Source: an alpha proteobacterium MED-G09 (GTDB lineage Bacteria; Pseudomonadota; Alphaproteobacteria; MED-G09). Taken from it: DNA of 64,000 bases. Below the pieces are notes generated by a model. The model was not told where the DNA came from, did no database searches, and was given only the letters and a program-made list of their open reading frames with translations. A program made the position numbers and the translations under genes. Numbering within the stretch: the first letter of the stretch is position 1; each line of letters begins with the position of its first letter. Positions 1-64,000 of this stretch are shown here, in pieces. Location of the stretch: positions 57,801 through 121,800 of the forward strand of contig CAJIZT010000008.1 in the NCBI GenBank assembly GCA_905182015.1. The letters are read 5' to 3'.

Positions 1-512
1 ATAGATTCAAAAGGATTATCTTCACCTTTTTTACTTTTTGAGTTTTTATCATTAGTCGCGGAAAATTGACCCTTAGTAAGGCCATACGTACCATTATTAT
101 CAACAACGTAGAGCATATTTAAACGTCGTCGAATAATATGACAAAATTGTCCTAATCCAATTGAGGCAGTATCTCCATCACCTGAAACACCTAAGTAAAC
201 TAAATCCCTATTAGCCAAATTAGCCCCAGTAGCAACGGAGGGCATTCGGCCATGTACTGAATTAAATCCATGAGATTTGTTCAAAAAGTAAGTGGGAGTT
301 TTTGAAGAACACCCAATACCTGATAACTTAGCTAATTTATGAGCAGGAATTGATAAATTATAACAAGCTTCAATAATTGCCGAAGAAACAGAATCATGGC
401 CACACCCAGCGCATAAGGTTGATAGCGCGCCCTCATAATCCCTTCTGTTTAAGCCTAAAGCATTCGTAGGTAACTTTGGGTGATGTACGGAAGGTTTTTT
501 TATAAAGCTCAT
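1..512 (-). CDS. korB: 2-oxoglutarate/2-oxoacid:ferredoxin oxidoreductase beta subunit (TPP-binding). Partial: the C-terminus runs off the window edge.
   Basis: Own translation of the minus strand from the ATG at 512: MSFIKKPSVHHPKLPTNALGLNRRDYEGALSTLCAGCGHDS...VYLGVSGDGDTASIGLGQFCH...YVVDNNGTYGLTKGQ. It has a CxxC motif and a GDGD TPP-binding motif, and sits 8 nt downstream of korA. Confidence 0.8.
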   Translation of the reverse strand, partial: MSFIKKPSVHHPKLPTNALGLNRRDYEGALSTLCAGCGHDSVSSAIIEACYNLSIPAHKLAKLSGIGCSSKTPTYFLNKSHGFNSVHGRMPSVATGANLANRDLVYLGVSGDGDTASIGLGQFCHIIRRRLNMLYVVDNNGTYGLTKGQFSATNDKNSKSKKGEDNPFES

Positions 513-520
513 TTAATTAC

Positions 521-2353
521 TCATGCTGCTGATTGTTTTTTCTTTAATGATTTGAAGACAACTTGATTTTTCTTTAAAAGATTTAAAAATGCCTTCACAA
601 TAAAGTTAGCTGTTACAGGACTCCCGTCAAAATTAAGGATTGAATGTATCTTGGAGCTATCTTTATTGAGTTCATTGATAAGCAACGATCTCATTTGAGC
701 GTCTCTATTTTGTTCCATGACAATTATATGATCATGATCGTCTATAAACGAAGAAATGCCTCTTCCAAAAGGAAATGATCTTATCCTGAGTAAGTCAGTG
801 GCATGCCCTTGTGATTCAAGAATATCATTTGCTTCATCTATTGCCACAGAGGTAGATCCAAAATATATTAACCCAATATTTGTATCTTTTTTTGCTTTCC
901 TTCGAACTGACTTTGGTAAATATTTTACTGACTTTTTAAATTTTTTTGTTATTCGCATCATATTATCAGCATTGATTCTTCCATCTTCAGTGTATCCTGC
1001 GAAAGCATCATGAGATGTTCCCCTTGTGAAGTAGGAGCCTTTTGTTTCATGTGTACCTGGTAAAGTTCTATACGGAATGCCATCGCCATCAACATCTAAA
1101 TACCTACCCCAGTTCATAAGTTCATCGAGGTCTTGTTTTTTTAATACCTTTCCTCTCTCATATGAAGTCTTATCATTCCACTGCAGGGGGTCTATTACCC
1201 AATCATTCATCCCTATATCAAGATCACTCATAACAATAATGGGTGTTTGAAGAATTTCCGCAAGATCAAAAGATTGTGCCGCCATTTCAAAACACTCCTT
1301 TGGATCAGAAGGAAAAAGAAGGATATGTTTTGTGTCTCCATGTGATGCATACGCACATGATAAAATATCTGATTGCTGAGTCCTTGTTGGCATTCCAGTG
1401 GAAGGACCTCCTCGTTGAATATTAAATAAAACTAAAGGTATTTCTGCAAAATAAGCTAATCCTAAAAATTCACTCATTAATGAAATGCCGGGACCAGAAG
1501 TTGCGGTAAATGCACGAGCTCCATTCCAGTTAGCCCCTATTGCCATCCCTACTGCAGCTAATTCATCCTCCGCCTGAATGATTCCTGCGCTAACTTCTCC
1601 ATTATCTTTAACTCTAAAAAGATTTACATATTTTTGAAAGGCCTCAACAAGAGAGGTAGATGGGGTAATCGGATACCAACCAACAACCGTAGCCCCCCCA
1701 TAAACACAACCCAGACCAGCTGCCTCATTACCTTGTATCAGGATTTTCTTTTTAGTTGTCCGAATCTTTTTTAAGCCAACATTCAAATCGCAATCAAGAT
1801 TTTCTAAAGCAAAATCTCGTCCAAGATAAAGCGCCTTTATGTTAGGCGGTATTAATTTAGGTTTCTTTTCAAAATCTTCTTTTATTAAACTTTCAATAAT
1901 CTTTATATCAATTTTTAATAAGGCTGCGAGAGCACCTAAACAAACAATATTTTTAAATAGCTGTCTTTGTCTCGGGTCATCATAGTTTTCAGCACAAATA
2001 CTTGCCATTGGAATCCCAATATAATTTATATCCTTACGAGAAAAATTTCTAGGCATTGTGTTATCGTAAACTAGGTATCCGCCAGGTAATATTTCCTTCA
2101 CATCAGTTTGGTATGTTTGAGGGTTTAAAGTTATAAAACAATCAATCCCCTCTCTTCTGGCCGCATAGCCATGCTTACTTATCCTAACTTCAAACCATGT
2201 AGGAAGCCCTTGAATATTCGAAGGAAAAATATTTTTAGGCGTTACGGGAATTCCCATTCGAAAAATTGACTTAGCAAACATTGCATTTGCACTTGCTGAA
2301 CCCGATCCATTTACATTCGCAAATTTTACAACAAAATCATTAATTTTACTCAT
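521..2353 (-). CDS. korA: 2-oxoglutarate/2-oxoacid:ferredoxin oxidoreductase alpha subunit. The tracked ORF extends to 2455, but the likely start is the ATG at 2353 (MSKINDFVVKF).
   Basis: A 610-644 aa product with an N-terminal KFANVNGSGSASAN segment, a pyruvate-flavodoxin/ferredoxin oxidoreductase-like core (GLGCVYGGATVVGWYPITPST) and a korB gene directly downstream. The ATG at 2351-2353 overlaps the upstream TGA. Confidence 0.8.
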   Translation of the reverse strand: MSKINDFVVKFANVNGSGSASANAMFAKSIFRMGIPVTPKNIFPSNIQGLPTWFEVRISKHGYAARREGIDCFITLNPQTYQTDVKEILPGGYLVYDNTMPRNFSRKDINYIGIPMASICAENYDDPRQRQLFKNIVCLGALAALLKIDIKIIESLIKEDFEKKPKLIPPNIKALYLGRDFALENLDCDLNVGLKKIRTTKKKILIQGNEAAGLGCVYGGATVVGWYPITPSTSLVEAFQKYVNLFRVKDNGEVSAGIIQAEDELAAVGMAIGANWNGARAFTATSGPGISLMSEFLGLAYFAEIPLVLFNIQRGGPSTGMPTRTQQSDILSCAYASHGDTKHILLFPSDPKECFEMAAQSFDLAEILQTPIIVMSDLDIGMNDWVIDPLQWNDKTSYERGKVLKKQDLDELMNWGRYLDVDGDGIPYRTLPGTHETKGSYFTRGTSHDAFAGYTEDGRINADNMMRITKKFKKSVKYLPKSVRRKAKKDTNIGLIYFGSTSVAIDEANDILESQGHATDLLRIRSFPFGRGISSFIDDHDHIIVMEQNRDAQMRSLLINELNKDSSKIHSILNFDGSPVTANFIVKAFLNLLKKNQVVFKSLKKKQSAA

Positions 2354-4140
2354 TTTGAGCAACCATCTTTTGCTTGCGCACCCATATAAAAGAATTTTTG
2401 CATATCCCACGCACCTGTTGGGCATCTTTCTGCACAGAGGCCGCAGTGTAAACAAAGATCTTCATCTTTCACCATCACTCTGGCCGTTGGAAGAATATCG
2501 GAGACATACAGATCTTCGGCAAGATTTAATGCCGGAACTCTTAGGTTTAAACGTAGAGCTTCTTCTTCATCATTTTCAATAAAATTAATACAATCCTCAG
2601 GACATATATCAACGCACGCATCACACTCGATACACCTACTTTCCTCAAAAACAGTCTGAGCATCACAATTAAGACACCTACTAGCCTCTTCAAAAGCCAT
2701 TTTTTCATCATACCCAAGCTCTACCTCAAGCTTCCTGTCTTTAAGACTTGATTTTAAATCCGCGTGAGGAACAGCTAAGCGGTTAACTTCATCATAACCG
2801 TTGTCATAAGACCATTCATGTAATCCCATTTTCGATGATTTCAAGAAGACATGGGGAGCTGGTCTCTCAATTAAATCTAGATTGTTGCAATAAAGATCAA
2901 TTGATATAGCCACCTCATGAGCGTGAGCCACCGCTGTAATAATATTTTCAGGACCCCATGCGGCATCGCCACCGAAGAATACCTTCGGCAGAGTTGATTG
3001 CATAGTTTTTTTATCAACTGTAGGCATATCCCATTCATCAAATTCAATACCAATATCTTTTTCTATCCACTCAAAAGCATTGTCTTGGCCGATAGCCATT
3101 AAAACATCATCACATTCGACCGTTACAAGAGGCTCGCCAGTAGGTATGAGTTTTCTTTTATTATTTTCATCGTATTGCGCAGTAACTTTCTCAAATAACA
3201 TACCCCATAACTTACCTTCTTTTACTAGAAACTTTTTAGGAACATGATTCTCAAAAATAGGAATATTTTCCATTTCCGCTTCTTCGATCTCCCAATCAGA
3301 AGCTTTCATATCGGCCTGAGGTGACCGAACATAAACACCAACACTTTCACCTCCCAGCCTCACTGCTGTTCGGCAGCAATCCATGGCTGTATTTCCACCC
3401 CCAAGAACAATAACTTTTTTTCCAACCTTAGATACATGCTCAAAAGCAACAGATGCAAGGAAATCAATTCCAATATGAATATTCTTAGAAGCCTCTTCTC
3501 TTCCAGGTAGATTTAAATCCTTACCTTTAGGTGCCCCAGTTCCAATAAAAACTGCATCATGATCAAGTTTCAAGAACTCTTTAAAGCTCTTTACTTCATA
3601 ATTATATTCTACATCTAAACCCATATTAATTATTTGATTACACTCTTCATCCAGAACCTCTGCTGGTAATCTAAAGGAAGGAATATTTGTTCTCATCAGT
3701 CCGCCGGGAACATGATCTCTTTCGTACGCAGTGCACTCATACCCCAAAGGAACAAGATCTCTCGCAACGGCCAATGACACGGGCCCAGCACCGAGTAATG
3801 CAATTTTCTTTCCGTTAGTTTTTTTTGGTGCTTTTGGAATTAAATCTGTAATATCATCCTTATAGTCCGCAGCGACTCTTTTTAATCGACAGATAGCAAC
3901 CGGCTCATCCTCTACGCGGACTCTCCTACAAGCTGGTTCACAAGGCCGGTCACAGGTCCTTCCCAAAATTCCCGGAAAAACATTAGACTCCCAATTAATC
4001 ATATACGCGTCAGTATATTTGCCATCCGCAATTAAACGAATGTACTCCGGGACTGGTGTATGAGCAGGACAGGCCCACTGGCAGTCAACAACTTTGTGAA
4101 AGTATTCTGGATCAGATATATCTGTTGGTCTCATAGGCAT
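2350..4140 (-). CDS. GltD/NfnB/PreT-like NAD(P)H-dependent FAD oxidoreductase fused to a C-terminal 2x[4Fe-4S] ferredoxin domain.
   Basis: N-terminal Cys cluster (CDRPCEPAC), two dinucleotide-binding motifs (KIALLGAGPVSLAVARDL; KKVIVLGGGNTAMDCC), and C-terminal CLNCDAQ...CIECDACVDICP plus CLHCGLCAERCP. Its stop codon overlaps the korA start (ATGA). Confidence 0.75.
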   Translation of the reverse strand: MPMRPTDISDPEYFHKVVDCQWACPAHTPVPEYIRLIADGKYTDAYMINWESNVFPGILGRTCDRPCEPACRRVRVEDEPVAICRLKRVAADYKDDITDLIPKAPKKTNGKKIALLGAGPVSLAVARDLVPLGYECTAYERDHVPGGLMRTNIPSFRLPAEVLDEECNQIINMGLDVEYNYEVKSFKEFLKLDHDAVFIGTGAPKGKDLNLPGREEASKNIHIGIDFLASVAFEHVSKVGKKVIVLGGGNTAMDCCRTAVRLGGESVGVYVRSPQADMKASDWEIEEAEMENIPIFENHVPKKFLVKEGKLWGMLFEKVTAQYDENNKRKLIPTGEPLVTVECDDVLMAIGQDNAFEWIEKDIGIEFDEWDMPTVDKKTMQSTLPKVFFGGDAAWGPENIITAVAHAHEVAISIDLYCNNLDLIERPAPHVFLKSSKMGLHEWSYDNGYDEVNRLAVPHADLKSSLKDRKLEVELGYDEKMAFEEASRCLNCDAQTVFEESRCIECDACVDICPEDCINFIENDEEEALRLNLRVPALNLAEDLYVSDILPTARVMVKDEDLCLHCGLCAERCPTGAWDMQKFFYMGAQAKDGCSK

Positions 4141-4286
4141 ATCAGACTAGATTCCCCCCTGCTCTGATACTCTGTAATATGAAATCAAAATTCGAATCAG
4201 TTTTCATTTAAACAATATCCAATAGTTAAGATTCACTTATTAACAAGTCAACTGAATAACAAAAAATTAGGGAAAAAAATGTCTAT

Positions 4287-4667
4287 TTAACCTAATACTC
4301 TAGATGTTTCGGCCTCATAGGCTTTCATATCAAAATAATCCCGCCAATTTGATATTAATCCATCCTGAAACTCCATCACTCCCATAACAAGAATATCCAT
4401 CCACTGACCATTTACCTCAAACCGATCAGTTCTTTCAGTTAAGACAATTCCATCAGAATTTTCAGCGATATTATGAACTATCCATTCAATATTGGATGTC
4501 ATTTGAACGAAAGGCTCTAAATAAGCTCGAATTTGTTCATGGCCTTTTTGTGGATCCATCGGTATATTATGATAGAAACAATTTTCAGAAAGTGCGCCCA
4601 TTATTCCATCAATATCACGATTATTCCAACATTCAATAAATTGTAAAGCTCTAGTTGTATTGTTCAT
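4287..4667 (-). CDS. NTF2-like superfamily protein (SnoaL / limonene-1,2-epoxide hydrolase-like), 126 aa.
   Basis: Its size and composition fit a small alpha+beta cone-fold protein. It is the last gene of a minus-strand run: ggt, acyl-CoA synthetase, then this gene. Confidence 0.5.
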   Translation of the reverse strand: MNNTTRALQFIECWNNRDIDGIMGALSENCFYHNIPMDPQKGHEQIRAYLEPFVQMTSNIEWIVHNIAENSDGIVLTERTDRFEVNGQWMDILVMGVMEFQDGLISNWRDYFDMKAYEAETSRVLG

Positions 4668-4684
4668 ATTTTCCTCTTTTTTTG

Positions 4685-6202
4685 TTAAGTTAATAAAATT
4701 TCTTCAAATTTGATACGTAAATCTTTCTTTTGTACCTTACCCATTGCATTAACAGGAAGGAATTCAACCCATATAAAAGATTTAGGAATTTTATATTTAG
4801 CCAAGAATCCATGAAGTGAAGCATTTATATCTTTTTCATCAACAAGATTATTATCATTGTCCGCAACAAGAATAGCAATTGGACATTCTCCAAAATCTAT
4901 ATGCTTAACTCCGATTACAGCACTTTCTTTAATTCCATCGATTGCATTCAACAATATTTCAATTTCTTTTGGATAAATATTAAATCCGCCTGAAATAATC
5001 ATATCGCCGGATCGCCCAGATAAACTTAATCTTCCGTCTTTGTCAATCTGACCAATATCACCTGTTATAAAAAAACCATCCTCAGTGAACTCTTGTTTAG
5101 TTTTCTCTTTCATCTTCCAATAACCCTTAAAAACATTCGGGCCCCTAACCTGAACAATACCCTTCTCATTCGTCGGCAATACCTTGCAGTCCTTTACTAT
5201 TCTTATCTCAATGTTAGGCAAAGAAAATCCTACCGTTCCCTCCACCCTATCTCCATGCAAAGGATTTGATGTAATCATCCCAGTTTCAGTCATTCCATAA
5301 CGCTCCAGTATCGAGTGTTTGGTTATATTTTTAAATTCGTTAAATGTTTTTTCCGTCAAGGGGGCCGATCCAGAAATAAAGAGTCGTATCCTCTTAAATA
5401 TCTTTTCAGTAAAACTCTTTTCATCAATTAATCGATTATAAAATGTTGGAACTCCCATCATTACACTAGATTTTTTGAGATTATAAATGACTTCAGGAAT
5501 AATAAATTTTTCTAAAAATATCACCTCTGATGCACTCAGGAAAGCAGTATGTAGGGCTACAAACAACCCATGAACATGAAATATTGGCAAAGCGTGCAAT
5601 AAAGTATCATGACTAGAAAAACTCCAAGCCTCCTTTAGGGCACGAGCATTAGATGATAAATTGCCATGTGTAATCATTGCCCCTTTTGACCTGCCTGTGG
5701 TTCCAGAGGTAAATAAAATGGCAGCTGTATCGTTGTCAGAGCAAGACTCAAAAATATGATACGGATTAAGCGATAGGATTTCTTTTATAAAAGAATCTTC
5801 ATTATTTACTCCCATTGCCCTGAGATTAGGAACACCTAACATTTTACAAACCTGATTAACCTCCTCGTAATTTTCTAAGGAGCAAACAAAAAGTTTTGGT
5901 TCTATATTATTAATAAAATATTCAACTTCTTTCATGGTATAAGATGTATTTAATGGCGTATATATCAAACCCATCCTTAGGCACCCTAAGTAGAGTCCAA
6001 CAGCAAAGACGGATTTATCATTTTGACAGATTATTCTATCACCTTTCTTCAGACCTAATCCATTCAGGTATGAGGCAAACAGAGCGGACAGATGATCAAT
6101 TTCTTTGTAGGACCATTTCTTTTGGCCTGGAATATTAATGCAAACTTTATCGGTGTCCTGATTAAAACCATCAAATAAAATTTTGTATAAATTCTTACTC
6201 AT
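4685..6202 (-). CDS. AMP-dependent synthetase/ligase (acyl-CoA synthetase, MatB-like size).
   Basis: AMP-binding signature LFTSGTTGRSKGAMITHGNL, with YGMTETG and GDIGQIDKDGRLSLSGR motifs, and the C-terminal invariant K (GKVQKK). Confidence 0.8.
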   Translation of the reverse strand: MSKNLYKILFDGFNQDTDKVCINIPGQKKWSYKEIDHLSALFASYLNGLGLKKGDRIICQNDKSVFAVGLYLGCLRMGLIYTPLNTSYTMKEVEYFINNIEPKLFVCSLENYEEVNQVCKMLGVPNLRAMGVNNEDSFIKEILSLNPYHIFESCSDNDTAAILFTSGTTGRSKGAMITHGNLSSNARALKEAWSFSSHDTLLHALPIFHVHGLFVALHTAFLSASEVIFLEKFIIPEVIYNLKKSSVMMGVPTFYNRLIDEKSFTEKIFKRIRLFISGSAPLTEKTFNEFKNITKHSILERYGMTETGMITSNPLHGDRVEGTVGFSLPNIEIRIVKDCKVLPTNEKGIVQVRGPNVFKGYWKMKEKTKQEFTEDGFFITGDIGQIDKDGRLSLSGRSGDMIISGGFNIYPKEIEILLNAIDGIKESAVIGVKHIDFGECPIAILVADNDNNLVDEKDINASLHGFLAKYKIPKSFIWVEFLPVNAMGKVQKKDLRIKFEEILLT

Positions 6203-6219
6203 GAACTAATTCCTCTTAA

Positions 6220-7914
6220 TTACTCAACATTCAACACTAAACCCTCACGCCTAGGGTCTGCTCCGCCGACGTATCCGGTAGGTTTTTTTAATGCAATATG
6301 TAGCCCGCTTCTTTTGGGCATCACCCTCACCCTATGCCCCATAGCTTCTAAATCAGACTGCAAGTCTTCCAAAATTGTATTTTCTTCTAATTCAGTCACC
6401 TTGCCCTTATTCATGTAATGGGGTAATTTTACTATATCCTTTGGATCTAGATTCCAATCAATAAGCCCTAGGACTGATTTAGTAACATAGTTTATTATAC
6501 TTGTTCCGCCTGGTGATCCTGTTAAAGCAAACAAATTACTGTCTTTAAAAATAATTGTCGGAGTCATGGATGACATGGGTCTTTTATTACCCTCAACCCT
6601 ATTTGCGATCTTTTTTCCATTTACCTCAGGTATCATTGAAAAATCTGTTAATTCATTATTTAATATAAAACCTCCTGCCATTAAATGACTGCCAAACGGC
6701 CCCTCTACCGTTGAAGTCATGGAAACCGCATTACCCTCATTGTCTACTATAACAAAGTGGCTAGTCGAGGGTTTAGAGATATCTATATTTTTTTCAAAAT
6801 CTAATGCACCTTTTGGTCGACCATGGGTAACTTCTTTTACAAGTTCTTTTTGGTTAATCAAAGACCTTCTTTGATCAATGTATTCGTCACTTAATAATCC
6901 ATCTACAGGTACTTTTACAAAATCTGGATCAGCCATATAATAACCTCGATCAGCATAGGCTAGGCGACTAGCCTCAGAAAAAAGATGCACCATTTCTTTA
7001 GATTCTGGTTTTAGTGACTTAATATCAAAATCTTCTAATATTTTTAGCATTATTAGCATTGTCAATCCCCCTGAGGATGGGGGTGGCATACTACAGATAT
7101 TATAAGACCTATACATTTGACAAAGAGGCTCGCGCCAAATAATTTCGTAATTTTTTAAATCACTCAAAGTCATTAATGCCTTACTATCAAATTCTTTTAA
7201 GGCATTTATTATTAAGTCAGCAGTTTCTCCTTCATAAAAATCTATTGCGCCCAGTGATGCTATTCTTCTGAGAGTTTTAGCGTATTCTTGATTTCTAAAA
7301 ATATGCCCTACAGGCAAAGGTTCTTTTTTTTCTCCAACACCTTCTTGATAATAAAGAGAGGCAGCAGGCTCAATTGTTTTTAAATAACTTAAATAACTCA
7401 ATGTTCGATTAAGATCTGGTGAAACAGCGAACCCATCTTCAGATAATGTAATGGCGTAATCAAATAGCTTAGCCCACTCCAATCTACCAAATTTTTTATG
7501 AGATTCTTCCAGCAACCTTATAACCCCGGGAACCCCAACTGAATTTACTCCAATCACAGCATCCGGATAAAAAGGTTTTTTATTCCCACTTTTATCCAAA
7601 AAAAGATCGTCTTTTGCTCTTGAAGGTGCAGTTTCTCTTCCGTCGAGAGAAAATAACTTTGATTGTCTTGCATCCCAATAGAGCATAAATGCTCCGCCAC
7701 CAATCCCTGTTGCCTGAGGTTCTGTAAGTGTTAAAACTAATTGTACTGCAATAGCTGCATCAATAGCATTACCACCTCTTTTTAATATTTCAGAAGCAGC
7801 TTTTGAGGCGTGTGAATTTGATGTAGCGATTATCCCCTTTCCTGGTTTTAAATCGCTTGCATTACAAGCTGTTATAAAAAAAATAGAAAACACAGAAAGA
7901 ATAAAAAGTCTCAT
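6220..7914 (-). CDS. ggt: gamma-glutamyltranspeptidase, likely a lipoprotein.
   Basis: N-terminal signal peptide with lipobox (FFITAC), and a TSHFVIVDNEGNAVSMTSTVEGPFGS segment around the catalytic Thr. The product is 564 aa. Confidence 0.85.
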   Translation of the reverse strand: MRLFILSVFSIFFITACNASDLKPGKGIIATSNSHASKAASEILKRGGNAIDAAIAVQLVLTLTEPQATGIGGGAFMLYWDARQSKLFSLDGRETAPSRAKDDLFLDKSGNKKPFYPDAVIGVNSVGVPGVIRLLEESHKKFGRLEWAKLFDYAITLSEDGFAVSPDLNRTLSYLSYLKTIEPAASLYYQEGVGEKKEPLPVGHIFRNQEYAKTLRRIASLGAIDFYEGETADLIINALKEFDSKALMTLSDLKNYEIIWREPLCQMYRSYNICSMPPPSSGGLTMLIMLKILEDFDIKSLKPESKEMVHLFSEASRLAYADRGYYMADPDFVKVPVDGLLSDEYIDQRRSLINQKELVKEVTHGRPKGALDFEKNIDISKPSTSHFVIVDNEGNAVSMTSTVEGPFGSHLMAGGFILNNELTDFSMIPEVNGKKIANRVEGNKRPMSSMTPTIIFKDSNLFALTGSPGGTSIINYVTKSVLGLIDWNLDPKDIVKLPHYMNKGKVTELEENTILEDLQSDLEAMGHRVRVMPKRSGLHIALKKPTGYVGGADPRREGLVLNVE

Positions 7915-7956
7915 AGATACTCCGCGGTTATTAATTTTAGATACTATACAATTCTA

Positions 7957-8985
7957 ATGCCTTTGTTTAGTTTCCTTATAATGATTAATTTAGGAAAAAG
8001 AAATTTAATAACAGATGTTGATGGTATCTTGGTTGGCAATGCACATGATCAAGGTATTGGCACAGGTTGTACTGTTATTACACCAATTGAAGGCACTTTA
8101 GCATCTGCAGATGTTAGGGGAGGGGCGCCCGGAACAAGGGAGGTCGGGGCATTAAATCCTTATAATCTTGTTAATTCAATCGACTCAGTTGTACTGTCCG
8201 GAGGATCAACTTGGGGTCTCGATGCAGCTAGTAGTGTAGCGAATTATATTGGGTCACAGGGAAGGGGATTCAGCGCATCTCCAGAATCCAAGCATGTTCC
8301 TATGGTACCAGGAGCAATTCTATATGACCTATCAAATGGAGGTGATAAAAAGTGGGGGGACAGTTCACCATACTACGATCTTGGGATTAAAGCGGCATCC
8401 AGTATATCCGATAACATAATATTAGGAAATGCAGGAGCGGGATATGGTGCTAAAGCCGGATCTCTTAAAGGAGGGCTCGGAAGCGCCTCCTTTGTATGTA
8501 GTGACGGAATACAAGTAGGTGGTTTATTTGCGGTTAATAGTTATGGCTCCACACTTAATAATGAGACAGGACAATTTTGGGCTTCAACAGACGAAAATAA
8601 AAATGAATTTGGCGGACGAGGCGTGCCTAACTATGCTCCGATGAATATACTGGCCGGAACAAAGGCTGGTAAACCACTTCCTGGACAAAATACAACAATA
8701 GGGGTTATAGCAACTAATGCAAAATTAGATGCAAAAGCAGCTAAGAGAATAGCTATAATGGCTCATTCGGGTATGTCGCGAGCTATTAGGCCTATTCATT
8801 CCCCAGTTGACGGTGATGTAATTTTTGTACTAAGCACTGGTACATTAAAAAAAGAAATAAAGCTCAACGATATAAATATTATAGGAGAGTTAGGGGCAAG
8901 AGTATGCTCAAGATCAATAGCCAGAGGTGTTTTCGAGGCTGAAAGTATCTTAGGAATGAAGTCTTGGAAAGAAGTATATGAATAA
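7957..8985 (+). CDS. DmpA/ArgJ-fold (S58, P1-family) aminopeptidase. An alternative start is the ATG at 7981.
   Basis: RNLITDVDGILVGNAHD...GTGCTVI...GGSTWGLDAAS...TIGVIATNAKL pattern, typical of DmpA-type Ntn-hydrolases. It is divergent from ggt with only about 42 bp between them. Confidence 0.7.
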   Translation: MPLFSFLIMINLGKRNLITDVDGILVGNAHDQGIGTGCTVITPIEGTLASADVRGGAPGTREVGALNPYNLVNSIDSVVLSGGSTWGLDAASSVANYIGSQGRGFSASPESKHVPMVPGAILYDLSNGGDKKWGDSSPYYDLGIKAASSISDNIILGNAGAGYGAKAGSLKGGLGSASFVCSDGIQVGGLFAVNSYGSTLNNETGQFWASTDENKNEFGGRGVPNYAPMNILAGTKAGKPLPGQNTTIGVIATNAKLDAKAAKRIAIMAHSGMSRAIRPIHSPVDGDVIFVLSTGTLKKEIKLNDINIIGELGARVCSRSIARGVFEAESILGMKSWKEVYE

Positions 8986-9023
8986 TTTTCTCTTAGTAGT
9001 TTTTAGTTTATACTATTTATAAT

Positions 9024-9100
9024 GCGCCGGTAGCTCAGCTGGATAGAGTACTTGACTACGAATCAAGGGGTCAGGGGTTCGAATCCCTTCCGGCGCACCA
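9024..9100 (+). tRNA. tRNA-Arg (anticodon ACG), 77 nt with an encoded CCA.
   Basis: GCGCCGGTAGCTCAGCTGGATAGAGTACTTGACTACGAATCAAGGGGTCAGGGGTTCGAATCCCTTCCGGCGCACCA. The acceptor stem pairs GCGCCGG with CCGGCGC; the anticodon loop is CTACGAA; the T-loop is GGTTCGAATCC. Confidence 0.9.
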
Positions 9101-9128
9101 CCGTTTACTAAACTAATAATGGAAATAT

Positions 9129-10049
9129 ATGGATTATTTACTTTTATTCTTACTAATAATAATTCTGGCCGTTGCATCAATTATTCTAATTAATATTAGA
9201 AAAGATGATAAATCCGATTCAGACACAAAAGGTATTTTTCAGAAATACGACAAAACACAACAAAGTCAAAGTGAATCCTTAACTCGTCAGGAACAGGCTC
9301 TTTCAAACCTTAGGATAACTATTCAAGATTTTCAGGAACCTCTTCAAAAATTACGAAATTACCTTTCGGGAGGGACAAGAGCGGGGCAATTTGGTGAATG
9401 GTCGCTTCAGGCGATCATGCAAGATATTTTTTCAGAAAATCGTTACAAAGAAAATGCAGAAATTATAGAGGGATCAGGCCAGAGAGTTGAGTATGCTTTA
9501 ATTCTTCCCGATGGCTTATTGCAGCCAATTGATGCAAAATTTCCATCTGGTTTATTTGATAATTACCTTAATGCCTCGGCATCGGGGAACAGAGATAACG
9601 TCAACACGTCAAAAAAAGAAATTGCAAGGCACATTAGAAATGACGCTCAAGACATTCATAAAAAATATACCTTGGTAGGTAAGACGTCTGATCTTGGCAT
9701 AATGTATATTCCTAGTGAAAATCTTCTTCAGCTTATCGATTCAATGAATCTTCGTGAAGAACTATTTAGAGACCACAGAGTGCTGATTTTAGGACCAAAC
9801 TCTCTTGCGGCATACCTAATAAGCGTCTCAATGAACTTCCGGGTCGAATCTTTTAATGATAGCGCTTCTGAAATAATGAATGAATTTGGAAAATTAAAAA
9901 AGGAATTTGAAAAATTTAGTAATTCTACCAATGATTTAAGAAAAAAAGCAGAAGAAGTTTCAAATAAAATTGACGAATACAGCACCAGAGAAAGGCAAAT
10001 GGCAAAAGTTATTGGGAATATGGATAATCTCAATACTAAGAAAAAGTAA
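9129..10049 (+). CDS. rmuC: DNA recombination protein RmuC (compact form).
   Basis: N-terminal transmembrane segment, then GEWSLQAIMQDIF...LPDGLLQPIDAKFP...ILGPNSLAAYL, matching the RmuC domain pattern. Confidence 0.7.
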   Translation: MDYLLLFLLIIILAVASIILINIRKDDKSDSDTKGIFQKYDKTQQSQSESLTRQEQALSNLRITIQDFQEPLQKLRNYLSGGTRAGQFGEWSLQAIMQDIFSENRYKENAEIIEGSGQRVEYALILPDGLLQPIDAKFPSGLFDNYLNASASGNRDNVNTSKKEIARHIRNDAQDIHKKYTLVGKTSDLGIMYIPSENLLQLIDSMNLREELFRDHRVLILGPNSLAAYLISVSMNFRVESFNDSASEIMNEFGKLKKEFEKFSNSTNDLRKKAEEVSNKIDEYSTRERQMAKVIGNMDNLNTKKK

Positions 10050-10067
10050 TATTATTTAATGATGAAT

Positions 10068-10096
10068 TTGACTTAATAATCCTTAGGTTCTATAAA
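10068..10096 (+). promoter_or_regulatory. Putative sigma70-type promoter for rpmH-rnpA-yidC.
   Basis: TTGACT, a 17-nt spacer, then TATAAA, ending about 30 nt upstream of the rpmH ATG. Pattern match only. Confidence 0.3.
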
Positions 10097-10127
10097 CCCC
10101 AAGAGTATCAATAATAAAGGTAGTAAG

Positions 10128-10262
10128 ATGAAAAGAACATTCCAACCTAGCAACTTAGTTAGAAAAAGGCGCCACGGTTTCCGCTCGAGATTACAAACCG
10201 TTGGTGGAAGAAATATCTTGTCCAATAGAAGATCTAAAGGTAGAAAATCTCTATCAGCTTAA
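10128..10262 (+). CDS. rpmH: 50S ribosomal protein L34 (44 aa; absent from the ORF track because it is under 60 aa).
   Basis: Translation [44 protein letters not shown]. It lies immediately upstream of rnpA. Confidence 0.9.
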
Positions 10263-10265
10263 GCT

Positions 10266-10628
10266 ATGAAATCTGAAAGAAATCAAAATGACTCAAATAA
10301 AGAAGAGTGCATTTATGATAAAATAACAAAGCGTCCAGACTATATCCGAGCATCAACTGGATCTAACGTAAGGACATCAAGCTTGTTTTTACAAAAATTT
10401 AATAGAAAAGATAATGAAATTCCCCGTTACGGTATCACCGCAACAAAAAAAGTTGGTATTGCCGTGGATAGGAATAAAGCAAAAAGAAGATTGCGCCATG
10501 CAGTTAAGAAGGTGCTTCCCAAGTGGGGGGAAAGTGGTTACGACTATGTTGTTGTTGCGACAAAAAAAACTAATATTCTTCCATGGGATGTAATTATATC
10601 TGATTTGGAAAGAGCATTTAAGGAGTAG
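10266..10628 (+). CDS. rnpA: Ribonuclease P protein component.
   Basis: NKAKRRLRHAVKKVL and DYVVVATKK align with the RnpA NRIKRLxRExFR and DFVVVAKK motifs. It follows rpmH. Confidence 0.8.
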   Translation: MKSERNQNDSNKEECIYDKITKRPDYIRASTGSNVRTSSLFLQKFNRKDNEIPRYGITATKKVGIAVDRNKAKRRLRHAVKKVLPKWGESGYDYVVVATKKTNILPWDVIISDLERAFKE

Positions 10629-10633
10629 TATGG

Positions 10634-12346
10634 ATGAATGATAGCTCAAGATATATAGTCGCAATAGTTTTAGCTATGGTTATTCTTTTTAGCTGGCAAA
10701 TACTGTTTCCTGTTGAAGAACCTTTGACTGAAATTAATACCGCTAGTGTAGAATCAAATTTTTCTTCTACAGAACTCAGTCAAACTAATATCAGTAAATT
10801 AACTACAAAAGAATCATGCTCGTCAAGTCGTATTATTATCGAAAATGACAGATTGGAAGGTTCCATAGATCTTTGTGGTGCAAAAATTAATGAAATTTTT
10901 CTAAAGAAATTCAATAAAACTACTGATCCCAACAGTGATTACGTTCAGTTGTTTAGTGAATCATCTTATTGGGTCGATGCAGGTTGGTTGGCCCCAAGGG
11001 GTGCAGAATTTAAACTTCCAGATGATAAATCTTTATGGAAATTAGAATCTCAAAATAGCACTCTATCTCCAAGTTCACCGATAGAAATATCTTGGAATAA
11101 TGGTGAAGGATTAAAGTTTATTCAAACCTATTCAGTTGATAACGATTATCTTTTTTCATTCAAACAAGAGGTCGAGAATAGTTCGCCGGGCTTAATTACG
11201 TTGTTTCCTTTCAGTAAACTCTCTCGCCAAGAATTGCCGACTGATAGAGCTCTTGGGTTGCTTCACGAAGGACCAACAGGTTGGTTTGATGATAAGCTAG
11301 AAGAGCAAGATTATGATGATATTGAGAAAAATGATTTCCGTAGAGAATTTCAATCTGGCTGGATTGGGATCACGGATAAATACTGGGCTACAGCAATAAG
11401 CTCATCGGACGAAGGTGCTAAAAAAGCACATTTTAAAATTTCTAAGGACAGCGAAAGTGATATTTATCGAATTGGATATACTGGCGAGGCAATTAGTGCT
11501 TCTTCAGGGTCAACACTTTCATCGAATGGCCTAATATTCATAGGCGCCAAAGAAGTCGATATTATTCAAAATTACTCTAAAAATAAAAATCTACCAAAAT
11601 TTGACTTGATTATCGATTGGGGTTGGTTCTATTTTATCTCCAAACCCTTGTTTTATATTCTTGATTTTCTTTTTTCCTACACTGGTAACTTTGGCGTAGC
11701 AATTCTTCTCTTAACAGTCTTGATAAAATTAGTATTCTTCCCGGTTGTTAATAGATCTTATGTTCAAATGGCAAAAATGAGAAAAGTCCAGCCAGAAATT
11801 GCAAAAATGAAAGAGCTCTATGGCGATGATCGTCAACGTATGGCACAAGAAATGCAATCTCTGTACAAAAAAGAAGAGTTAAAGCCCTTATCAGGATGCC
11901 TTCCAGTGTTTATCCAAATTCCTGTATTTTTTGCCTTATATAACGTTCTTTTGGTAACAATTGAAATGCGTCACGCTCCATTTATTGGTTGGATTAGAGA
12001 CCTTTCCGCGCCAGACCCGCTGTCTGTTTTTAATTTATTTGGCCTCATAAGCTGGACACCCCCACAAATACTAATGATTGGTGTTTTTCACCTTCTGTTT
12101 GGATTAACCTTCATGCTGCAAACTAAACTGAACCCTGCTCCAACTGATCCAATTCAAAAAACTCTTTTCACATGGATGCCAATATTTATGATCTTTATAG
12201 CTGCTAATTTTCCAATAGGCCTTGTGATTTACTGGGCGTGGAATGGTCTCTTATCAATAATGCAACAAGCGTATATTATGAGACAACAAGGAATGGAAAT
12301 TGCACTTTTTGCAAGCTTTGGAAAAAAAGAAAATCCTAACGATTAG
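10634..12346 (+). CDS. yidC: Membrane protein insertase YidC.
   Basis: 570 aa with a large periplasmic domain and a C-terminal five-TM core (PIGLVIYWAWNGLLSIMQQ). It sits in the conserved rnpA-yidC-engB position. Confidence 0.9.
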   Translation: MNDSSRYIVAIVLAMVILFSWQILFPVEEPLTEINTASVESNFSSTELSQTNISKLTTKESCSSSRIIIENDRLEGSIDLCGAKINEIFLKKFNKTTDPNSDYVQLFSESSYWVDAGWLAPRGAEFKLPDDKSLWKLESQNSTLSPSSPIEISWNNGEGLKFIQTYSVDNDYLFSFKQEVENSSPGLITLFPFSKLSRQELPTDRALGLLHEGPTGWFDDKLEEQDYDDIEKNDFRREFQSGWIGITDKYWATAISSSDEGAKKAHFKISKDSESDIYRIGYTGEAISASSGSTLSSNGLIFIGAKEVDIIQNYSKNKNLPKFDLIIDWGWFYFISKPLFYILDFLFSYTGNFGVAILLLTVLIKLVFFPVVNRSYVQMAKMRKVQPEIAKMKELYGDDRQRMAQEMQSLYKKEELKPLSGCLPVFIQIPVFFALYNVLLVTIEMRHAPFIGWIRDLSAPDPLSVFNLFGLISWTPPQILMIGVFHLLFGLTFMLQTKLNPAPTDPIQKTLFTWMPIFMIFIAANFPIGLVIYWAWNGLLSIMQQAYIMRQQGMEIALFASFGKKENPND

Positions 12347-12353
12347 TTGAAGC

Positions 12354-12995
12354 ATGGAAACTATTAATAAAAAAAACAGCACTTTAAAAAATAAAAAAAA
12401 CCTTTTTTCAAACCAATGTCGTTTTATTAAAGGGGTTGCGTCCGTTGAGGGTTTGGAAAATTCAATAATACCAGAGGTTGCATTCCTAGGAAGATCGAAT
12501 GTTGGAAAATCAAGTCTGTTGAATGCCATAACAAAAAGAGCTAAATTAGCCCACACTTCAAAGACTCCTGGAAGAACACAAGAACTAAACTTTTTTTCTT
12601 TTGGAGAAGAAAAACCTATACTTACTATTGTTGATATGCCTGGATATGGCTTTGCCAAGGCATCAAAATCTAAAATAGCCGAATGGACTGAACTTTCAAA
12701 ATTCTACCTATCGAATAGATCGAACCTGCGGCGGGTATTCCTTTTAATTGATTCAAGGCATGACATAAAAGTCTCGGATGAGGAGATAATGTCTATGCTT
12801 GATAATTGCGCAGTTTCTTATCAGATAGTTTTAACAAAAATTGATAAAATAAAAGATAGGAATAAAAAAATTCTTGAAATTCAGGATTCAATAAAAAAAT
12901 ATATTGCAGTACACCCGGAAATACTTTCCACGTCATCACATAAAGATTTGGGTCTTGGAGACCTAAGGAATGAAATATCAACTATGGTAGATTAA
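12354..12995 (+). CDS. engB: Ribosome biogenesis GTP-binding protein EngB/YihA.
   Basis: G1 motif VAFLGRSNVGKSSLLNAI, DMPGYGFA and TKIDK motifs. Confidence 0.85.
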   Translation: METINKKNSTLKNKKNLFSNQCRFIKGVASVEGLENSIIPEVAFLGRSNVGKSSLLNAITKRAKLAHTSKTPGRTQELNFFSFGEEKPILTIVDMPGYGFAKASKSKIAEWTELSKFYLSNRSNLRRVFLLIDSRHDIKVSDEEIMSMLDNCAVSYQIVLTKIDKIKDRNKKILEIQDSIKKYIAVHPEILSTSSHKDLGLGDLRNEISTMVD

Positions 12996-13037
12996 GCTAT
13001 ACTAGACTATAAGAAATAAAATTTATGAGGAAATACT

Positions 13038-13937
13038 ATGAGTAAAGATAAGAGAGTAGTTAAGGATTGGTTGAATAATGCCGATATATTAACAGGGGCA
13101 CTCCCTTATATGCAGAAATATAATGGCTCAATAATTGTTATTAAATATGGCGGAAACGCAATGGCGGATATTGCTTTAGTGGAATCTTTTTGTAACGATA
13201 TAGTCTTTCTTAAACAAAGCGGTTTAAAGCCAGTTATTGTTCATGGTGGTGGCCCACAAATTGGATCGATGCTTGAGAGGTTAGGAATAAAAACTAAATT
13301 TGAGTCTGGTATTAGAATTACAGATGAAAGCACTTTAGAAGTTGTTGAAATGGTTCTTGCAGGCAGAATCAATAAAAATATAGCATCAAAAATAAACTCC
13401 GCAGGAGGAAAGGCAGTCGGAATATCAGGTAAGGACGGCTCCATGATCATTGCAGAAAAATTAACAAATCGAAAAAGTGACAATGAATCTAATATAGAAA
13501 AAATTATTGATTTAGGCTATGTGGGCTTTCCCAAAAAAATTAATAATGGAATTATTGAAACTCTTATAAATAATGACTTTATTCCAATAATAGCTCCGCT
13601 AGGGATAGGTGTGGATGGGAAAACATACAACATAAATGCTGATACAGCCGCTGGAGCAATAGCATCATCTTTAAAATCTAAAAGATTGCTTATCTTAACG
13701 GATGTAGAGGGCGTTCTGGACTCAGAGAAAAATCTTGTTGAGGAAATCAATGAAGAGAAAATTAAAGAAATGATTGATTCCGGAGAAGTTTCCGGAGGAA
13801 TGATACCAAAATTAAATACGTGCTTGGATAGCACCTCAAATGGTGTTGAGGCAGCTGTTATAGTTGATGGAAGAGTTAAGCATGCAGTTTTGCTTGAGCT
13901 ATTTACCGATCATGGCGCCGGCACACTGGTTCGTTAG
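13038..13937 (+). CDS. argB: Acetylglutamate kinase.
   Basis: IVIKYGGNAM, VHGGGPQIG, ILTDVEGV and a C-terminal GAGTLV motif. Confidence 0.9.
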   Translation: MSKDKRVVKDWLNNADILTGALPYMQKYNGSIIVIKYGGNAMADIALVESFCNDIVFLKQSGLKPVIVHGGGPQIGSMLERLGIKTKFESGIRITDESTLEVVEMVLAGRINKNIASKINSAGGKAVGISGKDGSMIIAEKLTNRKSDNESNIEKIIDLGYVGFPKKINNGIIETLINNDFIPIIAPLGIGVDGKTYNINADTAAGAIASSLKSKRLLILTDVEGVLDSEKNLVEEINEEKIKEMIDSGEVSGGMIPKLNTCLDSTSNGVEAAVIVDGRVKHAVLLELFTDHGAGTLVR

Positions 13938-13946
13938 GGTATATAA

Positions 13947-14633
13947 ATGGATTTATCATCAATTGAAAGCTGGGTATTTGATTTAGACAACACATTATAT
14001 CCTCCAGAAGAGAAAATATTTGATCAAATAGATAGGAAAATGACATCCTTTATCTCAGAACACTTAAAGATAGATAAGAATGAGGCTTTTAATATTCAAA
14101 AAAATTACTTTTTAGAGTACGGAACAACGCTTGCCGGCTTAATGCATGATAGAGAAAATAATGTAGATCCCGACGAGTTCTTAAAATTTGTTCATGATAT
14201 TGAATTGCAATCCTTGAATTCGGATCCAGAGCTTAGAAATACAATTCTTGGTCTTCCGGGAACAAAATTTATCTTCACAAATGGTACCACCGCTCATGCA
14301 GAAAGCGTATTAAAAAAACTAGAACTCGAAAATATTTTTGAATCTATATTTGATATAAGGGCAGCAAATTATATTCCAAAGCCAAATCTTGAAGCATATA
14401 ATTTATTTATTAAATCAACCAATATTAACCCGCACTCTTCAATTATGTTTGAGGATATGGGAAGAAATCTTCCGCCAGCTAAATCTCTAGGGATGACAAC
14501 CGTGTTGATTAAGAGAAATATACCCAATAGTAGGAATGTACTTCAAGAAAAAAAATATGCTAATCTTTGGAGCCAGGATGTTGACGCTGATTATATTATT
14601 GACGACTTAGTAAAGTTCCTCAATAACAGGTAG
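13947..14633 (+). CDS. HAD-superfamily hydrolase, pyrimidine 5'-nucleotidase-like.
   Basis: HAD motif I WVFDLDNTLY, then FIFTNGT and a FEDMGRNL tail. It sits between argB and dapD, as in other alphaproteobacteria. Confidence 0.65.
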   Translation: MDLSSIESWVFDLDNTLYPPEEKIFDQIDRKMTSFISEHLKIDKNEAFNIQKNYFLEYGTTLAGLMHDRENNVDPDEFLKFVHDIELQSLNSDPELRNTILGLPGTKFIFTNGTTAHAESVLKKLELENIFESIFDIRAANYIPKPNLEAYNLFIKSTNINPHSSIMFEDMGRNLPPAKSLGMTTVLIKRNIPNSRNVLQEKKYANLWSQDVDADYIIDDLVKFLNNR

Positions 14634-14663
14634 ATAAATAAATTAAAATCTAAAGAGTGAATT

Positions 14664-15494
14664 ATGAGTAATGAAAGAATTAAAACGATAGAAAAAGCAT
14701 TTGATGACATAGAAAATATCAATTCCAGCTCTTCAGTTGGTATAATTAATGCAATAGAATCTACGATAGAAGATATCGATAAAGGAAAAATACGAGTCGC
14801 AGAAAAAATTAGTGGCGAATGGACCATTAACCAGTGGATAAAAAAGTCGATACTTTTATATTTTCGTATAAATGATATGAAGTTAATTTCCGGAAGTTCT
14901 GGAAATACGTACTGGTGGGATAAAATAGAATCAAAATTTCATCAATGGGATAAAAAACAATTTATCGAGGCTGGTTTTAGGGCCGTCCCCGGATCAATTG
15001 TCAGAAAAGGCTCCTATGTTGCAAAAGGAAGTGTCTTGATGCCTAGCTTTATTAATATAGGTGCTTATGTGGGCTCAGGAACAATGGTAGATACTTGGGC
15101 AACAATAGGATCTTGCGCACAGATAGGGTCCAATTGTCATATATCAGGGGGTGCCGGTATAGGCGGCGTTCTTGAACCTCTTCAAGCAAACCCAGTAATT
15201 ATTGAAGATAATTGCTTTATAGGGGCAAGGGCAGAAGTCGCAGAAGGAGTAATTGTCAAAGAAGGATCGGTTCTCTCGATGGGTGTATTTCTTTCATCCT
15301 CAACCCCTATTGTTGATAGGGAGACAGGAAAAATAATTCGGGGAGAGGTTCCACCTTACTCAGTTATTATTCCCGGAACTTTTTCTCCAAACGGCGATTC
15401 CTCAAAACCATCATTGTATTGCGCAGTGATAGTGAAAACAGTTGACGAAAGAACGCGATCCAAAACTTCAATTAATGAGCTTCTTAGAGATTAA
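14664..15494 (+). CDS. dapD: 2,3,4,5-tetrahydropyridine-2,6-dicarboxylate N-succinyltransferase.
   Basis: Left-handed beta-helix hexapeptide repeats ([38 protein letters not shown]). The product is 276 aa and lies adjacent to dapE. Confidence 0.85.
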
Positions 15495-15498
15495 AGAA

Positions 15499-16656
15499 AT
15501 GATAAATATAGGCACAGGCGATCCAATTAAACTAACTAAAAATCTAATTAGACATCGCTCTATTACGCCCGTAAACGATGGGGCAATAGAACAATTATCT
15601 CATTGGCTAGAAGAGCTAGGATTTAGCTGTAATATCCTTAGTTTTGATCAAGAAGGAACTGATACAGTTAAAAATCTTTGGGCTAAAGTAGGAAGTGAAG
15701 GACCAACTATCTGTTTCGCAGGTCACACAGATGTTGTTCCTACAGGAAATATTGATGAATGGTCATCTAATCCCTTCGAAGCAGTTGAAATAGATAACAA
15801 AATAATTGGACGTGGTGCGGCAGATATGAAGGGTGCAATAGCATCATTCATTGCTGCAACAAAGAAATTTATTGAAGAAAATCCAGATTTTCCTGGGTCA
15901 ATAGGGTTTATAATAACTGGAGACGAAGAAGGGTGTGCAGTTAACGGCACAAAAAAAATCCTACGGTGGATGGAGAAAAAGAATTTAACATTTGATGACT
16001 GTATAGTTGGTGAACCAACTAATCCAAGTTATCTGGGTGAGATGATTAAAATTGGAAGGCGTGGTAGTGTAAATGGAATCATTACAGTCGAAGGAATTCA
16101 AGGACATGTCGCTTACCCGCATTTAGCTGATAACCCTATACCAAAGCTATTAAGAATATTAGAAAATTTAATCAAAGATAATCTAGACAATGGAACCGAC
16201 CACTTCCAACCATCAAATATTGAAATCACATCAATTGATATTGGTAATGAGGCTACCAATGTTATTCCTCACAAAGCCTCTGCTAATTTTAATATTCGAT
16301 ATAATGATATTTTTGATAATAAAAAAATAGAAGAGGAAGTGCATAAAAGAGTAAGAGTTCTAAATTATAATTATTCTATAAACTTTGAGCACTCCGGTGA
16401 TGCTTTTCTAACTCACCCAGGGCAGTTTACGAAGAACCTGTCTAATATTATTGAAAACCAAACAGGGAGGAGGCCTGAGCTATCGACTTCTGGAGGAACA
16501 TCAGACGCCAGATTCATTAAAGATTATGGAAATGTCGTTGAGTTTGGTTTAGTCGGCGCCACTATGCACAAAATAGATGAATCAGCCTCAATAGAAGATA
16601 TTAGAAATCTTACAGAGATATACTATCAAACTTTAAAGAAGTATTTTTACTCATAA
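15499..16656 (+). CDS. dapE: Succinyl-diaminopimelate desuccinylase. The tracked ORF begins at 15442 and overlaps dapD; 15499 (MINIGTG...) or 15475 is the more likely start.
   Basis: M20 peptidase motifs (FAGHTDVVP, GRGAADMKG, ITGDEEG). The N-terminus aligns with the DapE IELTQQLI region (IKLTKNLI). Confidence 0.8.
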   Translation: MINIGTGDPIKLTKNLIRHRSITPVNDGAIEQLSHWLEELGFSCNILSFDQEGTDTVKNLWAKVGSEGPTICFAGHTDVVPTGNIDEWSSNPFEAVEIDNKIIGRGAADMKGAIASFIAATKKFIEENPDFPGSIGFIITGDEEGCAVNGTKKILRWMEKKNLTFDDCIVGEPTNPSYLGEMIKIGRRGSVNGIITVEGIQGHVAYPHLADNPIPKLLRILENLIKDNLDNGTDHFQPSNIEITSIDIGNEATNVIPHKASANFNIRYNDIFDNKKIEEEVHKRVRVLNYNYSINFEHSGDAFLTHPGQFTKNLSNIIENQTGRRPELSTSGGTSDARFIKDYGNVVEFGLVGATMHKIDESASIEDIRNLTEIYYQTLKKYFYS

Positions 16657-17390
16657 TCTACCTTTATTAACGACAGTCCCTCGGATGGAGCAACTGGACC
16701 GCATAAAGTCCTATCCCTACCCTCTAAAATCTCTTTAATTTTTCTTTCGTCCCACTTTCCTTCGCCAACCAACTTGAGTGATCCAACAATTGATCGGACT
16801 TGATTGTGAAGGAAGGACCTCGCAGAAACTATTATCTTTATCTCTAATCTTTCTTTCTGAATTTTAATAATATCAATTGTTTTAATTGGCGACCTAGATT
16901 GGCAGTGAGTTGAACGAAACGTTGTAAAATCATGATTACCCAATAAATATTTTGATGCTTTAATCATAGGTTCAATATCTAGATTTTTTCCTACTCGCCA
17001 ATATTTCCCCTTATCTAGTGTTAGCGGAGCTCGTCTATTAATTATTCCATACTGATAGTGTCTTTTTATAGCAGAGAATCTTGCATGAAATTTATCTGTT
17101 ACCTCTTCAGCATTCAAGATTGCAATTGGGTGAGGTTTTAGATGGCTATTTAATGCCTCCCTTAACTCATTGCAATCTGTTACTCTCTCTAAGTCAAAAT
17201 GTGCAACTTGACCGTGAGCATGAACGCCTGAATCCGTCCTGCCGGCTGCAAAAATCTTAACATCCTCACCGCAAAAACCTTTAATGGCTTGAGAGAGAAA
17301 ATCCTGAACCCCACTAATATCTCTTTGACTCTGCCACCCGTTAAAGGGAAGGCCATTATATTCTATTATTAATTTCCAGCGGGAAGTCAT
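16647..17390 (-). CDS. truA: tRNA pseudouridine(38-40) synthase.
   Basis: FAAGRTDSGVHAHGQVAHFD contains the catalytic Asp. The product is 247 aa, downstream of fmt. Confidence 0.85.
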   Translation of the reverse strand: MTSRWKLIIEYNGLPFNGWQSQRDISGVQDFLSQAIKGFCGEDVKIFAAGRTDSGVHAHGQVAHFDLERVTDCNELREALNSHLKPHPIAILNAEEVTDKFHARFSAIKRHYQYGIINRRAPLTLDKGKYWRVGKNLDIEPMIKASKYLLGNHDFTTFRSTHCQSRSPIKTIDIIKIQKERLEIKIIVSARSFLHNQVRSIVGSLKLVGEGKWDERKIKEILEGRDRTLCGPVAPSEGLSLIKVDYE

Positions 17391-18334
17391 TAATTTAAAA
17401 TAGAACCAATCTCGATTGGATTCCCCCTTAAATAATCTTTTGCATCCATCTTTTTACCACCTTCCGGCTGTACCTTAAGAACCCTTAAGGATTTTTCACC
17501 ACACCCAACTGTTAGAGAATCCATGACCTCACCTGACTTGCTTTCCAAGGGATCAATGGCGGCCTCCAAAACTTTTATCCTTTTGCCTCCAGGGGATAAA
17601 AACCATGGGCTTGGAGATGGATTTAGTGCCCTTATTAGTAAAAAAATATCTTCAGCCCTATTGTTCCAATCTATCCTACTTTCACTTTTTAAGATCTTAG
17701 AAGCATATGTAGCTCCAATGGTTTCTTGAGGAACCTCGGAAATACTCCCACTCACATACCCTTCAATAGTATGAATTAGCTCGGAGGAAGCCTTATCTGA
17801 CAATTCATTATGAAGTAAGCCTCCATTATACTTATAGTTAATAGGAATCTTAAATTTAGCAATCACCCCTCCAGTATCCAGCCCTTCATCCATAACCATG
17901 AAGGAAATTCCGGTTTCCTTATCTCCCTCCATCATGCATCGTTGAATAGGCGCCGCCCCCCTCCACCTAGGCAAGAGGGATGCGTGGATATTGAGACATC
18001 CGAAACGGGGCAAAGATAGAATCTTCTTTGGTAAAATTATACCGTAGGCAGATACTATAATTATATCAGGAGATATTTCTTTTAAACTTATAACATCTTC
18101 ATGCTGAGTAAAGTTAGGCGGGGTTAAAACAGGAATATTATTACTTAAAGCTAAATCATGAACTGGAGAATTATTACTCTTCATTCCTCTCCCTGATCTC
18201 CTGGGGGGCTGGGTGTAAACAGCCTCAACACTATGTTCACTTTTTATTAATATCTTTAAGGGGTTAACTGAAAAATCAGGCGTTCCCATAAAAACTATCC
18301 TAAGCGGTGAATTATAACCAGATACATTAATCAT
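17390..18334 (-). CDS. fmt: Methionyl-tRNA formyltransferase.
   Basis: RIVFMGTPDFSV N-terminus, then NIHASLLPRWRGAAPIQR (formyl-transferase SLLP motif). Confidence 0.85.
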   Translation of the reverse strand: MINVSGYNSPLRIVFMGTPDFSVNPLKILIKSEHSVEAVYTQPPRRSGRGMKSNNSPVHDLALSNNIPVLTPPNFTQHEDVISLKEISPDIIIVSAYGIILPKKILSLPRFGCLNIHASLLPRWRGAAPIQRCMMEGDKETGISFMVMDEGLDTGGVIAKFKIPINYKYNGGLLHNELSDKASSELIHTIEGYVSGSISEVPQETIGATYASKILKSESRIDWNNRAEDIFLLIRALNPSPSPWFLSPGGKRIKVLEAAIDPLESKSGEVMDSLTVGCGEKSLRVLKVQPEGGKKMDAKDYLRGNPIEIGSILN

Positions 18335-18851
18335 TTTCGATAAAATCTTCTGAACGACTTTTTATGGACCTCTTAATAGCCCTATCTTTCTTTAATCTTG
18401 ATAAGTGATCAACAAAAACAATTCCATTTAAGTGATCCATTTCATGCTGTATGACAGTTGCGAGCATCCCTGAGCAGCGCATACTTTTTTCCACTCCCTT
18501 AACGTCCATGAAGCGAACAGTACACTCGTCTGGTCTTTCAATTTCTTCCCAAACACCGGGTACTGATAAGCACCCTTCCTCAAAAGAACTAAGGTTTTCA
18601 GTGGGATCAATAATTTCAGGGTTAATAAAAAAATATGGATCACGATTCTCTTCATCACGAGAAATATCTATCACTAGCATTCTTTTAGATATACCAATTT
18701 GTATGGCAGCCAATCCTATACCTGGTGCTGCATACATTGTTTCAAGCATATCCTCTAGTATAGCTAAAACTTCATCATTAATATTATCTACTGTCTCAGA
18801 TACCTTTTTCAATAAAGGATTAGGAACTGTTATAATTTCTCTTATTGCCAT
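18327..18851 (-). CDS. def: Peptide deformylase.
   Basis: Motifs GIGLAAIQIG, EGCLSVPG and QHEMDHLNG. Confidence 0.9.
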   Translation of the reverse strand: MAIREIITVPNPLLKKVSETVDNINDEVLAILEDMLETMYAAPGIGLAAIQIGISKRMLVIDISRDEENRDPYFFINPEIIDPTENLSSFEEGCLSVPGVWEEIERPDECTVRFMDVKGVEKSMRCSGMLATVIQHEMDHLNGIVFVDHLSRLKKDRAIKRSIKSRSEDFIEND

Positions 18852-18902
18852 TCCCTTTGATAAACCTCCTACAAAAAGAGTTCAAGTCACATGTAAAGGT
18901 TT

Positions 18903-19496
18903 TTAAAATGGTTGACGAGATTTTAAGGCTGTTTGCAATGTTCCATCGTCCATATAATCTAGTTCTCCACCTACCGGAACACCATGAGCCAATCGAGAAA
19001 CTTTAACACTAAAGTCCTTTAATTGATCTGTAATATAGTAGGCTGTGGTTTGCCCATCGATTGTTGCATTCATCGCCAGAATAATTTCATGAACCTCAGA
19101 GCCCTGAGCCCTTTCAACTAAGCTATTAATTCCTAGATCCTCTGGGCCGACCCCATCGATTGCCGATAATGTCCCGCCCAAGACATGATACATGCCATTA
19201 TGAACTGATGCTCTTTCTAAAGCCCACAGATCTGCAATCTCTTCAATCACGACAATTATTGATACATCTCTTCGCTTATCATTACAGACTGAACATATTT
19301 CAGATGTATCTAGGTTACCGCAAATTTTGCAATTAACGATTGAATTAGCAGTGGTTATTAATGATTCAGCTAAAGGCTTCATTAATGATTCTGGTTTCTT
19401 TAAAAGATTAAGAGCCATCCTTCTTGCTGACCTTGGTCCAATGCCAGGAAGACGTGATAAAAGTGATATTAAGTTATCTATTTCGGAATTATTCAT
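18903..19496 (-). CDS. recR: Recombination protein RecR.
   Basis: [13 protein letters not shown] helix-hairpin-helix, C4 zinc finger [16 protein letters not shown], and a Toprim region. Confidence 0.9.
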
Positions 19497-19507
19497 ATTT
19501 ACCTCAA

Positions 19508-21310
19508 CTAGGAATCATCATTTTCACGGACTATTGATAGCTTTGGAATCTCTTCGATTAAGGCAATTGATGCCTTTGGAAATTCCTCAATAGTTTCTTT
19601 AAAAATCGGATGCTCTTCAATTTTCTTCCTTAATAATAAGTTAGAATCATCTTTTTCTTGATTGATAGTTTTCCTTCCCTCGGAAGAAGAAATTAAAATT
19701 ATCCACTTTCTCTCTGTCCATTCAAAAAGCTTTTTTGCAAGGTCAGCTGCTGTTGATTGAACGCCATTAAGAATATTAATCTCAATTCTTCCATTCTCGA
19801 ATGAAACAAGACTAACGTTATGCTCAAGCTCATATTGAAGCCTGGCACTTTTATTAACCCTAACTAGCTCAATAACATCATCAAAACTTTCAGGATAATT
19901 TTTTTTTATTTTATCCTCAACTATAGCTTCTTGAGGTTTTACCTGGAGTGAAGATCTTGATATCATGTTTAATGAGGGTGCTGATGATGATAGTGATGAT
20001 TCAGGAGTTTTTTTTTCAGTAATGAGTATTTCTTTATTATCAAATTTTTTTATTATTTCATCTGGCGTTGGTAAGTCAGAAATATAGCACATCCTAATTA
20101 CAGCCATCTCGAGAGCTGAGAGAGGTTTTGAAAAATTCTTTATCTCATTAGCTGCCTTTAAGACCATCTGCCAATGCCTAGATAGATTTTTAACTGTTTC
20201 TTCCTTAAGGATATTTTTAACTCTAGCCATATTTTCTGGTCCTAAAGAAAGATTATCTTCACTTTGACTAGACACTTTGTGTCGCGTTAATTCATGGATA
20301 AAATCCCCAAGACTTCCAATCAAATTTGATGGATCAATTCCCATAACTGTTTGATCTTTGATCTCCATTAGTGCTTTTTCAACATTACCAGATGAAATAT
20401 ATTCAAATAAATCAATAATTCTTCCTTGGTCAGATAATCCGAGCATTTGACGAATCAAATTTTCCGACAAAGCTTCTTCATTTTCAGACAGTGCTATTGC
20501 TTGGTCCAGCAAGGAGAGGCTGTCTCTTGCGGAGCCCCCTGATGCTCTTGATATTAATCCTATGACCGAATCATCAATTTTAACATTTTCCTTATCGCAA
20601 ACCTTGAGGAGGAGCGATTTAATCAATTCATTGTCAAACCTTTTAAGGTCAAACCTCTGACACCTAGATAGGATTGTTAAAGGTACTTTTTGGACCTCTG
20701 TAGTTGCAAATATAAATTTTACATGAGCTGGTGGTTCTTCAAGAGTTTTAAGTAAGCCATTAAAGGCTGCTTTTGATAGCATATGAACTTCATCAATAAT
20801 GTATATTTTATAGCGAGCGGATGCAGGTGAGTAATTAATAGAATCTATTATTTCTCTTATATCTGCTATTCCAGTCCGTGATGCAGCATCCATTTCGATA
20901 ACATCAATATGTCTTGATTCCATAATCTCAGAGCAGTGTTGACCCATTTCTAACATTTCAATATTTGGTTGATCAACTGTATCAGTTTTATAATTTAAAG
21001 CACGAGCGATTAAACGTGCAGTTGTTGTCTTTCCTATACCCCTAACGCCAGTAAGCATATAGGCATGAGCAATCCTATCAATCTTGAATGCATTTTTTAA
21101 AGTCTGCACCATTATTTCTTGACCCATAAGGTCATCAAAACTTTGAGGTCTATATTTACGAGCTAAGACTTTATAGCCTTTTTCTGAATTTGATTCATTT
21201 TTCTCTAATGAAGGTGAAGATAAAAAATCATTTTGATTTTTATCAGGCATCGTCGAAGTTGACTCTCTGGTAGTTTCCTCGGGTTGTTCTGATTTATCTA
21301 TAGTATCCAA
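19508..21310 (-). CDS. dnaX: DNA polymerase III subunit tau (the gamma/tau gene).
   Basis: Walker [16 protein letters not shown], zinc module CSEIM, SRC motif [10 protein letters not shown]. The product is 600 aa and the gene ends 11 nt before recR. Confidence 0.85.
19730..19736 (-). other. Candidate -1 programmed frameshift heptamer A-AAA-AAG inside dnaX (codons Lys526-Lys527). The -1 frame reads KKAF then stop.
   Basis: Minus-strand GCA AAA AAG CUU UUU GAA is confirmed against the protein ...LAKKLFEW. The -1 frame gives AAA AAA GCU UUU UGA. Confidence 0.3.
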
Positions 21311-21429
21311 AATATCCTCATTAACTACTTATATACGAATCTTTATTAATTCTAAACTTTTATAGAAAAAACCTAATAGCTTATTAGACTAATAAAGTTT
21401 AGTAGCATAGAATACTGAAGGAGTTTGTA

Positions 21430-22383
21430 ATGAAGGTCTACCCAAATATATTTAGCAACAATCCATTAGATAGGGTTTCATATTTAAGATCTGACCCAGA
21501 ATGGGTAAATAATATAATGCTTGATGATAAGTCAATCTTTGTTCCTTTCTTTAAAGGTCAACCATTTGTATCAAAAATTTCAGGTCTTACCTCCAAAAAT
21601 GCTTTAGAAAATCAGTTAAATCCTGCTTGGTTTCCTTACAAGTTTTTTGAAAAAAATATTGTAGACAGTTCTATAATAATTTTCTTAGGGCTATTATATG
21701 ATAGGGCCTATTTTGCAATTGATTTATCTAAAATCAATAACCCTGAAGATCAAGTGAATATTAAAAATATGGGTAGTTTTGAAGATCTAATGGGACTTTC
21801 ATCTCAGCCCATTGAATCAGGTGAATTAGCAATGCTAGGCCAAGCAAAAGCAATATTTGAATGGCATAAAAGTCATGAATTTTGTTCTAGGTGTGGTGAG
21901 AAGAGTAATATGGTTGAGGCTGGCTATAAGAGAATTTGTGGTAGCTGTAAGTCTGAACATTTTCCCAGAACTGATCCAGTTGTTATAATGCTAGCAACAT
22001 ATAATAATCATGCTTTTCTTGGAAGACAAAAAAGATTCCCCACTGGAATGTACTCAGCTCTAGCAGGCTTTGTTGAGCCTGGGGAGTCGATAGAGGAAGC
22101 TGTAGCAAGAGAGCTTAATGAAGAAGCCGGTATAATAATTAATAACGCCACATATCACTCTAGCCAGCCCTGGGCATTTCCAAATTCATTAATGATTGGC
22201 TGCATAGCTGAATCAGCCTCAGAGGAATTCAAACTTGATGAAATTGAGATTGATGAAGGCAGGTGGTTCACTAGAGATGAACTAAAAAATGCTATAAACG
22301 GGAGTGAAAGTTCAAAGTTCTTTGTGCCACCAAAAATGGCAATAGCACATCACCTTATAAAAGCATTCGTTGATAATAAATAA
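21430..22383 (+). CDS. nudC: NAD-capped RNA hydrolase / NADH pyrophosphatase.
   Basis: Zinc ribbon CSRCGEKSN...CGSCKSEHFPRTDPVVIM, then the Nudix box GFVEPGESIEEAVARELNEEAGI. Confidence 0.8.
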   Translation: MKVYPNIFSNNPLDRVSYLRSDPEWVNNIMLDDKSIFVPFFKGQPFVSKISGLTSKNALENQLNPAWFPYKFFEKNIVDSSIIIFLGLLYDRAYFAIDLSKINNPEDQVNIKNMGSFEDLMGLSSQPIESGELAMLGQAKAIFEWHKSHEFCSRCGEKSNMVEAGYKRICGSCKSEHFPRTDPVVIMLATYNNHAFLGRQKRFPTGMYSALAGFVEPGESIEEAVARELNEEAGIIINNATYHSSQPWAFPNSLMIGCIAESASEEFKLDEIEIDEGRWFTRDELKNAINGSESSKFFVPPKMAIAHHLIKAFVDNK

Positions 22384-22544
22384 AAAAAAATTAAAATAGA
22401 AATTACTTTTACAACAGGTCTATTATTATTCCTCTAATAATGAATGACCTTGAGCTAATGACTTTTGGAAGAAAGCAAATTAATTTATGAAAAATTTGTA
22501 GCTTTGTTGTCTATAAATGGCATGATAATTGTAATTTTAGATAA

Positions 22545-23837
22545 TTAAGATTTATCACTATCCACTAAATAAGGACTTTTATTATTCATTAAGCCTTTAT
22601 ACATTAAACCATCCTTCATAACCATATCAATGCGGCCATGGTCTTGAAGAATCGTAATATCCTCCAAAGGATTTCCATCCACAATAACTAAATCTGCTAA
22701 TTTTCCTTCCTCAATAGTTCCCAATGAGCCTTCTGGATCCATAGCTTGACCGCCAAAGCGGGTTGCTGAATGAAGAGCTTCAGCATTAGTAAAACCAAAC
22801 AAATTTACATAATGCTCTAAATCTTTTGCATATGTTCCATGCGGCGCTATATCCAGACCATAATCTCCACCAACAAGAATTCTTATACCTTCTTTTTTCA
22901 TTCTTTTATATGATACAATCGTTGACTCAACTTCTGCTTTGTAAGCATCCACTTCTCTACTATCTTTTGAATATCCCATCTTTTCAGCATTTTCTAAAAA
23001 TGCTATTTCCCAAGCAATCCCAGGACCAACAAAAACTCTATCTTTATTCTCTATCAAAAGATCCAAGGCTTCATTATCTATATAATTTGCGTGACCGATA
23101 AAATCTATACCACTTTTAACTGCCTGTTTAACAGCTTCTGCTGAACGAGCATGACATGCAACTTTCATTTTTTTTCTATGTGCCTCATCTACAAGCGCCT
23201 CAACCTCTTCGTCTTTATAGCCAAGGTCTCCAGGTCTTCCTTGGAGGGAAATTAATTCTCCATCAATCATAACCTTTACAACATCTACTCCATTTTTCCA
23301 TAGCGTTCTAACGGCCTTCCTTATTTCCCAAGGACCATCTGTTATCATAGCTAAACCTTCAGTTTGTGGTTTAGCATAATCAGGATAAGTATCGGCATTT
23401 CCTCCTATTGCACATATATCCCTTCCTCCAGCGAGAAGTCGCGGGCCAAGGATTCTTCCACTATTTATTGCATCCCTTAAAAATACATCAATTCTATGAA
23501 TTGATCCAAAGCTAATAGCTGAGGTGAAGCCAGAGCCAAGCATAATACGAGCATTATCAACTGTTTTGATCATAGCCTCCTCAACTGGCGTCTTATCTAG
23601 CTCCAAAGGGCCATTATTAGTATAAGAGATATGTGCATGTGATTCTGTCATGCCCGGTATTACAGTTTTTCCCTTAAGGTCAAAAACTTCAAAATTATTT
23701 AATGAGCCATTGAAGTCCTTGGAAGGTCCGGAATAACAAATTATATTTTCATCAATCACAATTGTTGCATCACTGATTAATTTATCGTCATTGCCTGAAA
23801 AAAGATTTAAATTGGTTAGAATTTTTTTTTTATTCAT
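22545..23837 (-). CDS. Amidohydrolase-family metal-dependent hydrolase.
   Basis: HxH metal-binding motif (MTESHAHISY) and a TIM-barrel amidohydrolase pattern. The product is 430 aa and is the last gene of a five-gene minus-strand operon. Confidence 0.65.
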   Translation of the reverse strand: MNKKKILTNLNLFSGNDDKLISDATIVIDENIICYSGPSKDFNGSLNNFEVFDLKGKTVIPGMTESHAHISYTNNGPLELDKTPVEEAMIKTVDNARIMLGSGFTSAISFGSIHRIDVFLRDAINSGRILGPRLLAGGRDICAIGGNADTYPDYAKPQTEGLAMITDGPWEIRKAVRTLWKNGVDVVKVMIDGELISLQGRPGDLGYKDEEVEALVDEAHRKKMKVACHARSAEAVKQAVKSGIDFIGHANYIDNEALDLLIENKDRVFVGPGIAWEIAFLENAEKMGYSKDSREVDAYKAEVESTIVSYKRMKKEGIRILVGGDYGLDIAPHGTYAKDLEHYVNLFGFTNAEALHSATRFGGQAMDPEGSLGTIEEGKLADLVIVDGNPLEDITILQDHGRIDMVMKDGLMYKGLMNNKSPYLVDSDKS

Positions 23838-23852
23838 TTTATTAACCGCTAA

Positions 23853-24827
23853 CTATAATCTGAGAAGTTTTATTGCATTTTTAGTAAGGCTTGGTGCAAA
23901 ACTTTCTAATTCCTTCGGCGTATCCCAGCCACCAAGATTTGTTCCATACACTAGGCGTTCAGAGCCAACTAGATCAAAAAGCATTTTTTGAGAATTTTCT
24001 CCATGAACATGAGCATCGAACCATAATTTTTTTAACTCGTTTTTAAAACCATTTTTTTTCACACCCTCAGGTGCCCAGTCTCTAAATGACGACATTTCAG
24101 AGAACCTTTCAACAAGATATGGCATTGCGCCTGCCCCATGAGAAATACAAACATCAAGATTTGGGTGACGGTCCATCACTCCTCCAATAATCAAAGTGCC
24201 CGCAGCAAGTGTTTCTTCATAAGCGTATCCCAGGATTATACTGAGATCAAACCTTCCCAACCTCCAATCATCAGGCCCTTTCGACCCACCTGTTGAGGCG
24301 GGATGAAGAAACAATGGTATATCAAGTTCAACAACTGTTTTATAAAAGTCATCTAACCTTGAGTCATCCAAGCCAAAAGGATAATCAGTTCCCGTTGATA
24401 CAGCCTTTAATCCAAGAGTTTTTACTGCTCTCTCCATCTCTAAGCATGCAGCATCAACATCTTGCATCGGTAGTGCGGCAGAACCAATCAATCTATCAGG
24501 AAATTCTGCAACAGATTCCGCCATAGCATCATTGTGGATTTTACAAAATTCTATAGCGATATCATTTTCAATTCTATGAAACATTGTTAATGGATTGGGA
24601 GATAAAAGCTGAAGATCAATTCCTAACTTATCCATAAGCTCAATACGAAGATGGTTTTCCATAAAAACAGTATCTTCATATTTCATTGGTTGCATTTTAT
24701 AGTCACCAATTCGAAAAAAATGAGTTCCATTTTTATCAACACCTGACTCCGGACCATATTTCCCGGCCATTCCAAATACTTTTTTTAGAATAATATGAGC
24801 GTGTGTATCAATTACTCTTGGAGCCAT
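23853..24827 (-). CDS. Amidohydrolase-2 (ACMSD/LigW-like) family protein, probably a decarboxylase or hydratase.
   Basis: N-terminal VIDTHAHII, with internal HxxxH and D residues typical of PF04909. The product is 324 aa. Confidence 0.65.
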   Translation of the reverse strand: MAPRVIDTHAHIILKKVFGMAGKYGPESGVDKNGTHFFRIGDYKMQPMKYEDTVFMENHLRIELMDKLGIDLQLLSPNPLTMFHRIENDIAIEFCKIHNDAMAESVAEFPDRLIGSAALPMQDVDAACLEMERAVKTLGLKAVSTGTDYPFGLDDSRLDDFYKTVVELDIPLFLHPASTGGSKGPDDWRLGRFDLSIILGYAYEETLAAGTLIIGGVMDRHPNLDVCISHGAGAMPYLVERFSEMSSFRDWAPEGVKKNGFKNELKKLWFDAHVHGENSQKMLFDLVGSERLVYGTNLGGWDTPKELESFAPSLTKNAIKLLRL

Positions 24828-24853
24828 TTTTATTATCCCTTACTGATTTTAAT

Positions 24854-25204
24854 TTAATTAAAAAAGGTTTCTCTTGTATTCCCTTCCGCAGAATATACGG
24901 GCTCATGCTTGTCAATTAAATACATTTGGTTTTCTGTATTTGTCACGCCAACAGAATGAATAAAATTCTTCATATCGTTATAATATTTATGTTTAAAATG
25001 ATCAGCGAGACTTTTTTCATCTTCCCATAATTCATAAACCTGAATTCTATTGAATACAGCAGGGTCTGGTGCAAAGCAGTAACTTATGCAGCCAGGTTCC
25101 TCTAGACGGGTTGCTAGCTGAGTTTCTGTAGTAAGGTCAATAACCTTATCTCTATCAACCTCATTCGCAAATTCTAAAATAGCTGAAATTATGATCATTT
25201 GCAT
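24854..25204 (-). CDS. ABM (antibiotic-biosynthesis-monooxygenase / Dabb) domain protein.
   Basis: 116 aa. The core GCISYCFAPDP...IQVYELWEDEKSLADHFKHKYYNDM matches the ferredoxin-like ABM fold. It is a paralog of the 54510..54809 gene. Confidence 0.5.
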   Translation of the reverse strand: MQMIIISAILEFANEVDRDKVIDLTTETQLATRLEEPGCISYCFAPDPAVFNRIQVYELWEDEKSLADHFKHKYYNDMKNFIHSVGVTNTENQMYLIDKHEPVYSAEGNTRETFFN

Positions 25205-25216
25205 TCTCCTATAAAA

Positions 25217-25762
25217 TTAATCTCTTTCATATGCGGGGTCAGAGTGTCCGCCACGGCCTGGGGCTGGTCCAGGGCCTTCTCGCCAGCCTTTATCGGTGGC
25301 GGGCTCAAATCTTACCCAGTCATGCACACCTTGCCTTTTAATAATTCTCCATTCGCCGTTTCGTTTTTCAAGTTTATCAATATACCTTCCTGAAACAAAA
25401 ACATCCTCATCAATCTCTGGATTATGATCAGCTACAAAACCTCCCGCATCTTTAAAATCCTTTCCTTTGGCTATCCGATGGTAAGCTTGCCAGTAAGATT
25501 CGGACCAAGCAATATTTCCCTCAACTTCAATAAGAATATTTCCTACAAGATGCTGTGTATGTTCCATTTTTGATAATATATCGAAAGCAAAATCACAGAA
25601 TTGAGCAGAAGGGCCTTTGTACTCTCCGTGATGGTGAATCGAATCTTCATGAAAAACTGATTCAAGAAGCTCTCGATCAAGTCTATCAATGGCCCTGCAG
25701 TATTTATAAACAACATCCATTACAGCTATTTTATCAGCCATTAATTCTAACGAATTACTCAT
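25217..25762 (-). CDS. SnoaL_4/NTF2-like protein, a putative beta-like partner of the adjacent Rieske oxygenase.
   Basis: IAVMDVVYKYCRAIDRLDRELLESVFHEDS...GRYIDKLEKRNGEWRIIKR is the SnoaL_4 signature. It has a Gly/Pro-rich tail and is paralogous to the 32753 and 49547 genes. Confidence 0.6.
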   Translation of the reverse strand: MSNSLELMADKIAVMDVVYKYCRAIDRLDRELLESVFHEDSIHHHGEYKGPSAQFCDFAFDILSKMEHTQHLVGNILIEVEGNIAWSESYWQAYHRIAKGKDFKDAGGFVADHNPEIDEDVFVSGRYIDKLEKRNGEWRIIKRQGVHDWVRFEPATDKGWREGPGPAPGRGGHSDPAYERD

Positions 25763-25795
25763 AGTAAACCCCCTTTATTTTATTAAGACCACTCC

Positions 25796-27145
25796 CTAAT
25801 TATTCTTGGAAAGATATTTATCAATATTTTCATGGAAATAACGAATTCTATTTTCTTGAGACGGCATATAATCACCAAGATATCCTCGAGAACTGAGGCC
25901 TTTTTGTTGGCTTGTCCATATTGCCACATCTTCACTTATGCCAGGTCCAACATCCACCTCTGAGTGATGACCTTCAAGATGAGGAACCTTAGTATTTATA
26001 TCTGTTTCCATACCAAGGCTTGGTGAGTGATACTTATCAACACCTTTAGGAAATAAAGTTAGATACCAATAATCAAAATAGCACTTGGTAGGGTCGGTAG
26101 GGTGAGGCGACGCCCTTAGCCACTGCATACCATCAGGTTTAACGCTGAAAGACATGTTTGGGAAAATCGTATAATGATAATGATCCGTTAACTGAGTGTC
26201 TTTAAACTTACTAAAGTCATAACCCTTTTCTTTATCTAATTTACGTTTTTGTTTTTGAAGGTCTCCTCTTATATCAAGGAGCTTTCCCTTATAGTCTTTG
26301 GGGTCCATATCCCAATATTCAATATGCGGGCCAATCATTTCTAAAATTTTTTCTTCTTCGCTATATACGCTCTCACTAGGAATGAAGCCAGGCATAAGCA
26401 TTCTAGAATGCATGCTCTCGTACATATCAAATTGACAGGATTGGTATTTTTCTTCGGCCACATATTTTAGATTTGGATGCACATAGGGCGTATGGTAAGA
26501 TTCATTAAAGTTATCCTGAACACATTTCCAATTCCAATCCCCTTCAATTGTTACCCAGTGAGTTCGTATCATGTCAGAGATTGGATACGCCTCCAAATGC
26601 TCCATTATAGGGTTAAGATACTCTTTAAGTGGCTTACAATCAGGGTCTAAGTTAAAAAAGATAAAACCCGCCCAGACTGTAGATTTTATTTCAACAAGAT
26701 TCCTTCTTCCGCAAGGTGATCCCTGGAGAAAGTCTTCTTCGTCCGGAACCCATTTGAGTGTTCCGTCCAAACCAAACTTCCAGGCATGGTAGGCACAATC
26801 AAAACTCTCTAGATTTCCTTCCTTAACTTGGACAAGTTGATTCCCTCTATGCTGGCAAACATTATAAAAACACCTAATCTTTGAATCTTCACCTTTGGCG
26901 CATAAAATAGATTCTGAACCAAATTCAAATGTAAAAAAATCACCAGGGTTTGATAATTGCTGCTCAAGGCCGGCCACTTGCCAAACCTTAGTCCATAACT
27001 TATCCCATTCAAGCTTCATAAATTCTTTTGAAGTATATCGGTCTCCAAGGATAGGTTGGTTGCCAAGCTTGGGTTCAGGATCTTTACTCCAATCTTCGCT
27101 AAAAAATTTCTCTGCTAAAGGTTTTTTTTCTGCTTGTTTTACCAT
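25796..27145 (-). CDS. Rieske [2Fe-2S] non-heme-iron oxygenase alpha subunit (paralog A).
   Basis: Rieske motifs CFYNVCQHRGNQL...CAYHAWKF, and a mononuclear iron motif NFNESYHTPYVH (H-x4-H). The N-terminus is the canonical RYTSKEFMKLEWDKLWTKVWQ. Confidence 0.85.
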   Translation of the reverse strand: MVKQAEKKPLAEKFFSEDWSKDPEPKLGNQPILGDRYTSKEFMKLEWDKLWTKVWQVAGLEQQLSNPGDFFTFEFGSESILCAKGEDSKIRCFYNVCQHRGNQLVQVKEGNLESFDCAYHAWKFGLDGTLKWVPDEEDFLQGSPCGRRNLVEIKSTVWAGFIFFNLDPDCKPLKEYLNPIMEHLEAYPISDMIRTHWVTIEGDWNWKCVQDNFNESYHTPYVHPNLKYVAEEKYQSCQFDMYESMHSRMLMPGFIPSESVYSEEEKILEMIGPHIEYWDMDPKDYKGKLLDIRGDLQKQKRKLDKEKGYDFSKFKDTQLTDHYHYTIFPNMSFSVKPDGMQWLRASPHPTDPTKCYFDYWYLTLFPKGVDKYHSPSLGMETDINTKVPHLEGHHSEVDVGPGISEDVAIWTSQQKGLSSRGYLGDYMPSQENRIRYFHENIDKYLSKNN

Positions 27146-27266
27146 TTTCTCGCTCTATTTAAGTTACCGAATTCAACAATATATTAACATTAAAATTACA
27201 TATGATACAAATCAGCAAAAATATAACTAATAGTCAATAATTAATGAATGATGTAAGATTGTTGTA

Positions 27267-28199
27267 TTAATTTAAGCCATTATTTAGCAACGGCTTGTCG
27301 GAAATAGAATTTAGAAAAGCTACCATATTCGCACGATCTTTTGTTTTTCTTAAGCCGGCAAATGACATTGCATTCCCTGGGGCGTACTTCTTAGGACTTT
27401 TTAACCACAGATTTAGATCTTGAACAGTCCAATTACCTCCCAAGGCAATAAGGGAATCTGAATAAGAAAATCCTGTTACTTTAGCTTTCGGCGCATTAAC
27501 TATATTCCACAAACCTGGGCCAACTCTATTTGTCCCCCCGCTATTAAGGCTGTGACATGCTGTACATTTTTTTGATAACTTGGCTCCTGCGTCAATCGAA
27601 GCTAATTTTAACTCTTCTTCAAATGTTAATTTTGGTGCCTGATCTATAACCTTTTTTTCTTCTAAGGAGTCCACTACTATTTCTTCTAGAGGCATACCAA
27701 CACTTAAATCTAAATTATCATTAAGGTCTGACGAAGGCATAATTTTTTTAAAAGAAATAATATCTTCTTTTTGTTCATCAATTTTTTTGATTAATTTATC
27801 CCTTCCCAATACAGAATGAGATAAAGCAATTTCAGTATTTCTTAGAGTATACCCTAGCTTTACCAAATGCTGCCTTGCGCCATCAATTGAGGCTACATGG
27901 ACCAAAGAATCAATAACCTTCCTTTGCTCTTCCATTTTTTGAATTAACCGTTCTCTTCCAAGTACCGTGTGAGGAATTTTTTTCTCATTGTAGTTCAATG
28001 ATTTTTTTGTGCTGACTAGTTCACTTCTAATTTGATCAATTTTGTTATTACTCAGAACATCTGGAGCTTTATTAATAAAAATTGAATTACTAATGGATGT
28101 TAGCGAACTAATTACAAATAACGTAAATATCGATGCTATCAATACCTTCATTGTGTCGTTAAAATTCATACGTTCAGTTCCATTAAGTTCTTGCGGCAT
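27267..28199 (-). CDS. cycM: Membrane-anchored mono-heme class-I cytochrome c (CycM-like).
   Basis: N-terminal TM anchor, a linker with two copies of a roughly 25-aa repeat, and a C-terminal cytochrome c domain (KCTACHSL, GPGLWNIV, KYAPGNAMSFAGL). Confidence 0.7.
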   Translation of the reverse strand: MPQELNGTERMNFNDTMKVLIASIFTLFVISSLTSISNSIFINKAPDVLSNNKIDQIRSELVSTKKSLNYNEKKIPHTVLGRERLIQKMEEQRKVIDSLVHVASIDGARQHLVKLGYTLRNTEIALSHSVLGRDKLIKKIDEQKEDIISFKKIMPSSDLNDNLDLSVGMPLEEIVVDSLEEKKVIDQAPKLTFEEELKLASIDAGAKLSKKCTACHSLNSGGTNRVGPGLWNIVNAPKAKVTGFSYSDSLIALGGNWTVQDLNLWLKSPKKYAPGNAMSFAGLRKTKDRANMVAFLNSISDKPLLNNGLN

Positions 28200-28288
28200 C
28201 TATATAGCATTTATAAAAGTTTTTACTAGGTAAAATTTGTATTTTATATATGTAATGATAAATAAAATTAATAGATTAGAGTAGATAC

Positions 28289-29023
28289 ATGAATAATTTA
28301 ATAATTATACCGGCCAGACTGGAATCTTCGAGGCTGCCCAATAAACCTTTGGCAGATATTTCTGGTATACCTATGATTATCCATGTGATGAATCGTGGAC
28401 TAGAAGCGGATTGCGGGAACGTAATTGTTGCAACGTCCAATATTGAGATATTAGATGTTGTGGAATCTCATGGCGGTACCGCCATTATGACAGACCCCCT
28501 TCATCCGTCAGGCTCTGATAGGATATTTGAAGCCTTAAGTATTTTTGATAAAGAGAAACGATATAAGAATATTGTAAATTTGCAAGGCGACCTCCCCACG
28601 ATTGATCCCTCCCTAATTAAGCTCACCTTTGAATTAATAGAAAATAATAATAATGCCGATATCTCAACCTTAGGAGGAATAATAACTAGTGAAGATGAAT
28701 TGAAGGATCCAAATGTTGTAAAGGCATATATTGAAAATAAAAACTACCCTTTGTACGCAAATGATTTCATCAGATCTAATAAAGATTATGATCCAAAAAA
28801 ACTTTACCATCACCTTGGAATCTATGGGTATAAAAGAAGAGCATTAGAAAAGTTCATTAAAACAGAGCCGTCTAATAGAGAGAAAAATCTAAAGTTAGAG
28901 CAATTAAGAGCACTAGATAATGGTATGGTAATAGCAATAGATTTAATTAATAAAATTCCAATTGGTGTTGATACCGAAGATGATTTATATAATGTAAGAA
29001 GGGAATTGAGTGAAAAAAAATGA
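28289..29023 (+). CDS. kdsB: 3-deoxy-manno-octulosonate cytidylyltransferase.
   Basis: MNNLIIIPARLESSRLPNKPLADISGIPMIIHV N-terminus. The product is 244 aa. Confidence 0.85.
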   Translation: MNNLIIIPARLESSRLPNKPLADISGIPMIIHVMNRGLEADCGNVIVATSNIEILDVVESHGGTAIMTDPLHPSGSDRIFEALSIFDKEKRYKNIVNLQGDLPTIDPSLIKLTFELIENNNNADISTLGGIITSEDELKDPNVVKAYIENKNYPLYANDFIRSNKDYDPKKLYHHLGIYGYKRRALEKFIKTEPSNREKNLKLEQLRALDNGMVIAIDLINKIPIGVDTEDDLYNVRRELSEKK

Positions 29024-29850
29024 CCAAAACAATAGTTTACCAAGGTGAGCCTGGAGCAAATTCACATATAGCATGCAAACTTTTCGATCCAGACTTAGAG
29101 CCAATTGCTTGTTCAACATTTGACCAAGCCTTCAACGAGGTGATAAGCGGTAATCATGATTTAGGTATGATTCCTATAGAAAATTCTATTGCGGGGCGCG
29201 TTGCAGATATTCATAGACTCATGCCAACTTCAGGACTTAAAATAATTGGTGAATTTTTTTTAGAAATTCAGCATACATTAATGGGAACAAAAGAATCGAA
29301 TCTAGATTCACTTATGACTGTTAGAAGTCATGAAATGGCTCTAAGTCAGTGCAGGGATTCTATTGAAAAGTTAAAATTGGTGCCCTACGTTGCAGCTGAT
29401 ACAGCTGGGTCGGCTAGAGAGGTTTCTGAATTAAATAATAAAACTATCGGAGCCATTGCATCACCCCTAGCTGCTGAAATTTATAACCTAAAAATTTTAA
29501 AAGAAAATATGGAAGATAAAGGATTTAACACAACTCGCTTTTTGATCCTAAGTCGAGACGAGATAAAGCCTAGTATCAACGATAAAAATTCTGTAACTAC
29601 ATTAGTCTTTAAAGTTCGTAACGTACCTTCAGCCCTGTATAAAGCGCTTGGAGGTTTTGCTACAAATGGAGTAAATATGCTTAAGTTAGAAAGTTATCAG
29701 GTCGATGGTAGCTTTTTAGCAACACAATTCTATGTTGATATTAAGGGCCATTGTGATGAGGATTCTGTTAAGAGGGCTTTACACGAATTATCGCATTATT
29801 CTGAAGAAATTAAAATCTTAGGCGTTTATTCAGCATCAAGGGAAAGATAA
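29020..29850 (+). CDS. pheA: Prephenate dehydratase (PDT plus ACT domains).
   Basis: PDT domain (YQGEPGANSH, TRF) and a C-terminal ACT domain. Its start overlaps the kdsB stop (ATGA). Confidence 0.85.
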   Translation: MTKTIVYQGEPGANSHIACKLFDPDLEPIACSTFDQAFNEVISGNHDLGMIPIENSIAGRVADIHRLMPTSGLKIIGEFFLEIQHTLMGTKESNLDSLMTVRSHEMALSQCRDSIEKLKLVPYVAADTAGSAREVSELNNKTIGAIASPLAAEIYNLKILKENMEDKGFNTTRFLILSRDEIKPSINDKNSVTTLVFKVRNVPSALYKALGGFATNGVNMLKLESYQVDGSFLATQFYVDIKGHCDEDSVKRALHELSHYSEEIKILGVYSASRER

Positions 29851-29996
29851 AAAAAGGTGTGTAAGTTGTGTTAATGTATCCTTAAAAACCATATAATACC
29901 TCAAAAAAAATTATATTCATCTATTATTTTTTTTAATTATATGTATATATATATAAAATTAAAAAAATTTATAAAAACCCTTAATGAGGATTAACA

Positions 29997-31208
29997 ATGC
30001 TAGATACAGGAAATACCGCGTGGATTTTAACTTCTACAGCCCTAATTCTTTTTATGACTTTGCCTGGTTTAGCGCTCTTTTATGCAGGATTAGTTAAATC
30101 AAAAAATATTTTGTCTGTGCTCATGCAATGTATAGCAATTGCATGTTTAGCTTCCTTAATCTGGCTCAGCATTGGGTATAGTATGGCATTTTCTGAGGGT
30201 AATCAGTGGGTTGGAGGGCTCCAGAAAGTATTCCTTTCAGGTGTTGAGAGAAACTCGTTGACTGGAGATATTCCAGAAACAGTATTCTTTATGTTTCAGA
30301 TGACTTTTGCTATAATTACTCCCGCACTTATGGTTGGTGCTTATGTAGAGAGGATTAAATTTAGTGCGGTATTGCTGTTTAGTGGTCTTTGGCTAATTGC
30401 TGTTTACGCGCCAGTAACTCATTGGATTTGGGGCGGTGGATGGTTGGCTGAAAAAGGAATACTTGATTATGCCGGAGGTCTTGTAGTTCATTTAACAGCT
30501 GGAATATCGGCTCTTGTTTTGGCAGCCGCATTAGGTCCAAGGAAAGGTTTCCCAGATCAGGTTGATCCCCCACATAATCCTGCTTTAGTTATGATTGGAG
30601 CGTCTATGCTCTGGGTTGGGTGGTTTGGATTCAATGCTGGTAGCGCCCTTGCGGCAAATGAAGATGCTGGAATGGCAATGTTAGTTACACATATTTCGGC
30701 GGCAACTGCTTCATTAGTTTGGATGGCTATTGATTGGATAAAATTTGGTAAGCCAACACTTATAGGGCTGGTGACAGGTACAATTGCCGGACTTGCATCA
30801 ATTACTCCAGCATCAGGATTTGTCGGCCCGATTGGAGGTCTTGTTATTGGATTCTCAGCAGGCATAGTTTGTTATATCCTAGTTTCTTTTGTTAAAAGTA
30901 GTCTTAGGGTTGATGATTCATTAGACGTTTTTGCTGTTCACGGAGCTGGAGGGGTTCTTGGAATTATTCTTGTCTCTTTTCTTGCGGACACAAGGTTCGG
31001 AGGAGTTGGTTATGCCGAGGGTATGGACTCTATAAGTCAATTAGGTGTTCAAGGATTGGGTATTGCAGCTGTATTGACTTGGTCAGTCATAGCATCATTA
31101 ATAATAATTTTAATTGTTAAGGCCGTCACAGGCCTTAGAGTAGATCCTAGCTTTGAAGAAGAAGGTCTCGATATATCTTCTCATGGCGAGACAAATTATC
31201 GGCAATAA
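29997..31208 (+). CDS. amt: Ammonium transporter.
   Basis: 11-TM Amt/MEP signature with DYAGGLVVHLTAG and GAVAERIKF-like motifs. The product is 403 aa. Confidence 0.9.
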   Translation: MLDTGNTAWILTSTALILFMTLPGLALFYAGLVKSKNILSVLMQCIAIACLASLIWLSIGYSMAFSEGNQWVGGLQKVFLSGVERNSLTGDIPETVFFMFQMTFAIITPALMVGAYVERIKFSAVLLFSGLWLIAVYAPVTHWIWGGGWLAEKGILDYAGGLVVHLTAGISALVLAAALGPRKGFPDQVDPPHNPALVMIGASMLWVGWFGFNAGSALAANEDAGMAMLVTHISAATASLVWMAIDWIKFGKPTLIGLVTGTIAGLASITPASGFVGPIGGLVIGFSAGIVCYILVSFVKSSLRVDDSLDVFAVHGAGGVLGIILVSFLADTRFGGVGYAEGMDSISQLGVQGLGIAAVLTWSVIASLIIILIVKAVTGLRVDPSFEEEGLDISSHGETNYRQ

Positions 31209-31269
31209 AATATTTACTTATTTTAATCTATTACTATAGTATATTCCTATTGGCCAGTAAGGGGATATT

Positions 31270-32703
31270 ATGGGAAAAATCGACATACATAGTCTAGCGA
31301 TTGATGGAAAAGATCAAAAAAATCTAAGAGGCGATCCGATAACAAATGATCGCTACTTTTCTAAAGATTTTATGACAAAAGAATGGGACAATATGTGGAC
31401 TAAGGTCTGGCTAATAGCTGGCAGAGAAGTTCAAATTAAAGAGCCCGGTGACTATATTGTTCATGACCTTATAACAGAATCTGTAATTATTGTTAGACAA
31501 GACGATGGATCAATAAAAGGCTTCTATAATAGCTGTGCCCACAGAGGTCAGAGACTTGTTAATTTTGATAGCTCACAAGATTCTTTTAGATGTCCCTATC
31601 ATGATTGGCAATTTGGATTAAACGGAGATGTAATTGGCTGCCCAGATCCCGATGACTTTCCTGAAGGAAGTCCAATCGGAAAAAGAAAATTAGTAGAGGT
31701 TCGGGTAGATAGCTGGGATGGTTTTATTTTTTATACTATGAGTGACGAGGCGCCTGAGCTTTTAGAGTATCTAGATCCTTTGCCTGAAATTTATAAAAAT
31801 CATAATTTTAAAGATCAGATTAGAGCTCAATGGGTAAGAGTAGAGCTAGATGTTAATTGGAAATATTTTTGTGATAATTTTAACGAGTCATACCACACAA
31901 GATTTGTGCACCCTCAAGTTCCTTCAGTAATAGATCAAGATCATTTTACTTCAAGATATGAAATGTTTCCTAAAGGTCATGCAAGAATTGTCCAAATGGG
32001 TCGGCCTTCTTTGCGTGATAGAATTCCTGAAGGTGAAGATCATCCCTTTAAAATGCTTCTGGAGGACTGGGGGATAGATATAACCAAATATCCTGATTAT
32101 GAAACACTTTCTGAGCAAGGGTGGGTAGACCTAAAGGAAGCCAAAAGAAAAAATTATAAAGAAAAAGGTTATCATCATTATGAAAATCTCTCAGATGAAG
32201 AGTTAACTGAAAGTCCTTTTCAATTTATTTTTCCAAATATTGCCATGGGTGTTCAAGCAGACGGCTGCATTCTTTTAAATTGGTTCCCTCATCCGACAGA
32301 TCCTGAAAAATGTTTTTTTGATCTTTGGGACATGGGTTATCCAATCGGTGGTGCAGCGAAAGGAATAGGTAAAACAGGTAGAGAGAACGATCAAGAATTT
32401 ACTTCAACATCAGCAGGTATAGGTAAAAAAGATAGTTACGTTGGGGAATTTGTTAGTCGTACTAAAGTAAATCCAGTTAAACTTCAAGAAGTTGAATTAG
32501 ATTTTCGTGATTATGATGGAGGGAAAGGTGTTGAAGATCTATGGGATCATGTTGTTTATCAAGACTGGCAGCTTACAGATGGTTTAAGGCGCGGCGTTAG
32601 ATCTAGAGGGTATCAAGAACCTTATCTTGCGTCTCAAGAGACAAGAGTAAGATTTTTTCATGAAAAACTTCATGATTATTTAAACGGAAAACCACCGAAA
32701 TAA
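31270..32703 (+). CDS. Rieske non-heme-iron oxygenase alpha subunit (paralog B).
   Basis: FYNSCAHRGQRL...CPYHDWQF, and NFNESYHTRFVH. Confidence 0.85.
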   Translation: MGKIDIHSLAIDGKDQKNLRGDPITNDRYFSKDFMTKEWDNMWTKVWLIAGREVQIKEPGDYIVHDLITESVIIVRQDDGSIKGFYNSCAHRGQRLVNFDSSQDSFRCPYHDWQFGLNGDVIGCPDPDDFPEGSPIGKRKLVEVRVDSWDGFIFYTMSDEAPELLEYLDPLPEIYKNHNFKDQIRAQWVRVELDVNWKYFCDNFNESYHTRFVHPQVPSVIDQDHFTSRYEMFPKGHARIVQMGRPSLRDRIPEGEDHPFKMLLEDWGIDITKYPDYETLSEQGWVDLKEAKRKNYKEKGYHHYENLSDEELTESPFQFIFPNIAMGVQADGCILLNWFPHPTDPEKCFFDLWDMGYPIGGAAKGIGKTGRENDQEFTSTSAGIGKKDSYVGEFVSRTKVNPVKLQEVELDFRDYDGGKGVEDLWDHVVYQDWQLTDGLRRGVRSRGYQEPYLASQETRVRFFHEKLHDYLNGKPPK

Positions 32704-32752
32704 AATTTTTATTCAAAATATAATAAATTCTTAATTTGTAGGAGGGTAAAGA

Positions 32753-33268
32753 ATGACTAAAATAGCAAATATAGATACATTATTAGCTGAGCAGGCAATA
32801 AGGCAAGCTGTAACAGCGTATTCCAGAGGATGTGACCGTTGTGATTTGGATATCTTTAAGTCCGCGTTTCATAATGACGCCGAAGTAAAATATGGAACTT
32901 ACGATGGCCATTATGAAAAATTTTGTGAAGATATTGTAGAAGGAAATTTAACTCTCCAAGATACCTCTCACACAATTATTAATGAGCATTATACTATTGA
33001 TACCGCCTCCAATAAAGCGTCGGGAGAAGTTTATGTTTTAGCATTTTGGGCTGTAGGCGGACATAACTATACATGCTCTGGGCGTTATATCGATAAGTAT
33101 GAATCCAGAAATGACGATTGGAGAATTACATTTCGTCAATACGTCTATGACTGGAGTAGGACTACAGAATATTGCGGAGATGATCCAAACAAGCTATTTG
33201 AGGGGTTAATCTACCGAGGCACACAAAACAAAAATGATCTTTCTTATAAAATATTAAATGAAAAATAA
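32753..33268 (+). CDS. SnoaL_4/NTF2-like protein (partner of paralog B).
   Basis: QAVTAYSRGCDRCDLDIFKSAFHNDA...GRYIDKYESRNDDWRITFRQ. Confidence 0.6.
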   Translation: MTKIANIDTLLAEQAIRQAVTAYSRGCDRCDLDIFKSAFHNDAEVKYGTYDGHYEKFCEDIVEGNLTLQDTSHTIINEHYTIDTASNKASGEVYVLAFWAVGGHNYTCSGRYIDKYESRNDDWRITFRQYVYDWSRTTEYCGDDPNKLFEGLIYRGTQNKNDLSYKILNEK

Positions 33269-33272
33269 GATA

Positions 33273-34532
33273 TTATTTTTTTAAGAATTTAATTGGTAAC
33301 TCTTTCATCTGATGAATATATAAACTTGAATGATGAGGAATCTCGGGTAGCGGTCTAGCAAGCTCTATATTTTTTAATCTTTCAAATAAGTGTATGAATG
33401 CAGTTTTCATCTCTGCTCGCGCAAGCATTGCTCCAACACAATGATGGGGGCCCGATCCAAAAGCTAAATGTTTACCAACATCCTTACGTTCAACATTAAA
33501 CTCTTCAGGATTTGTAAATATTTCTTCATCCCTATTAAATGACGCATACCTTACTAGCAAAACGCTTCCCTTCTTAATACTCTCTCCATCAATCTCAGTG
33601 TCTTCTGTTACAGTTCGAAAAAGGCCCTGAACAGGTGTTTCAAATCTGATAACCTCCTCAACAAAGTTAGGTATAAGGTCTATATCTTCAATGATTTTAT
33701 TCATTTGTTTGGGATGTTTCAATAAAAGCCAAAGTCCGTGCGCTATTGAACTTGTGGTTGTCTCATTGCCTCCGGCTAATAATTGAGCAACCAGCCCTTG
33801 AAGCTCATCATTAGTTAGGTTCTCACCTCCATCAAGCTTAAGGTTTACTAATTCAGATATAATGTCATCTGTTGGATTTTTTCTCTTATCATTGAATATT
33901 TTATCAAAATAATGTTGGGACTCTGCCTCCAGGTGAGCAGCTTTCTTCATTTCTTCTACGTTTGCAACCCCGAACGAAACAATCATTGCATCTGACCATA
34001 ACTTTAGTTTCGGGAGCATTGATCTTGGTACACCCAGCTGGTCGGCAATAATTGTAGATGGAATTGGAACCGCATAATCATTAACAAACTCACACTCGCC
34101 TTTCTCTATAAAGGAATCAATTAAGTCATTCACGACTTTTGAAATATAAGGCTGCATCTCTTTAACTCTACTAGATGTAAACGCTTTGTTTAATAATTTT
34201 CTATATTTACTGTGTAGAGGTGGGTCTGTTCTTTGAAGTGTCTCCACAAAAGACCCCACACCATAATTCTTAATAATCTCCGCATGTGCCTTAATGCCTT
34301 CGTCTTCATAGCTATCGTGCTGGGTAGGTTTATTAGAAAACTTTTTTGTATCAAGAAGAATTTGTCTTCCATCTTTATATTTTGTGATCATATAAAAGCC
34401 TAAATCAGGCATTTTATAGACTGGGCATTCTGCTCGAAGATTCTTATAGCTCTCATATGGGCAACTTTGAATCTTGGGATCCATAAAATTTATATTTTTT
34501 ATTAAAGAGCTCTGCTGATTTTTTTCTTTCAT
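33273..34532 (-). CDS. Cytochrome P450 (paralog 1).
   Basis: Heme-thiolate loop FGSGPHHCVGAMLA, an ExxR motif (EEVIRFETP), and an I-helix AGGNETT. Confidence 0.85.
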   Translation of the reverse strand: MKEKNQQSSLIKNINFMDPKIQSCPYESYKNLRAECPVYKMPDLGFYMITKYKDGRQILLDTKKFSNKPTQHDSYEDEGIKAHAEIIKNYGVGSFVETLQRTDPPLHSKYRKLLNKAFTSSRVKEMQPYISKVVNDLIDSFIEKGECEFVNDYAVPIPSTIIADQLGVPRSMLPKLKLWSDAMIVSFGVANVEEMKKAAHLEAESQHYFDKIFNDKRKNPTDDIISELVNLKLDGGENLTNDELQGLVAQLLAGGNETTTSSIAHGLWLLLKHPKQMNKIIEDIDLIPNFVEEVIRFETPVQGLFRTVTEDTEIDGESIKKGSVLLVRYASFNRDEEIFTNPEEFNVERKDVGKHLAFGSGPHHCVGAMLARAEMKTAFIHLFERLKNIELARPLPEIPHHSSLYIHQMKELPIKFLKK

Positions 34533-34724
34533 TTTTTTTATTCTTTTTAAGTTATCTATTAATTTACTCTAATTAATTGAAATAAAAATTAAATAGAAAA
34601 AATCAATTAATCGGGGTTTCATACTCAAGCATGAGCATAAAAAGTAAAATCCTTATAGAAATTTTATTACTTTCTCCTAGAATATTAAGTCTTAGTATCA
34701 ATAAAATAATGGAGGCCTTGAACT

Positions 34725-37013
34725 ATGCTAGATATCAAAAATATTCTTTTAATTACTAGTGCAATTTTTTTAATTGCCCCAGTTAACACTTTATTCTCTC
34801 AAGAATCACCGATTGAAAACACTTATGGCTTAGAAGAAATAGTTGTTACAGCTCAAAAAAGAGAGGACTCTATTCAGACAGTCCCTATAGCTATAACAGC
34901 AGTCAGCGGAGATATTTTAGATCAACGAGCTGTTGTTAATCTTGAAAGCTTACAAGGTTTAGTCCCGGGTGCCCAGATTGGACAATTCGCAAATACTCCT
35001 CATGGCGCAGTATTTAATATTAGGGGTATGGGAGCTATTGAGCCAGATCCATATGCAGGTAGTGCTGTTTTGGTTACAATCGATGGTGTTCCGCAATATT
35101 TTAATATGACCTCATTAGTTGACCTATTTGACGTTGAACGTGTTGAGGTTTTAAGGGGACCACAAGGAACTCTATTTGGTGCTAATTCCACTGGAGGCGT
35201 TGTAAATATTATAACAAAAGCTCCTTCAGGTGAATATAATGGGAAGGTCCAAGTTACTGCTGGGGATTGGAACAGATTAGATGTCAAGGCTGCTGCAGAT
35301 TTACCAATAAACGAAAAATTATCTCTTAGGCTTTCAGGCTTTCATCACGGACGTGATGGATGGATTATAAATGCTTATGACGGTTCTGACATGGGAAGTG
35401 TTAATGTAAACTCTATCCGTGCAACTTTAAGATATGATGCAGGATCCGGTTTTGAAGCAACATGGCGTAATGAAATTTTAAGATCAAAAAATGGAGGCCC
35501 GTATATAGGTATGGGCGCTTATCCAGGTGAGGCAGAATATACGGCACCGGGAACGATAGGTGCGGGACAGCATGGCGGAGTACAGTATGCCAGTTATTGC
35601 ATGCCTGAAGGTACCCCTTGTAAAGCTCGTGATACATATTATTCTGCCAATAGCTCAGAAAAAGATATGTCAGATATGAATGTAGATTCCTCAACTCTAG
35701 AAATGGTCTGGAATGATACATCATTTGGAACAATCACCTCAATTACAAGTTATAAAAAGTTTGATCTTCATGAGTACACTGATCAAGATGGTACTGTTGT
35801 ATATCATTCTGGAACAGATCGTAGGACTGACGGCGACCAAATGACTCAAGAAATAAGAATTAATTCTGAAGTTTCAGATAACATAGATGTAGTTTACGGT
35901 TTATATCTTAGTGAAGACTCGTATTATCACACACAAAACTTTAATGCTCAATTCGCTTCCCCCGGCTTTAGTCAGCTATCGTCCCAAGATCAAGAAAGAA
36001 GCTCACAAGCATTATTTGCTCATAGCTTTATTGATTTATCAGACAAACTGAGACTCCAGGTTGGTGGTCGATATTCAAAAGAAGAAGCTGATATGAAAGT
36101 TGAAGTAGTAAATTTCATAAGCTTAGATGGTATATCAAGATACTTTGGGGACGATCGTCTGGCTGATTTTGGTATAGACTTTGGTGCATCAGGTAAGGAT
36201 GAGTGGACTGATTGGTCTGCAAAAGCTGGTCTTGACTACCAAATTTCAGAGAACACTTTGGCATACGGACATATATCACGTGGCTTTAAATCTGGAGGCT
36301 TCGTTGGAAGAATTACAGTTCCTGAAGATATTGGTCCATATGATCCAGAAATAGTTGAAACCATCGAAATTGGTGTAAAAAGTGATCTATTGGATAATAA
36401 ATTAAGATTGAATATAAATATTTTTAAAAATGACTATCAAGATCTTCAATTAGCATTAATTTATTTTACAAAAAATGCAGCGGGCTTTGATGTAAATGGT
36501 AATTCAATACTTAATGCTGCCGATGCAACTACTCAAGGTATTGAAGTAGAGTTTTTCGCTGCACCATCTGCTGCCCTTAGAGTTAATGGATCAGTAACTT
36601 ATCTTGACGCAGAGTATGATGATTTTCCATACTTAAATACTGATGGTTCTACCACCAACTTAAGGGGGTATAGATTACAAAATTCTCCAGAAATTACAGC
36701 CAGCTTTGGTTTTGATTATACTTGGAGAATGGGTGATGGAGATATGAGCTTATCTGCATTATATAAATATAATGATGAAAAGTTTAATACCAGTCTATTA
36801 AACACACCTCGATCAACTATTCAGGAAACAGACTTGGTTGATGCTAATCTTATGTGGAGTCCTGACAGTGATGACTGGTCAGTAAATTTTTGGGTTAAAA
36901 ATATTGCTGACGAAAGATATATTTCTAGTGTTTTTGAGGCACCTGGAGTTTTAGCAATCGTAAACTTTTTACCCCCAAGGGAGTTCGGAGTGTCTTTTGA
37001 TTTTAATTGGTAA
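34725..37013 (+). CDS. TonB-dependent outer-membrane receptor (TBDR-1).
   Basis: Signal peptide; plug domain with EEIVVTAQKRE and VLRGPQGTLFG; a long beta-barrel ending in an aromatic residue (FDFNW). Confidence 0.85.
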   Translation: MLDIKNILLITSAIFLIAPVNTLFSQESPIENTYGLEEIVVTAQKREDSIQTVPIAITAVSGDILDQRAVVNLESLQGLVPGAQIGQFANTPHGAVFNIRGMGAIEPDPYAGSAVLVTIDGVPQYFNMTSLVDLFDVERVEVLRGPQGTLFGANSTGGVVNIITKAPSGEYNGKVQVTAGDWNRLDVKAAADLPINEKLSLRLSGFHHGRDGWIINAYDGSDMGSVNVNSIRATLRYDAGSGFEATWRNEILRSKNGGPYIGMGAYPGEAEYTAPGTIGAGQHGGVQYASYCMPEGTPCKARDTYYSANSSEKDMSDMNVDSSTLEMVWNDTSFGTITSITSYKKFDLHEYTDQDGTVVYHSGTDRRTDGDQMTQEIRINSEVSDNIDVVYGLYLSEDSYYHTQNFNAQFASPGFSQLSSQDQERSSQALFAHSFIDLSDKLRLQVGGRYSKEEADMKVEVVNFISLDGISRYFGDDRLADFGIDFGASGKDEWTDWSAKAGLDYQISENTLAYGHISRGFKSGGFVGRITVPEDIGPYDPEIVETIEIGVKSDLLDNKLRLNINIFKNDYQDLQLALIYFTKNAAGFDVNGNSILNAADATTQGIEVEFFAAPSAALRVNGSVTYLDAEYDDFPYLNTDGSTTNLRGYRLQNSPEITASFGFDYTWRMGDGDMSLSALYKYNDEKFNTSLLNTPRSTIQETDLVDANLMWSPDSDDWSVNFWVKNIADERYISSVFEAPGVLAIVNFLPPREFGVSFDFNW

Positions 37014-37039
37014 AAATATATAATATATAAGATAAATCT

Positions 37040-37100
37040 GCCTTTACGTTTTTCATCAAAATATTCTTTAATTAAGAATATTGAAGAAACGTAAGGGCAT
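37040..37100. terminator. Long AT-rich imperfect hairpin between the convergent TBDR-1 and GFA genes; a candidate bidirectional terminator.
   Basis: CCTTTACGTTTTTCATCAAAATATTCTTTA, an 8-nt spacer, then AAGAATATTGAAGAAACGTAAGGG as imperfect inverted arms. T-runs follow on both strands. Confidence 0.35.
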
Positions 37101-37117
37101 TTTTATTTCTTTAAAGC

Positions 37118-37525
37118 CTAAGATATAGGATTCCTTTTAAAGCTTGGAAGATCATCATTTACTGGGTCCCATTTATTTGCAGAGATACTCCAGTAACTTG
37201 ATTCCGCTTTAACCCAAGAGGAATTATCTAGACTGCCAGCCTTTATGAATCTCAGATCAGGCTGCTCTGTTACATAGCTTATAACTGGAGAACCACAATC
37301 TGGACAAAAACCTCTATTTACATTAGTTCCGTCTGTGCCAATAACAGAATATATTTTGAAATCCATACTAATTTCTAAATCCTCAGTTGGAACAAATATA
37401 ATCGTTGCCTTTCCTGACCCTGTTGCTCGCTGACAGTCAGCACAATGACAATGACCCGAAGAAAGAACTCTTTCTCTATTAAATTTATAACGAATTTTAC
37501 CGCATAAACATCCACCTGTTTCCAT
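37118..37525 (-). CDS. GFA (glutathione-dependent formaldehyde-activating / CENP-V-like) family zinc protein.
   Basis: CLCGKIRY, then GHCHCADCQRATGS, then GFCPDCGSPV: the characteristic Cys pattern of PF04828. Confidence 0.7.
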   Translation of the reverse strand: METGGCLCGKIRYKFNRERVLSSGHCHCADCQRATGSGKATIIFVPTEDLEISMDFKIYSVIGTDGTNVNRGFCPDCGSPVISYVTEQPDLRFIKAGSLDNSSWVKAESSYWSISANKWDPVNDDLPSFKRNPIS

Positions 37526-37547
37526 TATTATTCTCCTTCCTTTATTG

Positions 37548-38558
37548 CTATTCCATTTCCTTTATCCATTCATAGATAACAGGCAAAGCTTCTTTATGAC
37601 TCAGACTTCTACTGAGTTCTGGCATCATGACACCTGGATCTGTTGAAGCCATTCTGAACAAAAGAATGGATTCCTCTGGCTTACCAGGATTAATAACGTA
37701 TTCCATATTGCCGCTTCCTCTTCCGGCCGCCACAGGTTTTTTCATAACACCAATCGCCATCCTACCAACCTCTTCTAAGGAAAGATAAAGTCCAGAATTA
37801 CCTGCTGAACCTCCTTTTCTGTGACAGTGAGCACAATTAGAATCTAAATAAGACCTTGCTCTTTCAGGAATTAAAAAGGTTTCATCATTCCAAATAGCTG
37901 GCTTTATCATTTTTTTCTTAGGAACGTCCTTGAGTAACTTATTTTCTTCCCAATAGTCTATTTGATTTTCTTTACCACTTTGATAGAAAAAATCTAAATC
38001 CATATTTCTACCTTTAGGACCGATTGGCATTATTGCTTTATTGAGTTGGTGACAAGACTTACACTGATTAATATTTGGAACTCTATATCGAGCATTCCTT
38101 ACATTTCCATTCTTATCTATCCAATTAGCTTCTATGGTTTTACCAATAAATTTTAATTTTGCATCTGTTTGATTTTCATTCCATACATAAGAAACAGGTG
38201 TCCATCCTTCTTTTTTATGAATCAAAAGTCTTGTCTCAAGCAATTGAAACCCTTTCTTTAAATCCCTATCATCAACTGGGTAAGCGAAAGTCTTGATTAT
38301 TGTTGTTCCAAGAGGAAAATTAAAGATATTTTCGTAGTTATAGGACGCTACCTTATTGTCTGGCATTGAAATAAAACGAAATTTATAGGTATAGTCTGAA
38401 AATAAAGGATTAGCTATATGATAAGGTATCACCCCCTCTTTTGGAATCTGCTCTCTAATATTTTTAAAAAAATTATACTCTGATAAAAATAAAGGCTCTG
38501 CTTTTAGCGAACTTATTAGAAAAAACGTCACAAGGATAATTATAAAATATTTTATCAA
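37548..38558 (-). CDS. Secreted diheme c-type cytochrome (SO_2930-like family).
   Basis: Signal peptide, two CxxCH motifs (CKSCH, CAHCH), and a Met-rich C-terminus (DPGVMMPELS). Confidence 0.65.
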   Translation of the reverse strand: MIKYFIIILVTFFLISSLKAEPLFLSEYNFFKNIREQIPKEGVIPYHIANPLFSDYTYKFRFISMPDNKVASYNYENIFNFPLGTTIIKTFAYPVDDRDLKKGFQLLETRLLIHKKEGWTPVSYVWNENQTDAKLKFIGKTIEANWIDKNGNVRNARYRVPNINQCKSCHQLNKAIMPIGPKGRNMDLDFFYQSGKENQIDYWEENKLLKDVPKKKMIKPAIWNDETFLIPERARSYLDSNCAHCHRKGGSAGNSGLYLSLEEVGRMAIGVMKKPVAAGRGSGNMEYVINPGKPEESILLFRMASTDPGVMMPELSRSLSHKEALPVIYEWIKEME

Positions 38559-38563
38559 ATGAG

Positions 38564-39799
38564 CTAATCCTGTAAAAAGACTACAGGCTTAATAGACTCT
38601 AACTCGCCCATATAATTACTGTAATTGTTATCAATCTTATGAATTATTGGTACTAAAAATTTTGTCATTAATTTTAAATTAACAAAATCTGCTTTGCCAG
38701 ATTCTGTAAAATTACTTCCCAGGGTTACTCTACTGGAGGGACTAATACCTATCCATTCAATAAACGGGACAACGCCATCCCAAACGATTTCAGGAATCTT
38801 GCCATTTATAGCATCGGATATAGGCTTAGCCCTTACCTTATCAACATCAAATCCATTATTATTTAAAGTATTGCCATGAATATAAATATGATTTCCTATT
38901 GGATCATAGTTTTTATCTTCTGCCTCATCCTGATAGCTTGCAATTAAAATGCCAGTTGTTGCATTATTCTTGATTACATTATCTCTTATCTCAACAAATT
39001 GATTGGCCATAATCATTATACCAGTGCCATTTGGTGTGTTCCCAACAATATTTCCTTCGGGTGCAAAATTCTTAGTGTCATTATTAATAACAAGATTATT
39101 TGCCACTAAAATATCATGACCACCTTGCTGAGGAAGGTCGGGCAAATCAAAAATCAGAATACCTCCTGTATTATGTTCTGCAGTATTACCTATAACTTCT
39201 GCAAAATAACTGTTTTCGATCTCAATACCTGCGACATTATATTTTGCTAAACTATTTAAAACTTTTATTCTTTCAGATTGGCCAACATAAATTCCAGCAT
39301 CTGATGCACCTATCGCTATACAGCTATCTATTAAGACATCACTGCTTTGAACGGGATAAAGACCATAGGCTCCATTTGATTCTTTTGGACCACCCGTCCA
39401 CTCAACCCGAATCCTAATAAAACTAATGCCATTGGCTCCTTTAACAACAATTGCATCTCCAATCGTATCCTCGATAGCAAAATCTTTTAAAACAACACCG
39501 CTTGAAGTTACTAATAAACCCTCTGCACCTGATTTCTGATTCTTAAAAGATAAAATTGTTTTATCTTCACCTTCACCTGCAACAGTTACGTTGTCTATAT
39601 CTAAAGATAGGCCATCCTCAAATTCGAAAATTCCTTCTGATAATTGGATTAGATCACCTGGTTTTGAAAAAATTAATGCTTTTTGTATTTCGTCATAAGC
39701 ACGAGGGCCAGGCTGGATCGTATTAGAAAAAAGAGAACTGATTAAACCTATAAAAACAAAAATATTTAAAATAATAATATTTAAGAATTTTTTTTTCAT
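38564..39799 (-). CDS. Secreted parallel beta-helix repeat protein.
   Basis: Signal peptide, then repeated Asn/Gly-rich rungs (NNLVINNDTKNF, GNTPNGTGIMIMANQFVEIRDNVIKNNATTGILIAS). Confidence 0.65.
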   Translation of the reverse strand: MKKKFLNIIILNIFVFIGLISSLFSNTIQPGPRAYDEIQKALIFSKPGDLIQLSEGIFEFEDGLSLDIDNVTVAGEGEDKTILSFKNQKSGAEGLLVTSSGVVLKDFAIEDTIGDAIVVKGANGISFIRIRVEWTGGPKESNGAYGLYPVQSSDVLIDSCIAIGASDAGIYVGQSERIKVLNSLAKYNVAGIEIENSYFAEVIGNTAEHNTGGILIFDLPDLPQQGGHDILVANNLVINNDTKNFAPEGNIVGNTPNGTGIMIMANQFVEIRDNVIKNNATTGILIASYQDEAEDKNYDPIGNHIYIHGNTLNNNGFDVDKVRAKPISDAINGKIPEIVWDGVVPFIEWIGISPSSRVTLGSNFTESGKADFVNLKLMTKFLVPIIHKIDNNYSNYMGELESIKPVVFLQD

Positions 39800-39803
39800 A
39801 GAA

Positions 39804-41051
39804 TTATCTTTTTCTAAATTTAATATGAAGCTCTTTTAGCTGATGTAAAAAAATACTCGGTTGATGAGGAATATCTGGTAGGTCTTTAGCTAGCTCGATA
39901 CCATCAATACGATCGAAGAAATGTTTAAAGGCTGCTAGCATTTCCGCCCTAGCCAAACTTGCCCCGATACAATGATGAGCGCCTGATCCAAAAGCAAGAT
40001 GTTTTCCAACATCTTTTCGTTCCACATTAAATATCTCAGGATCCTCGAATATATCTTCATCTCTATTTAATGCAGCATATCTGACCAGAAGAGTACTTCC
40101 TTTTGGGATCTTTACACCTCTCATCTCAGTATCGACTGTTGCCGTTCTAAAAAGGCCTTGAACAGGGGTCTCATAACGAATAGTTTCCTCAATAAATTTT
40201 GAAATAAGATCGTTATTTTCCATAACTTTTTTCATTTGCTCTGGGTGTCTTAATAATAACCACATTCCGTGCGCTATTGAACTTGTTGTTGTCTCATTTC
40301 CACCTGTTAATAATTGATTGATCAGATCTTGAAGCTCATCTTCTGTTAACTTTCTTTCTCCATTAAAGTCAGCATTAACTAACTCTGATATAATATCGTC
40401 TGTAGGTTTTATTCTTTTTTCCTCAAAAATACCTTTAAAATAATGTTGGGACTCAACCTCAAGACGAGCCGCATTTTCCATCTCCTCCACACTCGCCATC
40501 CCGCTAGCCGGAATTAACATTGCATCTGACCAGGATTTAAATTTACCTAAGTACTCTCTTGGAACACCTAACTGATCAGCAATAATTGTACACGGAATAG
40601 GCACGGCATATTCTGAAACAAAATCACATTCGCCGTTATCAATAAACCCATCAATTAAGTCATTGACGACACCAGAAATGTAAGGATTCATTTCCTTAAC
40701 CCTGCTTAAGCCAAAGGCTTTATTTAAAAGTTTACGATATTTTGTATGAATTGGCGGATCTGTTCTTTGGAGTGTCTCTGGTCTTTTACCAAAACCCTCG
40801 GTATTCATTATTTCATGATGGCGTTTTACGCCTTCACTTTCATAGCCTTGTTGATGTGAGTATGTATTAGAAAAAGTAACGGTATCTTTCATAACCATCC
40901 TAGCATCATCATACTTCGTGATCATATAAAATCCTACCTCTGGCATCTTATAGACAGGACACTCGGATCTAAGGGTTTTATAAGCTTCATAAGGACAGCT
41001 TTGTGTTGCCGGGTCCATAAAGCTTATCGATTCTAAGTCTAATTTACTCAT
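39804..41051 (-). CDS. Cytochrome P450 (paralog 2).
   Basis: FGSGAHHCIGASLA, an ExxR motif (EETIRYETP), and TGGNETT. It shares about 60% identity with paralog 1 by eye. Confidence 0.85.
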   Translation of the reverse strand: MSKLDLESISFMDPATQSCPYEAYKTLRSECPVYKMPEVGFYMITKYDDARMVMKDTVTFSNTYSHQQGYESEGVKRHHEIMNTEGFGKRPETLQRTDPPIHTKYRKLLNKAFGLSRVKEMNPYISGVVNDLIDGFIDNGECDFVSEYAVPIPCTIIADQLGVPREYLGKFKSWSDAMLIPASGMASVEEMENAARLEVESQHYFKGIFEEKRIKPTDDIISELVNADFNGERKLTEDELQDLINQLLTGGNETTTSSIAHGMWLLLRHPEQMKKVMENNDLISKFIEETIRYETPVQGLFRTATVDTEMRGVKIPKGSTLLVRYAALNRDEDIFEDPEIFNVERKDVGKHLAFGSGAHHCIGASLARAEMLAAFKHFFDRIDGIELAKDLPDIPHQPSIFLHQLKELHIKFRKR

Positions 41052-41075
41052 AAAAATCCCCCCCGAGATAATTTT

Positions 41076-41984
41076 TTATACTCTATCCCAATTATGTTTT
41101 TTTATCCAATCTTCAAAATACGTTGGCTTAACGCCTAGCATTTTATAAACTGGATCCATATCAACCGCCAGAGGTGACGGGTTTTGTTCATTATACCAGC
41201 TATAAAAAGCAGCCATCCCCCCATAAATAGATTGGTCCTCATATACTTCTGATCCGGTCACCAATTTACTCATTGATCCAGCAAAATTTTCCGGCTTCAG
41301 GCTTGAGAAAGTAATTTCACGACCAAGTACTTTTGTAAATTTTTTAGCTACCTCATCTCCAAGAAGAACCTCGGGACCCCCGACTAGAATCTTATCTCTT
41401 TTAAAGTTATTATTAGATAACGCTGCAACCATAAAAGCCGCCACATCATCAAGACATATCCATGATATTTTTAACTCTGGTGAGCATGGGTAGGCAAAGG
41501 TATTATTATTTGTAATAGATGGTTTAGACCAAAAACGAGTAAGGTTATCCATAAAGACTACTGACCGAATAACAACATACTCCATGCCGCTTTCTTCCAT
41601 ACACCTTTCAATCTCTCTTCTTCCATCATGAGCCTCTAAACCATTATCCTTGGGCGCAACATAACAACTGGTATTAAAAACAATTTTCTTTACTCCCATT
41701 TTTGCACCGGCTTTTGTAATATTTTCCCCCCATTGTTTTGCGGTTGCTTTATCAAAAACAAATGGCAAATTCATTGCGATAGCATCAACTCCATCGGATG
41801 CAACCATTAGGGATTCTAAGTCAAAAAGATCGGCTCGAATTGTTTCAATATTTTTAGAAAAGTCATCATTATATTCTGAAGGATTCCGAGTTACTGCTCG
41901 AACCTTATATCCTTTTTCCAATAATACATTCACAAGTGGTACGCCCTGATCTCCACTAGCTCCATAAACAAGGATTTTATTCAT
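41076..41984 (-). CDS. NmrA-like NAD(P)-binding protein. The tracked ORF extends to 42005; the likely start is MNKILVYGASGDQG.
   Basis: N-terminal Rossmann motif LVYGASGDQG. The size fits the NmrA/PCBER family. Confidence 0.65.
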   Translation of the reverse strand: MNKILVYGASGDQGVPLVNVLLEKGYKVRAVTRNPSEYNDDFSKNIETIRADLFDLESLMVASDGVDAIAMNLPFVFDKATAKQWGENITKAGAKMGVKKIVFNTSCYVAPKDNGLEAHDGRREIERCMEESGMEYVVIRSVVFMDNLTRFWSKPSITNNNTFAYPCSPELKISWICLDDVAAFMVAALSNNNFKRDKILVGGPEVLLGDEVAKKFTKVLGREITFSSLKPENFAGSMSKLVTGSEVYEDQSIYGGMAAFYSWYNEQNPSPLAVDMDPVYKMLGVKPTYFEDWIKKHNWDRV

Positions 41985-43623
41985 TATAGCTCTCCTTACT
42001 AACATAATTATTACCAGCGGCGTGTCTACCTGCTAAATATCCGTAAGTTAAGGCTGGTCCTAATGTTCCTCCAGCACCTGCATAAACAGACCCGGTACTT
42101 CCTGACATAGCGTTCCCGACTGTATAAAGGCCCTCGATAACACTTCCTGATGCTGAAATAACTCTCCCAAGCTCGTCTGTCCTTGCGCCACCATTTGTTC
42201 CTAATGCTCCAATATTAATTTCAGCAGCAAAGTATGGAGCTTTTTCAAGTTTGCCTAAAGTTGAATAGACGCCAGCCTTAGATCGATCGCCATAGAATGA
42301 ATCGTACTCACTTTTACCCCTAGAAAACTCTATATCATCCCCGTTCTCAACATAAGAATTAAAAAAATTTACTGTTTCAATTAAATTTTCAGAATTGATA
42401 TCCAGTTCCTCGGCCAAGCCTTCTAAAGTACCCGAATGCTTTAGCCAGTCTGGGTTTTCAGATCCAGGCATTACATTAGCAAAAGGGTATTTATCTCTAT
42501 AATTAGAATCAAAGATTATCCATGATGGTAAATTTGGATACCCGTATTCATTTGGATCAAAAAAATGAAATGCACCTGCTAGTGCAGAATAATTAGTTGC
42601 TTCGTTACAAAATCTTTTTCCAAACTTATTGACCATAAGAGAGTGCGGAAGAGTTCTTTCAATTAAAATAGGCGATGATTTTTGCCCTCCCTCAGGCCAA
42701 TTATCGCCAGGTATGGATAGAACGGGAGACCACCAAGCGCTTGTCATATTTCCAAGAGATGCTCCGATTTCTTGTACCATTTTCAATCCGTCACCATCAT
42801 TTCCTGGAGGAGAAGCTGGAGCATTTAAAGGGCCACGTAAAAAAGTAGAAACAAAATCTTTATTCCACTCAAAACCGCCAGTTGCAATAATTACTCCTCG
42901 CCGAGCAATAATAGTTTCCAAAACACCATCCTGTTCAATTTCAATACCAATAATTCTTTCACCTTCCTTAATTAACTTTTTAGTTTTTATTTCTAATTGT
43001 GGTTCAATACCTCTATCAAGGCAGCCCTTCAAAAGAGCTCCAACCAATGCTTGTCCAAACCCTCTTGAATCCTTTTTAACCCGCTTAGACATTATTTCGT
43101 TTGAAATAATCCCTGTCCCACCTCCTAGTGGGGTTTCGGCTAAGGTCATAGGAATAGGCATACCATTGTTTCTGACCTTTGAGGCCCAGTCACCCAGGAT
43201 AGAAAAATCAAACAGTTTGTTATCTAATGCACGGCCGCCATCCTTAAGGGCGCCAGGCCTATCAAGATAGTAATCGGGATATCCCTCTAGAATGGAAAAC
43301 TCTGCATCAGTTTTTTCTTCTAAAAAGTCTAAAGCTTCACCGCAATTATCAATAAATGCTTCTAGTAGGGATTGATTTATTTCTCCCTGCGAGAGAGACA
43401 TGAAATAATCAATAGATTTAGTTCTATCATCTTGTATGCCTTTTTTCTTCATGTGGCTATTCATCGGAGCCCAAATTATACCTCCAGAAATACCTGCCGT
43501 TCCTCCCACTAAAGATTGTTTTTCAAAAATCTTTACTGATGAACCACTTTCATGGGCACTAAGTGCAGCCATCATGCCGCTAGCGCCTGCACCTAAGATC
43601 ACTACATCAACTTCTTTTTTCAT
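41977..43623 (-). CDS. FAD-dependent oxidoreductase of the fumarate-reductase flavoprotein / 3-ketosteroid-delta1-dehydrogenase (KstD)-like family.
   Basis: N-terminal VDVVILGAGASGMMAAL, a C-terminal GLYTVGNAMSGSTGSVYAGAGGTLG, and an FAD_binding_2 architecture. The product is 548 aa. Confidence 0.75.
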   Translation of the reverse strand: MKKEVDVVILGAGASGMMAALSAHESGSSVKIFEKQSLVGGTAGISGGIIWAPMNSHMKKKGIQDDRTKSIDYFMSLSQGEINQSLLEAFIDNCGEALDFLEEKTDAEFSILEGYPDYYLDRPGALKDGGRALDNKLFDFSILGDWASKVRNNGMPIPMTLAETPLGGGTGIISNEIMSKRVKKDSRGFGQALVGALLKGCLDRGIEPQLEIKTKKLIKEGERIIGIEIEQDGVLETIIARRGVIIATGGFEWNKDFVSTFLRGPLNAPASPPGNDGDGLKMVQEIGASLGNMTSAWWSPVLSIPGDNWPEGGQKSSPILIERTLPHSLMVNKFGKRFCNEATNYSALAGAFHFFDPNEYGYPNLPSWIIFDSNYRDKYPFANVMPGSENPDWLKHSGTLEGLAEELDINSENLIETVNFFNSYVENGDDIEFSRGKSEYDSFYGDRSKAGVYSTLGKLEKAPYFAAEINIGALGTNGGARTDELGRVISASGSVIEGLYTVGNAMSGSTGSVYAGAGGTLGPALTYGYLAGRHAAGNNYVSKESYNE

Positions 43624-43685
43624 TTAACTTTTCCTTTTGAGAAACATTAATCAAAAAATTAGAATTTATCTAGATAAAAAAAAGG

Positions 43686-43701
43686 GCTCCGCGGAGCCCT
43701 A
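43686..43701 (-). terminator. Intrinsic terminator just downstream of TBDR-2 (GC-rich palindrome with a U-run on the minus strand).
   Basis: GGGCTCCGCGGAGCCC is a perfect palindrome. It is flanked by AAAAAAAA on the plus strand, which is an 8-U tail on the minus strand. Confidence 0.6.
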
Positions 43702-43725
43702 ATTTAATCAATTAAGAACAATAAG

Positions 43726-46116
43726 TTAGAATTTACCAGTTAGGCGAACACCGTAAGTTCTATTTGCTATAGTATTAGCAAAAAACCAGTTACCAACATC
43801 AACAGCACGTCCTAACCTAGCGCCTTGATGACCAAGATCATTTACGAATGCAGAAATTTCTACTTCAGGACCTCCAGCCATTAACTCACCCTCATAGGTT
43901 ACAGAAACATCAAGCATTCCCCAAGCAGCATATTTAGAAAATTTATCGCCTAAATCATCAATACCAACGTAAGAATACGGTGAAGAGTAATTTTCAGCTG
44001 TATAGCTATAGTTAATATTGAAAGCAATTTCTCCTAAGCCAGCCGCAAAAAAGAACTCAGTTCCAACAGACCATGTTTCCTCAGGAGCACCACGGAAATT
44101 TCTTGTTGATTTGACATCATTTCCAAATTGGTCAAGAAAGGAATCATATCCAGCATCCAAATATCCATAAGTCATAGTTGAAATCCAATTGCTATTAATT
44201 AGATATTGAGCATCAATTTCAAAACCCTGCATTGTCGCTGAGGCTGCATTATCAACAATAGTTTCAACAGTATCAGAAAAAGGAGAGTCCCTTAGAATTT
44301 CCTCTTGTTTGTCGGAATATTCCATATCAAAAATTGCCATATTTAATCTAAGGCTACCATCCATAAGAATAGACTTCAAACCAACTTCGATATTCGTAAC
44401 TTCTTCAGGGTCGTATGGTCCAACAGTTGATGGAGTTAATCCACGACCATTCCAACCACCACTTCTAAAGCCTTCAGACCATGTTGCATAAAGATTAACA
44501 TTATCAGTTGCTGCGAAAGTTAAACTTACTCTGGGAGTAAAGGCGTCATAAGTAGCTGTACCAGTTCTGCAGCCCTCAATTGTAGAGGTAGGATCTGGAC
44601 AGGATGATATTAAAGGTAAAGGTGACCCATCTGCCTGTTTGCCAAATTCCTTTGAACTTAATGGCATAGGTACTGCTAGTGAAGTATCATAAACATCACT
44701 TTGGAAATCTTTTGTTTCTTCCGTATAACGACCACCTACAGCCAGCTGAACTCTGTCATTAATTTCATAGGTAAATTCACCAAAAACAGCTTGCGCCTCT
44801 GCTTGTTGCCTTGCAGAAAATTGCTGAACTAAGCCACCAAAGAAAAAGAATTTTTGTGGACTAAGGGCATATTCACTTTCAAAATAATATGCACCCGCAA
44901 CAAAGTTAAAAGGACCATCATAATTACTTCTAATTTGAAATTCTTGACTCTTTTGTTCGTATGTTTGAGGTCTGTTTGGAACAAAATTGTAAACGCCAGG
45001 TCCAAATAGATTAACCATTCCGCCATTTTCTTCATAAAGCCAATCGTCTGATTCCCAACCAGCAGTAATTGATTTAAAGCTAAAATCGCCTATATCCCAG
45101 CTCATATTCAAAGACCATGAGTCCGCTTCAACTGTTGATATAAAAGGATGATCAGATAATTGTACTGTAAAATCATTAGCCTTTTGAACATCATAACCAG
45201 TTGTGTAGCAGGCATTAGCTCCAAAAGCATCGCACAGTGTGCCTGGATGAGGTGTTCTGGAACCTGGTAATGTTACATTTACAGGTAATGGGTATTCTGA
45301 TTGATCATCCATTGTTTCGATTGTTAGTAATGCTTCAAAATTGTAATCATTTTGTGGGGTAAACAAGAAAGTTCCGTACATACTAGTAATGTCAGCACCT
45401 TTAACCTGGTCTCCATCATTATAAAAATCTCCGCCTGCGCCAGGTCCAATTTTTGCCCAGCTATCACCTTCAGTTTTATAAGCAGCCAATTTAAGAGCTA
45501 ATACATCTTTAATAATTGGGAAATTCAAAACAGCCTTAAACTCTGTTTTATCATAATTAGAAAGGCCTACGGACACTTTTCCGCCAAATTCTCCTGTAGG
45601 ACGACTTCTGGTGATATTAATAACACCACCAACGGTATTTCTTCCAAAAAGAGTACCTTGTGGACCTCTAAGCATTTCTACAGATTCAATATCAAACATC
45701 TCAATATTGGCACCAGTTGTTGTTCCAAAGAAAACTCCATCTAATGAAATGCCAACTGCAGGTTCAAATGATTTTTCTAAATCACTAAAGCTTATTCCTC
45801 TAATAGAAGCATTAATTCCACCACCTGTATAATTATTTCGATCCAAAACAACATTTGGAGCAAATCTCTGTAAATCATCAAGATCTGTTAAAAATGATCT
45901 TTCAATTGTTCTTGCGTCAATTGCTGTTATCGCAATTGGAACATCTTGAGTAGATTCTTCTCTTTTACGAGCAGTAACAATAATCTCCTCTATTGAATAA
46001 CCAGTTTCTTCTGGTAATGATGTACTTTCATCGGCAGAGATATTTGTGTTAAGAAATAAAAAAGGTAGTGAAAGCGCTATTACGCTTTTATAAAAAAATT
46101 TCATATTTTTCCCCAT
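43726..46116 (-). CDS. TonB-dependent outer-membrane receptor (TBDR-2).
   Basis: Signal peptide; plug domain with EEIIVTARKRE and MLRGPQGTLFG; a beta-barrel ending in a terminal F. Confidence 0.85.
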   Translation of the reverse strand: MGKNMKFFYKSVIALSLPFLFLNTNISADESTSLPEETGYSIEEIIVTARKREESTQDVPIAITAIDARTIERSFLTDLDDLQRFAPNVVLDRNNYTGGGINASIRGISFSDLEKSFEPAVGISLDGVFFGTTTGANIEMFDIESVEMLRGPQGTLFGRNTVGGVINITRSRPTGEFGGKVSVGLSNYDKTEFKAVLNFPIIKDVLALKLAAYKTEGDSWAKIGPGAGGDFYNDGDQVKGADITSMYGTFLFTPQNDYNFEALLTIETMDDQSEYPLPVNVTLPGSRTPHPGTLCDAFGANACYTTGYDVQKANDFTVQLSDHPFISTVEADSWSLNMSWDIGDFSFKSITAGWESDDWLYEENGGMVNLFGPGVYNFVPNRPQTYEQKSQEFQIRSNYDGPFNFVAGAYYFESEYALSPQKFFFFGGLVQQFSARQQAEAQAVFGEFTYEINDRVQLAVGGRYTEETKDFQSDVYDTSLAVPMPLSSKEFGKQADGSPLPLISSCPDPTSTIEGCRTGTATYDAFTPRVSLTFAATDNVNLYATWSEGFRSGGWNGRGLTPSTVGPYDPEEVTNIEVGLKSILMDGSLRLNMAIFDMEYSDKQEEILRDSPFSDTVETIVDNAASATMQGFEIDAQYLINSNWISTMTYGYLDAGYDSFLDQFGNDVKSTRNFRGAPEETWSVGTEFFFAAGLGEIAFNINYSYTAENYSSPYSYVGIDDLGDKFSKYAAWGMLDVSVTYEGELMAGGPEVEISAFVNDLGHQGARLGRAVDVGNWFFANTIANRTYGVRLTGKF

Positions 46117-46285
46117 AGTAATAAAATATTATTTTCGATAAGCATGATTATAGTGTTTTTTATTAATTACAAGTGCATACGCATCTAAGAGTATCGATTT
46201 CTAAATTAATGACTTATTCAAGGATATTGGGTCACAGATAAATAAAATATTTAGGCAAATATTACAATTGGATAGTCAAGAAAAA

Positions 46286-46304
46286 GGCTCCGGGGAGCGG
46301 AGCC
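46286..46304. terminator. Orphan GC-rich hairpin with flanking A5 and T4 runs inside a 457-bp intergenic region.
   Basis: AAAAA GGCTCCG GGGAG CGGAGCC TTTT. The stem sequence matches the 43686 hairpin. No gene lies upstream on either strand for it to terminate. Confidence 0.4.
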
Positions 46305-46573
46305 TTTTAGCTTAAAGACTATTTTTAAGACTTATACTTATACTTATATTTATACTTGTACTAGTTTACACATTATGGTGATGCCCTAATAAATACCACG
46401 CCAAACATCAGGGTAGAGTGATTTAAATAATCATAGCTGCGTACGTAATACTGCGTATCAATTTAATGGAAACCAATTATAGTAATTTTACAAAATTTTT
46501 TTTGTAAATTACAACAGATACTGGTTCAATGAATAAAGAATAATTTAAATAATCATATAGAGGAAAAATAGTT

Positions 46574-47362
46574 ATGGATTTAGGAATTCGCGGCAAAAAA
46601 GCTATTATAAATGGCGGTAGTGCAGGCATGGGTAAGGGTAGTGCCATAGCCCTTGCCAGAGAAGGTGTTGACCTAGTCATATCATCTCGAGGAGAGGAGA
46701 GGCTTGAAAATACTTGTGAAGAAATAAGAAAAGAAACTGGTGTAAATGTTGTTGCAGTAGCTACAGACCACAGTACTGATGAAGGAAGGGAAAAAATAAT
46801 AAAAGCATGTCCTGACCCAGATATTTTAGTTGGAACATCTTCGCCTCCAATGCATACCCCTGACTATGAGAGTATCTCTCCAGATGACTGGAGGGAAACT
46901 CTAGAGGTATCCCTTCTTAGCCCAGTTTCATTTATGAAAGAATTAATTCCAGGTATGGTAAAGAGAAAATGGGGAAGAATTGTTAATATTGGAACTGGTG
47001 CTGCAAAAACACCTGCTGAAGTAAGAATTTTGTCAGGTGGTCCAAGGGCAGCATTAGTAAATTATTCTGTCGCAGTTTCTAAAAAAGTTGCAAGGCATAA
47101 TGTTGCAATAAATAATATTTTGCCTGGAATGCATCATACAGCTGCAACAGGGGAAAGATATTTGAAGCTCGCTGAAGAAAATGGTACTTCGTATGATGAG
47201 GAAATTTTTGAGTTCGCAAAAAAATGGAGGATACCAGCTAGAAAATTTGGTACCTCACAGGATTTTGGAGATTTTGTGGCAATGTTTTGTAGTGAACAAG
47301 CAACGTATATCATTGGTCAAAGTTTAGTGATTGACGGTGGTATCGATAATACAACATTTTAG
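46574..47362 (+). CDS. SDR-family oxidoreductase (atypical).
   Basis: N-terminal AIINGGSAGMGKGSAIALA glycine-rich motif and an NIGTGAA segment. The classical YxxxK motif is not obvious. Confidence 0.6.
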   Translation: MDLGIRGKKAIINGGSAGMGKGSAIALAREGVDLVISSRGEERLENTCEEIRKETGVNVVAVATDHSTDEGREKIIKACPDPDILVGTSSPPMHTPDYESISPDDWRETLEVSLLSPVSFMKELIPGMVKRKWGRIVNIGTGAAKTPAEVRILSGGPRAALVNYSVAVSKKVARHNVAINNILPGMHHTAATGERYLKLAEENGTSYDEEIFEFAKKWRIPARKFGTSQDFGDFVAMFCSEQATYIIGQSLVIDGGIDNTTF

Positions 47363-47373
47363 GGATAAAAATT

Positions 47374-48165
47374 ATGTCAGACAAAACAATACTTCTAGAT
47401 ATTCAAGATAAGATTGGGACGATTACACTAAATAGACCAGAAAGAAAAAATGCAATTAATTCAACCATGGTGAATGAATGGGTAGAAATTTTGGATGAGT
47501 GTAGAGATAATCCAGAAATTTCAGCCATTATATTAACTGGTGCCGGTGAAGCCTTTTGTGCCGGAGGAGATAAAGCAAATCTTGGAGCAAATAATAAAAT
47601 AGATCCTCTCGAGACAAAAAATCATTTTTGGGATCATTTCCAAAGAGTTGCCAAAAGAACTGCATTAATAGAAAAGCCTATAGTGGCGGCTGTTAATGGA
47701 ATGGCTACAGGTGCAGGTATGGATATGAGTCTTCATTGTGATATTCGTTTTGCTGCAAAGAGTGCTATATTTAGAGCCTCTTATGCTGCATTTGGTTTAG
47801 TCCCGGGTAATGGAGGAACTTATTTTCTTCCTCGAATAGTAGGAACCTCCAAAGCATTAGAACTTTTTTGGTCTACTGATGTGATAGATGCTGAGGAAGC
47901 CCTAAGAATTGGTCTTATTAACAAAGTTTTTTCTGCAGATGATTTGATGGAAAAAACAAGAGAATGGGTGAGTAATGTTCTTAACCAAGCGCCAATTCCA
48001 GTAAGAGTAATTAAAAGGCTTATATATCAAAACGTAAATATGGACTTAAATACAAGTTTAGATTTAATTTCATCCCATATGGCGTTTGCCAGAACAAGTG
48101 AAGATCACGCAGAGGCTATTGCGGCTTCCGAAGAAAAAAGAACTCCAAAATTCAAAGGCAAATGA
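47374..48165 (+). CDS. Enoyl-CoA hydratase/isomerase (crotonase fold).
   Basis: FCAGGD oxyanion-hole motif and VAAVNGMATGAGMDM. The product is 263 aa. Confidence 0.8.
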   Translation: MSDKTILLDIQDKIGTITLNRPERKNAINSTMVNEWVEILDECRDNPEISAIILTGAGEAFCAGGDKANLGANNKIDPLETKNHFWDHFQRVAKRTALIEKPIVAAVNGMATGAGMDMSLHCDIRFAAKSAIFRASYAAFGLVPGNGGTYFLPRIVGTSKALELFWSTDVIDAEEALRIGLINKVFSADDLMEKTREWVSNVLNQAPIPVRVIKRLIYQNVNMDLNTSLDLISSHMAFARTSEDHAEAIAASEEKRTPKFKGK

Positions 48166-48190
48166 TTATCTTAATAATAAAGGATTTAAA

Positions 48191-49543
48191 ATGAATATTA
48201 CAGATATTGATTGGAAAAAAAGAAACGCCGAAAACTGGAAGCAGCAAAACCTTAGCAATACTCTTGTGGATGGAAGCCGTTACAATTCTCAGGAATTTAT
48301 GAATAAGGAATGGCAGTATATGTGGCCGAAAGTTTGGCTATTGCTTGGACGAGAGGAAGAGGTACCCAATCCAGGTGATTATCAAATGGAAGAATTTGGA
48401 AAAGAAAGCTTCTTGATGATACGACAAGACGACGGTTCCATAAAATCATTTTACAATGTTTGTCAGCATAGAGGTGCAAGACTGACGTTTAATGACCAGG
48501 GAACTGCCGAAACATTCAAATGTCCTTATCACGGTTGGAAATGGAGAAAGGATGGAAAACTTATCGAAGCTCAAGATGCTGAGGATTTTCCTCAAGGAAA
48601 TCCTTGCGATAATTTAACTCTAGAGGAAGTAAAAACAGAAACATTTGCAGGTTTTATTTGGATTAATATGGATAAGAATGCCTGTACATTAAAAGAATGG
48701 CTCGGACCTGTATGGGAGGACTGGGAGGCTTATGAAATTCATAAGTGGAAAAGATATGTAGCGCAAACAGTAAATATGCCATGTAATTGGAAGATCGTAT
48801 TAGATAATTTTAATGAATCTTATCACCTAAACACCGTTCATGCGCCAGAAAAAGCAGTAACAAAAAAGAGAATGCCTAGTGGCGTTGATACAAGTTACCG
48901 TAATACACAATTTGATCTAGCAACTGAAGGTCATAATAGGATGATTATGAAGGCCGGTTATGGACCAGCTGGATCATTTGAAGATGGAGGAATAATTGAG
49001 GATCCACTTGCATCTGTAATGAAAGACTGGGGCCTTAATCCAGAAAAATATTCAGGAAAAGGTTTTGATACTAGGGAGGCAATTCAAACTGCTAAAAGAA
49101 AATTAGGCCCGGAAAGAGGTTACACACATTATAAAAATTTACGTGATGAACAACTCACTGATGCATTTCATTATACTCTATTTCCAAATTTTGCTGTTTC
49201 ATTGTGGGCGGATGGATTTCATTTTTTAAGGGCAAGGCCGCATGCAACAGACCCTGAAAAATGTATCTTTGATAACTGGTGGTATTCAAGTAATCCAGAA
49301 AATGAAACATCACCTATTCGAAGTACTGTTGGAGTTCACGAAAGAGGAAAATTTGCTGATTTTCCTGATGCCTTTGAACACGGAGAAAAAAGTCTTGGTC
49401 AAACAATTGATCAGGATGCAGTTGTCTTTATTTTCCAAAAATTTGGTTTAAGGTCTAGGGGTTTCAATGGTGCATATTTCGCTGGCCAAGAAAAAAGAGT
49501 GCATCGTTTTCATCAGATGATTGAATCATATTTTGAGGAATAA
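48191..49543 (+). CDS. Rieske non-heme-iron oxygenase alpha subunit (paralog C). The tracked ORF starts at 48086, inside the crotonase gene; the ATG at 48191 has an AAGGA ribosome-binding site.
   Basis: FYNVCQHRGARL...CPYHGWKW and NFNESYHLNTVH. Confidence 0.85.
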   Translation: MNITDIDWKKRNAENWKQQNLSNTLVDGSRYNSQEFMNKEWQYMWPKVWLLLGREEEVPNPGDYQMEEFGKESFLMIRQDDGSIKSFYNVCQHRGARLTFNDQGTAETFKCPYHGWKWRKDGKLIEAQDAEDFPQGNPCDNLTLEEVKTETFAGFIWINMDKNACTLKEWLGPVWEDWEAYEIHKWKRYVAQTVNMPCNWKIVLDNFNESYHLNTVHAPEKAVTKKRMPSGVDTSYRNTQFDLATEGHNRMIMKAGYGPAGSFEDGGIIEDPLASVMKDWGLNPEKYSGKGFDTREAIQTAKRKLGPERGYTHYKNLRDEQLTDAFHYTLFPNFAVSLWADGFHFLRARPHATDPEKCIFDNWWYSSNPENETSPIRSTVGVHERGKFADFPDAFEHGEKSLGQTIDQDAVVFIFQKFGLRSRGFNGAYFAGQEKRVHRFHQMIESYFEE

Positions 49544-49546
49544 AGA

Positions 49547-50065
49547 ATGAATGATAAAAAATTAGAACGTCATATAGCTAAATCAGAAATTTATGAATTA
49601 GTTTGTATGTATATGAGGGGTCTTGATCGTCTTGATGGGCCGCTTTTAAAATCAGTTTTTCATGAAGATGCTTATTGTGACTACGGATTCGTTAAAACTG
49701 ATCCTGATACATTTTCTAAATTTTGTATGGATGCACTTAAAGAACATATTGCAAATCACCATATGATTGGAAATTCATTAATTGAATTTGATGAAAGTGA
49801 GGATATGGCATTTGGAGAAATCTACTTTAATGCCTATCACAAAACTATAGTTGAAGGAGTTAATACTGATGTAATTATAGCAGGTAGGTATCTTGATCGT
49901 TATGAAAGAAGAAATGGAATATGGAAAATCGCGTATAGATCAGAAGTTAATGACTGGTCAAAAACTGAACCTACAAACGATCCCTACTTCAATGATTCTG
50001 ATTGTCACAGGGGTGGTCGTCAAGATGATCCTGTATATAAAAGAAATAAGATGTATCGGCCTTAA
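49547..50065 (+). CDS. SnoaL_4/NTF2-like protein (partner of paralog C).
   Basis: YELVCMYMRGLDRLDGPLLKSVFHEDA...GRYLDRYERRNGIWKIAYR. Its tail HRGGRQDDPVYKR resembles that of the 25217 gene. Confidence 0.6.
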   Translation: MNDKKLERHIAKSEIYELVCMYMRGLDRLDGPLLKSVFHEDAYCDYGFVKTDPDTFSKFCMDALKEHIANHHMIGNSLIEFDESEDMAFGEIYFNAYHKTIVEGVNTDVIIAGRYLDRYERRNGIWKIAYRSEVNDWSKTEPTNDPYFNDSDCHRGGRQDDPVYKRNKMYRP

Positions 50066-51402
50066 GTATTCATATTGTTTCTTAATTCCTCTCTAAGCTC
50101 TTCGTGTTTTTCTTTTGTTAGAGGGTACTTATAAAGAACTAAGATAGTTGAAATAAAAAATATTGTTGCACTAAAGGAGTACACAACCTTTAATCCAAAA
50201 ATATTATTACCTTCATTAATAACTCCAGGACTTGGATCAAATCCAATATAAGAAAGCATCATAAAGGCAAACCAAGGTCCAAATGAATAAGAAATTTTAG
50301 TAACAAAAGACCATACTGCAAAAAAGGAACCTGCCCTATCTTCATGTGAATATAATTTATCCAAATCAATTACATCGGCCTTCATGGATGGAGGAATAAC
50401 ATAACTTGTAGCACCACCAAAACCAGTGATTACTAAACCAAGCATCATCCAATAAATATCACCTGGGCCCAGCAACATATAAAATGGATTTGTAATAACG
50501 AAACATAGCAGACCAAAGATCCATGCTCGATGTTTTCCAATTTTTTTACTAATCGCAACCCAAAGCGGTATCGCGCAAAGATTGACTATATAATAGCACA
50601 AGAGAAGAGCTATCCCTGCTTTCTCTTCCTGAATTACACCCCTAATAAAAAAAATAAAAGTTGCGCTTGTTATTGAAACTCCTGTTGTGTGAAGAAAAAA
50701 TGCTAAAACTAACCTTTTGAAAGGACCATTTCTCCACATAATTTGAAGGCCTTCAAAAACAGATAGCTTAGGTGGCACATAATCCATTCGCTCCTCGACA
50801 TTGGAAACAGTAAGAAGAATTGTAATTGGTATAAGAATTAACATAGCAATACCAATCATCTGAACTACCTCTCTTGTTCCTCCGTAAGCAAAAAAGAATA
50901 AGGCGAGAGTTGGAATTAATTTACTCAAAACATTACCAACCATTCCTATCCATGTGCGCCATGCTGTTATGGTTGTTCTTTCGTTGTATTCAGGAGAAAG
51001 TTCTGCAGCCCAGGCATAATAGGGAATTAAGAGCATAGTCCAGCCCACCCAAAACATTGCTAGCCAAAATAATAAATACAGACCTGTCACTGTTTCTTCA
51101 TTTGGAAAAAATAAAAAATAAACTGCAGGCATTAAAATAGGTATTGAAGCAACCATCCAAACTCTGCGCCTTCCCCATCGTGTATTTGTCTTATCACCCA
51201 GATAGCCAATTAACGGATCAGTAAAAGCATCAAATATTCTTGCTATTAGCCATATCCAGCCTATAGCTGCCAAACTGATACCGACTTCAGATCCATAATA
51301 ATTAGGCAAGTATGTTAAGAGCGGAAGCCCTGCTATAGAAATTGGCATTTCTGAAAGACCATAAAAAAATAGTTTTCTTTTTTTTAATTTACTGTCTGTC
51401 AT
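50062..51402 (-). CDS. GPH-family (MelB-like, MFS_2) cation symporter.
   Basis: DPLIGYLGDKTNTRWGRRRVW is the GPH signature; 12 predicted TM segments. It is a tandem paralog of the upstream gene. Confidence 0.75.
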   Translation of the reverse strand: MTDSKLKKRKLFFYGLSEMPISIAGLPLLTYLPNYYGSEVGISLAAIGWIWLIARIFDAFTDPLIGYLGDKTNTRWGRRRVWMVASIPILMPAVYFLFFPNEETVTGLYLLFWLAMFWVGWTMLLIPYYAWAAELSPEYNERTTITAWRTWIGMVGNVLSKLIPTLALFFFAYGGTREVVQMIGIAMLILIPITILLTVSNVEERMDYVPPKLSVFEGLQIMWRNGPFKRLVLAFFLHTTGVSITSATFIFFIRGVIQEEKAGIALLLCYYIVNLCAIPLWVAISKKIGKHRAWIFGLLCFVITNPFYMLLGPGDIYWMMLGLVITGFGGATSYVIPPSMKADVIDLDKLYSHEDRAGSFFAVWSFVTKISYSFGPWFAFMMLSYIGFDPSPGVINEGNNIFGLKVVYSFSATIFFISTILVLYKYPLTKEKHEELREELRNNMNT

Positions 51403-51417
51403 AAGACCTCTTTTTAT

Positions 51418-52797
51418 TTAAATTAATCTTTCTTTTTTTTGGTTTTCTAACTTTTTTCTTATATCTAACTGAACATCCTCTGTGATCGGATATTTACGAA
51501 CGATCAATAATACTATTATAAAACAAACGGGGCATGCAAATGAGAAGAGTAGTTTAAGTCCTAAAATTTGATTAGAACTGTTAATAGCGCCAGGTGTTGA
51601 ATCAAAGCCAATCAAAGAAAGGATCATGAGCCCTAAAAAGGGTCCGAAAGATAAGGCTATTTTTGAAGCAAATGACCATACCGCAAAAAATTGTCCTGCC
51701 CTATCTTCTCCAGAATTTAAAGTATCTAAGTCTATAACATCGGCCTTCATAGAATTAGGCATTACATAAAAACTTGCTCCGGCAAAACCTGTTATTGTTG
51801 TAATGGGAAGCATCCAATAAAAATCCCCTTGTCCTAGAAGCATATAAAATGGGCTCATAATAATAAAAAAACTCAACCCCAACATCCAAGCACGGTGCTT
51901 ACCTGCTATACCAGAAAACCATGCCCAAAAAGGTATTCCACAAAGATTTGATACGTAGTAAAAAAGTAAAAATATAATCCCCGCCTCTTCTTCACCCGTT
52001 ACACCTCTTATATAAAATAAAACAACAGCCGTAGATAAAGCTGTTCCCATGCTGCTAAAGAAAAAAGCAAAAACTAGTCTTTTAAAAGGCCCATTTTTCC
52101 ACATAATTTTTAAGCCCTTTATGATAGGAATTTTTGTTGGAATATAGTCTCTTTTTTCAGGAACATTGAGTGTAGTTAGAGAAATCGTTACAGGAATAAG
52201 GAACAATAACCCCCACCCAATCATTTCTACTACCTCTTGTGTTCCTCCATAAGAAAAAAGTAATAATGCAACGACCGGGAGTACTTTTGTTGCAACATTA
52301 GCAACCATTCCAATAAACATACGCCAAGCAGCAATTGTTGTTCTTTCATTATACTCGGGGGATAATTCGGCCGCCCATGCATAGTAGGGAATAAAAAGCA
52401 TTGTCCAGCCTAGCCAAAATATTACAAGCCAAAACAGTAGGTAGTTTGCGTCTACACCGAGAGCTGGACTTGCGTCTACACCGAGAGCTGGAAGAAATAT
52501 CTTATAAACTGATATCATTAAAAAAGGTATTGAGGCTAACATCCATATACGTCTCCTACCCCAGCGAGTATCTGTCTTATCACCAAGATAGCCAATTAAA
52601 GGGTCTGTTATAGCATCAAACATTCGAGCGAACATCCAAACCGCCGCAATCGCTGCTAAACTCACACCTAGATCAGCTCCATAATAATTAGGTATATAGG
52701 CAGCCAAGGGAACATTGGCTACGGATAAAGGCATGTCCGAAAGACCAAAAAAAAATAAGATTCTCTTTGAGAGTGGTTTTTTAGACATATAGACCAA
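51418..52797 (-). CDS. GPH-family cation symporter (tandem paralog). The start is probably the ATG at 52788 (MSKKPL...).
   Basis: DPLIGYLGDKTDTRWGRRRIW, about 55% identical to the downstream copy by eye. It contains an in-frame 8-aa duplication (SPALGVDA twice). Confidence 0.75.
   Translation of the reverse strand: MVYMSKKPLSKRILFFFGLSDMPLSVANVPLAAYIPNYYGADLGVSLAAIAAVWMFARMFDAITDPLIGYLGDKTDTRWGRRRIWMLASIPFLMISVYKIFLPALGVDASPALGVDANYLLFWLVIFWLGWTMLFIPYYAWAAELSPEYNERTTIAAWRMFIGMVANVATKVLPVVALLLFSYGGTQEVVEMIGWGLLFLIPVTISLTTLNVPEKRDYIPTKIPIIKGLKIMWKNGPFKRLVFAFFFSSMGTALSTAVVLFYIRGVTGEEEAGIIFLLFYYVSNLCGIPFWAWFSGIAGKHRAWMLGLSFFIIMSPFYMLLGQGDFYWMLPITTITGFAGASFYVMPNSMKADVIDLDTLNSGEDRAGQFFAVWSFASKIALSFGPFLGLMILSLIGFDSTPGAINSSNQILGLKLLFSFACPVCFIIVLLIVRKYPITEDVQLDIRKKLENQKKERLI
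52446..52493. repeat. Perfect-frame tandem duplication of 2 x 24 bp (23 of 24 identical) inside the GPH transporter gene.
   Basis: TTGCGTCTACACCGAGAGCTGGAC followed directly by TTGCGTCTACACCGAGAGCTGGAA. Confidence 0.8.
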
Positions 52798-52957
52798 TAA
52801 AGATATTTAGTTACTCTAAAAAAATATGCACATCAAAGTACAACTAAATATAATTCCCCCTCTAATCTTTAGAACAGATTCAATAAAAATAAGGAGAAAA
52901 AGAATAAGGATAAAAGCTAAGAATTATTCTAATTTATTATTGACCCTTACTTATCAT

Positions 52958-54343
52958 TTATTTCCCTGCACTCACCTTTGACCACAAAGAATCTTCACTC
53001 ATCCAGTTATCAACCCAATTATGGAAATGTTGTAACCTTCCTTCATCATTGCTTAAAACTGCCTTATTAAATCCACGAGAATGCATCCCTGCCTGCATAT
53101 CGTTCAAATAATGTATGTCTTGATCGATTGTGGCCGTCAAAGAATTTCTTCCCTCGACAACATCCTCTCGAGTAAAGACCTCATGTTCGACTCTCGAAGA
53201 AGAGTATTGGTACTCATATGAACCCGGGAGTAATTCCAAACCCTTATCTTTATCGCGGATCTTACTTTCTGGGATCATTAAGCTAAATTTAGTAAATATA
53301 CATTTATTGGGATCTGAAGGGTGAGGTCTTGGACCATAAAACCAAACCCTTTCTGCATGAATCGTCATAAAAAGGTTGGGAAAAATATCATACTGAAAGA
53401 CATCAGAAATCTGTTCATCTGTTAACTCAGAATAATCAAATCCAAGTTTTTTTCCAATTTTTCTTTTTTGTTTTTGAATTGCAGCCCTTATATCTGGGAC
53501 TTTACCAATATAATCATCGCTATTTATCTCTAAGCCCTTGAGGTATTGCGCCATATATTCGGGTGGTTCATCTGGCATTGGATATCTCGGATTCATAACT
53601 GGGCTCTCAACACATGTGTGTGTGTGACCAAACGGCCAAAGATAGTTTTGCGCATCACAACAATCGACAAAACTAGCATGTTGAGGATGTATAAAATCAA
53701 CGTGATATTGTTCCAAAAAATTATCCCTAACAGTTTTCCAATTAGCGCCTAAGGTAACGCTTTGGTGTTTGACCAATTCCATATTTTCAAAGTGATAAGG
53801 ATCAAGCTGATTCATGATTTCACCTAGAAAAGTTTTTAAAGGAGCAGGATTAGGACTCATATTTATAAAAACCATACCTGCCCAGGATTCAGCATGAACT
53901 GGCTTTAAAGAACTTTCCTTGCAAGAAACGCCTCCAGAAAATAGATCTTCGTCAGGAACCTTTTTTAATTCACCATCCAATCCATAGGTCCATCCATGAT
54001 AAGGGCATGTTACTTGCTTAACCCAGCCCAGATCTAAGGTTAGAATCTTATTTCCTCGGTGCTGACAAGCATTATAGAAGGCAGAAATATTATTATTTTC
54101 GTTGCGTGTGATAATTATGGATTCCCTTCCTACATCGTAAATGAAAAAGTCACCTGTTTCTTTTAAGTCGGATTCTAAGCCGGCAAAAATCCAACATTTA
54201 GTCCATATTTTTTCCCATTCCATTTTCATAAAATCAGGACACGTATATCTATCACTAGAAAGTGAGGCGTTATATTCTGGGTCAGCAGTAATATCTTCAG
54301 AAAAATTTATAGAATCAAAACGTTGTGGCAATATTTTCTCCAT
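52958..54343 (-). CDS. Rieske non-heme-iron oxygenase alpha subunit (paralog D; no NTF2 partner).
   Basis: FYNACQHRGNKIL...CPYHGWTY and NFLEQYHVDFIH. Confidence 0.85.
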   Translation of the reverse strand: MEKILPQRFDSINFSEDITADPEYNASLSSDRYTCPDFMKMEWEKIWTKCWIFAGLESDLKETGDFFIYDVGRESIIITRNENNNISAFYNACQHRGNKILTLDLGWVKQVTCPYHGWTYGLDGELKKVPDEDLFSGGVSCKESSLKPVHAESWAGMVFINMSPNPAPLKTFLGEIMNQLDPYHFENMELVKHQSVTLGANWKTVRDNFLEQYHVDFIHPQHASFVDCCDAQNYLWPFGHTHTCVESPVMNPRYPMPDEPPEYMAQYLKGLEINSDDYIGKVPDIRAAIQKQKRKIGKKLGFDYSELTDEQISDVFQYDIFPNLFMTIHAERVWFYGPRPHPSDPNKCIFTKFSLMIPESKIRDKDKGLELLPGSYEYQYSSSRVEHEVFTREDVVEGRNSLTATIDQDIHYLNDMQAGMHSRGFNKAVLSNDEGRLQHFHNWVDNWMSEDSLWSKVSAGK

Positions 54344-54509
54344 AGTAAATAATATCTAAATATTAGCTAAAAAATAAAATAGTACAAATTAAAAAGAATA
54401 ACAAAGATTGATCTATGATACTTGTTACGTATCAATTAAAAATTCTAACTTGACCAATTAGTATTTGAGGTTTTGAATACCAATTCAATTAAGAGGGGAG
54501 ACAGATATA

Positions 54510-54809
54510 ATGATTGTGGTTAATGCAAGAGCAAGGGCAAGCACTGAATCTATTTTAGTATTAAAAAATGTTATTAATACTCTAGAGATAGAAACAAAGA
54601 AGGAAAAGGGATGCATTGATTATGCTTTCAGTGTTGATATCAATAACCCAAATATGCTTAGAATTTCTGAATTATGGGAAGATCTCAAATCATTACAGGA
54701 TCACCTTGAAACCAAACATGTAGAAGATTTTAGGGCGGCAATGGCTCAAAATCCAATAGATGTAGAGGCTCATTTTTATGAAGCCAAAGAAATTTCTTAT
54801 CCAGGATAG
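54510..54809 (+). CDS. ABM/Dabb domain protein (paralog of the 24854 gene).
   Basis: GCIDYAFSVD...LRISELWEDLKSLQDHLETKHVEDF parallels the 24854 protein. Confidence 0.5.
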   Translation: MIVVNARARASTESILVLKNVINTLEIETKKEKGCIDYAFSVDINNPNMLRISELWEDLKSLQDHLETKHVEDFRAAMAQNPIDVEAHFYEAKEISYPG

Positions 54810-54814
54810 ATTTT

Positions 54815-55687
54815 ATGAAAAATAAAATAAGTACCTGGCAGGTTGGTAAAGTTAAAGTCACAAGAATAATCGAAGGTGAAAGAGCTGGCCCTATGTTTGT
54901 TGTACCTGATGCTATTCCAGAAAATATTATAAAAATGCCATGGTTACAGCCATATTTTTCTGATAGCGAGGGCAACACAATTGTAAGTGTCCACGCCCTT
55001 ATCCTAGAAACACCAGATAAATGCATAATTGTCGATACGTGCTTAGGAAATGATAAAGAAAGACATATTCCATCATGGAACAAGTTACAAACAAGATTTC
55101 TAGAAGATCTAGAAATAGCAGGCTATCAAACTAAAGATATTGATACTGTGTTATGTACCCACCTTCATACTGATCATGTGGGCTGGAATACTGTTCTTGT
55201 AAATGATAAATGGGAACCAACATTTAAGCATGCTGATTATTTATTCGGAAAAGAAGAGTGGAATTATACAGAAAAACAACTAGGCAATCCTTTATATGCA
55301 GAATTCATAAATGACTCAATAATTCCTATAATTGACTCAGGTCTTGTTAGATTTGTGGAACTTGATGAAAGAATTTGTGAAGAAATAATATTGGAGCCTA
55401 CACTGGGGCACACCCCTGGACATGTGAGTATAAAAATAAATTCAGAAGGCCAACGAGCTGCTATAACAGGAGATTTCCTTCACCACCCCTGTCAGATGGA
55501 GAAACTTGACTGGATATCTTCTGCAGACTGGGATCCTGAGCTAGCAAAAGAAACTAGGAGGCGAAAGCTATCGGATTACGCCAATGAAAGGACTCTAGTT
55601 TTTGGAACGCACTTTGCTTCTCCGTCAGCTGGATATGTAATTAAAAAAGACGATCATTTTGTTTTTGAAGTGCAACATCCGCTATAA
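54815..55687 (+). CDS. MBL-fold metallo-hydrolase (lactonase-like).
   Basis: HxHxDH motif CTHLHTDHVGW, and downstream H and D ligands (GHTPGH, TGDFLHH). Confidence 0.75.
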   Translation: MKNKISTWQVGKVKVTRIIEGERAGPMFVVPDAIPENIIKMPWLQPYFSDSEGNTIVSVHALILETPDKCIIVDTCLGNDKERHIPSWNKLQTRFLEDLEIAGYQTKDIDTVLCTHLHTDHVGWNTVLVNDKWEPTFKHADYLFGKEEWNYTEKQLGNPLYAEFINDSIIPIIDSGLVRFVELDERICEEIILEPTLGHTPGHVSIKINSEGQRAAITGDFLHHPCQMEKLDWISSADWDPELAKETRRRKLSDYANERTLVFGTHFASPSAGYVIKKDDHFVFEVQHPL

Positions 55688-55723
55688 AAATAAACTAATA
55701 CTTAAAATTAAAGGAGTAAGCCA

Positions 55724-57109
55724 ATGAGTCTATCTGATAATATGAAGCCTGGAGAAGCCAGATGCCCCGGGCATCCAACTACTAAGGAATTAATAGGAAA
55801 TGATAGGGGCGGCGCACCAAAACCGTTGCTTGAAGATTCTTATGAGTTCCTAGGTGATGATGATATTCCGTATGAGAGATATACATCAGAAAAATTTGCA
55901 AAAGCAGAGGATGAGAGGCTCTGGTCAAGGGTTTGGCAATGGGCTTGCAGGGAGGAACACATTCCAGAACCAGGGGATTATTATGTATATGATATTGGCG
56001 ACCGATCAGTGTTAATTGTAAGAACAGAAGACAGTGAAATCAAAGCATACTATAATTCCTGCCTACATAGAGGCACCCAATTAAAGCCTGCAAATAGCTC
56101 TGGTTTTTGTAATGAGCTTAAATGTCCCTTTCATGGATGGACATGGTCCCTTAAAGGTAAATTAGAATCCTTGCCTTGTGATTGGGATTTTCCTCATGTA
56201 AAAAAAGAGGAATTTTCTCTTCCTGAAGTTAAGCATGCTGTTTGGGGTGGTTTCATTTTTATTAATTTTGATTCTGACGCAAAACCACTTGATGAATACT
56301 TGGGAGTCCTTCCGAATCATTTTAAAAATTGGAAATTAGAAGACCGCTACATTGAAACACATGTAGTAAAAAAACTTCCAGCAAACTGGAAGGTTTCCTC
56401 AGAAGCATTTTTAGAGGCCTACCATGTTTTGGAGACTCATTCTGAAGGCGTCTATACCGCTGGAGATGCAAATGCTGACTATGATATATTTGGCGATCAT
56501 ATTTCAAGATTTATCCATACTATCGGATATACCAGCCCTCACATAACTGAAAACCGTCCAAGTGAACAAGAAATACTTGATATGCTTCTGGGTAAAAGAA
56601 CAGACGAGGGGTCTGGCAGAGTTTTGCCAGAGGGGTCAACTGCCAGAGAGATTTATGCTGAGCATGTTCAGGGGGCAATGAAAGAAAAATATAAACAAGA
56701 TTTCTCTAACCTAACTGTAACCGAAACAATTGACTCAATAGAATACTTTACATTCCCGAATGCTTTCTTCTTTCCTGGTCTTCAACTGTCAATGGTTTAT
56801 AGGTTTAGACCAAACGGTGTCGATGGAGCTTTGTTCGATCTTCTTTTTTTAAGACCTAAGCCAATTGATGGACCATGTCCCCCACCACCAGAACCTTTTC
56901 ATCTGGAAGTAGACGATAGCTATACAAAATGCCCTGGAACAGAATTTTTAGGTGCTGTTTATGACCAAGATACAAATAACTTGCTATCACAAACGAAGGG
57001 ATTTAAATCAGGCTTTAAAAAGGGACAGTCACTTGGTAACTACCAAGAGGCTAGAACAAGGCATTTCCATCAAACTGTAGATAAATACTTGGAGGAAAAT
57101 AATGGGTAA
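55724..57109 (+). CDS. Rieske non-heme-iron oxygenase alpha subunit (paralog E).
   Basis: YYNSCLHRGTQL...CPFHGWTW and EAYHVLETH. Confidence 0.85.
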   Translation: MSLSDNMKPGEARCPGHPTTKELIGNDRGGAPKPLLEDSYEFLGDDDIPYERYTSEKFAKAEDERLWSRVWQWACREEHIPEPGDYYVYDIGDRSVLIVRTEDSEIKAYYNSCLHRGTQLKPANSSGFCNELKCPFHGWTWSLKGKLESLPCDWDFPHVKKEEFSLPEVKHAVWGGFIFINFDSDAKPLDEYLGVLPNHFKNWKLEDRYIETHVVKKLPANWKVSSEAFLEAYHVLETHSEGVYTAGDANADYDIFGDHISRFIHTIGYTSPHITENRPSEQEILDMLLGKRTDEGSGRVLPEGSTAREIYAEHVQGAMKEKYKQDFSNLTVTETIDSIEYFTFPNAFFFPGLQLSMVYRFRPNGVDGALFDLLFLRPKPIDGPCPPPPEPFHLEVDDSYTKCPGTEFLGAVYDQDTNNLLSQTKGFKSGFKKGQSLGNYQEARTRHFHQTVDKYLEENNG

Positions 57110-57866
57110 ATTAGATGGCAAGGTTGCGGTAATACTAGGAGCGTCATCAATTGAAGGTTTGGGCGGAGTTATTGCAAGGTCATACGCTCATGAAGGTGCA
57201 AAAGTAGTTATAAGTGGACGCCGTCAAGAGCCCTTAGATCAATTGGCTGGCGAACTTAATGGAACAGCTCAGACTTGCGATATTACTGTAGATGGAGACA
57301 TAGAGAATCTATTTAAGGTGGCAAAAGATACTTATGGCAAGGTTGATATTGCAATAAATACTTCAGGGATGTATGAGCCAGGTAATCTAAGTGACCTAAC
57401 AAGGGATCACTTAAGAAAATATTCAGAAGTAAGCTTTGTAGGGCCAACAATCTTTATAAGAGAGGCTGGGAATATAATGGAGAATGGCGGCTCAATTATA
57501 ACAACGACATCAGTTACAGTGGAGCTATCAGCTGTTGGTTTAGCTGGATATGTTGGAACTAAAGCAGGGGCCGATAAGATCGTCCAAATTGCTGCAAAAG
57601 AATACCAGCATAAAAGTTTGAAGATTAACTCTCTATCGCCTGGGTTGGTTGATACACCAATGACAGGAGCGTTATTTGATATGGACGGACCAATTAAGGC
57701 GATGACAAAAGAATCACCCCTGGGCAGACTCGCGAATGTACAAGATGTTGCAAATACTGCAGTATGGATGGCTTCTGATGATTGTTTTACTACTGGTGAT
57801 TTAATCCGAGTAAGCGGAGGAATCCAGCTTAACCGTCTGCCAACGGCAGAAGAAATGTATGAATAA
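57102..57866 (+). CDS. SDR-family oxidoreductase.
   Basis: N-terminal AVILGASSIEGLGGVIA. The size and pattern fit an SDR; its start overlaps the Rieske stop. Confidence 0.75.
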   Translation: MGKLDGKVAVILGASSIEGLGGVIARSYAHEGAKVVISGRRQEPLDQLAGELNGTAQTCDITVDGDIENLFKVAKDTYGKVDIAINTSGMYEPGNLSDLTRDHLRKYSEVSFVGPTIFIREAGNIMENGGSIITTTSVTVELSAVGLAGYVGTKAGADKIVQIAAKEYQHKSLKINSLSPGLVDTPMTGALFDMDGPIKAMTKESPLGRLANVQDVANTAVWMASDDCFTTGDLIRVSGGIQLNRLPTAEEMYE

Positions 57867-57900
57867 AATTTTATAAACTATAACAAAAGGGAGACAAGTT

Positions 57901-58677
57901 ATGACAGGAAGATTAGAAGGAAAAGTTGCAATTATAACTGGGGCAGCTATGGGCTTAGGGGCTGCTGATGCAGAGCTTTTTGCTTCAGAGGGTGCGAAGG
58001 TTGTAATAACAGATATCGCAGAAACTGAGGGTCAGGTTCTAGCAGAAAAACTAGGCGGTATATTTTTCAAACAAGATGTAACTGATGAAGATAGATGGAT
58101 AGAAATTATATCTGAAACAGAAAAAAAATATGGTCGTATTGATATACTTGTTAATAATGCAGGAATTGTTCACGTAGGGGATCCAGAAAATCAAACAACA
58201 GAGGAATATAGAAGGACAATGGCCGTTCATATGGACAGCACCTTTTTTGGTTGCAAGTATGTTATTCCCGTCATGGCAAAAACTGGTGGGGGATCGATTG
58301 TCAACATGTGTTCAATAGCTTCAATCCAAGGTGAGTCTTATGTGGCTGCATATTGCGCTGCAAAAGGCGCCATTGAAGCATACAGTAGAGCTGTTGCAGT
58401 TCACTGTGGTCTCGCAAAAAATGGTGTGAGATGTAATACAATTCATCCTGCTGGAATTGCCACACCTATGGTAGCCGGAGTCCCCGCACAGATGGCAGCA
58501 AAATTTGGTGCATCTCCTGTTCAGGACGCACCAGTTGATATAAACAAGGTTGGTGAGCCTCTTGATATTGCAAATGCTGCTTTATATCTTGCCTCAGATG
58601 AATCAAAATTTGTAAATGGCGCACAGCTTCGTGTCGATAATGCAATGTCAGTTGTTTCTGGTAATATGCCTGAATAA
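57901..58677 (+). CDS. Classical SDR-family oxidoreductase.
   Basis: TGAAMGLGAA, NNAG, and catalytic YCAAKGA (YxxxK). Confidence 0.85.
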   Translation: MTGRLEGKVAIITGAAMGLGAADAELFASEGAKVVITDIAETEGQVLAEKLGGIFFKQDVTDEDRWIEIISETEKKYGRIDILVNNAGIVHVGDPENQTTEEYRRTMAVHMDSTFFGCKYVIPVMAKTGGGSIVNMCSIASIQGESYVAAYCAAKGAIEAYSRAVAVHCGLAKNGVRCNTIHPAGIATPMVAGVPAQMAAKFGASPVQDAPVDINKVGEPLDIANAALYLASDESKFVNGAQLRVDNAMSVVSGNMPE

Positions 58678-58695
58678 ATTGGATTTGAAACTTTA

Positions 58696-59403
58696 ATGAC
58701 AAATATTATTAATTATTTTGATGATGATGTTCGACTTGAGGGTATGTTCTTTCCTTTGGCAGGACAAGAAGATGCCCCAGTCGTATTAGTTGTACCAACT
58801 TATGCTGGAAGAGATCAATTTACCTTAGATAAAGCAAAAGCAATGAATAATCTTGGTTATGCTGGATTTGCTGTCGATATGTATGGTGAAGCAAAGACCG
58901 GTGACTCTCCAGAGGAAAGTATGGAGTTAATGAGTCGTATCATGACTAATCGACCCAAACTTCAAAAAAGAATGTTACTGGCAATAGAGGCTGCAAAATC
59001 AGCTTCTGGCGTTGATAACTCAAAAATTGCAAGTATAGGGTTTTGTTTTGGAGGACTTTGCGTTTTAGATATTGCCAGGACTGGGTTGGATATTTCTGGT
59101 GTTGTATCTTTTCATGGTATTTTTAATCAACCGGGAAACACTGAGGGTAATAAGATTAGAGCCAAGATTCTTGTTCTTCATGGAAATGATGATCCAATGG
59201 TGCCCCATAAGGATGTTAATGGACTCGCAAATGAATTGACTGCAGCTAAAGCAGATTGGCAAATTCATGCTTATGGCTCTACATCTCATGCATTTACCAA
59301 TAAAGAGGCAAATTCTCCGGAAATGGGAATGGCCTATAATGTAAATTCCGATAACCGCTCATGGAAATCAATGAAAGATTTTTTAAAAGAAGTAATTGGC
59401 TAA
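58696..59403 (+). CDS. Dienelactone hydrolase family protein (carboxymethylenebutenolidase-like).
   Basis: Nucleophile elbow IGFCFGG (Cys), and downstream D and H residues (LHGNDDP, TSHAF). The product is 235 aa. Confidence 0.8.
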   Translation: MTNIINYFDDDVRLEGMFFPLAGQEDAPVVLVVPTYAGRDQFTLDKAKAMNNLGYAGFAVDMYGEAKTGDSPEESMELMSRIMTNRPKLQKRMLLAIEAAKSASGVDNSKIASIGFCFGGLCVLDIARTGLDISGVVSFHGIFNQPGNTEGNKIRAKILVLHGNDDPMVPHKDVNGLANELTAAKADWQIHAYGSTSHAFTNKEANSPEMGMAYNVNSDNRSWKSMKDFLKEVIG

Positions 59404-59432
59404 ATAACTATCTAGGGATATACAATATAAAA

Positions 59433-60152
59433 ATGAGTGAAGAAGAAAAACTTTCTATACAAGCTTTTGTGATACCGGTCACACCCTTTCAGCAAAATTG
59501 CTCTATACTATGGTGCACTGAGACTAAGCTAGGGGCAGTGATTGATCCGGGGGGGGATATAGATCAGATTCTTTACGCCATCAATAAGTATGATGTAAAA
59601 ATTGAAAAAATCCTTATTACTCATGCACACTTAGACCACGCTGGAGCGACAGCTGAACTTTCGCGACAACTTGATGTCCCTATAGAAGGCCCCCACAAAG
59701 ATGATATGTTTTTAATCGAAAGTCTCGAAGAGCAAGGTAAAAAATATAATTTTTCTCCCGCTGAATCATTTCAAACATCTAGATTTCTGGAAGGTGGTGA
59801 TGAGGTGAGTGTTGGAAATCAAATATTTGGAGTAAGGCATTGCCCAGGTCATACCCCTGGTCATGTGATATTCTTCAATAAAGAATCTAAGATAGCGGCT
59901 GTTGGAGATGTATTATTTCAAGGATCAATCGGAAGGTCTGATCTTCCGCGAGGTGATCACGAACAGCTAGTTAAATCAATAGTAAATGAACTCTGGCCCT
60001 TAGGTGACGAAATTAGATTTATACCAGGACACGGTCCAATGTCTACTTTTGGAAATGAAAGACTAACAAATCCGTATGTATCAGATTTTGCTCTAGGAAT
60101 AGATCGAGAGGTATCTGATTTGGCTAAAAAACAAGAAATATCCACGGAGTAG
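59433..60152 (+). CDS. MBL-fold hydrolase, hydroxyacylglutathione-hydrolase (GloB)-like. The tracked ORF starts at 59361; the likely start is MSEEEK.
   Basis: THAHLDHAG (HxHxDH) and GHTPGH. Confidence 0.75.
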   Translation: MSEEEKLSIQAFVIPVTPFQQNCSILWCTETKLGAVIDPGGDIDQILYAINKYDVKIEKILITHAHLDHAGATAELSRQLDVPIEGPHKDDMFLIESLEEQGKKYNFSPAESFQTSRFLEGGDEVSVGNQIFGVRHCPGHTPGHVIFFNKESKIAAVGDVLFQGSIGRSDLPRGDHEQLVKSIVNELWPLGDEIRFIPGHGPMSTFGNERLTNPYVSDFALGIDREVSDLAKKQEISTE

Positions 60153-60156
60153 ATCT

Positions 60157-61410
60157 TTGATTCTTTCAAGCAGCCGTCTCAATAGACGAGTTGGACTTTC
60201 TTTTCTGTACTTCATCCAAGGTATTCCTCAGGGTTTAATTTATTTTGCTTTATTAGATTGGCTCGCTTCTATTAAATTCTCTATCAGTGATATAGCTATA
60301 ATAACATCTATAGCTTCACTGCCCTGGGTCCTAAAATTTATCATAGGGCCTTTTGTTGATTCCTATCAAACCTCAGGTATGGGGAAGAGAAAACCGTGGA
60401 TAATGGGATCTTTGATGTTTCTATCTATAGCCTTCTTTTTATCGGCTAAGATTGTTTCAGTTTATGGGGTGCCGTCACCTTTGATATTGGGGTCAATTTT
60501 ATTCCTTGTTATGCTCTCTACGTCAGTCTTAGATGTAGCCACAGATGGTTTGGCAATTGATGTTCTTGATCAAAAAGAAAGGGGTTTGAGTAATGGTCTT
60601 ATGTGGGGATTTAGAACTCTAGGTGTTAGCTTAGCTGCAATACTAGGATCTTATTTAATAAAAACCCATGGATTAGATCATGCACTTTTAAAGTTTGGAT
60701 TATTAAATGTAATATTTTTACTTTTAATTGTTCCCTTAAGAGAAATTAAAGATGATAAATATTTTTCTTTTATACGTTCCGGTAAAAAAAAGGAGCTAAA
60801 ATTAAAACAAACTATAAAAACTCTATATAAGAATTCAATCACACCATCCATGCTTTTATTAATAATTTTTTGCCTCACATCTAATATTACCTCAGGAATG
60901 CATTATGTAAGCGTTTCCAATCTCTATATTAATTCATCAGGCTGGGATCATGAAGCCTTAACAAAAATACGCTCAATGGGGTTATATATTGGTATTTTTT
61001 CAGCTCTAGCAGGCGGCTATCTGTCCGACAAGCACAGCCCTTATAGAATTATACTAATATCACAAATCCTTATAGCTACGACAATCTTATCCTTTGTTAT
61101 TGCGGGAAATAGTATCTCAGTCTTCTACGTAGGATCAATATTACTTGTATTATTATCCGCTCTTGGCTCTTTTATTATGTCTGCCAGTTTATCGCTTTGC
61201 ATGGGGCTAACATTTAAAGCTATAGCTGCAACACAATTTGCTTTTTTAATGAGCATTAGGCACTTGTCACGCATATCGGGGGAATGGCTAGCTGGTCTTT
61301 TAGATTACCTAAGGGTGTCCACTTTTGATATTTACTTAATAATGTTTTTTCTTTCATTTTTACCTATTATTGTAATACATAAAATGAGAGTTTTAGAAAA
61401 AACTAGATAA
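60157..61410 (+). CDS. MFS-superfamily transporter.
   Basis: 12 predicted TM segments, RVGLSFLYFIQGIPQG near the N-terminus, and an internal GKRKPWI loop motif. Confidence 0.7.
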   Translation: MILSSSRLNRRVGLSFLYFIQGIPQGLIYFALLDWLASIKFSISDIAIITSIASLPWVLKFIIGPFVDSYQTSGMGKRKPWIMGSLMFLSIAFFLSAKIVSVYGVPSPLILGSILFLVMLSTSVLDVATDGLAIDVLDQKERGLSNGLMWGFRTLGVSLAAILGSYLIKTHGLDHALLKFGLLNVIFLLLIVPLREIKDDKYFSFIRSGKKKELKLKQTIKTLYKNSITPSMLLLIIFCLTSNITSGMHYVSVSNLYINSSGWDHEALTKIRSMGLYIGIFSALAGGYLSDKHSPYRIILISQILIATTILSFVIAGNSISVFYVGSILLVLLSALGSFIMSASLSLCMGLTFKAIAATQFAFLMSIRHLSRISGEWLAGLLDYLRVSTFDIYLIMFFLSFLPIIVIHKMRVLEKTR

Positions 61411-61433
61411 AATATTTTTTACTTATTATAAAC

Positions 61434-61476
61434 TTGACACCTACTCACTCAACGTTATATTTGCGCCCCTAGGGGG
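61434..61476 (+). promoter_or_regulatory. Putative sigma70 promoter plus a 5'-leader palindrome upstream of rplU-rpmA.
   Basis: TTGACA, a 16-nt spacer, then TATATT. The palindrome CCCCTAGGGGG follows at 61466..61476. Confidence 0.3.
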
Positions 61477-61512
61477 AATTTTACTTCCTTTATTTATAAG
61501 TGGATATTTAAA

Positions 61513-61968
61513 ATGTACGCAGTAATTCGTAGCGGCGGAAAACAGTATAAAGTTTCAAAAGATGACGTCATCTCAGTTGAAAAATTAGCTGGTGAAGCAG
61601 GTGATAAAATTGATATTAACGAAGTTCTTATGATTGCTGGCCATGGAGATCCTATTGTTGGAAATCCAGTTATTAAAGGGGCAGTTGTTAACGTAGAAGT
61701 TGTTAAACAAACTCGTGCAGAAAAAATAATTGTCTTTAAGAAGAAAAGAAGAAAAAATTATAGAAGAAAGAACGGACACCAACAGCATTTAACTATGTTA
61801 AAAATTGTTGATATTAAAGAGAAAGAAACTAAAAAATCATCTACAGTAAAGACAGCGGCTTCTCCTAAAAAAGATGAAGCTCCAAAGAAAAAGACTGCAG
61901 CTAAAAAGACTGTACAGAAAAAAGTAGCAAAAACTGCTGCTAAAGCTAAGTCTGTAAAGAAAGATTAG
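61513..61968 (+). CDS. rplU: 50S ribosomal protein L21 with a Lys/Ala-rich C-terminal extension of about 50 aa.
   Basis: [15 protein letters not shown]-terminus. The tail is [33 protein letters not shown]. Confidence 0.9.
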
Positions 61969-61984
61969 GGCTAGGGAGTAAAAA

Positions 61985-62254
61985 ATGGCACATAAAAAAG
62001 CAGGTGGTTCATCAAGAAACGGCAGAGATTCCGCAGGAAGAAGACTTGGCGTAAAGAAGTTTGGTGGTGAGAGTGTTATTCCAGGGAACATTATTGTTCG
62101 TCAAAGAGGGACTAAGTGGCAGCCAGGTAAAAATGTTGGCCTTGGAAGAGATCATACAATATTTGCTCTGATAGAAGGAACAGTTAGTTTTAAAAAACTA
62201 AGAACAGGTGGTCCAGTTATTTCTGTTGACCCTATTGCTGAAAAAACTAATTAA
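61985..62254 (+). CDS. rpmA: 50S ribosomal protein L27.
   Basis: [29 protein letters not shown]. Confidence 0.9.
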
Positions 62255-62319
62255 ATATTAATTCAGCCAGTTCATAGTTACATTTAATTTTTAAAAATTT
62301 ATTAATTATGAGATAGGTT

Positions 62320-63342
62320 ATGAAATTTCTTGACCAAGCAAAACTTTTTATCGGCTCCGGAAAAGGTGGAAATGGATGCGTAAGCTTTCGCCGTGAAAAA
62401 TATATTGAATTTGGTGGCCCAAATGGTGGTGGCGGTGGAAAAGGTGGAAATGCCATCATTGAATGTGTTGATGGACTAAATACATTAATCGATTTTAGAT
62501 TCAGACAGCATTTTGCAGCTAATAATGGAGAGGATGGGAAAGGTAGTGAGAAAACCGGCGGAAATGGTCAAGATATTATAATTAAAGTTCCCAAGGGTAC
62601 TATTATACTAGAAGAAGACAACAAAACAGTTATTGCAGATTTAAGAAGGGTAGGACAAAGAATTTTACTTCTTGAGGGAGGAAATGGTGGATTTGGCAAT
62701 AGCCACTTCAAAGGTCCTAATAATCAAGCTCCAAGAAAGGCAAACTCGGGGTTGTGGGGTGAAGAAAAGTGGATATGGCTAAGATTAAAGTTAATAGCTG
62801 ATGTTGGGTTAATAGGGTTACCAAATGCTGGAAAATCTACACTAATTTCATCGGTAAGCGCCGCAAAACCAAAAGTTGCTGACTATCCTTTTACAACACT
62901 AAATCCAGTCCTCGGTATTGCAAGTCACAAGTCAAAGGAAATAACAATTGCAGACATACCTGGATTAATTGAAGGAGCCCACGATGGTAAGGGGCTTGGA
63001 GATAGATTTCTGGGTCATGTAGAGAGATGTAGCATCTTAATACACTTAATAGATTCTTTTTCTGAAAACCCTTTCGAGGACTGGGAGGTAATAAGAAACG
63101 AAATTGAGTCATATTCAAGTGATCTAGGTGAAAAAAAAGAAATAATAGCTCTATCCAAAGTGGACGGTATGAACGAAAGTGATATTAAGAAAAAAGTTAA
63201 ATTATTGCAAAATAAGACAGGTAAGGAAGTTTTTCCCATATCATCCGTTGCAAATAAAGGGATAGAAGAAATTTTAAATAAGGTATTAAGTGTTATACAA
63301 GAAAAAGAAACAAAAGAAGATTCAAAAAAATGGTCGCCATAA
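62320..63342 (+). CDS. obg: GTPase Obg/CgtA.
   Basis: Gly-rich Obg fold (GGPNGGGGGKGGN), G1 motif GLPNAGKSTL, and DIPGLIEGA. Confidence 0.9.
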   Translation: MKFLDQAKLFIGSGKGGNGCVSFRREKYIEFGGPNGGGGGKGGNAIIECVDGLNTLIDFRFRQHFAANNGEDGKGSEKTGGNGQDIIIKVPKGTIILEEDNKTVIADLRRVGQRILLLEGGNGGFGNSHFKGPNNQAPRKANSGLWGEEKWIWLRLKLIADVGLIGLPNAGKSTLISSVSAAKPKVADYPFTTLNPVLGIASHKSKEITIADIPGLIEGAHDGKGLGDRFLGHVERCSILIHLIDSFSENPFEDWEVIRNEIESYSSDLGEKKEIIALSKVDGMNESDIKKKVKLLQNKTGKEVFPISSVANKGIEEILNKVLSVIQEKETKEDSKKWSP

Positions 63343-64000
63343 ATAACATATCGGAAGCATCTAGGATTGTGGTCAAAGTCGGATCAGCGCTTGTTACTAG
63401 AAATGACGGCAGTATAAATGAAGAATTTTTAGATTCTATTGCATCTGACCTCCTTCTGTTGCACAAAAATAACAAAGAAATTATTATTGTTTCATCTGGC
63501 GCAATTTCTCTTGGAAATAAAATTAATAAAAAAAATAAAGAGAATCTATCCCTATCCGAAAGCCAGGCAGCCTCAGCAATTGGACAAATAGAATTAATCA
63601 ATGGATGGAAAAAATCTCTTGAAAGGAAGAATTTAAATATAGCTCAAATTCTAATAACCGCAGATGATACTGAAAATAGAAAGCGTTATTTAAATGCTCG
63701 TTCTACTTTTGAAGAATTATTAAAAAATAATTACATACCAATAATCAATGAAAATGACACTGTGGCAACATCAGAAATTCGTTACGGTGATAACGATCGT
63801 CTTGCTGCTAGGGTGGCTGGTATGCTCTCTGCTGACTGTCTCGTGTTGCTATCCAATATCGAGGGATTGTTCCCTAAAGACCCTAGGCACGGAAAAAGTG
63901 CTCTCATTAAGGAAATAAATGAGATAAATGAAGATATAATTTCAATGGCTGGCGAGGCTAATGGATTAGGTAGCGGCGGAATGATAACAAAGCTCGAAGC
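63330..64000 (+). CDS. proB: Glutamate 5-kinase. Partial: the C-terminus runs off the window edge. Its start overlaps the obg stop.
   Basis: Own translation: MVAINNISEASRIVVKVGSALVT...IIVSSGAI...NDTVATSEIRYGDNDRLAARVA. Confidence 0.8.
   Translation, partial: MVAINNISEASRIVVKVGSALVTRNDGSINEEFLDSIASDLLLLHKNNKEIIIVSSGAISLGNKINKKNKENLSLSESQAASAIGQIELINGWKKSLERKNLNIAQILITADDTENRKRYLNARSTFEELLKNNYIPIINENDTVATSEIRYGDNDRLAARVAGMLSADCLVLLSNIEGLFPKDPRHGKSALIKEINEINEDIISMAGEANGLGSGGMITKLE

What the first reader, a model, noticed from the sequence alone, without database searches (positions are those of the whole stretch)
33273..46116. Duplicated P450 plus TonB-receptor module
Two paralogous cytochrome P450s (419 and 415 aa, about 60% identical by eye, with identical heme-loop architecture FGSG-HHC-GA-LARAEM) are each associated with a TonB-dependent receptor. 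P450-1 is transcribed divergently from TBDR-1 across a 192-bp shared promoter region. P450-2 sits in the operon directly downstream of TBDR-2. A duplicated receptor-plus-P450 pair suggests two related substrates are taken up and hydroxylated. TBDRs are unusual cargo for small AT-rich alphaproteobacterial genomes.
Basis: seen in the sequence. Interest (0 to 1): 0.5.

Follow-up and report, generated by a model that had tools for sequence, protein, structure and literature searches.

The report
Two P450s beside unrelated TonB receptors
A marine OCS116-type alphaproteobacterium carries two related cytochrome P450 genes, each next to an outer-membrane TonB-dependent importer, but the two importers were added separately to an older breakdown-gene island and were not copied together with the P450s; this is an ordinary import-plus-oxidation arrangement of a known kind.

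Summary
The genes are real and at the stated coordinates. The P450s (419 and 415 aa) are 67% identical and share the haem loop. Both receptors are intact. The "duplicated receptor-plus-P450 module" reading fails.

- **Receptors not co-duplicated.** The two receptors are only 28-30% identical. Each has many closer relatives in other bacteria (44-53% and 37-43%), and they fall in separate deep clades.
- **Independent insertions.** Relatives show all four states: no receptor, TBDR-2 only, the SnoaL_4/P450-1/TBDR-1 cassette only, or both.
- **P450-1 and TBDR-1 are tightly linked.** They stay neighbours in three different gene arrangements.
- **TBDR-2 linkage is looser.** A terminator hairpin and two genes (KstD-like, NmrA-like) separate it from P450-2. 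It also occurs at another locus.
- **P450-1 is the faster-evolving copy.**
- **P450 clade.** P450-1, P450-2 and a P450 from marine Dehalococcoidia form one tight clade whose internal order is unresolved.

Best reading: substrate-specific outer-membrane importers were plugged into a conserved oxidative island of Rieske oxygenases, a KstD-like dehydrogenase, P450s and MFS transporters. The likely substrates are alicyclic, sterol- or terpenoid-like compounds, but the substrate is unproven. The arrangement matches known catabolic receptor clusters (EdcT/EdcA, DdvT). It is a new member of a known kind, of moderate interest.

The parts
31270..32703 (+). Rieske oxygenase alpha subunit 'RieskeB'. It is the conserved flank of the cassette. 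In relatives that lack the cassette it lies directly next to GFA.
   Evidence: Pfam Rieske plus Ring_hydroxyl_A. 90-93% identical in relatives. Empty-site junctions are seen in L090, L100 and L016.
32753..33268 (+). SnoaL_4 (NTF2-like) protein 'SnoaLB'. It is the first gene of the strain-variable cassette.
   Evidence: Pfam SnoaL_4, E = 5.6e-18. Absent together with P450-1 and TBDR-1 in L090, L100 and L016. No solved homologue by sequence.
33273..34532 (-). Cytochrome P450-1 (419 aa). It is the faster-evolving paralogue and stands alone as a transcription unit.
   Evidence: Pfam p450. 67% identical to P450-2. About 60 unique changes against about 30 for P450-2, and 18 fixed clade changes against 2. 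AlphaFold model pLDDT 86.7; best fold matches are CYP125, CYP109 and CYP142.
34533..34724 (.). 192-bp AT-rich (78% A+T) spacer between the divergent P450-1 and TBDR-1 genes.
   Evidence: Sequence. Poorly conserved in relatives. No motif shared with the TBDR-2 spacer. No Fur box.
34725..37013 (+). TonB-dependent receptor TBDR-1 (762 aa).
   Evidence: Plug plus barrel domains. Signal peptide, TonB box and C-terminal Trp. Orthologues are 78-86% identical, then foreign proteins 44-52%. Inverted in L013, L103 and L104 but still next to P450-1.
37118..37525 (-). GFA-family (glutathione-dependent formaldehyde-activating-like) protein. It is the last gene of the P450-2 operon.
   Evidence: Pfam GFA, E = 8.6e-26.
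37548..38558 (-). SO2930-family dihaem c-type cytochrome (TIGR03806).
   Evidence: NCBIfam score 370.6 bits, above the cut-off of 313.3. A CxxCH motif is present.
38564..39799 (-). Parallel beta-helix protein (TIGR03805). It is the usual gene partner of the dihaem cytochrome.
   Evidence: NCBIfam score 372.3 bits, above the cut-off of 141.5. Pfam Beta_helix and NosD.
39804..41051 (-). Cytochrome P450-2 (415 aa). It is the slower-evolving paralogue and the third gene of the KstD operon.
   Evidence: Pfam p450. 85-86% identical orthologues in all relatives of the OCS116 group. 67-69% identical to marine Dehalococcoidia P450s.
41076..42005 (-). NmrA-like NAD(P)-binding protein.
   Evidence: Pfam NmrA, E = 7e-31.
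41977..43623 (-). KstD-family flavoprotein (3-oxosteroid / cyclic-ketone delta-1-dehydrogenase-like). It is the first gene of the operon.
   Evidence: PDB 7p18 (3-oxosteroid 1-dehydrogenase) E = 2e-94. NCBIfam ChcC1 440 bits and KstD 413 bits, both below their cut-offs. Equivalents of the KstD1 catalytic Tyr, Tyr, Tyr and Gly are aligned and conserved.
43683..43700 (-). Intrinsic-terminator-like hairpin directly after TBDR-2 and before the KstD operon.
   Evidence: Sequence AGGGCTCCGCGGAGCCCT followed by eight T. It folds as predicted.
43726..46116 (-). TonB-dependent receptor TBDR-2 (796-aa ORF; the likely start is 46104, giving 792 aa).
   Evidence: Plug plus barrel domains. Signal peptide, TonB box and C-terminal Phe. 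Orthologues are 85-86% identical, then foreign proteins 37-43%. Absent in L016, L103 and L104. Present 99.3-99.7% identical at a second locus in L091-L093.
46117..46573 (.). 457-bp spacer between TBDR-2 and the divergent SDR gene. It contains a strong hairpin (46283..46307) and an 18-nt direct repeat (46418 and 46540).
   Evidence: No Rfam family and no credible ORF.
46574..50065 (+). Divergent operon: SDR (46574..47362), enoyl-CoA hydratase (47374..48165), Rieske alpha 'RieskeC' (likely 48191..49543) and SnoaL_4 'SnoaLC' (49547..50065).
   Evidence: Pfam hits. Start-codon check. Syntenic in relatives.
50062..52797 (-). Two MFS_2 (GPH-type) inner-membrane transporters. They are candidate inner-membrane partners of the receptors.
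   Evidence: Pfam MFS_2, E = 1e-86 and 1e-78. MFS_2 paralogues also accompany a P450/TBDR/SnoaL cluster in L031.

Best explanation
The window comes from a marine alphaproteobacterium of the OCS116 group. It carries a conserved oxidative catabolic island.

**Island content**
- five Rieske oxygenase alpha subunits, three of them followed by SnoaL_4 genes
- a KstD-type cyclic-ketone dehydrogenase and an NmrA-like reductase
- a class-I P450
- a periplasmic beta-helix / dihaem cytochrome c pair
- SDRs, an enoyl-CoA hydratase and MFS transporters

**Two separate additions of outer-membrane importers**
1. A three-gene accessory cassette, SnoaL_4 + P450-1 + TBDR-1 (window 32704..37117), was inserted between the convergent RieskeB and GFA genes.
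2. A single-gene unit, TBDR-2 with its own terminator, was inserted between the divergent SDR and KstD operons.

**Origin of the P450s (inferred)**
- P450-1 is a diverged paralogue, or a close xenologue, of the resident P450-2.
- It evolved about twice as fast. Its changes concentrate in the regions that line P450 substrate pockets.

**Proposed mechanism (inferred, not shown)**
- Each receptor uses TonB energy to bring a bulky or hydrophobic organic substrate into the periplasm.
- MFS_2 carriers take it across the inner membrane.
- The neighbouring P450, using redox partners encoded elsewhere, hydroxylates it.
- The KstD-like enzyme, the Rieske oxygenases and beta-oxidation-type enzymes degrade it further.

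**Substrate (inferred)**
- The most likely class is alicyclic ketone, sterol-like or terpenoid-like compounds. The two P450/receptor pairs probably handle different but related molecules.

**What is shown directly**
- gene identities
- non-orthology of the two receptors
- independent presence and absence of the two insertions
- conserved P450-1/TBDR-1 linkage
- rate asymmetry between the P450s
For: **Gene identities.**

**Organism.**
- The nearest genomes are the single-cell genomes 'Hyphomicrobiales bacterium AH-657-K06' and 'OCS116 cluster bacterium AG-390-I16', with 73-82% nucleotide identity over syntenic kilobases.
- The exact P450-1 protein is listed in 72 index blocks; every contig shown comes from an ENA metagenome assembly and has the same gene order.

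**Receptors not co-duplicated.**

**All four presence/absence states exist.**
- Neither receptor: MED801 contig L016, where SDR and KstD are 128 bp apart and GFA abuts RieskeB.
- TBDR-2 only: L090.
- Cassette only: L103 and L104.
- Both: the window, L001-L005, and L006 of the AH-657-K06 type. The AH-657-K06 loci L007 and L011 stop short of the TBDR-2 position.

**P450-1/TBDR-1 linkage survives three arrangements.**
- Divergent: the window, L011, L012.
- Co-directional, with TBDR-1 directly upstream: L013, L103, L104.
- Convergent, with an extra Rieske gene between them: L097, L102.

**TBDR-2 moves as a unit.** A stretch of about 2.5 kb is 99.3-99.7% identical in two unrelated contexts.

**Rate asymmetry.**
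- About 60 unique changes in P450-1 against about 30 in P450-2 (chi-square 9-23), and 18 fixed changes against 2.
- By my count, 17 of the 29 clade-specific differences listed fall in the B-C loop, the F-G region, the N-terminal part of the I helix, beta1-4 and the beta4 hairpin of the AlphaFold model. These segments cover about 23% of the protein.

**Substrate class.**
- The KstD-like protein matches a solved 3-oxosteroid 1-dehydrogenase at E = 2e-94 and keeps the catalytic Tyr, Tyr, Tyr and Gly positions.
- The best fold matches of P450-1 are sitosterol-bound CYP125, CYP109Q5 and cholestenone-bound CYP142.

**Relatives of both receptors sit in oxidative catabolic clusters.**
- L095: Rieske, P450, TBDR, SnoaL_4, GMC oxidoreductase.
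- L010: SnoaL_4, TBDR, GMC oxidoreductase.
- L094: TBDR, PQQ dehydrogenase, SDR.
- L021-L028: TBDRs, SnoaL_4 genes and tandem P450s.

**Precedents in the literature.** EdcT with the P450 EdcA (PMC7793797), and DdvT and sphingomonad transporters (PMC6874591 and PMC7142613).
Against: - No substrate, expression or transport data exist for this uncultured lineage.
- TBDR-2 is separated from the P450-2 operon by a terminator. It is absent in relatives that keep the operon and also sits at another locus, so its coupling to P450-2 may be loose or incidental.
- The P450s are below 40% identity to every characterised P450: 36% to the reconstructed CYP125 and 27-31% to CYP142 and CYP109. The steroid or terpenoid assignment is therefore only a resemblance.
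- The Rieske proteins resemble aromatic-ring and N/O-demethylating oxygenases, not KshA.
- A GFA gene in the operon would also fit demethylation chemistry on methoxylated aromatics.
- No extradiol dioxygenase, TonB/ExbBD genes, ferredoxin or reductase lie in the window.
- Monophyly of P450-1 plus P450-2, excluding the Dehalococcoidia clade, is unresolved: 43% against 57% bootstrap. An in-genome duplication is therefore not proven.
- A receptor within 10 kb of a P450 homologue was seen in only about 15 of roughly 50 Gram-negative loci (my count). That is not far above what receptor-rich genomes would give by chance.
Confidence: 0.6

Rival explanations
1. Co-duplication: an ancestral TBDR+P450 pair was duplicated as a unit, giving two modules for two related substrates.
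For: The two P450s are 67% identical and lie in one clade with 100% bootstrap support. Each has a TonB-dependent receptor nearby.
Against: - The receptors are only 28-30% identical, while the P450s are 67% identical.
- Hundreds of foreign receptors are closer to each than they are to one another, and they fall in separate deep clades.
- The two receptors are present or absent independently in relatives.
- Gene order and orientation differ between the two pairs.
Confidence: 0.03
2. The receptors import iron, siderophores or haem. They sit here to supply metal cofactors for the many haem and Rieske iron enzymes, not to import the carbon substrate.
For: - JGI annotates the homologues generically as 'iron complex outermembrane receptor protein'.
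- The best NCBIfam subfamily hit for both is TonB-siderophor.
- The island is rich in iron enzymes.
Against: - The TonB-siderophor scores are 160 and 119 bits, below the cut-off of 223.5.
- No Fur-box-like site lies upstream of either gene; the matches found are inside coding sequence and at chance level.
- No siderophore ABC transporter or periplasmic binding protein was found nearby.
- The nearest foreign relatives lie in oxidative catabolic clusters, not iron-uptake loci.
- The P450-1/TBDR-1 pair is kept together through rearrangements.
Confidence: 0.08
3. Incidental adjacency: the locus is a hot spot of a flexible genomic island where single-gene receptor units land and are lost neutrally. 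The receptors serve unrelated nutrients and have no functional tie to the P450s.
For: - TBDR-2 is a self-contained unit with its own terminator. It is missing in relatives that keep the operon and is 99% identical at a second locus.
- TBDR-1 also carries its own terminator-like hairpins.
- No shared regulatory motif was found.
Against: - P450-1-type and TBDR-1-type genes co-occur in every lineage examined (window, AH-657-K06, AG-390-I16, SI039_bin91, L103/L104, L097/L102), in three different arrangements.
- They are gained or lost together with SnoaLB as one cassette.
- Receptors of other clades recur beside homologous P450s in Sphingomonadales and other MAGs.
Confidence: 0.15
4. The import-plus-oxidation logic is the same, but the substrates are methoxylated or lignin-like aromatic compounds, or glycosides, not sterol- or terpenoid-like alicyclics. 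The P450s and Rieske enzymes act as demethylases or hydroxylases, and GFA handles the formaldehyde released.
For: - The Rieske alpha subunits best match GbcA, HcaE, carnitine and stachydrine-type oxygenases.
- A GFA gene closes the P450-2 operon.
- MFS_2/GPH carriers and a beta-helix protein are reminiscent of carbohydrate-utilisation receptor loci (PMC1790865).
- DdvT is a precedent for import of lignin dimers (PMC6874591).
Against: - The KstD-type enzyme with intact catalytic residues points to a saturated cyclic ketone.
- The fold neighbours of the P450 are dominated by sterol and steroid binders.
- No ring-cleavage dioxygenase and no glycoside hydrolase family was detected in the window.
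Confidence: 0.2

Closest known systems
edc estrogen-degradation cluster of Novosphingobium (Caenibius) tardaugens: CYP450 EdcA plus TonB-dependent receptor EdcT (PMC7793797)
   Same: - A class-I P450 that hydroxylates a steroid and a TonB-dependent receptor implicated in uptake of the same substrate are encoded in one catabolic cluster.
- The redox partners are encoded elsewhere.
- The host is an alphaproteobacterium.
   Different: - No extradiol dioxygenase (the EdcB equivalent) is present in the window.
- The one C. tardaugens receptor among the top hits (P0195, 46% to TBDR-1) lies in a different cluster, with a TetR regulator, SnoaL_4 and a GMC oxidoreductase.
- Here there are two P450/receptor pairs, and they vary between strains.
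DdvT and other catabolic TonB-dependent transporters of sphingomonads (PMC6874591, PMC7142613)
   Same: - These receptors import an organic carbon substrate, not iron, and sit beside the degradative genes.
- Sphingomonad receptors are the nearest foreign relatives of TBDR-1, at 44-52% identity.
   Different: - The known substrate there is a lignin-derived biphenyl.
- The host here is a low-GC oligotrophic marine lineage.
- Identity is too low to infer the same substrate.
CYP125 / CYP142 sterol side-chain (C26) monooxygenases and CYP109 steroid/terpenoid hydroxylases
   Same: - They are the best sequence and fold matches of P450-1 and P450-2.
- A KstD-type dehydrogenase is encoded in the same operon as P450-2, as in steroid catabolic regions.
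   Different: - Identity is 27-36%, below the 40% convention for a CYP family.
- No mce4, hsa or KshA-type genes were detected.
- The hosts of the characterised enzymes are actinobacteria or Bacillus.
Carbohydrate-utilisation loci containing TonB-dependent receptors (CUT loci) of Xanthomonas and aquatic bacteria (PMC1790865)
   Same: The architecture is the same: an outer-membrane TonB-dependent receptor, an inner-membrane MFS-type carrier and degradative enzymes at one locus.
   Different: The enzymes here are oxygenases and dehydrogenases, not glycoside hydrolases. No regulator is present in the locus.

Membership tests
Cytochrome P450 (Pfam PF00067), soluble class-I bacterial type | Pfam score above the gathering cut-off; Cys haem loop FxxGxxxCxG; ExxR motif in the K helix; I-helix (A/G)Gx(D/E)T(T/S) motif | tested here: met
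   - Scores are 134.7 and 119 bits against a cut-off of 22.8.
- FGSGPHHCVG / FGSGAHHCIG, GGNETT and E..R are visible.
- The AlphaFold model has the P450 fold, with TM-scores of 0.8-0.86 to solved P450s.
CYP125 / CYP142 steroid C26-monooxygenase families | At least 40% identity to family members (CYP nomenclature convention, from general knowledge) | tested here: not met
   36% to the reconstructed CYP125 and 27-30% to CYP142 structures.
CYP125 / CYP142 steroid C26-monooxygenase families | Sterol side-chain hydroxylase activity | not testable with these tools
   This needs an enzyme assay.
TonB-dependent receptor | N-terminal signal peptide, TonB box, Plug domain, 22-strand barrel domain, C-terminal aromatic residue | tested here: met
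   Plug and TonB_dep_Rec_b-barrel hits lie above their cut-offs for both proteins. The sequences show the signal peptide, EEIVVTA / EEIIVTA and a terminal W or F.
TonB-dependent siderophore receptor (TIGR01783) | Score above the curated cut-off of 223.5 bits | tested here: not met
   160.1 bits for TBDR-1 and 118.9 bits for TBDR-2.
   The receptors are 28-30% identical against 67% for the P450s. They sit in separate deep clades with many closer foreign sequences.
   P450-1, P450-2 and the marine Dehalococcoidia P450s form a clade with 100% bootstrap support. P1+P2 gets 43% and P2+Dehalococcoidia gets 57%.
KstD (3-ketosteroid delta-1-dehydrogenase) family, for the first gene of the P450-2 operon | FAD_binding_2 fold and the catalytic Tyr119/Tyr318/Tyr487/Gly491 of R. 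erythropolis KstD1 (residue list recalled from the literature) | tested here: met
   Pfam FAD_binding_2, E = 1e-63. In the alignment to 4c3x, all four positions are conserved (PDYY, NY, VYAGAG).
KstD (3-ketosteroid delta-1-dehydrogenase) family, for the first gene of the P450-2 operon | NCBIfam equivalog cut-off | tested here: not met
   412.7 bits against a cut-off of 788 for PRK07843. 440.3 bits against a cut-off of 1000 for ChcC1.
edc-type estrogen catabolic cluster | P450 EdcA, extradiol dioxygenase EdcB, oxidoreductase EdcC and receptor EdcT in two divergent operons | tested here: not met
   - No extradiol dioxygenase or glyoxalase-fold protein was found among the ORFs scanned.
- Seven ORFs of 120 aa or more (13038..16656, 61513..61968, and two that overlap annotated genes) were never scanned, because one search failed.
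- Gene content and order differ from those described in PMC7793797.
- Orthology of the individual proteins was not tested.

The most novel reading that the evidence does not exclude
In streamlined OCS116 bacteria, outer-membrane importers behave as strain-variable plug-in units. A SnoaL_4/P450-1/TBDR-1 cassette and a solo TBDR-2 are swapped in and out of a conserved oxidative island. P450-1 was re-tuned after duplication to a new hydrophobic alicyclic substrate, such as sterol-, hopanoid- or terpenoid-derived marine dissolved organic matter. The same P450 lineage was exchanged across phyla with SAR202-type Dehalococcoidia. This would point to a shared and still unidentified class of marine substrate whose uptake by Gram-negative oligotrophs needs TonB-powered import.
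Probability: 0.25. Interest if true: 0.6.

Novelty: new member of a known kind. Interest (0 to 1): 0.35.

Why it matters
- TonB-dependent receptors are highly expressed in the ocean, yet the substrates of most of them are unknown.
- This locus ties one receptor lineage firmly to one P450 lineage in an abundant uncultured marine alphaproteobacterium. Natural variants with and without the cassette exist.
- That gives concrete candidates for expression, binding and hydroxylation assays.
- It also sets up a presence/absence contrast that metagenome and metatranscriptome data could link to particular compounds or water masses.
- The close P450 relatives in marine Dehalococcoidia hint that distant oligotrophs share oxidative tools for the same class of alicyclic organic matter.
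- None of this overturns current understanding. It extends the known idea of catabolic TonB-dependent receptors from sphingomonads to a streamlined pelagic lineage.

Tried and rejected
- **Shared regulatory motif.** The best ungapped match between the two spacers is 13 of 16, the same as shuffled sequences. The 18-nt direct repeat upstream of the SDR gene occurs only there, and two or more matches arose in 27 of 100 shuffles.
- **Footprinting of the P450-1/TBDR-1 spacer.** Alignment against three relatives showed only scattered conservation.
- **Fur box.** There are no sites in the spacers, and counts are at chance level.
- **Promoter scan.** Not above chance.
- **Rfam.** Only one tRNA in the whole window. 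No credible small ORF in the 457-bp spacer.
- **Repeats flanking TBDR-1 or TBDR-2.** Nothing convincing that could explain the inversion or insertion. The empty-site junctions show no target duplication.
- **EdcT orthology.** I tested whether the C. tardaugens hit P0195 is EdcT. Its context shows it is a different locus.
- **Redox partners.** No ferredoxin or reductase gene is in the window.
- **SnoaLB function.** Sequence search against solved structures gave no meaningful hit.
- **Literature.** Searches for OCS116 or PS1 genomics, SAR202 P450s, SO2930 and TBDR+SnoaL+P450 returned nothing relevant.
- **Failed call.** One Pfam call failed because I gave wrong coordinates for the small ABM gene. 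Seven ORFs of 120 aa or more therefore went unscanned (13038..16656, 61513..61968, and two that overlap annotated genes).
- **KshA-type assignment.** Considered and rejected for the Rieske proteins: no KshA among the solved-structure matches of RieskeB (E up to 1e-8) or the NCBIfam hits of RieskeB and RieskeC; RieskeA, D and E were not searched.

Full report
**1. What is in the sequence**

- P450-1 (33273..34532, minus strand, 419 aa) and P450-2 (39804..41051, minus strand, 415 aa) both match Pfam p450.
- They are 67% identical over 410 residues. Their haem loops are nearly the same: FGSGPHHCVGAMLARAEM and FGSGAHHCIGASLARAEM.
- TBDR-1 (34725..37013, plus strand) and TBDR-2 (43726..46116, minus strand) both have Plug and barrel domains.
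- Both receptors also have a signal peptide, a TonB box and a terminal aromatic residue.
- P450-1 and TBDR-1 are divergent across 192 bp.

P450-2 is not directly downstream of TBDR-2. The order on the minus strand is:
- TBDR-2
- a terminator-like hairpin at 43683..43700
- a KstD-like flavoprotein
- an NmrA-like protein
- P450-2
- a TIGR03805 beta-helix protein
- a TIGR03806 dihaem cytochrome c
- a GFA-family protein

The last six genes are separated by gaps of 4-24 nt or overlap.

**2. The wider setting**

The two pairs lie inside a catabolic island of about 40 kb that is interleaved with core genes (kdsB, pheA, amtB).
- The island has five Rieske alpha-subunit paralogues. Three are followed by SnoaL_4 genes.
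- It also has SDRs, an enoyl-CoA hydratase, two MFS_2 carriers, metallo-beta-lactamase-fold proteins, a dienelactone hydrolase and amidohydrolases.
- No ferredoxin, reductase, TonB/ExbBD genes, regulator or ring-cleavage dioxygenase was found in the window.
- GC content is uniform, 36-38% for the four focal genes against 36.5% overall. Nothing marks a recent foreign insertion.

**3. Origin of the window**

- The exact P450-1 protein is listed in 72 index blocks; every contig shown is an ENA metagenome assembly with the same gene order.
- The closest genomes are the single-cell genomes 'Hyphomicrobiales bacterium AH-657-K06' and 'OCS116 cluster bacterium AG-390-I16'. Next come MAGs labelled Alphaproteobacteria SI039_bin91 and Rhodobiaceae MED801.
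- These are syntenic with the window over kilobases at 73-82% nucleotide identity.
- The window is therefore from a marine alphaproteobacterium of the OCS116 group. This is an inference from its relatives.

**4. Test of co-duplication**

The receptors are 30% identical by BLASTP and 28% on a trimmed alignment.
- TBDR-1 has its own orthologue group at 78-100%. After that come more than 90 foreign proteins at 44-52%, from Novosphingobium, Caenibius, Luminiphilus and Haliea.
- TBDR-2 has orthologues at 85-100%, then foreign proteins at 36-43%.
- In a joint tree the two fall in separate deep clades. The receptors that sit beside P450 homologues in other taxa form still other clades.

The P450s behave differently.
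- P450-1-type, P450-2-type and a group of marine Dehalococcoidia P450s each get 100% bootstrap support.
- Together they form a clade with 100% support. Everything else is at most about 52% identical.
- The order inside that clade is unresolved: P1+P2 gets 43% and P2+Dehalococcoidia gets 57%.

So the P450s are close paralogues, or close xenologues. The receptors are not co-duplicates.

**5. Natural variants show two independent insertions**

Re-annotation of related contigs with the window proteins gave every combination.

| State | Contigs | Notes |
|---|---|---|
| No receptor, single P450-2 | L016 (MED801) | SDR and KstD 128 bp apart; GFA abuts RieskeB |
| TBDR-2 only | L090 | |
| Cassette only | L103, L104 | SDR, a 198-aa ORF, KstD...GFA, TBDR-1, P450-1, SnoaLB; no TBDR-2 |
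| Both | window, L001-L005, L006 | |

The AH-657-K06 loci L007 and L011 stop short of the TBDR-2 position, so that state cannot be read from them.

- The unit that comes and goes with TBDR-1 is three genes, SnoaLB + P450-1 + TBDR-1 (window 32704..37117). It lies between the convergent stop codons of RieskeB and GFA.
- MED801's single P450 groups inside the P450-2 clade next to the AH-657-K06 copy with 97% bootstrap. Its lack of the cassette is therefore more likely a loss, or a recombinational swap, than the ancestral state.

**6. Strength of each pairing**

P450-1-type and TBDR-1-type genes are neighbours in every lineage examined, in three arrangements.
- Divergent: the window, L011, L012.
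- Co-directional, with TBDR-1 immediately upstream: L013, L103, L104. The inversion is confirmed at nucleotide level.
- Convergent, with an additional Rieske gene between them: L097, L102.

Linkage that survives such rearrangement is good evidence for functional coupling.

TBDR-2 is more loosely tied.
- It has its own terminator.
- It is missing in relatives that keep the operon.
- A 2.5-kb stretch holding only this gene is 99.3-99.7% identical between the island context (L090) and a different locus. That locus holds an SDR, TBDR-2, two further receptors, a DUF3604 protein and a P450 only 40% identical (L091-L093).
- 82 of the 85 index blocks for this protein have contigs of only 2-5 kb. This is what a repeated or variable gene does to assemblies.

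**7. Divergence of the P450 copies**

- With the Dehalococcoidia sequences as reference, P450-1 has about 60 unique substitutions against about 30 for P450-2 (chi-square 9-23).
- Fixed clade-specific changes number 18 on the P450-1 branch and 2 on the P450-2 branch.
- On the AlphaFold model (pLDDT 86.7), I counted how many of the 29 clade-specific differences fall in five segments: the B-C loop, the F-G region, the N-terminal half of the I helix next to GGNETT, beta1-4 and the beta4 hairpin.
- The count is 17 of 29, and these segments cover about 23% of the protein. From general P450 knowledge, these regions line the substrate pocket.
- They are also intrinsically variable, so this supports a shift in specificity but does not prove one.

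**8. Substrate clues**

- The KstD-like protein matches a solved 3-oxosteroid 1-dehydrogenase at E = 2e-94.
- It keeps the residues aligned with the catalytic Tyr119, Tyr318, Tyr487 and Gly491 of R. erythropolis KstD1. The residue list is from my memory of the literature.
- Its best NCBIfam hits are 4-oxocyclohexanecarboxylate 2-dehydrogenase and KstD. Both score below their cut-offs.
- The best fold matches of P450-1 are sitosterol-bound CYP125, CYP109Q5 and cholestenone-bound CYP142, at 27-36% identity. That is below the family threshold.
- The Rieske proteins resemble aromatic and N-demethylating oxygenases, not KshA.
- The GFA gene would also fit formaldehyde-releasing demethylation.
- I therefore commit to an alicyclic ketone, sterol-like or terpenoid-like compound as the most likely class, at about 0.35 for the class. 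Methoxy-aromatics or glycosides are the main alternative.

**9. Are these iron receptors?**

- Scores against the siderophore-receptor subfamily are below its cut-off.
- No Fur-box-like site lies upstream of either gene.
- The nearest foreign relatives sit in oxidative catabolic clusters.
- In L095, a 41% relative of TBDR-2 is flanked by a Rieske gene, a P450, three SnoaL_4 genes and a GMC oxidoreductase.
- Sphingomonadales and other alphaproteobacterial MAGs repeat a pattern of receptors, SnoaL_4 genes and tandem P450s (L021-L028).
- Across all loci the association is not universal. By my count it holds in about 15 of roughly 50 Gram-negative loci.

**10. Comparison with known systems**

The logic matches catabolic TonB-dependent receptors.
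- EdcT sits with the P450 EdcA in the estrogen cluster of N. tardaugens. Deleting edcT slows growth on estradiol (PMC7793797).
- DdvT imports a lignin-derived biphenyl (PMC6874591).
- Carbohydrate-utilisation loci combine a receptor with an inner-membrane carrier (PMC1790865).

Membership in the edc system is not supported: no extradiol dioxygenase was found and the gene content differs. Membership in the CYP125 or CYP142 families fails the identity criterion.

**11. Verdict**

The P450s are paralogous and receptor-linked. The module was not duplicated.
- The receptors are unrelated lineages added independently, one as part of a three-gene accessory cassette.
- This is a new member of a known kind and of moderate interest. 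Its main value is a well-linked receptor/P450 pair, with natural knock-out variants, in an abundant uncultured marine lineage.

Noticed in passing
window 25796-27145(-), 31270-32703(+), 48191-49543(+), 52958-54343(-), 55724-57109(+); SnoaL_4 genes at 25217-25762(-), 32753-33268(+), 49547-50065(+): There are five Rieske oxygenase alpha-subunit paralogues in 32 kb. Three are immediately followed by SnoaL_4 (NTF2-like) genes where a canonical beta subunit would be expected. No reductase or ferredoxin gene is present in the whole window.
   Followed up: partly
window 37548-39799(-) and 27267-28199(-): The conserved gene pair of unknown function, TIGR03805 beta-helix protein plus TIGR03806 SO2930-family dihaem cytochrome c, sits inside the P450-2 operon. 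Both score above the NCBIfam cut-offs. A second cytochrome c-domain ORF that relatives match as a paralogue (not itself run against NCBIfam) stands alone beside another Rieske/SnoaL_4 pair.
   Followed up: partly
loci L017-L020, L008, L009 (marine Dehalococcoidia / SAR202-type MAGs): These P450s are 59-61% identical to P450-1 and 67-69% identical to P450-2, so they are as close to P450-2 as P450-1 is. They lie in a receptor-free context with an RPE65-like oxygenase, a molybdopterin oxidoreductase and a CoA-transferase. The gene GC (40.7%) is slightly below that of its flanks (41-45%). This suggests cross-phylum transfer, possibly from a low-GC donor.
   Followed up: partly
locus L071 (PS1-clade single-cell genome AH-321-D15), 7404-11224: The slot after KstD and NmrA holds a P450 only 46% identical to P450-2, while the neighbouring genes are 72-87% identical to the window. 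This looks like in-situ displacement of the P450. The beta-helix, cytochrome c, GFA and receptor genes are all absent there.
   Followed up: no
window 37118-43623 compared with 46574-47362 and 31270-32703: The KstD-to-GFA operon is only 74-79% identical at protein level between the window and all relatives (P450-2 85-86%). The flanking SDR (95-99%) and RieskeB (90-93%) are far more conserved. The operon may be a divergent allele brought in by recombination, or it may be under weaker constraint.
   Followed up: no
loci L090 compared with L091-L093: The TBDR-2 orthologue is 99.3-99.7% identical at nucleotide level over about 2.5 kb in two unrelated contexts. 82 of the 85 index blocks for it hold only 2-5 kb contigs. 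This suggests a recently moved or duplicated single-gene unit that breaks assemblies.
   Followed up: partly
window 46283-46307: A strong 11-bp-stem hairpin (GGCTCCG...CGGAGCC) flanked by A and T runs folds at -23 kcal/mol with z = -6.6. It lies in the spacer between the divergent TBDR-2 and SDR genes, where no transcript is expected to end. The shorter spacers of relatives lack it. Its purpose is unexplained.
   Followed up: partly
window 46418-46435 and 46540-46557: An 18-nt direct repeat (RTGATTTAAATAATCATA) occurs twice, 122 bp apart. The second copy lies just upstream of the SDR start codon. It is found nowhere else in the window, and two or more matches arose in 27 of 100 shuffles.
   Followed up: yes
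window 48086-48191 and 46104-46116: Two start codons are probably misplaced. RieskeC more likely starts at ATG 48191 than at TTG 48086, which overlaps the hydratase gene by 80 nt. TBDR-2 more likely starts at 46104 (MKFF...).
   Followed up: yes
window 521-6202(-): The left end of the window holds 2-oxoacid:ferredoxin-oxidoreductase-like ORFs (POR_N/POR, and Pyr_redox_2 with 4Fe-4S domains), a limonene-epoxide-hydrolase-like SnoaL protein and an acyl-CoA synthetase. This may be another catabolic module. EdcC of the estrogen cluster is also an oxidoreductase of this general type.
   Followed up: no
loci L006, L007, L100, L103, L104: A conserved ORF of 198-199 aa with no Pfam hit lies just upstream of KstD in several relatives. 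It is missing from the window, where only 102 bp and the terminator hairpin separate TBDR-2 from KstD.
   Followed up: no

Follow-up and report, generated by a model that had tools for sequence, protein, structure and literature searches.

A predicted six-gene oxidative transcript in a marine alphaproteobacterium of the OCS116/PS1 clade is probably a mosaic of independent units

Results

Seven minus-strand genes in a compact genome

The DNA analysed here (the window, 64 kb in length) comes from a marine alphaproteobacterium of the OCS116/PS1 clade, the closest species representatives being Rhodobiaceae MED801, OCS116 single-cell genomes and a PS1-clade genome. Seven open reading frames, all on the minus strand, were confirmed at the locus, and profile searches upheld the identities that an initial sequence-only reading had given them. 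In the direction of transcription they are:

43726..46116, minus: TBDR-2, a TonB-dependent outer-membrane receptor (plug and barrel domains)
41977..43623, minus: KstD-like FAD flavoprotein (FAD_binding_2), cytoplasmic, core of module A (PF00890, 216 bits)
41076..41984, minus: NmrA-like NAD(P)-binding atypical SDR, 302 aa (PF05368, 108 bits; GASGDQG motif)
39804..41051, minus: P450-2, class-I type, third gene of module A (PF00067; FGSGAHHCIG haem loop)
38564..39799, minus: periplasmic parallel β-helix protein, first gene of module B (TIGR03805, 372 bits against a cut-off of 141.5)
37548..38558, minus: periplasmic SO2930-family dihaem c-type cytochrome (TIGR03806, 371 bits against a cut-off of 313)
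37118..37525, minus: GFA/CENP-V family zinc protein, cytoplasmic, variable third gene of module B (PF04828, 91 bits)

The gaps from TBDR-2 through the GFA gene were 102, -8, 24, 4, 5 and 22 nt. Overlaps or gaps of 22 nt or less had been reported for the six genes behind TBDR-2; this held for most of them, but the gap between the P450 and NmrA-like genes is 24 nt. The 8-nt overlap of the NmrA-like and flavoprotein genes was recovered, and gene callers use the same overlap. The start of the dihaem gene is ambiguous: TTG at 38558 retains the signal peptide and fits the N-termini of orthologues, and gene callers choose a later codon, which leaves a 32-nt gap. Across the window, same-strand gaps had a median of 18 nt and were 22 nt or less in 23 of 43 cases, with a coding density of about 94%. 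Short gaps are thus usual in this genome, and the tight spacing of the six genes does not exceed what is normal for it.

Predicted transcription units

The following elements were located in the spacers:

37029..37111, unstranded: long hairpin in the convergent GFA/TBDR-1 spacer (MFE and shuffle test)
43675..43700, minus: TBDR-2 intrinsic terminator, AGGGCTCCGCGGAGCCCT followed by T8 (sequence and stem)
46281..46308, unstranded: terminator-like hairpin 5' of TBDR-2, AAAA GGCTCCG CTCCC CGGAGCC TTTTT (sequence)
43636..43682, minus: conserved 5' block of the flavoprotein unit (window, MED801, L013, L016 and L010; alignment A4)

The GFA/TBDR-1 spacer hairpin (MFE -24.3 kcal/mol, z = -4.3; 0 of 200 shuffles equally stable) is probably a bidirectional terminator ending the six-gene unit. 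A search for a strong terminator between the six genes found none, and in the lineage of the window they probably form one predicted transcript. The intrinsic terminator that the sequence-only reading had placed after TBDR-2 is present, as a stem-loop and T8 tract at 43700-43683. The hairpins on either side of TBDR-2 have an identical stem, a pattern that occurred exactly twice in the window against none expected by chance and was confined to loci carrying TBDR-2. TBDR-2 is a predicted transcription unit of its own and a lineage-specific cassette. The flavoprotein 5' block, which contains the palindrome TTATCTAGATAA at 43666-43677 (the exact copy is unique in the window), could be a putative promoter (-35 TAGATA, 17-nt spacer, -10 TAATGT) or an operator. 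Co-transcription, promoter and terminators all stand as predictions from sequence.

Gene order in related genomes

The order flavoprotein-NmrA-P450 was found in all nine OCS116/PS1 species loci. The NmrA-like gene adjoined the flavoprotein gene in 9/9 OCS116 loci and in 24/56 loci of other orders, where the pair stood alone and reached Sphingomonadales, Caulobacteraceae and Halieaceae; it was also found in L008, L009 and L078. Between lineages the P450 in the third slot was only 45% identical (P450-2 against that of L016), compared with 70-75% for the flavoprotein and NmrA-like protein, so the P450 step may differ among lineages. Two larger regions were delimited by these comparisons:

46574..50065, plus: divergent set of SDR, enoyl-CoA hydratase, Rieske alpha and SnoaL_4 genes, conserved neighbours of module A in OCS116/PS1
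22545..39799, unstranded: inverted block of about 17 kb between NudC (21430-22383) and P450 (gene-order maps)

Module B behaved differently from module A. Of nine species loci, only one had it fused directly downstream of module A; in most others it lay elsewhere or on the other strand. L010 and L014-L020 carry it on the opposite strand at a distance of 8-9 kb, L091 and L092 have it 4-7 nt behind the housekeeping NUDIX gene nudC, and in L093 and L094 it stands by itself in unrelated surroundings. It was lacking from all 56 loci of other orders, where nothing of it lay near the flavoprotein gene. L012, L091 and L092 have the GFA gene next after the dihaem gene; L010, L014 and L016 lack it. Judged by gene order, module B is a separate periplasmic module, evolving independently of module A.

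Relative to most OCS116/PS1 genomes, the block at 22545..39799 is reversed with the same genes and the same flanks (maps against L010, L013, L014, L016, L091 and L092), and MED801 (L012) has the inverted state too. Reversal of this segment in place, about 17 kb from nudC to the P450 gene, would have brought module B to lie behind the P450; its polarity, and the ancestral arrangement, are read by parsimony from unrooted comparisons. At species level at least two lineages, those of the window and MED801, keep the fused order (4-9 nt at the junction), so the arrangement is tolerated and could be selected. TBDR-2, which scored under all NCBIfam subfamily cut-offs, adjoined the flavoprotein in the window's own population alone (L001-L006) and was not present at the locus in any other lineage compared; in L014 an unrelated second TBDR fills the same slot. 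The TBDR-2 cassette, insulated by hairpins on both sides, would be an insertion that separated the promoter region of the flavoprotein from the divergent SDR gene.

The widespread periplasmic pair of module B

The first two genes of module B are the widespread, uncharacterised TIGR03805/TIGR03806 pair (SO2930/HNE_0200-family dihaem cytochrome): they are adjacent, score above the curated cut-offs and both encode signal peptides, which none of the module A proteins carries. In the window this pair is fused 3' of a P450 gene and followed by a GFA gene. No published function for the pair was found in the literature searched, and what module B does may be unrelated to ring oxidation. The cytochrome has two CxxCH motifs (CKSCH and CAHCH) and an N-domain weakly resembling cytochrome P460/c'-beta; a PDB sequence search with it returned no relative. 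The GFA gene was rejected as Gfa proper (TIGR02820, 18 bits against a cut-off of 235).

The sequence-only reading had likened the locus to uptake-plus-oxidation modules. The order of module A is indeed conserved, but module B is unlinked in most relatives and TBDR-2 is restricted to one population. We consider it unlikely that TBDR-2 and the six genes make up one pathway for a hydrophobic ring compound, with the β-helix and dihaem proteins pre-processing the substrate in the periplasm. Removal of a glycosyl or uronate conjugate, or periplasmic oxidation, are examples of such pre-processing. One pathway would be consistent with the common strand, the gaps of 4-24 nt, the lack of an internal terminator between hairpins at both ends and the retention of the fusion in MED801. 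It would also agree with the β-helix fold, which is closest to polysaccharide epimerases and lyases, with two GPH-type glycoside/glucuronide-family transporters in the surrounding island, and with the second TBDR of L014. Against it, most OCS116/PS1 lineages have the β-helix/dihaem pair apart from module A, the pair is missing from all 56 loci of other orders and occurs alone elsewhere, module B looks equally operon-like behind nudC, tight spacing is usual in this genome, and TBDR-2 has its own terminators.

Enzymes of module A

Among solved structures the flavoprotein was closest to AcmB, the cholest-4-en-3-one delta-1-dehydrogenase of Sterolibacterium denitrificans (PDB 7P18; 320 bits, E = 2e-94), followed by KstD1 of Rhodococcus erythropolis (PDB 4C3X; 185 bits), with Fcc3 (about 95 bits) and UrdA (87 bits) well below. 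It shares the FAD_binding_2 fold and Tyr/Tyr/Tyr/Gly tetrad of AcmB and KstD1: the catalytic Y119, Y318, Y487 and G491 of KstD1 correspond to Y118, Y345, Y514 and G518, invariant across the homologues (alignment A1). These findings agree with the KstD-like label given earlier and suggest a dehydrogenase of the type that acts alpha,beta (delta-1) on cyclic ketones; the protein stands well apart from the fumarate and urocanate reductases. Unlike KstD1 and AcmB, the window flavoprotein has a conserved NmrA-like partner, which is not known to be part of kstD loci. The closest solved relatives of that partner were KstA11, SimC7 and YtfG (ring/polyketide ketoreductases and a quinone reductase). Some NmrA-family members are NAD-sensing regulators rather than enzymes, which counts against an enzymatic role.

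P450-2 has the haem Cys loop, EXXR and I-helix motifs and the fold of class-I P450s such as CYP109Q5 (PDB 6GMF), CYP125/CYP142 and the CYP107 type (best solved matches E ~1e-60), but is only 35-36% identical to them; the best solved relative is CYP109Q5, a terpene/steroid monooxygenase (36%). Members of a CYP family share 40% identity by convention, and P450-2 falls below this. P450-1 (33273-34532) is a paralogue with 67% identity. The sequence-only reading had named, as counter-possibilities, a fatty-acid or alkane hydroxylase family for the P450 and a fumarate/urocanate reductase clade for the flavoprotein; P450-2 was rejected as CYP152 (20.6 bits against a cut-off of 600) and as CYP153 type (NCBIfam profile search), and the flavoprotein fell on the KstD side. 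No ferredoxin or reductase partner was seen within the 64-kb window.

Discussion

Module A is most likely a cytoplasmic ring-oxidation cassette that hydroxylates an alicyclic ring, converts between alcohol and ketone and desaturates the ring at the alpha,beta position. We infer this reaction order and substrate class, and the enzyme assignments are putative, at 35-45% identity and under every NCBIfam equivalog cut-off. The P450 would hydroxylate an unactivated C-H of the substrate, with ferredoxin and reductase encoded elsewhere, and the NmrA-type NAD(P) enzyme would interconvert alcohol and ketone. The flavoprotein would then desaturate alpha,beta to the carbonyl: Tyr345 would act as base assisted by Tyr118, the hydride would pass to FAD, and Tyr514 and the Gly518 amide would polarise the carbonyl. 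The resulting enone, or the phenol that further desaturation would give, may pass to the Rieske/SnoaL_4 oxygenases, SDRs, hydratase and hydrolases encoded nearby. The cluster lies in an oxygenase-rich island (window 22.5-61.4 kb, about 39 kb).

Aerobic aromatisation of cyclohexanecarboxylate by P450 hydroxylation, dehydrogenation and delta-desaturases is an established route (PMC9795900), and the chc pathway of Sinomonas cyclohexanicum (P450 ChcA, dehydrogenases ChcB, desaturases ChcC1/ChcC2) resembles module A in combining a P450, a dehydrogenase and a KstD-type desaturase. Unlike that pathway, module A has an NmrA-type dehydrogenase, one desaturase rather than two and no adjacent ferredoxin/reductase genes, and its ChcC1 score (440 bits) is far below the cut-off of 1000. 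The tetrad is shared with the cyclohexanone dehydrogenase of Alicycliphilus denitrificans (PDB 8AM3), which has the same catalytic tetrad and mechanism as the KstD type (PMC10966990).

Steroid or sterol ring-A degradation, with a true 3-ketosteroid delta-1-dehydrogenase, a P450 that hydroxylates sterols and an NmrA protein akin to 3-hydroxysteroid dehydrogenases, appears quite improbable. The AcmB match, the conserved tetrad, the presence of CYP109Q5, a CYP125 ancestor and CYP142 among the top solved P450 matches, and the JGI annotation of homologues as 3-oxosteroid 1-dehydrogenase point towards it. However, the KstD models gave only 405-413 bits, about half their equivalog cut-offs (about 790), with the monocyclic 4-oxocyclohexanecarboxylate desaturase model ChcC1 on top; P450-2 is less than 40% identical to any steroid P450, and the same tetrad acts on monocyclic ketones in cyclohexanone dehydrogenase. 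The Rieske proteins of the window are alpha/beta-type and match no named equivalog, and the 64-kb window showed no KshA-type oxygenase, no meta-cleavage gene and no gene set for side-chain beta-oxidation. A steroid or terpenoid substrate, named as an example by the sequence-only reading, received no specific support. That module A encodes biosynthetic tailoring enzymes for a secondary metabolite is highly improbable: the best NCBIfam models for P450-2 are biosynthetic (cyclodipeptide-associated, SolI, pentalenolactone synthase) and the best NmrA-like structures are polyketide ketoreductases, but PKS, NRPS, terpene synthase and cyclodipeptide synthase genes are all lacking from the window, the genes nearby encode transporters, Rieske oxygenases, hydrolases and a hydratase, and in Novosphingobium the flavoprotein-NmrA pair has Rieske, SDR and TBDR genes around it.

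We therefore favour, as the probable explanation overall, a lineage-specific mosaic in which three independent units (module A, module B and TBDR-2) were joined by inversion and insertion, the single predicted transcript of the six genes being a by-product of genome compaction and no token of one pathway. Of the three pieces, only module A looks like a ring-compound oxidation unit.

Layout of the seven-gene cluster

The sequence-only reading had described a TonB-dependent receptor gene followed by six oxidative genes. Seven open reading frames do lie on the minus strand between 37,118 and 46,116, exactly as it had them, and their domain assignments were confirmed with Pfam and NCBIfam models. 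They are listed here in the order of transcription.

Genes of the cluster and their coordinates
43726-46116, minus strand, TBDR-2, a TonB-dependent receptor with Plug and barrel domains (Pfam, NCBIfam)
41977-43623, minus strand, flavoprotein (module A)
41076-41984, minus strand, NmrA-like protein (module A)
39804-41051, minus strand, cytochrome P450-2 (module A)
38564-39799, minus strand, beta-helix protein (module B)
37548-38558, minus strand, dihaem cytochrome (module B)
37118-37525, minus strand, GFA protein (module B)

The terminator 3' of TBDR-2 was confirmed as a 7-bp GC-rich stem followed by T8. The six genes beyond it have the layout of an operon, with one strand, short gaps and no internal terminator. 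Since no strong terminator was found between any of them, their co-transcription in the lineage of the window is plausible. Most of the gaps are indeed 22 nt or less, as had been proposed, the exception being the 24 nt between the P450 and NmrA-like genes. Across the window the median same-strand gap is 18 nt, however, and 23 of the 43 such gaps do not exceed 22 nt. The tight spacing that hinted at an operon is the ordinary packing of this genome, and the gaps of the six-gene run are no tighter than the norm. A scan for sigma-70 promoters returned counts equal to the shuffle expectation and was uninformative in the AT-rich DNA of the window.

A long hairpin (z = -4.3) occupies the spacer in which the GFA gene converges with TBDR-1, the other receptor gene of the window. 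On the opposite strand, a 213-aa ORF (42629-43270, plus strand) runs antisense within the flavoprotein gene; it encodes a proline- and serine-rich, low-complexity product and is almost certainly not a gene.

Signal peptides were found on the beta-helix protein and the dihaem cytochrome and on none of the other four products of the six-gene run, so that the products of the cluster span two compartments. A direct transfer of electrons from the flavoprotein to the periplasmic cytochrome is excluded, as the former lacks an export signal. The start of the dihaem cytochrome gene is ambiguous between a TTG at 38558, favoured by the N-termini of orthologues, and a later start chosen by gene callers.

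Comparative synteny separates three units

One genome per species was scanned with an alignment of flavoprotein homologues, and the proteins of the window were mapped onto the 80 loci returned; further loci were added through individual homologues. (L-numbers denote loci of this comparison.) The order flavoprotein-NmrA-P450 was present in all nine species loci of the OCS116/PS1 clade, to which the organism belongs. The flavoprotein-NmrA pair by itself was found in 24 of 56 loci (Sphingomonadales, Caulobacteraceae, Halieaceae), with gaps of 18-63 nt. The complete six-gene order was confined to the population of the window and Rhodobiaceae MED801, as was the placement of the beta-helix, dihaem and GFA genes behind the P450.

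Elsewhere module B has other neighbours. In L010 and L014-L020 the beta-helix/dihaem pair is on the opposite strand, at a distance of 8-9 kb, and lacks the GFA gene; in two more distant genomes (L093, L094) it stands alone amid unrelated genes. It was absent from the 56 loci of other orders. In two further OCS116/PS1 loci (L091:8920-12684 and L092:8917-12684) the beta-helix, dihaem and GFA genes follow directly behind the housekeeping gene nudC at a gap of 4-7 nt, where the trio looks as operonic as it does behind the P450 of the window. Compared with the majority arrangement, the window carries an in-place inversion of about 17 kb, between nudC and the P450 (22,545-39,799), called from gene-order maps that show identical genes in reversed order within identical flanks. 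This inversion placed the beta-helix gene 4 nt past the stop codon of the P450.

TBDR-2 adjoins the flavoprotein gene in the population of the window only. Other lineages have the divergent SDR gene at 121-161 nt from the start of the flavoprotein gene. Two hairpins (46281-46308 and 43675-43700) with the common stem GGCTCCG...CGGAGCC bracket TBDR-2. This pattern has just two occurrences in the window, against a chance expectation of none, and among 94 loci was found only in the six carrying TBDR-2. The upstream hairpin terminates no obvious gene, and the 457-nt spacer around it, between TBDR-2 and the SDR gene, holds no ORF and no Rfam family at threshold, riboswitches and small RNAs included. 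The pair of hairpins resembles the termini of an inserted cassette. Right after the downstream hairpin comes a stretch of some 45 nt, palindrome TTATCTAGATAA included, that is conserved 5' of the flavoprotein gene throughout the OCS116 lineages. Its retention indicates that the native 5' region of module A outlived the insertion. We rejected the palindrome as the operator of a regulon: it has no second copy in the window, and near-matches are no commoner than chance.

The proposed unit of a receptor plus a six-gene operon is accordingly upheld in part. The layout stands, as does a conserved cytoplasmic ring-oxidation cassette. The single unit does not: it is a juxtaposition of three units in one lineage, assembled by inversion and cassette insertion.

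A receptor gene was present within 10 kb of the flavoprotein gene in 15 of 56 loci of other orders, a rate that we judged not clearly above background for the TBDR-rich Sphingomonadales. In another OCS116 lineage, the intergenic slot between the SDR and flavoprotein genes holds a different receptor gene (L014:1184-3451), whose product is 27-30% identical to both TBDR-1 and TBDR-2. The slot may be a site of repeated insertion, or the association itself may recur.

The flavoprotein belongs to the KstD side of its family

The flavoprotein has the FAD_binding_2 fold (PF00890, 216 bits), with an N-terminal GxGxxG motif in the form DVVILGAGASG. Among solved structures it is closest to AcmB (E = 2e-94), KstD1 (3e-53) and cyclohexanone dehydrogenase (1e-43), and much further removed from fumarate reductases (about 1e-26) and urocanate reductase (9e-24). 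The KstD1 tetrad Tyr119/Tyr318/Tyr487/Gly491 aligns to Y118/Y345/Y514/G518 of the flavoprotein and is invariant in 15 homologues, down to 55% identity. A reductase of the fumarate or urocanate type would have counted against the ring-compound module of the sequence-only reading. We rejected that identity, as the flavocytochrome c model TIGR01813 scored 166 bits against a cut-off of 285 and AcmB is far closer (320 bits, against about 95 for Fcc3 and 87 for UrdA). Within the FAD_binding_2 family, the protein thus falls on the KstD side.

The flavoprotein also scored below the cut-offs of the KstD equivalogs (PRK07843, 412.7 bits against 788; PRK12844, 405 against 789). Its best NCBIfam match was the ChcC1 model NF053676 (4-oxocyclohexanecarboxylate 2-dehydrogenase), at 440.3 bits against a cut-off of 1000, slightly above the KstD models (405-413 bits), with all of these scores roughly half their cut-offs. 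Cyclohexanone dehydrogenase, which has the same tetrad, acts on monocyclic ketones (PMC10966990). None of the genes of steroid-nucleus catabolism (kshAB, hsaABCD and others) was recognised within the 64-kb window. The predicted chemistry, an alpha,beta-desaturation beside a ring carbonyl, is well supported; a particular substrate is not. The steroid or terpenoid substrate given as an example in the sequence-only reading fares no better than monocyclic alicyclic acids or ketones.

The NmrA-like protein and a variable P450 position

The NmrA-like protein (PF05368, 108 bits against a cut-off of 27) carries the NAD(P) motif GASGDQG and has the features of an atypical SDR. Its nearest structures, KstA11, SimC7 and YtfG, are ring ketoreductases and a quinone reductase.

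P450-2 (PF00067, 119 bits) has the haem loop FGSGAHHCIG, the EXXR motif as ETIRYE and the I-helix acid-alcohol pair in GGNETT, motifs that assign it to a generic class-I enzyme. Its identity is 36% to CYP109Q5, a monooxygenase of terpenes and steroids, and 34.7% to a CYP125 ancestor (CYP125MRCA). The latter value is under the 40% convention for a CYP family, and membership of the CYP125/CYP142 steroid C26-monooxygenases was rejected. A fatty-acid or alkane hydroxylase (CYP152, CYP153), which would have counted against the proposed ring oxidation, was likewise rejected: the CYP152 model scored 20.6 bits against a cut-off of 600, and none of the best 60 PDB matches was by name an alkane or fatty-acid hydroxylase. 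The named types among those 60 were CYP109, CYP125, CYP107, CYP142 and PikC.

The P450 that follows the flavoprotein-NmrA pair (slot 3) is 85% identical to P450-2 in MED801 and 45-47% identical in other lineages (L010, L013-L020; e.g. L016:12566-13810). Where it is 45-47% identical, the flavoprotein and NmrA-like protein are 70-78% identical and the flanking genes 70-80%. P450-2 is 67% identical to P450-1 (33273-34532), the second P450 of the window. The position is kept and its occupant is not, a pattern suggestive of replacement by a paralogue or of fast divergence within a fixed P450 slot. No ferredoxin or reductase gene that might serve as a P450 redox partner was recognised anywhere in the 64 kb, and a search of the unannotated gaps for such genes yielded only two small ABM-like ORFs.

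Module B encodes a known periplasmic pair

The beta-helix protein and the dihaem cytochrome both scored over the cut-offs of the models that define a pair (TIGR03805, 372.3 bits against 141.5; TIGR03806, 370.6 against 313.3), and their genes are 5 nt apart and both encode signal peptides. TIGR03805/TIGR03806 is an already known, widespread periplasmic pair without an assigned function. Literature searches on TIGR03805, TIGR03806, SO2930 and HNE_0200 returned a paper on an electron-transfer network and irrelevant matches, with no function for the pair, and a further search that joined the beta-helix and dihaem proteins with NosD and P460 brought no relevant match.

The cytochrome is of the SO2930 family and has two CxxCH motifs. 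Its N-terminal domain weakly resembles cytochrome P460/c'-beta, a weak match accompanied by no significant Foldseek match in the PDB. Cytochromes P460 and c'-beta bind NH2OH and NO. Sequence searches of the PDB gave no meaningful match for the beta-helix or dihaem protein. The homologue lists of the beta-helix protein were saturated with relatives of 73-100% identity, which left a shallow alignment and a mediocre model (pLDDT 67). In lineages without the fusion to module A (L010:18474-20695, L014, L016), the dihaem gene lies tail to tail with an ammonium transporter gene, an adjacency that may be coincidental.

The translation of the GFA gene shows the expected Cys clusters, and the protein matches the broad PF04828 domain alone. 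We rejected its identity as Gfa proper, the glutathione-dependent formaldehyde-activating enzyme (TIGR02820, 18.3 bits against 234.55; NF003829, 17.3 against 249).

An oxygenase-rich island and a candidate pathway

The cluster is part of an island of about 39 kb (22500-61400) between housekeeping flanks at 1-22 kb and 61.5-64 kb, which include yidC, dnaX, recR, def, fmt, nudC, L21 and obg. The oxygenases of the island comprise five Rieske alpha subunits, three SnoaL_4 proteins and two P450s. It also encodes two TonB-dependent receptors, three MFS transporters, several SDRs, an enoyl-CoA hydratase, two amidohydrolases, two proteins of metallo-beta-lactamase fold, a dienelactone hydrolase and two small ABM-like ORFs. 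None of the Rieske proteins came near a named equivalog. Over the whole 64 kb no transcription factor gene was recognised, and a tRNA gene (9024-9097, plus strand) was the sole Rfam match at the gathering threshold and the sole RNA gene.

The two small ORFs (24854-25204, minus strand, 116 aa; 54510-54809, plus strand, 99 aa) have a common ELWED..SL..H motif, and the first sits where L010 and L092 have a gene with a Pfam ABM domain. Both are under the 120-aa ORF threshold.

Many contigs from marine metagenomes carry the identical flavoprotein in unchanged synteny. Among species-representative genomes, the closest are Rhodobiaceae MED801, single-cell genomes of the OCS116 cluster and a PS1-clade genome. 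Literature searches on oxygenase genomics in OCS116/PS1 returned only community surveys, and in the literature searched no functional genomic work on the clade was found. A freshwater locus of Novosphingobium fuchskuhlense (L078:5797-19039) encodes, in order, an SDR, a SnoaL_4 protein, an SDR, a Rieske alpha subunit, the flavoprotein, the NmrA-like protein, an MDR reductase, an SDR, a receptor, a Rieske alpha subunit and a SnoaL_4 protein. This is nearly the gene set of the OCS116 island, minus the P450 and the beta-helix/cytochrome pair.

The aerobic route that aromatises cyclohexanecarboxylate combines a P450 hydroxylase, a dehydrogenase and a delta-desaturase (PMC9795900). Module A has exactly that three-enzyme logic, which is also that of steroid ring-A activation. 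On these two parallels we propose that the P450 would hydroxylate an alicyclic ring, that alcohol and ketone would then be interconverted, that the flavoprotein would desaturate the ring, and that the Rieske oxygenases and hydrolases encoded nearby would take over the products; both the sequence of these reactions and the class of substrate are inferred. Module A adds to the alicyclic desaturation cassettes of the KstD/ChcC type, among which its NmrA-type partner is unusual.

A broader and more speculative proposal, which we consider unlikely, is that the flavoprotein-NmrA(-P450) set and the surrounding Rieske and SnoaL_4 oxygenases act as a funnel through which OCS116/PS1, an abundant, streamlined clade of the surface ocean, aromatises dissolved alicyclic organic matter. 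Candidate substrates would be terpenoid- or sterol-derived material, carboxyl-rich alicyclic molecules and cyclohexanecarboxylate-like compounds. Hydroxylation of the ring, formation of a ketone and KstD-type desaturation would yield enones or phenols for attack by the Rieske dioxygenases, the interchangeable slot-3 P450 would set the substrate range of each lineage, and the related flavoprotein-NmrA/Rieske/TBDR set of freshwater Sphingomonadales would represent the same pathway.

In streamlined genomes, a median same-strand gap of 18 nt makes every same-strand run of genes resemble an operon, and only comparative synteny exposed the assembly by inversion and cassette insertion. If module A and the island do oxidise alicyclic compounds, they would provide concrete, testable enzymes by which an abundant marine clade, so far uncultured, turns over dissolved organic matter that contains rings.

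What the first reader, a model, noticed from the sequence alone, without database searches (positions are those of the whole stretch)
37548..39799. Secreted parallel beta-helix protein paired with a diheme c-type cytochrome inside a P450 operon
Two tightly adjacent minus-strand genes (5-nt gap) both carry signal peptides. The first is a 411-aa right-handed beta-helix repeat protein. The second is a 336-aa protein with two CxxCH heme motifs and a Met-rich C-terminus. I recall this pairing as a conserved but functionally uncharacterised gene couple (the SO_2930-type diheme cytochrome next to a beta-helix protein), but I cannot confirm that here. In this window the pair sits between a cytochrome P450 (4 nt upstream) and a GFA-family zinc protein, in the same operon as a KstD-like flavoprotein and an NmrA-like protein. 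That placement suggests a periplasmic redox or processing step coupled to cytoplasmic oxidation of an imported substrate. A beta-helix fold normally binds glycans or other polymers, which is an odd partner for a c-type cytochrome.
Basis: partly seen in the sequence, partly recalled or inferred. Interest (0 to 1): 0.65.

Follow-up and report, generated by a model that had tools for sequence, protein, structure and literature searches.

The report
Conserved beta-helix plus dihaem cytochrome pair
Two adjacent genes encode an exported beta-helix protein and a two-haem cytochrome that almost always occur together in aquatic bacteria; databases already list the pair, its function is unknown, and its position next to a P450 gene here results from a local genome inversion.

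Summary
Two minus-strand genes lie 5 nt apart: 38564-39799 (411 aa) and 37548-38558 (336 aa). Both encode exported proteins. They match NCBIfam TIGR03805 (parallel beta-helix) and TIGR03806 (SO2930-family dihaem cytochrome c) over their full length and above the curated cut-offs.

The pairing is strongly conserved. The beta-helix gene sits directly upstream of the cytochrome gene in 79 of 80 species-level genomes from Alpha- and Gammaproteobacteria and Bacteroidota. Natural beta-helix-cytochrome fusion proteins also exist. No solved structure and no paper on its function was found.

The P450 context is not conserved. In sister PS1/OCS116 lineages the pair follows a NUDIX gene, and the KstD-NmrA-P450 operon lies about 7 kb away on the other strand. 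An inversion of about 17 kb (window 22545-39799) placed the pair 4 nt behind the P450 gene. Other taxa have unrelated neighbours.

Best reading: a self-contained periplasmic haem oxidoreductase, made of an open-site haem, a His/Met relay haem and a beta-helix substrate-binding partner. The substrate is unknown.

The parts
38564..39799 (-). Exported parallel beta-helix protein, 411 aa, TIGR03805 family. This is the first gene of the conserved pair.
37548..38558 (-). Exported dihaem c-type cytochrome, 336 aa, TIGR03806 / SO2930 family. This is the second gene of the pair.
   Evidence: ORF. TIGR03806 370.6 bits against cut-off 313.3, residues 24-335. Pfam Cytochrom_C 22.6 bits against cut-off 21.3. 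AF2 model pLDDT 78, pTM 0.77.
38034..38489 (-). N-terminal beta-rich domain of the cytochrome (residues about 24-175), ending in the first haem motif. It resembles cytochrome P460/c'-beta.
38049..38063 (-). First haem-attachment motif, CKSCH (C166-H170).
   Evidence: Read from the sequence. Invariant in 93 diverse members.
37821..37835 (-). Second haem-attachment motif, CAHCH (C242-H246).
   Evidence: Read from the sequence. Invariant in 93 diverse members.
37617..37640 (-). DPGVMMPE motif (D307-E314). M312 is the only invariant Met and is the probable axial ligand of haem 2.
   Evidence: M312 and P313 are invariant. The PSCyt1 (PF07635) match covers residues 283-313, and 85 of 93 members match it.
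37118..37525 (-). GFA-family protein, 135 aa, no signal peptide. It is a lineage-specific third gene of the operon and not part of the conserved module.
   Evidence: Pfam GFA 90.7 bits. It is adjacent to the pair only in part of the PS1 clade. It is absent next to the pair in L014-L017 and in all other taxa.
39804..43623 (-). KstD-family FAD enzyme, NmrA-like protein and P450. These upstream operon genes are joined to the pair only in this lineage.
   Evidence: Pfam and NCBIfam matches. The same three genes lie about 7 kb away on the opposite strand in L014, L015 and L017.
43683..43700 (-). Intrinsic terminator after the TonB-dependent receptor gene. It marks the upstream limit of the KstD-to-GFA transcription unit.
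   Evidence: Seven-pair stem with 5 GC pairs, followed by a T7 run.
22545..39799 (.). Block of about 17 kb that is inverted relative to sister genomes. Its end at 39799 puts the beta-helix start 4 nt behind the P450 stop.
   Evidence: Gene-order comparison of the window with L001, L009 and L014-L017 (NUDIX-bh-cyt arrangement) and with L006-L008 and L011-L013 (same arrangement as the window).
37039..37099 (-). Nested hairpin between the convergent GFA and TonB-dependent receptor genes. It is the probable terminator of the operon.
   Evidence: Folding gives -24.3 kcal/mol and z -5.9 against shuffles. Sequence read.

Best explanation
The two genes encode the catalogued but uncharacterised TIGR03805/TIGR03806 module. 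I read it as a self-contained, Sec-exported two-protein unit that works as one complex in the periplasm.

Shown:
- Family membership of both proteins.
- Near-universal bh-to-cyt gene order.
- Natural fusions in the same order.
- No conserved third partner.
- The P450 adjacency derives from an inversion.

Inferred: the cytochrome has two different haems.
- Haem 1 (CKSCH) sits on a beta-sheet domain resembling cytochrome P460/c'-beta and has no invariant sixth ligand. It is probably an open-site or weakly ligated reactive haem.
- Haem 2 (CAHCH) lies in a PSCyt1/class-I-like segment with the invariant Met312. It probably relays electrons to or from soluble periplasmic carriers.

The beta-helix protein has no redox-cofactor motif. 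It has an invariant acidic and aromatic surface on consecutive coils (SDAGIYVGQS, NVAGIEIENS, GGILxFDLP, NFAPxGN). I take it as the substrate-binding or substrate-positioning subunit.

Most likely mechanism (inference): a haem-dependent periplasmic oxidoreductase. The substrate is held by the beta-helix, chemistry occurs at haem 1, and electrons pass through haem 2. The substrate is unknown. In this window the module is co-transcribed with KstD-NmrA-P450 only because of a recent rearrangement.
For: - Membership: both proteins full length and above cut-off.
- Co-conservation: bh lies immediately upstream of cyt on the same strand in 71 loci by ORF calling and in 8 more by tblastn. That is 79 of 80 species-level genomes across PS1/OCS116, SAR86, SAR92, Parvibaculaceae, Kordiimonas, Phenylobacterium, Rhizobiaceae, Woeseiaceae and several Bacteroidota families.
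- Gene overlaps of 4 nt in relatives suggest translational coupling.
- Fusions: 14 of the best 150 family representatives are 728-812 aa with the cytochrome part C-terminal. P0252, P0287 and P0331 carry both TIGR03805 and TIGR03806 above cut-off, with one N-terminal signal peptide and only two CxxCH motifs.
- No third partner: no other gene cluster is adjacent in more than 12 of the 80 loci, and neighbours differ by lineage.
- Two unlike haems: across 93 diverse members the invariant residues are E108, W119, A133, P161, both CxxCH motifs, G270, S297, M312 and P313. That gives one Met and no extra His for two haems.
- Relay role: PSCyt1 and Cytochrom_C matches to the haem-2 segment. Other family architectures append an extra c-type haem domain, TIGR02603.
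- Export: signal peptides in all aligned homologues, and lipobox-like motifs in 51 of 93 cytochromes.
- Inversion.
Against: - No experimental data exist for any member in the searched literature.
- The haem regions have low model confidence, with pLDDT 45-60 around residues 240-280. Model coordinates could not be inspected, so the geometry of haem 1 relative to the beta-helix is unknown.
- A sixth ligand for haem 1 could still be a well-conserved Lys, Tyr or His: K59, K89, K273, Y124, Y158, or H321 at 81%.
- Some family members occur without an adjacent beta-helix gene (L093, L094), so the cytochrome does not absolutely need it.
- The beta-helix fold itself points to carbohydrate-active enzymes, which have no known link to haem chemistry.
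- In the window and its 77%-identity sister clade the pair really is co-transcribed with the P450 operon, so a secondarily acquired functional link cannot be excluded.
Confidence: 0.5

Rival explanations
1. One reading: the pair performs a periplasmic redox or processing step belonging to the P450/KstD/NmrA catabolic pathway, acting on a substrate imported through the nearby TonB-dependent receptors.
For: - In the window the pair is 4 nt behind the P450 gene, with no terminator until after GFA, and the transcription unit starts after the terminator at 43683-43700.
- The same arrangement is kept in a sister clade at 77% beta-helix identity.
- The region is rich in Rieske, SnoaL_4, P450, ECH and SDR genes.
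- Twelve alphaproteobacterial loci have a divergent TetR regulator next to the pair.
Against: - The adjacency is derived. PS1/OCS116 relatives have NUDIX-bh-cyt, with KstD-NmrA-P450 convergent about 7 kb away.
- P450, KstD and NmrA are absent within 10 kb in 76 of 80 species-level loci.
- In the ancestral arrangement the pair is packed just as tightly behind a NUDIX gene (1-7 nt). Tight spacing in these compact genomes is therefore not evidence of shared function.
Confidence: 0.1
2. A small-molecule detoxification haem protein for NO, hydroxylamine or peroxide, analogous to cytochrome P460, c'-beta or dihaem peroxidases. The beta-helix would act only as scaffold or anchor.
For: - P460/c'-beta-like N-domain.
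- One haem lacks an invariant sixth ligand, and a His/Met relay haem is present.
- The genomic context is scattered and housekeeping-like.
- An AurF-like di-iron N-oxygenase lies directly upstream in 8 SAR86/gammaproteobacterial loci.
Against: - The similarity is weak.
- Known P460 and c'-beta proteins are stand-alone homodimers without a beta-helix partner (background knowledge).
- This model does not explain the highly conserved groove of the beta-helix.
- CCP_MauG is matched weakly by only 7 of 93 members.
Confidence: 0.15
3. A periplasmic metal-handling pair for Fe, Mn or Cu. A NosD-like beta-helix would bind metal ions through its acidic residues, and a FoxE-like dihaem cytochrome would oxidise or reduce them.
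- Invariant Asp and Glu residues on consecutive coils.
- TonB-dependent receptors lie nearby in the window and in Kordiimonas loci.
Against: - TIGR04247 NosD scores 27 bits against a cut-off of 300.
- No nosZ, nosFY or nosL genes are nearby.
- The beta-helix has no invariant His, Cys or Met.
- The FoxE hit is marginal, and TonB-dependent receptor adjacency is not general.
Confidence: 0.1
4. A MauG/MbnH-type relationship: the dihaem protein is a maturation enzyme that oxidatively modifies a Trp or Tyr of the beta-helix protein to create a protein-derived cofactor.
For: - Invariant W134, Y145, Y148 and Y171 in the beta-helix, which has no other cofactor motif.
- A dihaem partner is encoded immediately downstream.
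Against: - The cytochrome does not have the CCP/MauG fold. The haem motifs are 76 residues apart, the N-domain is beta-rich, and PF03150 is matched weakly by only 7 of 93 members.
- Stoichiometric fusions and cytochrome-only architectures with extra haem domains fit a stable redox partner better than a maturase.
Confidence: 0.07
5. The beta-helix protein is an ordinary polysaccharide lyase, epimerase or hydrolase, and the cytochrome is functionally unrelated. The two are merely co-located.
- The weak sequence match to phage phi29 gp12 covers the conserved SDAGI/GIEIE coils.
- Sulfatase genes lie nearby in 7 Bacteroidota and other loci.
Against: - The gene order is fixed in 79 of 80 loci across phyla, and natural fusions exist.
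- No CAZyme or PUL context is seen in most loci.
- Identity to any characterised enzyme is only 11-18%.
Confidence: 0.05

Closest known systems
TIGR03805 / TIGR03806 gene pair (SO2930-type dihaem cytochrome with a parallel beta-helix protein; NCBIfam/TIGRFAMs)
   Same: Both window proteins match full length and above the curated cut-offs. The gene order, export signals and occasional fusion are as in the rest of the family.
   Different: Nothing essential differs; this is an orthologue from a PS1/OCS116-type marine alphaproteobacterium. It is peculiar only in its derived position behind a P450 gene and the clade-specific GFA gene downstream.
Cytochrome P460 / cytochrome c'-beta (PF16694)
   Different: The window protein is below Pfam's cut-off (11.5 bits against 27). 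It carries a second, His/Met-type haem segment and has an obligate beta-helix partner. The Lys-haem cross-link and dimer of true P460 could not be assessed.
NosD, the periplasmic beta-helix of the NosDFY N2O-reductase maturation machinery
   Different: TIGR04247 scores only 27 bits against a cut-off of 300. There are no nosZ, nosF, nosY or nosL genes nearby. Identity is 11%. The partner here is a cytochrome, not an ABC transporter.
Mannuronan C5-epimerases and polysaccharide lyases or hydrolases of the pectin-lyase fold (AlgE4, AlgG, RbmB, GH28, phage depolymerases)
   Different: Identity is only 12-18%, there is no sequence-level family match, no glycan-utilisation context, and the partner is an obligate cytochrome.
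Dihaem enzyme plus partner systems (MauG/pre-MADH, MbnH/MbnP, bacterial dihaem cytochrome c peroxidases)
   Same: A periplasmic dihaem c-type protein, likely with one reactive and one relay haem, encoded next to a non-haem partner.
   Different: The fold differs: a beta-rich N-domain, haem motifs 76 residues apart, and essentially no PF03150 match. The partner family also differs.

Membership tests
TIGR03806 (SO2930 family dihaem c-type cytochrome) | Full-length match to the family model above the curated cut-off | tested here: met
   370.6 bits against 313.3; residues 24-335 match profile positions 4-314 of 314.
TIGR03806 (SO2930 family dihaem c-type cytochrome) | Two conserved CxxCH haem-attachment motifs | tested here: met
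   C166/C169/H170 and C242/C245/H246 are invariant in 93 diverse members.
TIGR03806 (SO2930 family dihaem c-type cytochrome) | Export signal (Sec or lipoprotein), needed for periplasmic haem attachment | tested here: met
   The N-terminus is MIKYFIIILVTFFLISSLKA/EP. Hydrophobic N-termini occur in 86 of 93 members and lipobox-like motifs in 51 of 93. No dedicated signal-peptide predictor was available.
TIGR03806 (SO2930 family dihaem c-type cytochrome) | Covalently bound haem actually present | not testable with these tools
   This needs haem staining or mass spectrometry of the expressed protein.
TIGR03805 (beta_helix_1) | Match to the family model above the curated cut-off | tested here: met
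   372.3 bits against 141.5; residues 38-343 match profile positions 1-314 of 314.
TIGR03805 (beta_helix_1) | Right-handed parallel beta-helix fold | tested here: met
TIGR03805/TIGR03806 two-gene module | The two genes are adjacent, co-oriented and sometimes fused | tested here: met
   The gap is 5 nt in the window. The arrangement holds in 79 of 80 species-level loci. Fusions P0252, P0287 and P0331 exist.
Cytochrome P460 / c'-beta (PF16694) | Sequence match above Pfam's gathering score | tested here: not met
   The window protein scores 11.5 bits, E 0.41, against a cut-off of 27. In the family, 41 of 93 members match at E<=10, best E 5.4e-5. No P460 hit appeared in PDB profile searches.
Cytochrome P460 / c'-beta (PF16694) | Beta-sheet fold with the CxxCH at its C-terminal end | tested here: inconclusive
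Cytochrome P460 / c'-beta (PF16694) | Five-coordinate high-spin haem; Lys-haem cross-link in P460 proper | not testable with these tools
   The only indirect evidence is that one Met is invariant and no extra His is invariant for two haems. K59 and K89 are 97% conserved, but their position relative to the haem is unknown.
NosD (TIGR04247, N2O reductase maturation) | Family-level sequence match and nos gene context | tested here: not met
   27.4 bits against a cut-off of 300. No nosZ, nosFY or nosL genes occur among the neighbours in the window or in the 80 loci.
Dihaem cytochrome c peroxidase / MauG (PF03150) | CCP_MauG domain match | tested here: not met
   The window protein gives no match. 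Only 7 of 93 members match, at E of 0.069 or worse. The N-domain is beta-rich.
Characterised polysaccharide lyase, epimerase or hydrolase families | Sequence-level membership and conserved catalytic residues | tested here: inconclusive
   There is fold similarity only, at 12-18% identity. The best PDB sequence hits are phi29 gp12 at E 2.4e-4 and AlgE4 at E 0.055. No CAZy-specific library was available, and catalytic residues were not mapped because model coordinates are not exposed.
Component of the P450/KstD/NmrA catabolic operon | Adjacency conserved across related genomes | tested here: not met
   The adjacency is present only in the window's sub-clade. Relatives have NUDIX-bh-cyt with the P450 operon elsewhere. 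It is absent in 76 of 80 species-level loci.

The most novel reading that the evidence does not exclude
The TIGR03805/TIGR03806 module is a new class of periplasmic haem enzyme. A P460-like open-site haem would act on a substrate held in the groove of a beta-helix partner, for example by oxidising an N-compound or oxidatively cleaving a polymer, with a built-in His/Met haem wiring it to the respiratory chain. It would be a widespread activity in dominant marine and freshwater heterotrophs (SAR86, PS1, SAR92, Bacteroidota) that nobody has recognised.
Probability: 0.2. Interest if true: 0.75.

Novelty: new member of a known kind. Interest (0 to 1): 0.4.

Why it matters
The family is large. The profile search found 7,967 representatives at 50% identity (E <= 0.001), of which 2,042 scored E <= 1e-30. 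It occurs in some of the most abundant bacterioplankton lineages, yet nothing is known about its function.

Three results here make it more tractable:
- The two proteins are an obligate unit, shown by fusions and a fixed gene order.
- The cytochrome probably combines a P460/c'-beta-like reactive haem with a relay haem.
- Local operon context, such as the P450 operon here, is not a reliable guide to its function.

For this window specifically, the practical result is negative. The P450 link that made the finding look special comes from a rearrangement.

Tried and rejected
1. PDB sequence searches with single proteins and with profiles found no informative relative for the cytochrome. For the beta-helix they found only weak generic hits.
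2. Literature searches for SO2930, SO_2931, TIGR03805, TIGR03806, HNE_0200, InterPro ids, and 'cytochrome P460 + beta-helix' found no functional study. Shewanella papers only list SO_2930 and SO_2931 among c-type or outer-membrane cytochromes. The two TIGR03805 mentions are incidental domain annotations.
3. I looked for a conserved third gene by clustering all ORFs in 93 loci. None was found.
4. I tried to predict the beta-helix structure with a diverse alignment that included locus-derived sequences.
5. A third homologue search with a profile, meant to add diversity, mostly returned the same clade.
6. I did not attempt a complex prediction.
7. I searched for inverted repeats at the two inversion junctions and found only A-rich matches of no significance.
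8. An Rfam scan of the whole window found no riboswitch or regulatory RNA near the operon.
9. NosD, MauG/CCP and polysaccharide-lyase memberships were considered and not adopted (see the membership tests).
Full report
**Observation**

The window holds two minus-strand ORFs exactly as described. One is 38564-39799 (411 aa, ATG start). The other is 37548-38558 (336 aa, TTG start).

Reading the DNA gives the following spacing:
- The P450 gene ends with TAA 4 nt before the beta-helix ATG.
- The beta-helix gene ends with TAG 5 nt before the cytochrome TTG, which has AGGA 9 nt upstream.
- The GFA gene follows 22 nt after the cytochrome stop, behind a strong AAGGAAGGAG site.

The TTG start is supported by orthologues whose N-termini (MIK...) align to it. 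Other gene callers chose a GTG start nine codons later, giving 327 aa, which would remove the charged and hydrophobic part of the signal peptide.

Both proteins begin with typical Sec signal sequences. The cytochrome has CKSCH at residues 166-170 and CAHCH at 242-246.

- a P450 (119 bits);
- an NmrA-like protein;
- a KstD-family FAD enzyme, whose best NCBIfam matches are 4-oxocyclohexanecarboxylate 2-dehydrogenase and 3-oxosteroid 1-dehydrogenase, both below the equivalog cut-offs;
- a GFA-family protein (90.7 bits).

A strong intrinsic terminator at 43683-43700 follows the upstream TonB-dependent receptor gene. A nested hairpin at 37039-37099 follows GFA (-24.3 kcal/mol, z -5.9). The transcription unit is therefore probably KstD-NmrA-P450-beta-helix-cytochrome-GFA.

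**Identity of the pair**

NCBIfam places the cytochrome in TIGR03806, 'SO2930 family diheme c-type cytochrome' (370.6 bits, cut-off 313.3, full length). It places the beta-helix protein in TIGR03805 (372.3 bits, cut-off 141.5).

Pfam sees only generic Beta_helix and NosD repeats in one protein and a marginal Cytochrom_C match in the other.

No solved structure is related by sequence. Seven literature searches found no functional study. Shewanella papers merely list SO_2930 and SO_2931 among cytochromes.

**Size and distribution of the family**

The cytochrome query found 7,473 clusters at 90% identity among the 8,000 candidates scored. The beta-helix query saturated at 8,000. A profile search of 1.84 billion representatives found 7,967 proteins at E<=1e-3 and 2,042 at E<=1e-30.

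In one-genome-per-species contigs, 577 matching stretches were found and the best 80 kept. They come from:
- PS1/OCS116 ('Rhodobiaceae'), which are the closest at 58-62% identity;
- SAR86, SAR92, Parvibaculaceae, Kordiimonas, Phenylobacterium, Rhizobiaceae and Woeseiaceae;
- Bacteroidota (Aquirufa, Arcicella, Emticicia, Saprospiraceae, Chitinophagaceae).

The window is therefore most likely from a PS1/OCS116-type marine alphaproteobacterium. This fits the shared synteny described below.

**Co-conservation**

In those 80 loci I called ORFs and searched them with the two window proteins. The beta-helix gene lies immediately upstream of the cytochrome gene on the same strand in 71 loci.

In 8 high-GC loci my ORF caller failed, and tblastn shows the same arrangement. 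Only L093 has the cytochrome without a beta-helix gene. The total is 79 of 80.

In several relatives the two genes overlap by 4 nt.

Among the best 150 family representatives, 14 are 728-812 aa with the cytochrome part at the C-terminus. P0252, P0287 and P0331 carry both TIGR03805 and TIGR03806 above cut-off, in the same order as the genes. They have a single N-terminal signal peptide and only two CxxCH motifs. Fusion plus fixed gene order is strong evidence that the two proteins work as one unit.

Clustering all ORFs from the 93 loci found no third conserved partner. The most frequent immediate neighbours are:
- a divergent TetR regulator, in 12 alphaproteobacterial loci;
- a MacAB/HlyD-type ABC system, in one SAR86 group;
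- FA_hydroxylase, DUF4399 and DUF2147, in another SAR86 group;
- CobS/CobT-like proteins, an AurF-like protein, BaxI and DUF305, in a third group;
- sulfatases, in some Bacteroidota.

**The P450 context**

Close relatives show two arrangements.

Arrangement A is KstD-NmrA-P450-bh-cyt-GFA. It occurs in the window, in identical contigs L011-L013, and in a clade at 77% beta-helix identity, L006-L008.

Arrangement B is dnaX(-) NUDIX(+) bh cyt (GFA), followed by the same downstream block of Amt, PDT, a CTP-transferase, Rieske and SnoaL_4 genes. It occurs in L001-L003, L005, L009 and L010 and in the species representatives L014-L017.

In L014, L015 and L017 the KstD-NmrA-P450 genes are present but lie at the far end of that block, on the opposite strand and convergent with it.

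In the window the NUDIX gene (21430-22383) is followed by the far end of the block in reverse orientation, and the beta-helix end abuts the P450 gene. The difference is thus a single inversion of about 17 kb (window 22545-39799).

Arrangement B is found in the more distant relatives, so it is the ancestral one.

In arrangement B the pair is packed just as tightly (1-7 nt) behind the unrelated NUDIX gene. In these compact genomes tight spacing says little about function.

Outside the PS1 clade, P450, KstD or NmrA homologues lie within 10 kb of the pair in at most one locus. GFA is adjacent only in part of the PS1 clade.

A secondarily acquired link in this lineage cannot be excluded.

**The cytochrome**

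The AF2 model has pLDDT 78 and pTM 0.77. It shows a confident beta-rich domain over residues about 24-160, leading into a helix that carries CKSCH. Less confident segments around CAHCH follow, then C-terminal helices.

Three lines of evidence tie the N-terminal domain to cytochrome P460/c'-beta:
- Foldseek finds nothing significant, but P460 chains rank 2 and 3 and a c'-beta chain ranks 18.
- Scanning 93 diverse family members against Pfam at a permissive threshold, 41 match PF16694 Cytochrome_P460 (best E 5.4e-5). In the window protein, residues 57-174 align to profile positions 19-118 of 125, which puts the CxxCH in register, at a sub-threshold E of 0.41.

Profile searches of PDB sequences did not recover P460. 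I therefore treat the relationship as probable but remote, and as a resemblance rather than membership.

The second half of the protein matches PSCyt1 in 85 of 93 members and Cytochrom_C in 80 of 93.

Across the 93 members the invariant residues are E108, W119, A133, P161, the two CxxCH motifs, G270, S297, M312 and P313. That gives one invariant Met, no invariant His beyond the motif histidines, and two haems.

The simplest reading is that haem 2 is His/Met312. Haem 1 would then be five-coordinate, or have a Lys or Tyr distal residue, as in P460/c'-beta.

Other family architectures add a further c-type haem domain, TIGR02603. One such protein has no beta-helix neighbour. This fits an electron-relay role for the C-terminal part.

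**The beta-helix protein**

The model has pLDDT 80 and pTM 0.85 and is a standard right-handed parallel beta-helix.

By sequence, the best solved relative is the phi29 gp12 tailspike (E 2.4e-4). The match covers the coils carrying the family's most conserved motifs.

Across 30 diverse members the invariant residues are polar or aromatic: D115, W134, N142, Y145, Y148, D167, Y171, Q174, E193, E195, N196, D218, N244, F245, N250 and D295. No His, Cys or Met is invariant.

The protein therefore looks like a ligand-binding or catalytic groove of the carbohydrate-active type, without a metal or redox cofactor site of its own. NosD membership fails (27 bits against 300, and no nos genes).

**Mechanism**

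Shown: an exported, obligately paired and sometimes fused module with no conserved accessory genes.

Inferred: the redox chemistry resides in the cytochrome. A P460-like reactive haem would be backed by a His/Met relay haem, and the beta-helix would supply substrate binding or positioning.

I commit to a haem-dependent periplasmic oxidoreductase, but the substrate is open. The scattered context argues for a general function rather than a pathway-specific one.

The rivals are listed with their evidence:
- a step in the P450 pathway;
- detoxification of N-oxides or peroxide;
- metal handling;
- MauG-like maturation of the beta-helix protein;
- an unrelated glycan enzyme.

**Novelty and score**

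The pair is already catalogued in NCBIfam/TIGRFAMs, so the window contributes a new member of a known but uncharacterised kind.

What remains interesting is the module itself, which is very widespread, abundant in marine bacterioplankton and unstudied, and the newly noted P460-like domain.

I score interest at 0.4.

Noticed in passing
window 22545-39799: A block of about 17 kb, running from the amidohydrolase genes to the beta-helix gene, is inverted relative to sister PS1/OCS116 genomes (L001, L009, L014-L017). One junction lies just after the NUDIX gene (22384-22544) and the other lies between the P450 stop and the beta-helix start (39800-39803). No significant inverted repeats were found at the junctions.
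   Followed up: yes
window 33273-34532 and 39804-41051: Two P450 paralogues, 67% identical in protein sequence, lie on the same strand and flank the bh-cyt-GFA-TonB-dependent receptor segment.
   Followed up: partly
window 25217-27145, 31270-33268, 48086-50065: Three repeated Rieske-oxygenase plus SnoaL_4 gene cassettes occur, together with ECH, SDR and MFS genes and two TonB-dependent receptors. The region looks like a catabolic island for hydrophobic or alicyclic substrates.
   Followed up: no
window 37039-37099: A nested hairpin, with a 13-bp outer stem and a 9-bp inner stem, lies between the convergent GFA and TonB-dependent receptor genes. It is probably a bidirectional terminator (z -5.9).
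   Followed up: partly
window 38532 vs 38558: Gene callers on identical contigs start the cytochrome at a GTG nine codons downstream, giving 327 aa (P0001). That start truncates the signal peptide. Orthologue alignment favours the TTG at 38558.
   Followed up: yes
L037, L048, L053, L057, L069, L073, L084, L087 (about 1000-14200): In 8 SAR86/gammaproteobacterial genomes the pair is preceded by CobS-like AAA, CobT-like vWA and AurF-like di-iron oxygenase genes. It is followed by a BaxI_1 membrane protein and a 737-aa DUF305 protein. An N-oxygenase next to a P460-like cytochrome is suggestive, but it may only reflect synteny.
   Followed up: no
P0262, P0353, P0366, P0382; L094 6892-10112: Some TIGR03806 cytochromes carry an extra C-terminal c-type haem domain (TIGR02603) plus about 150 further residues. 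In L094 such a gene has no beta-helix neighbour and follows an MrtJ/CPBP-like intramembrane protease gene, which hints at a C-terminal sorting signal.
   Followed up: partly
L093 9334-11029: This is the only one of the 80 species-level loci where the cytochrome gene has no beta-helix gene upstream. The upstream ORF is a 184-aa protein with no NCBIfam match.
   Followed up: partly
L026, L040, L041, L044, L046, L047, L051, L055, L060, L061, L064, L091: A TetR-family regulator gene is divergently transcribed immediately upstream of the pair in 12 alphaproteobacterial genomes. It could be a handle for finding the inducer.
   Followed up: no
window 9024-9097: This tRNA gene is the only Rfam match in the window at gathering threshold.
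   Followed up: no
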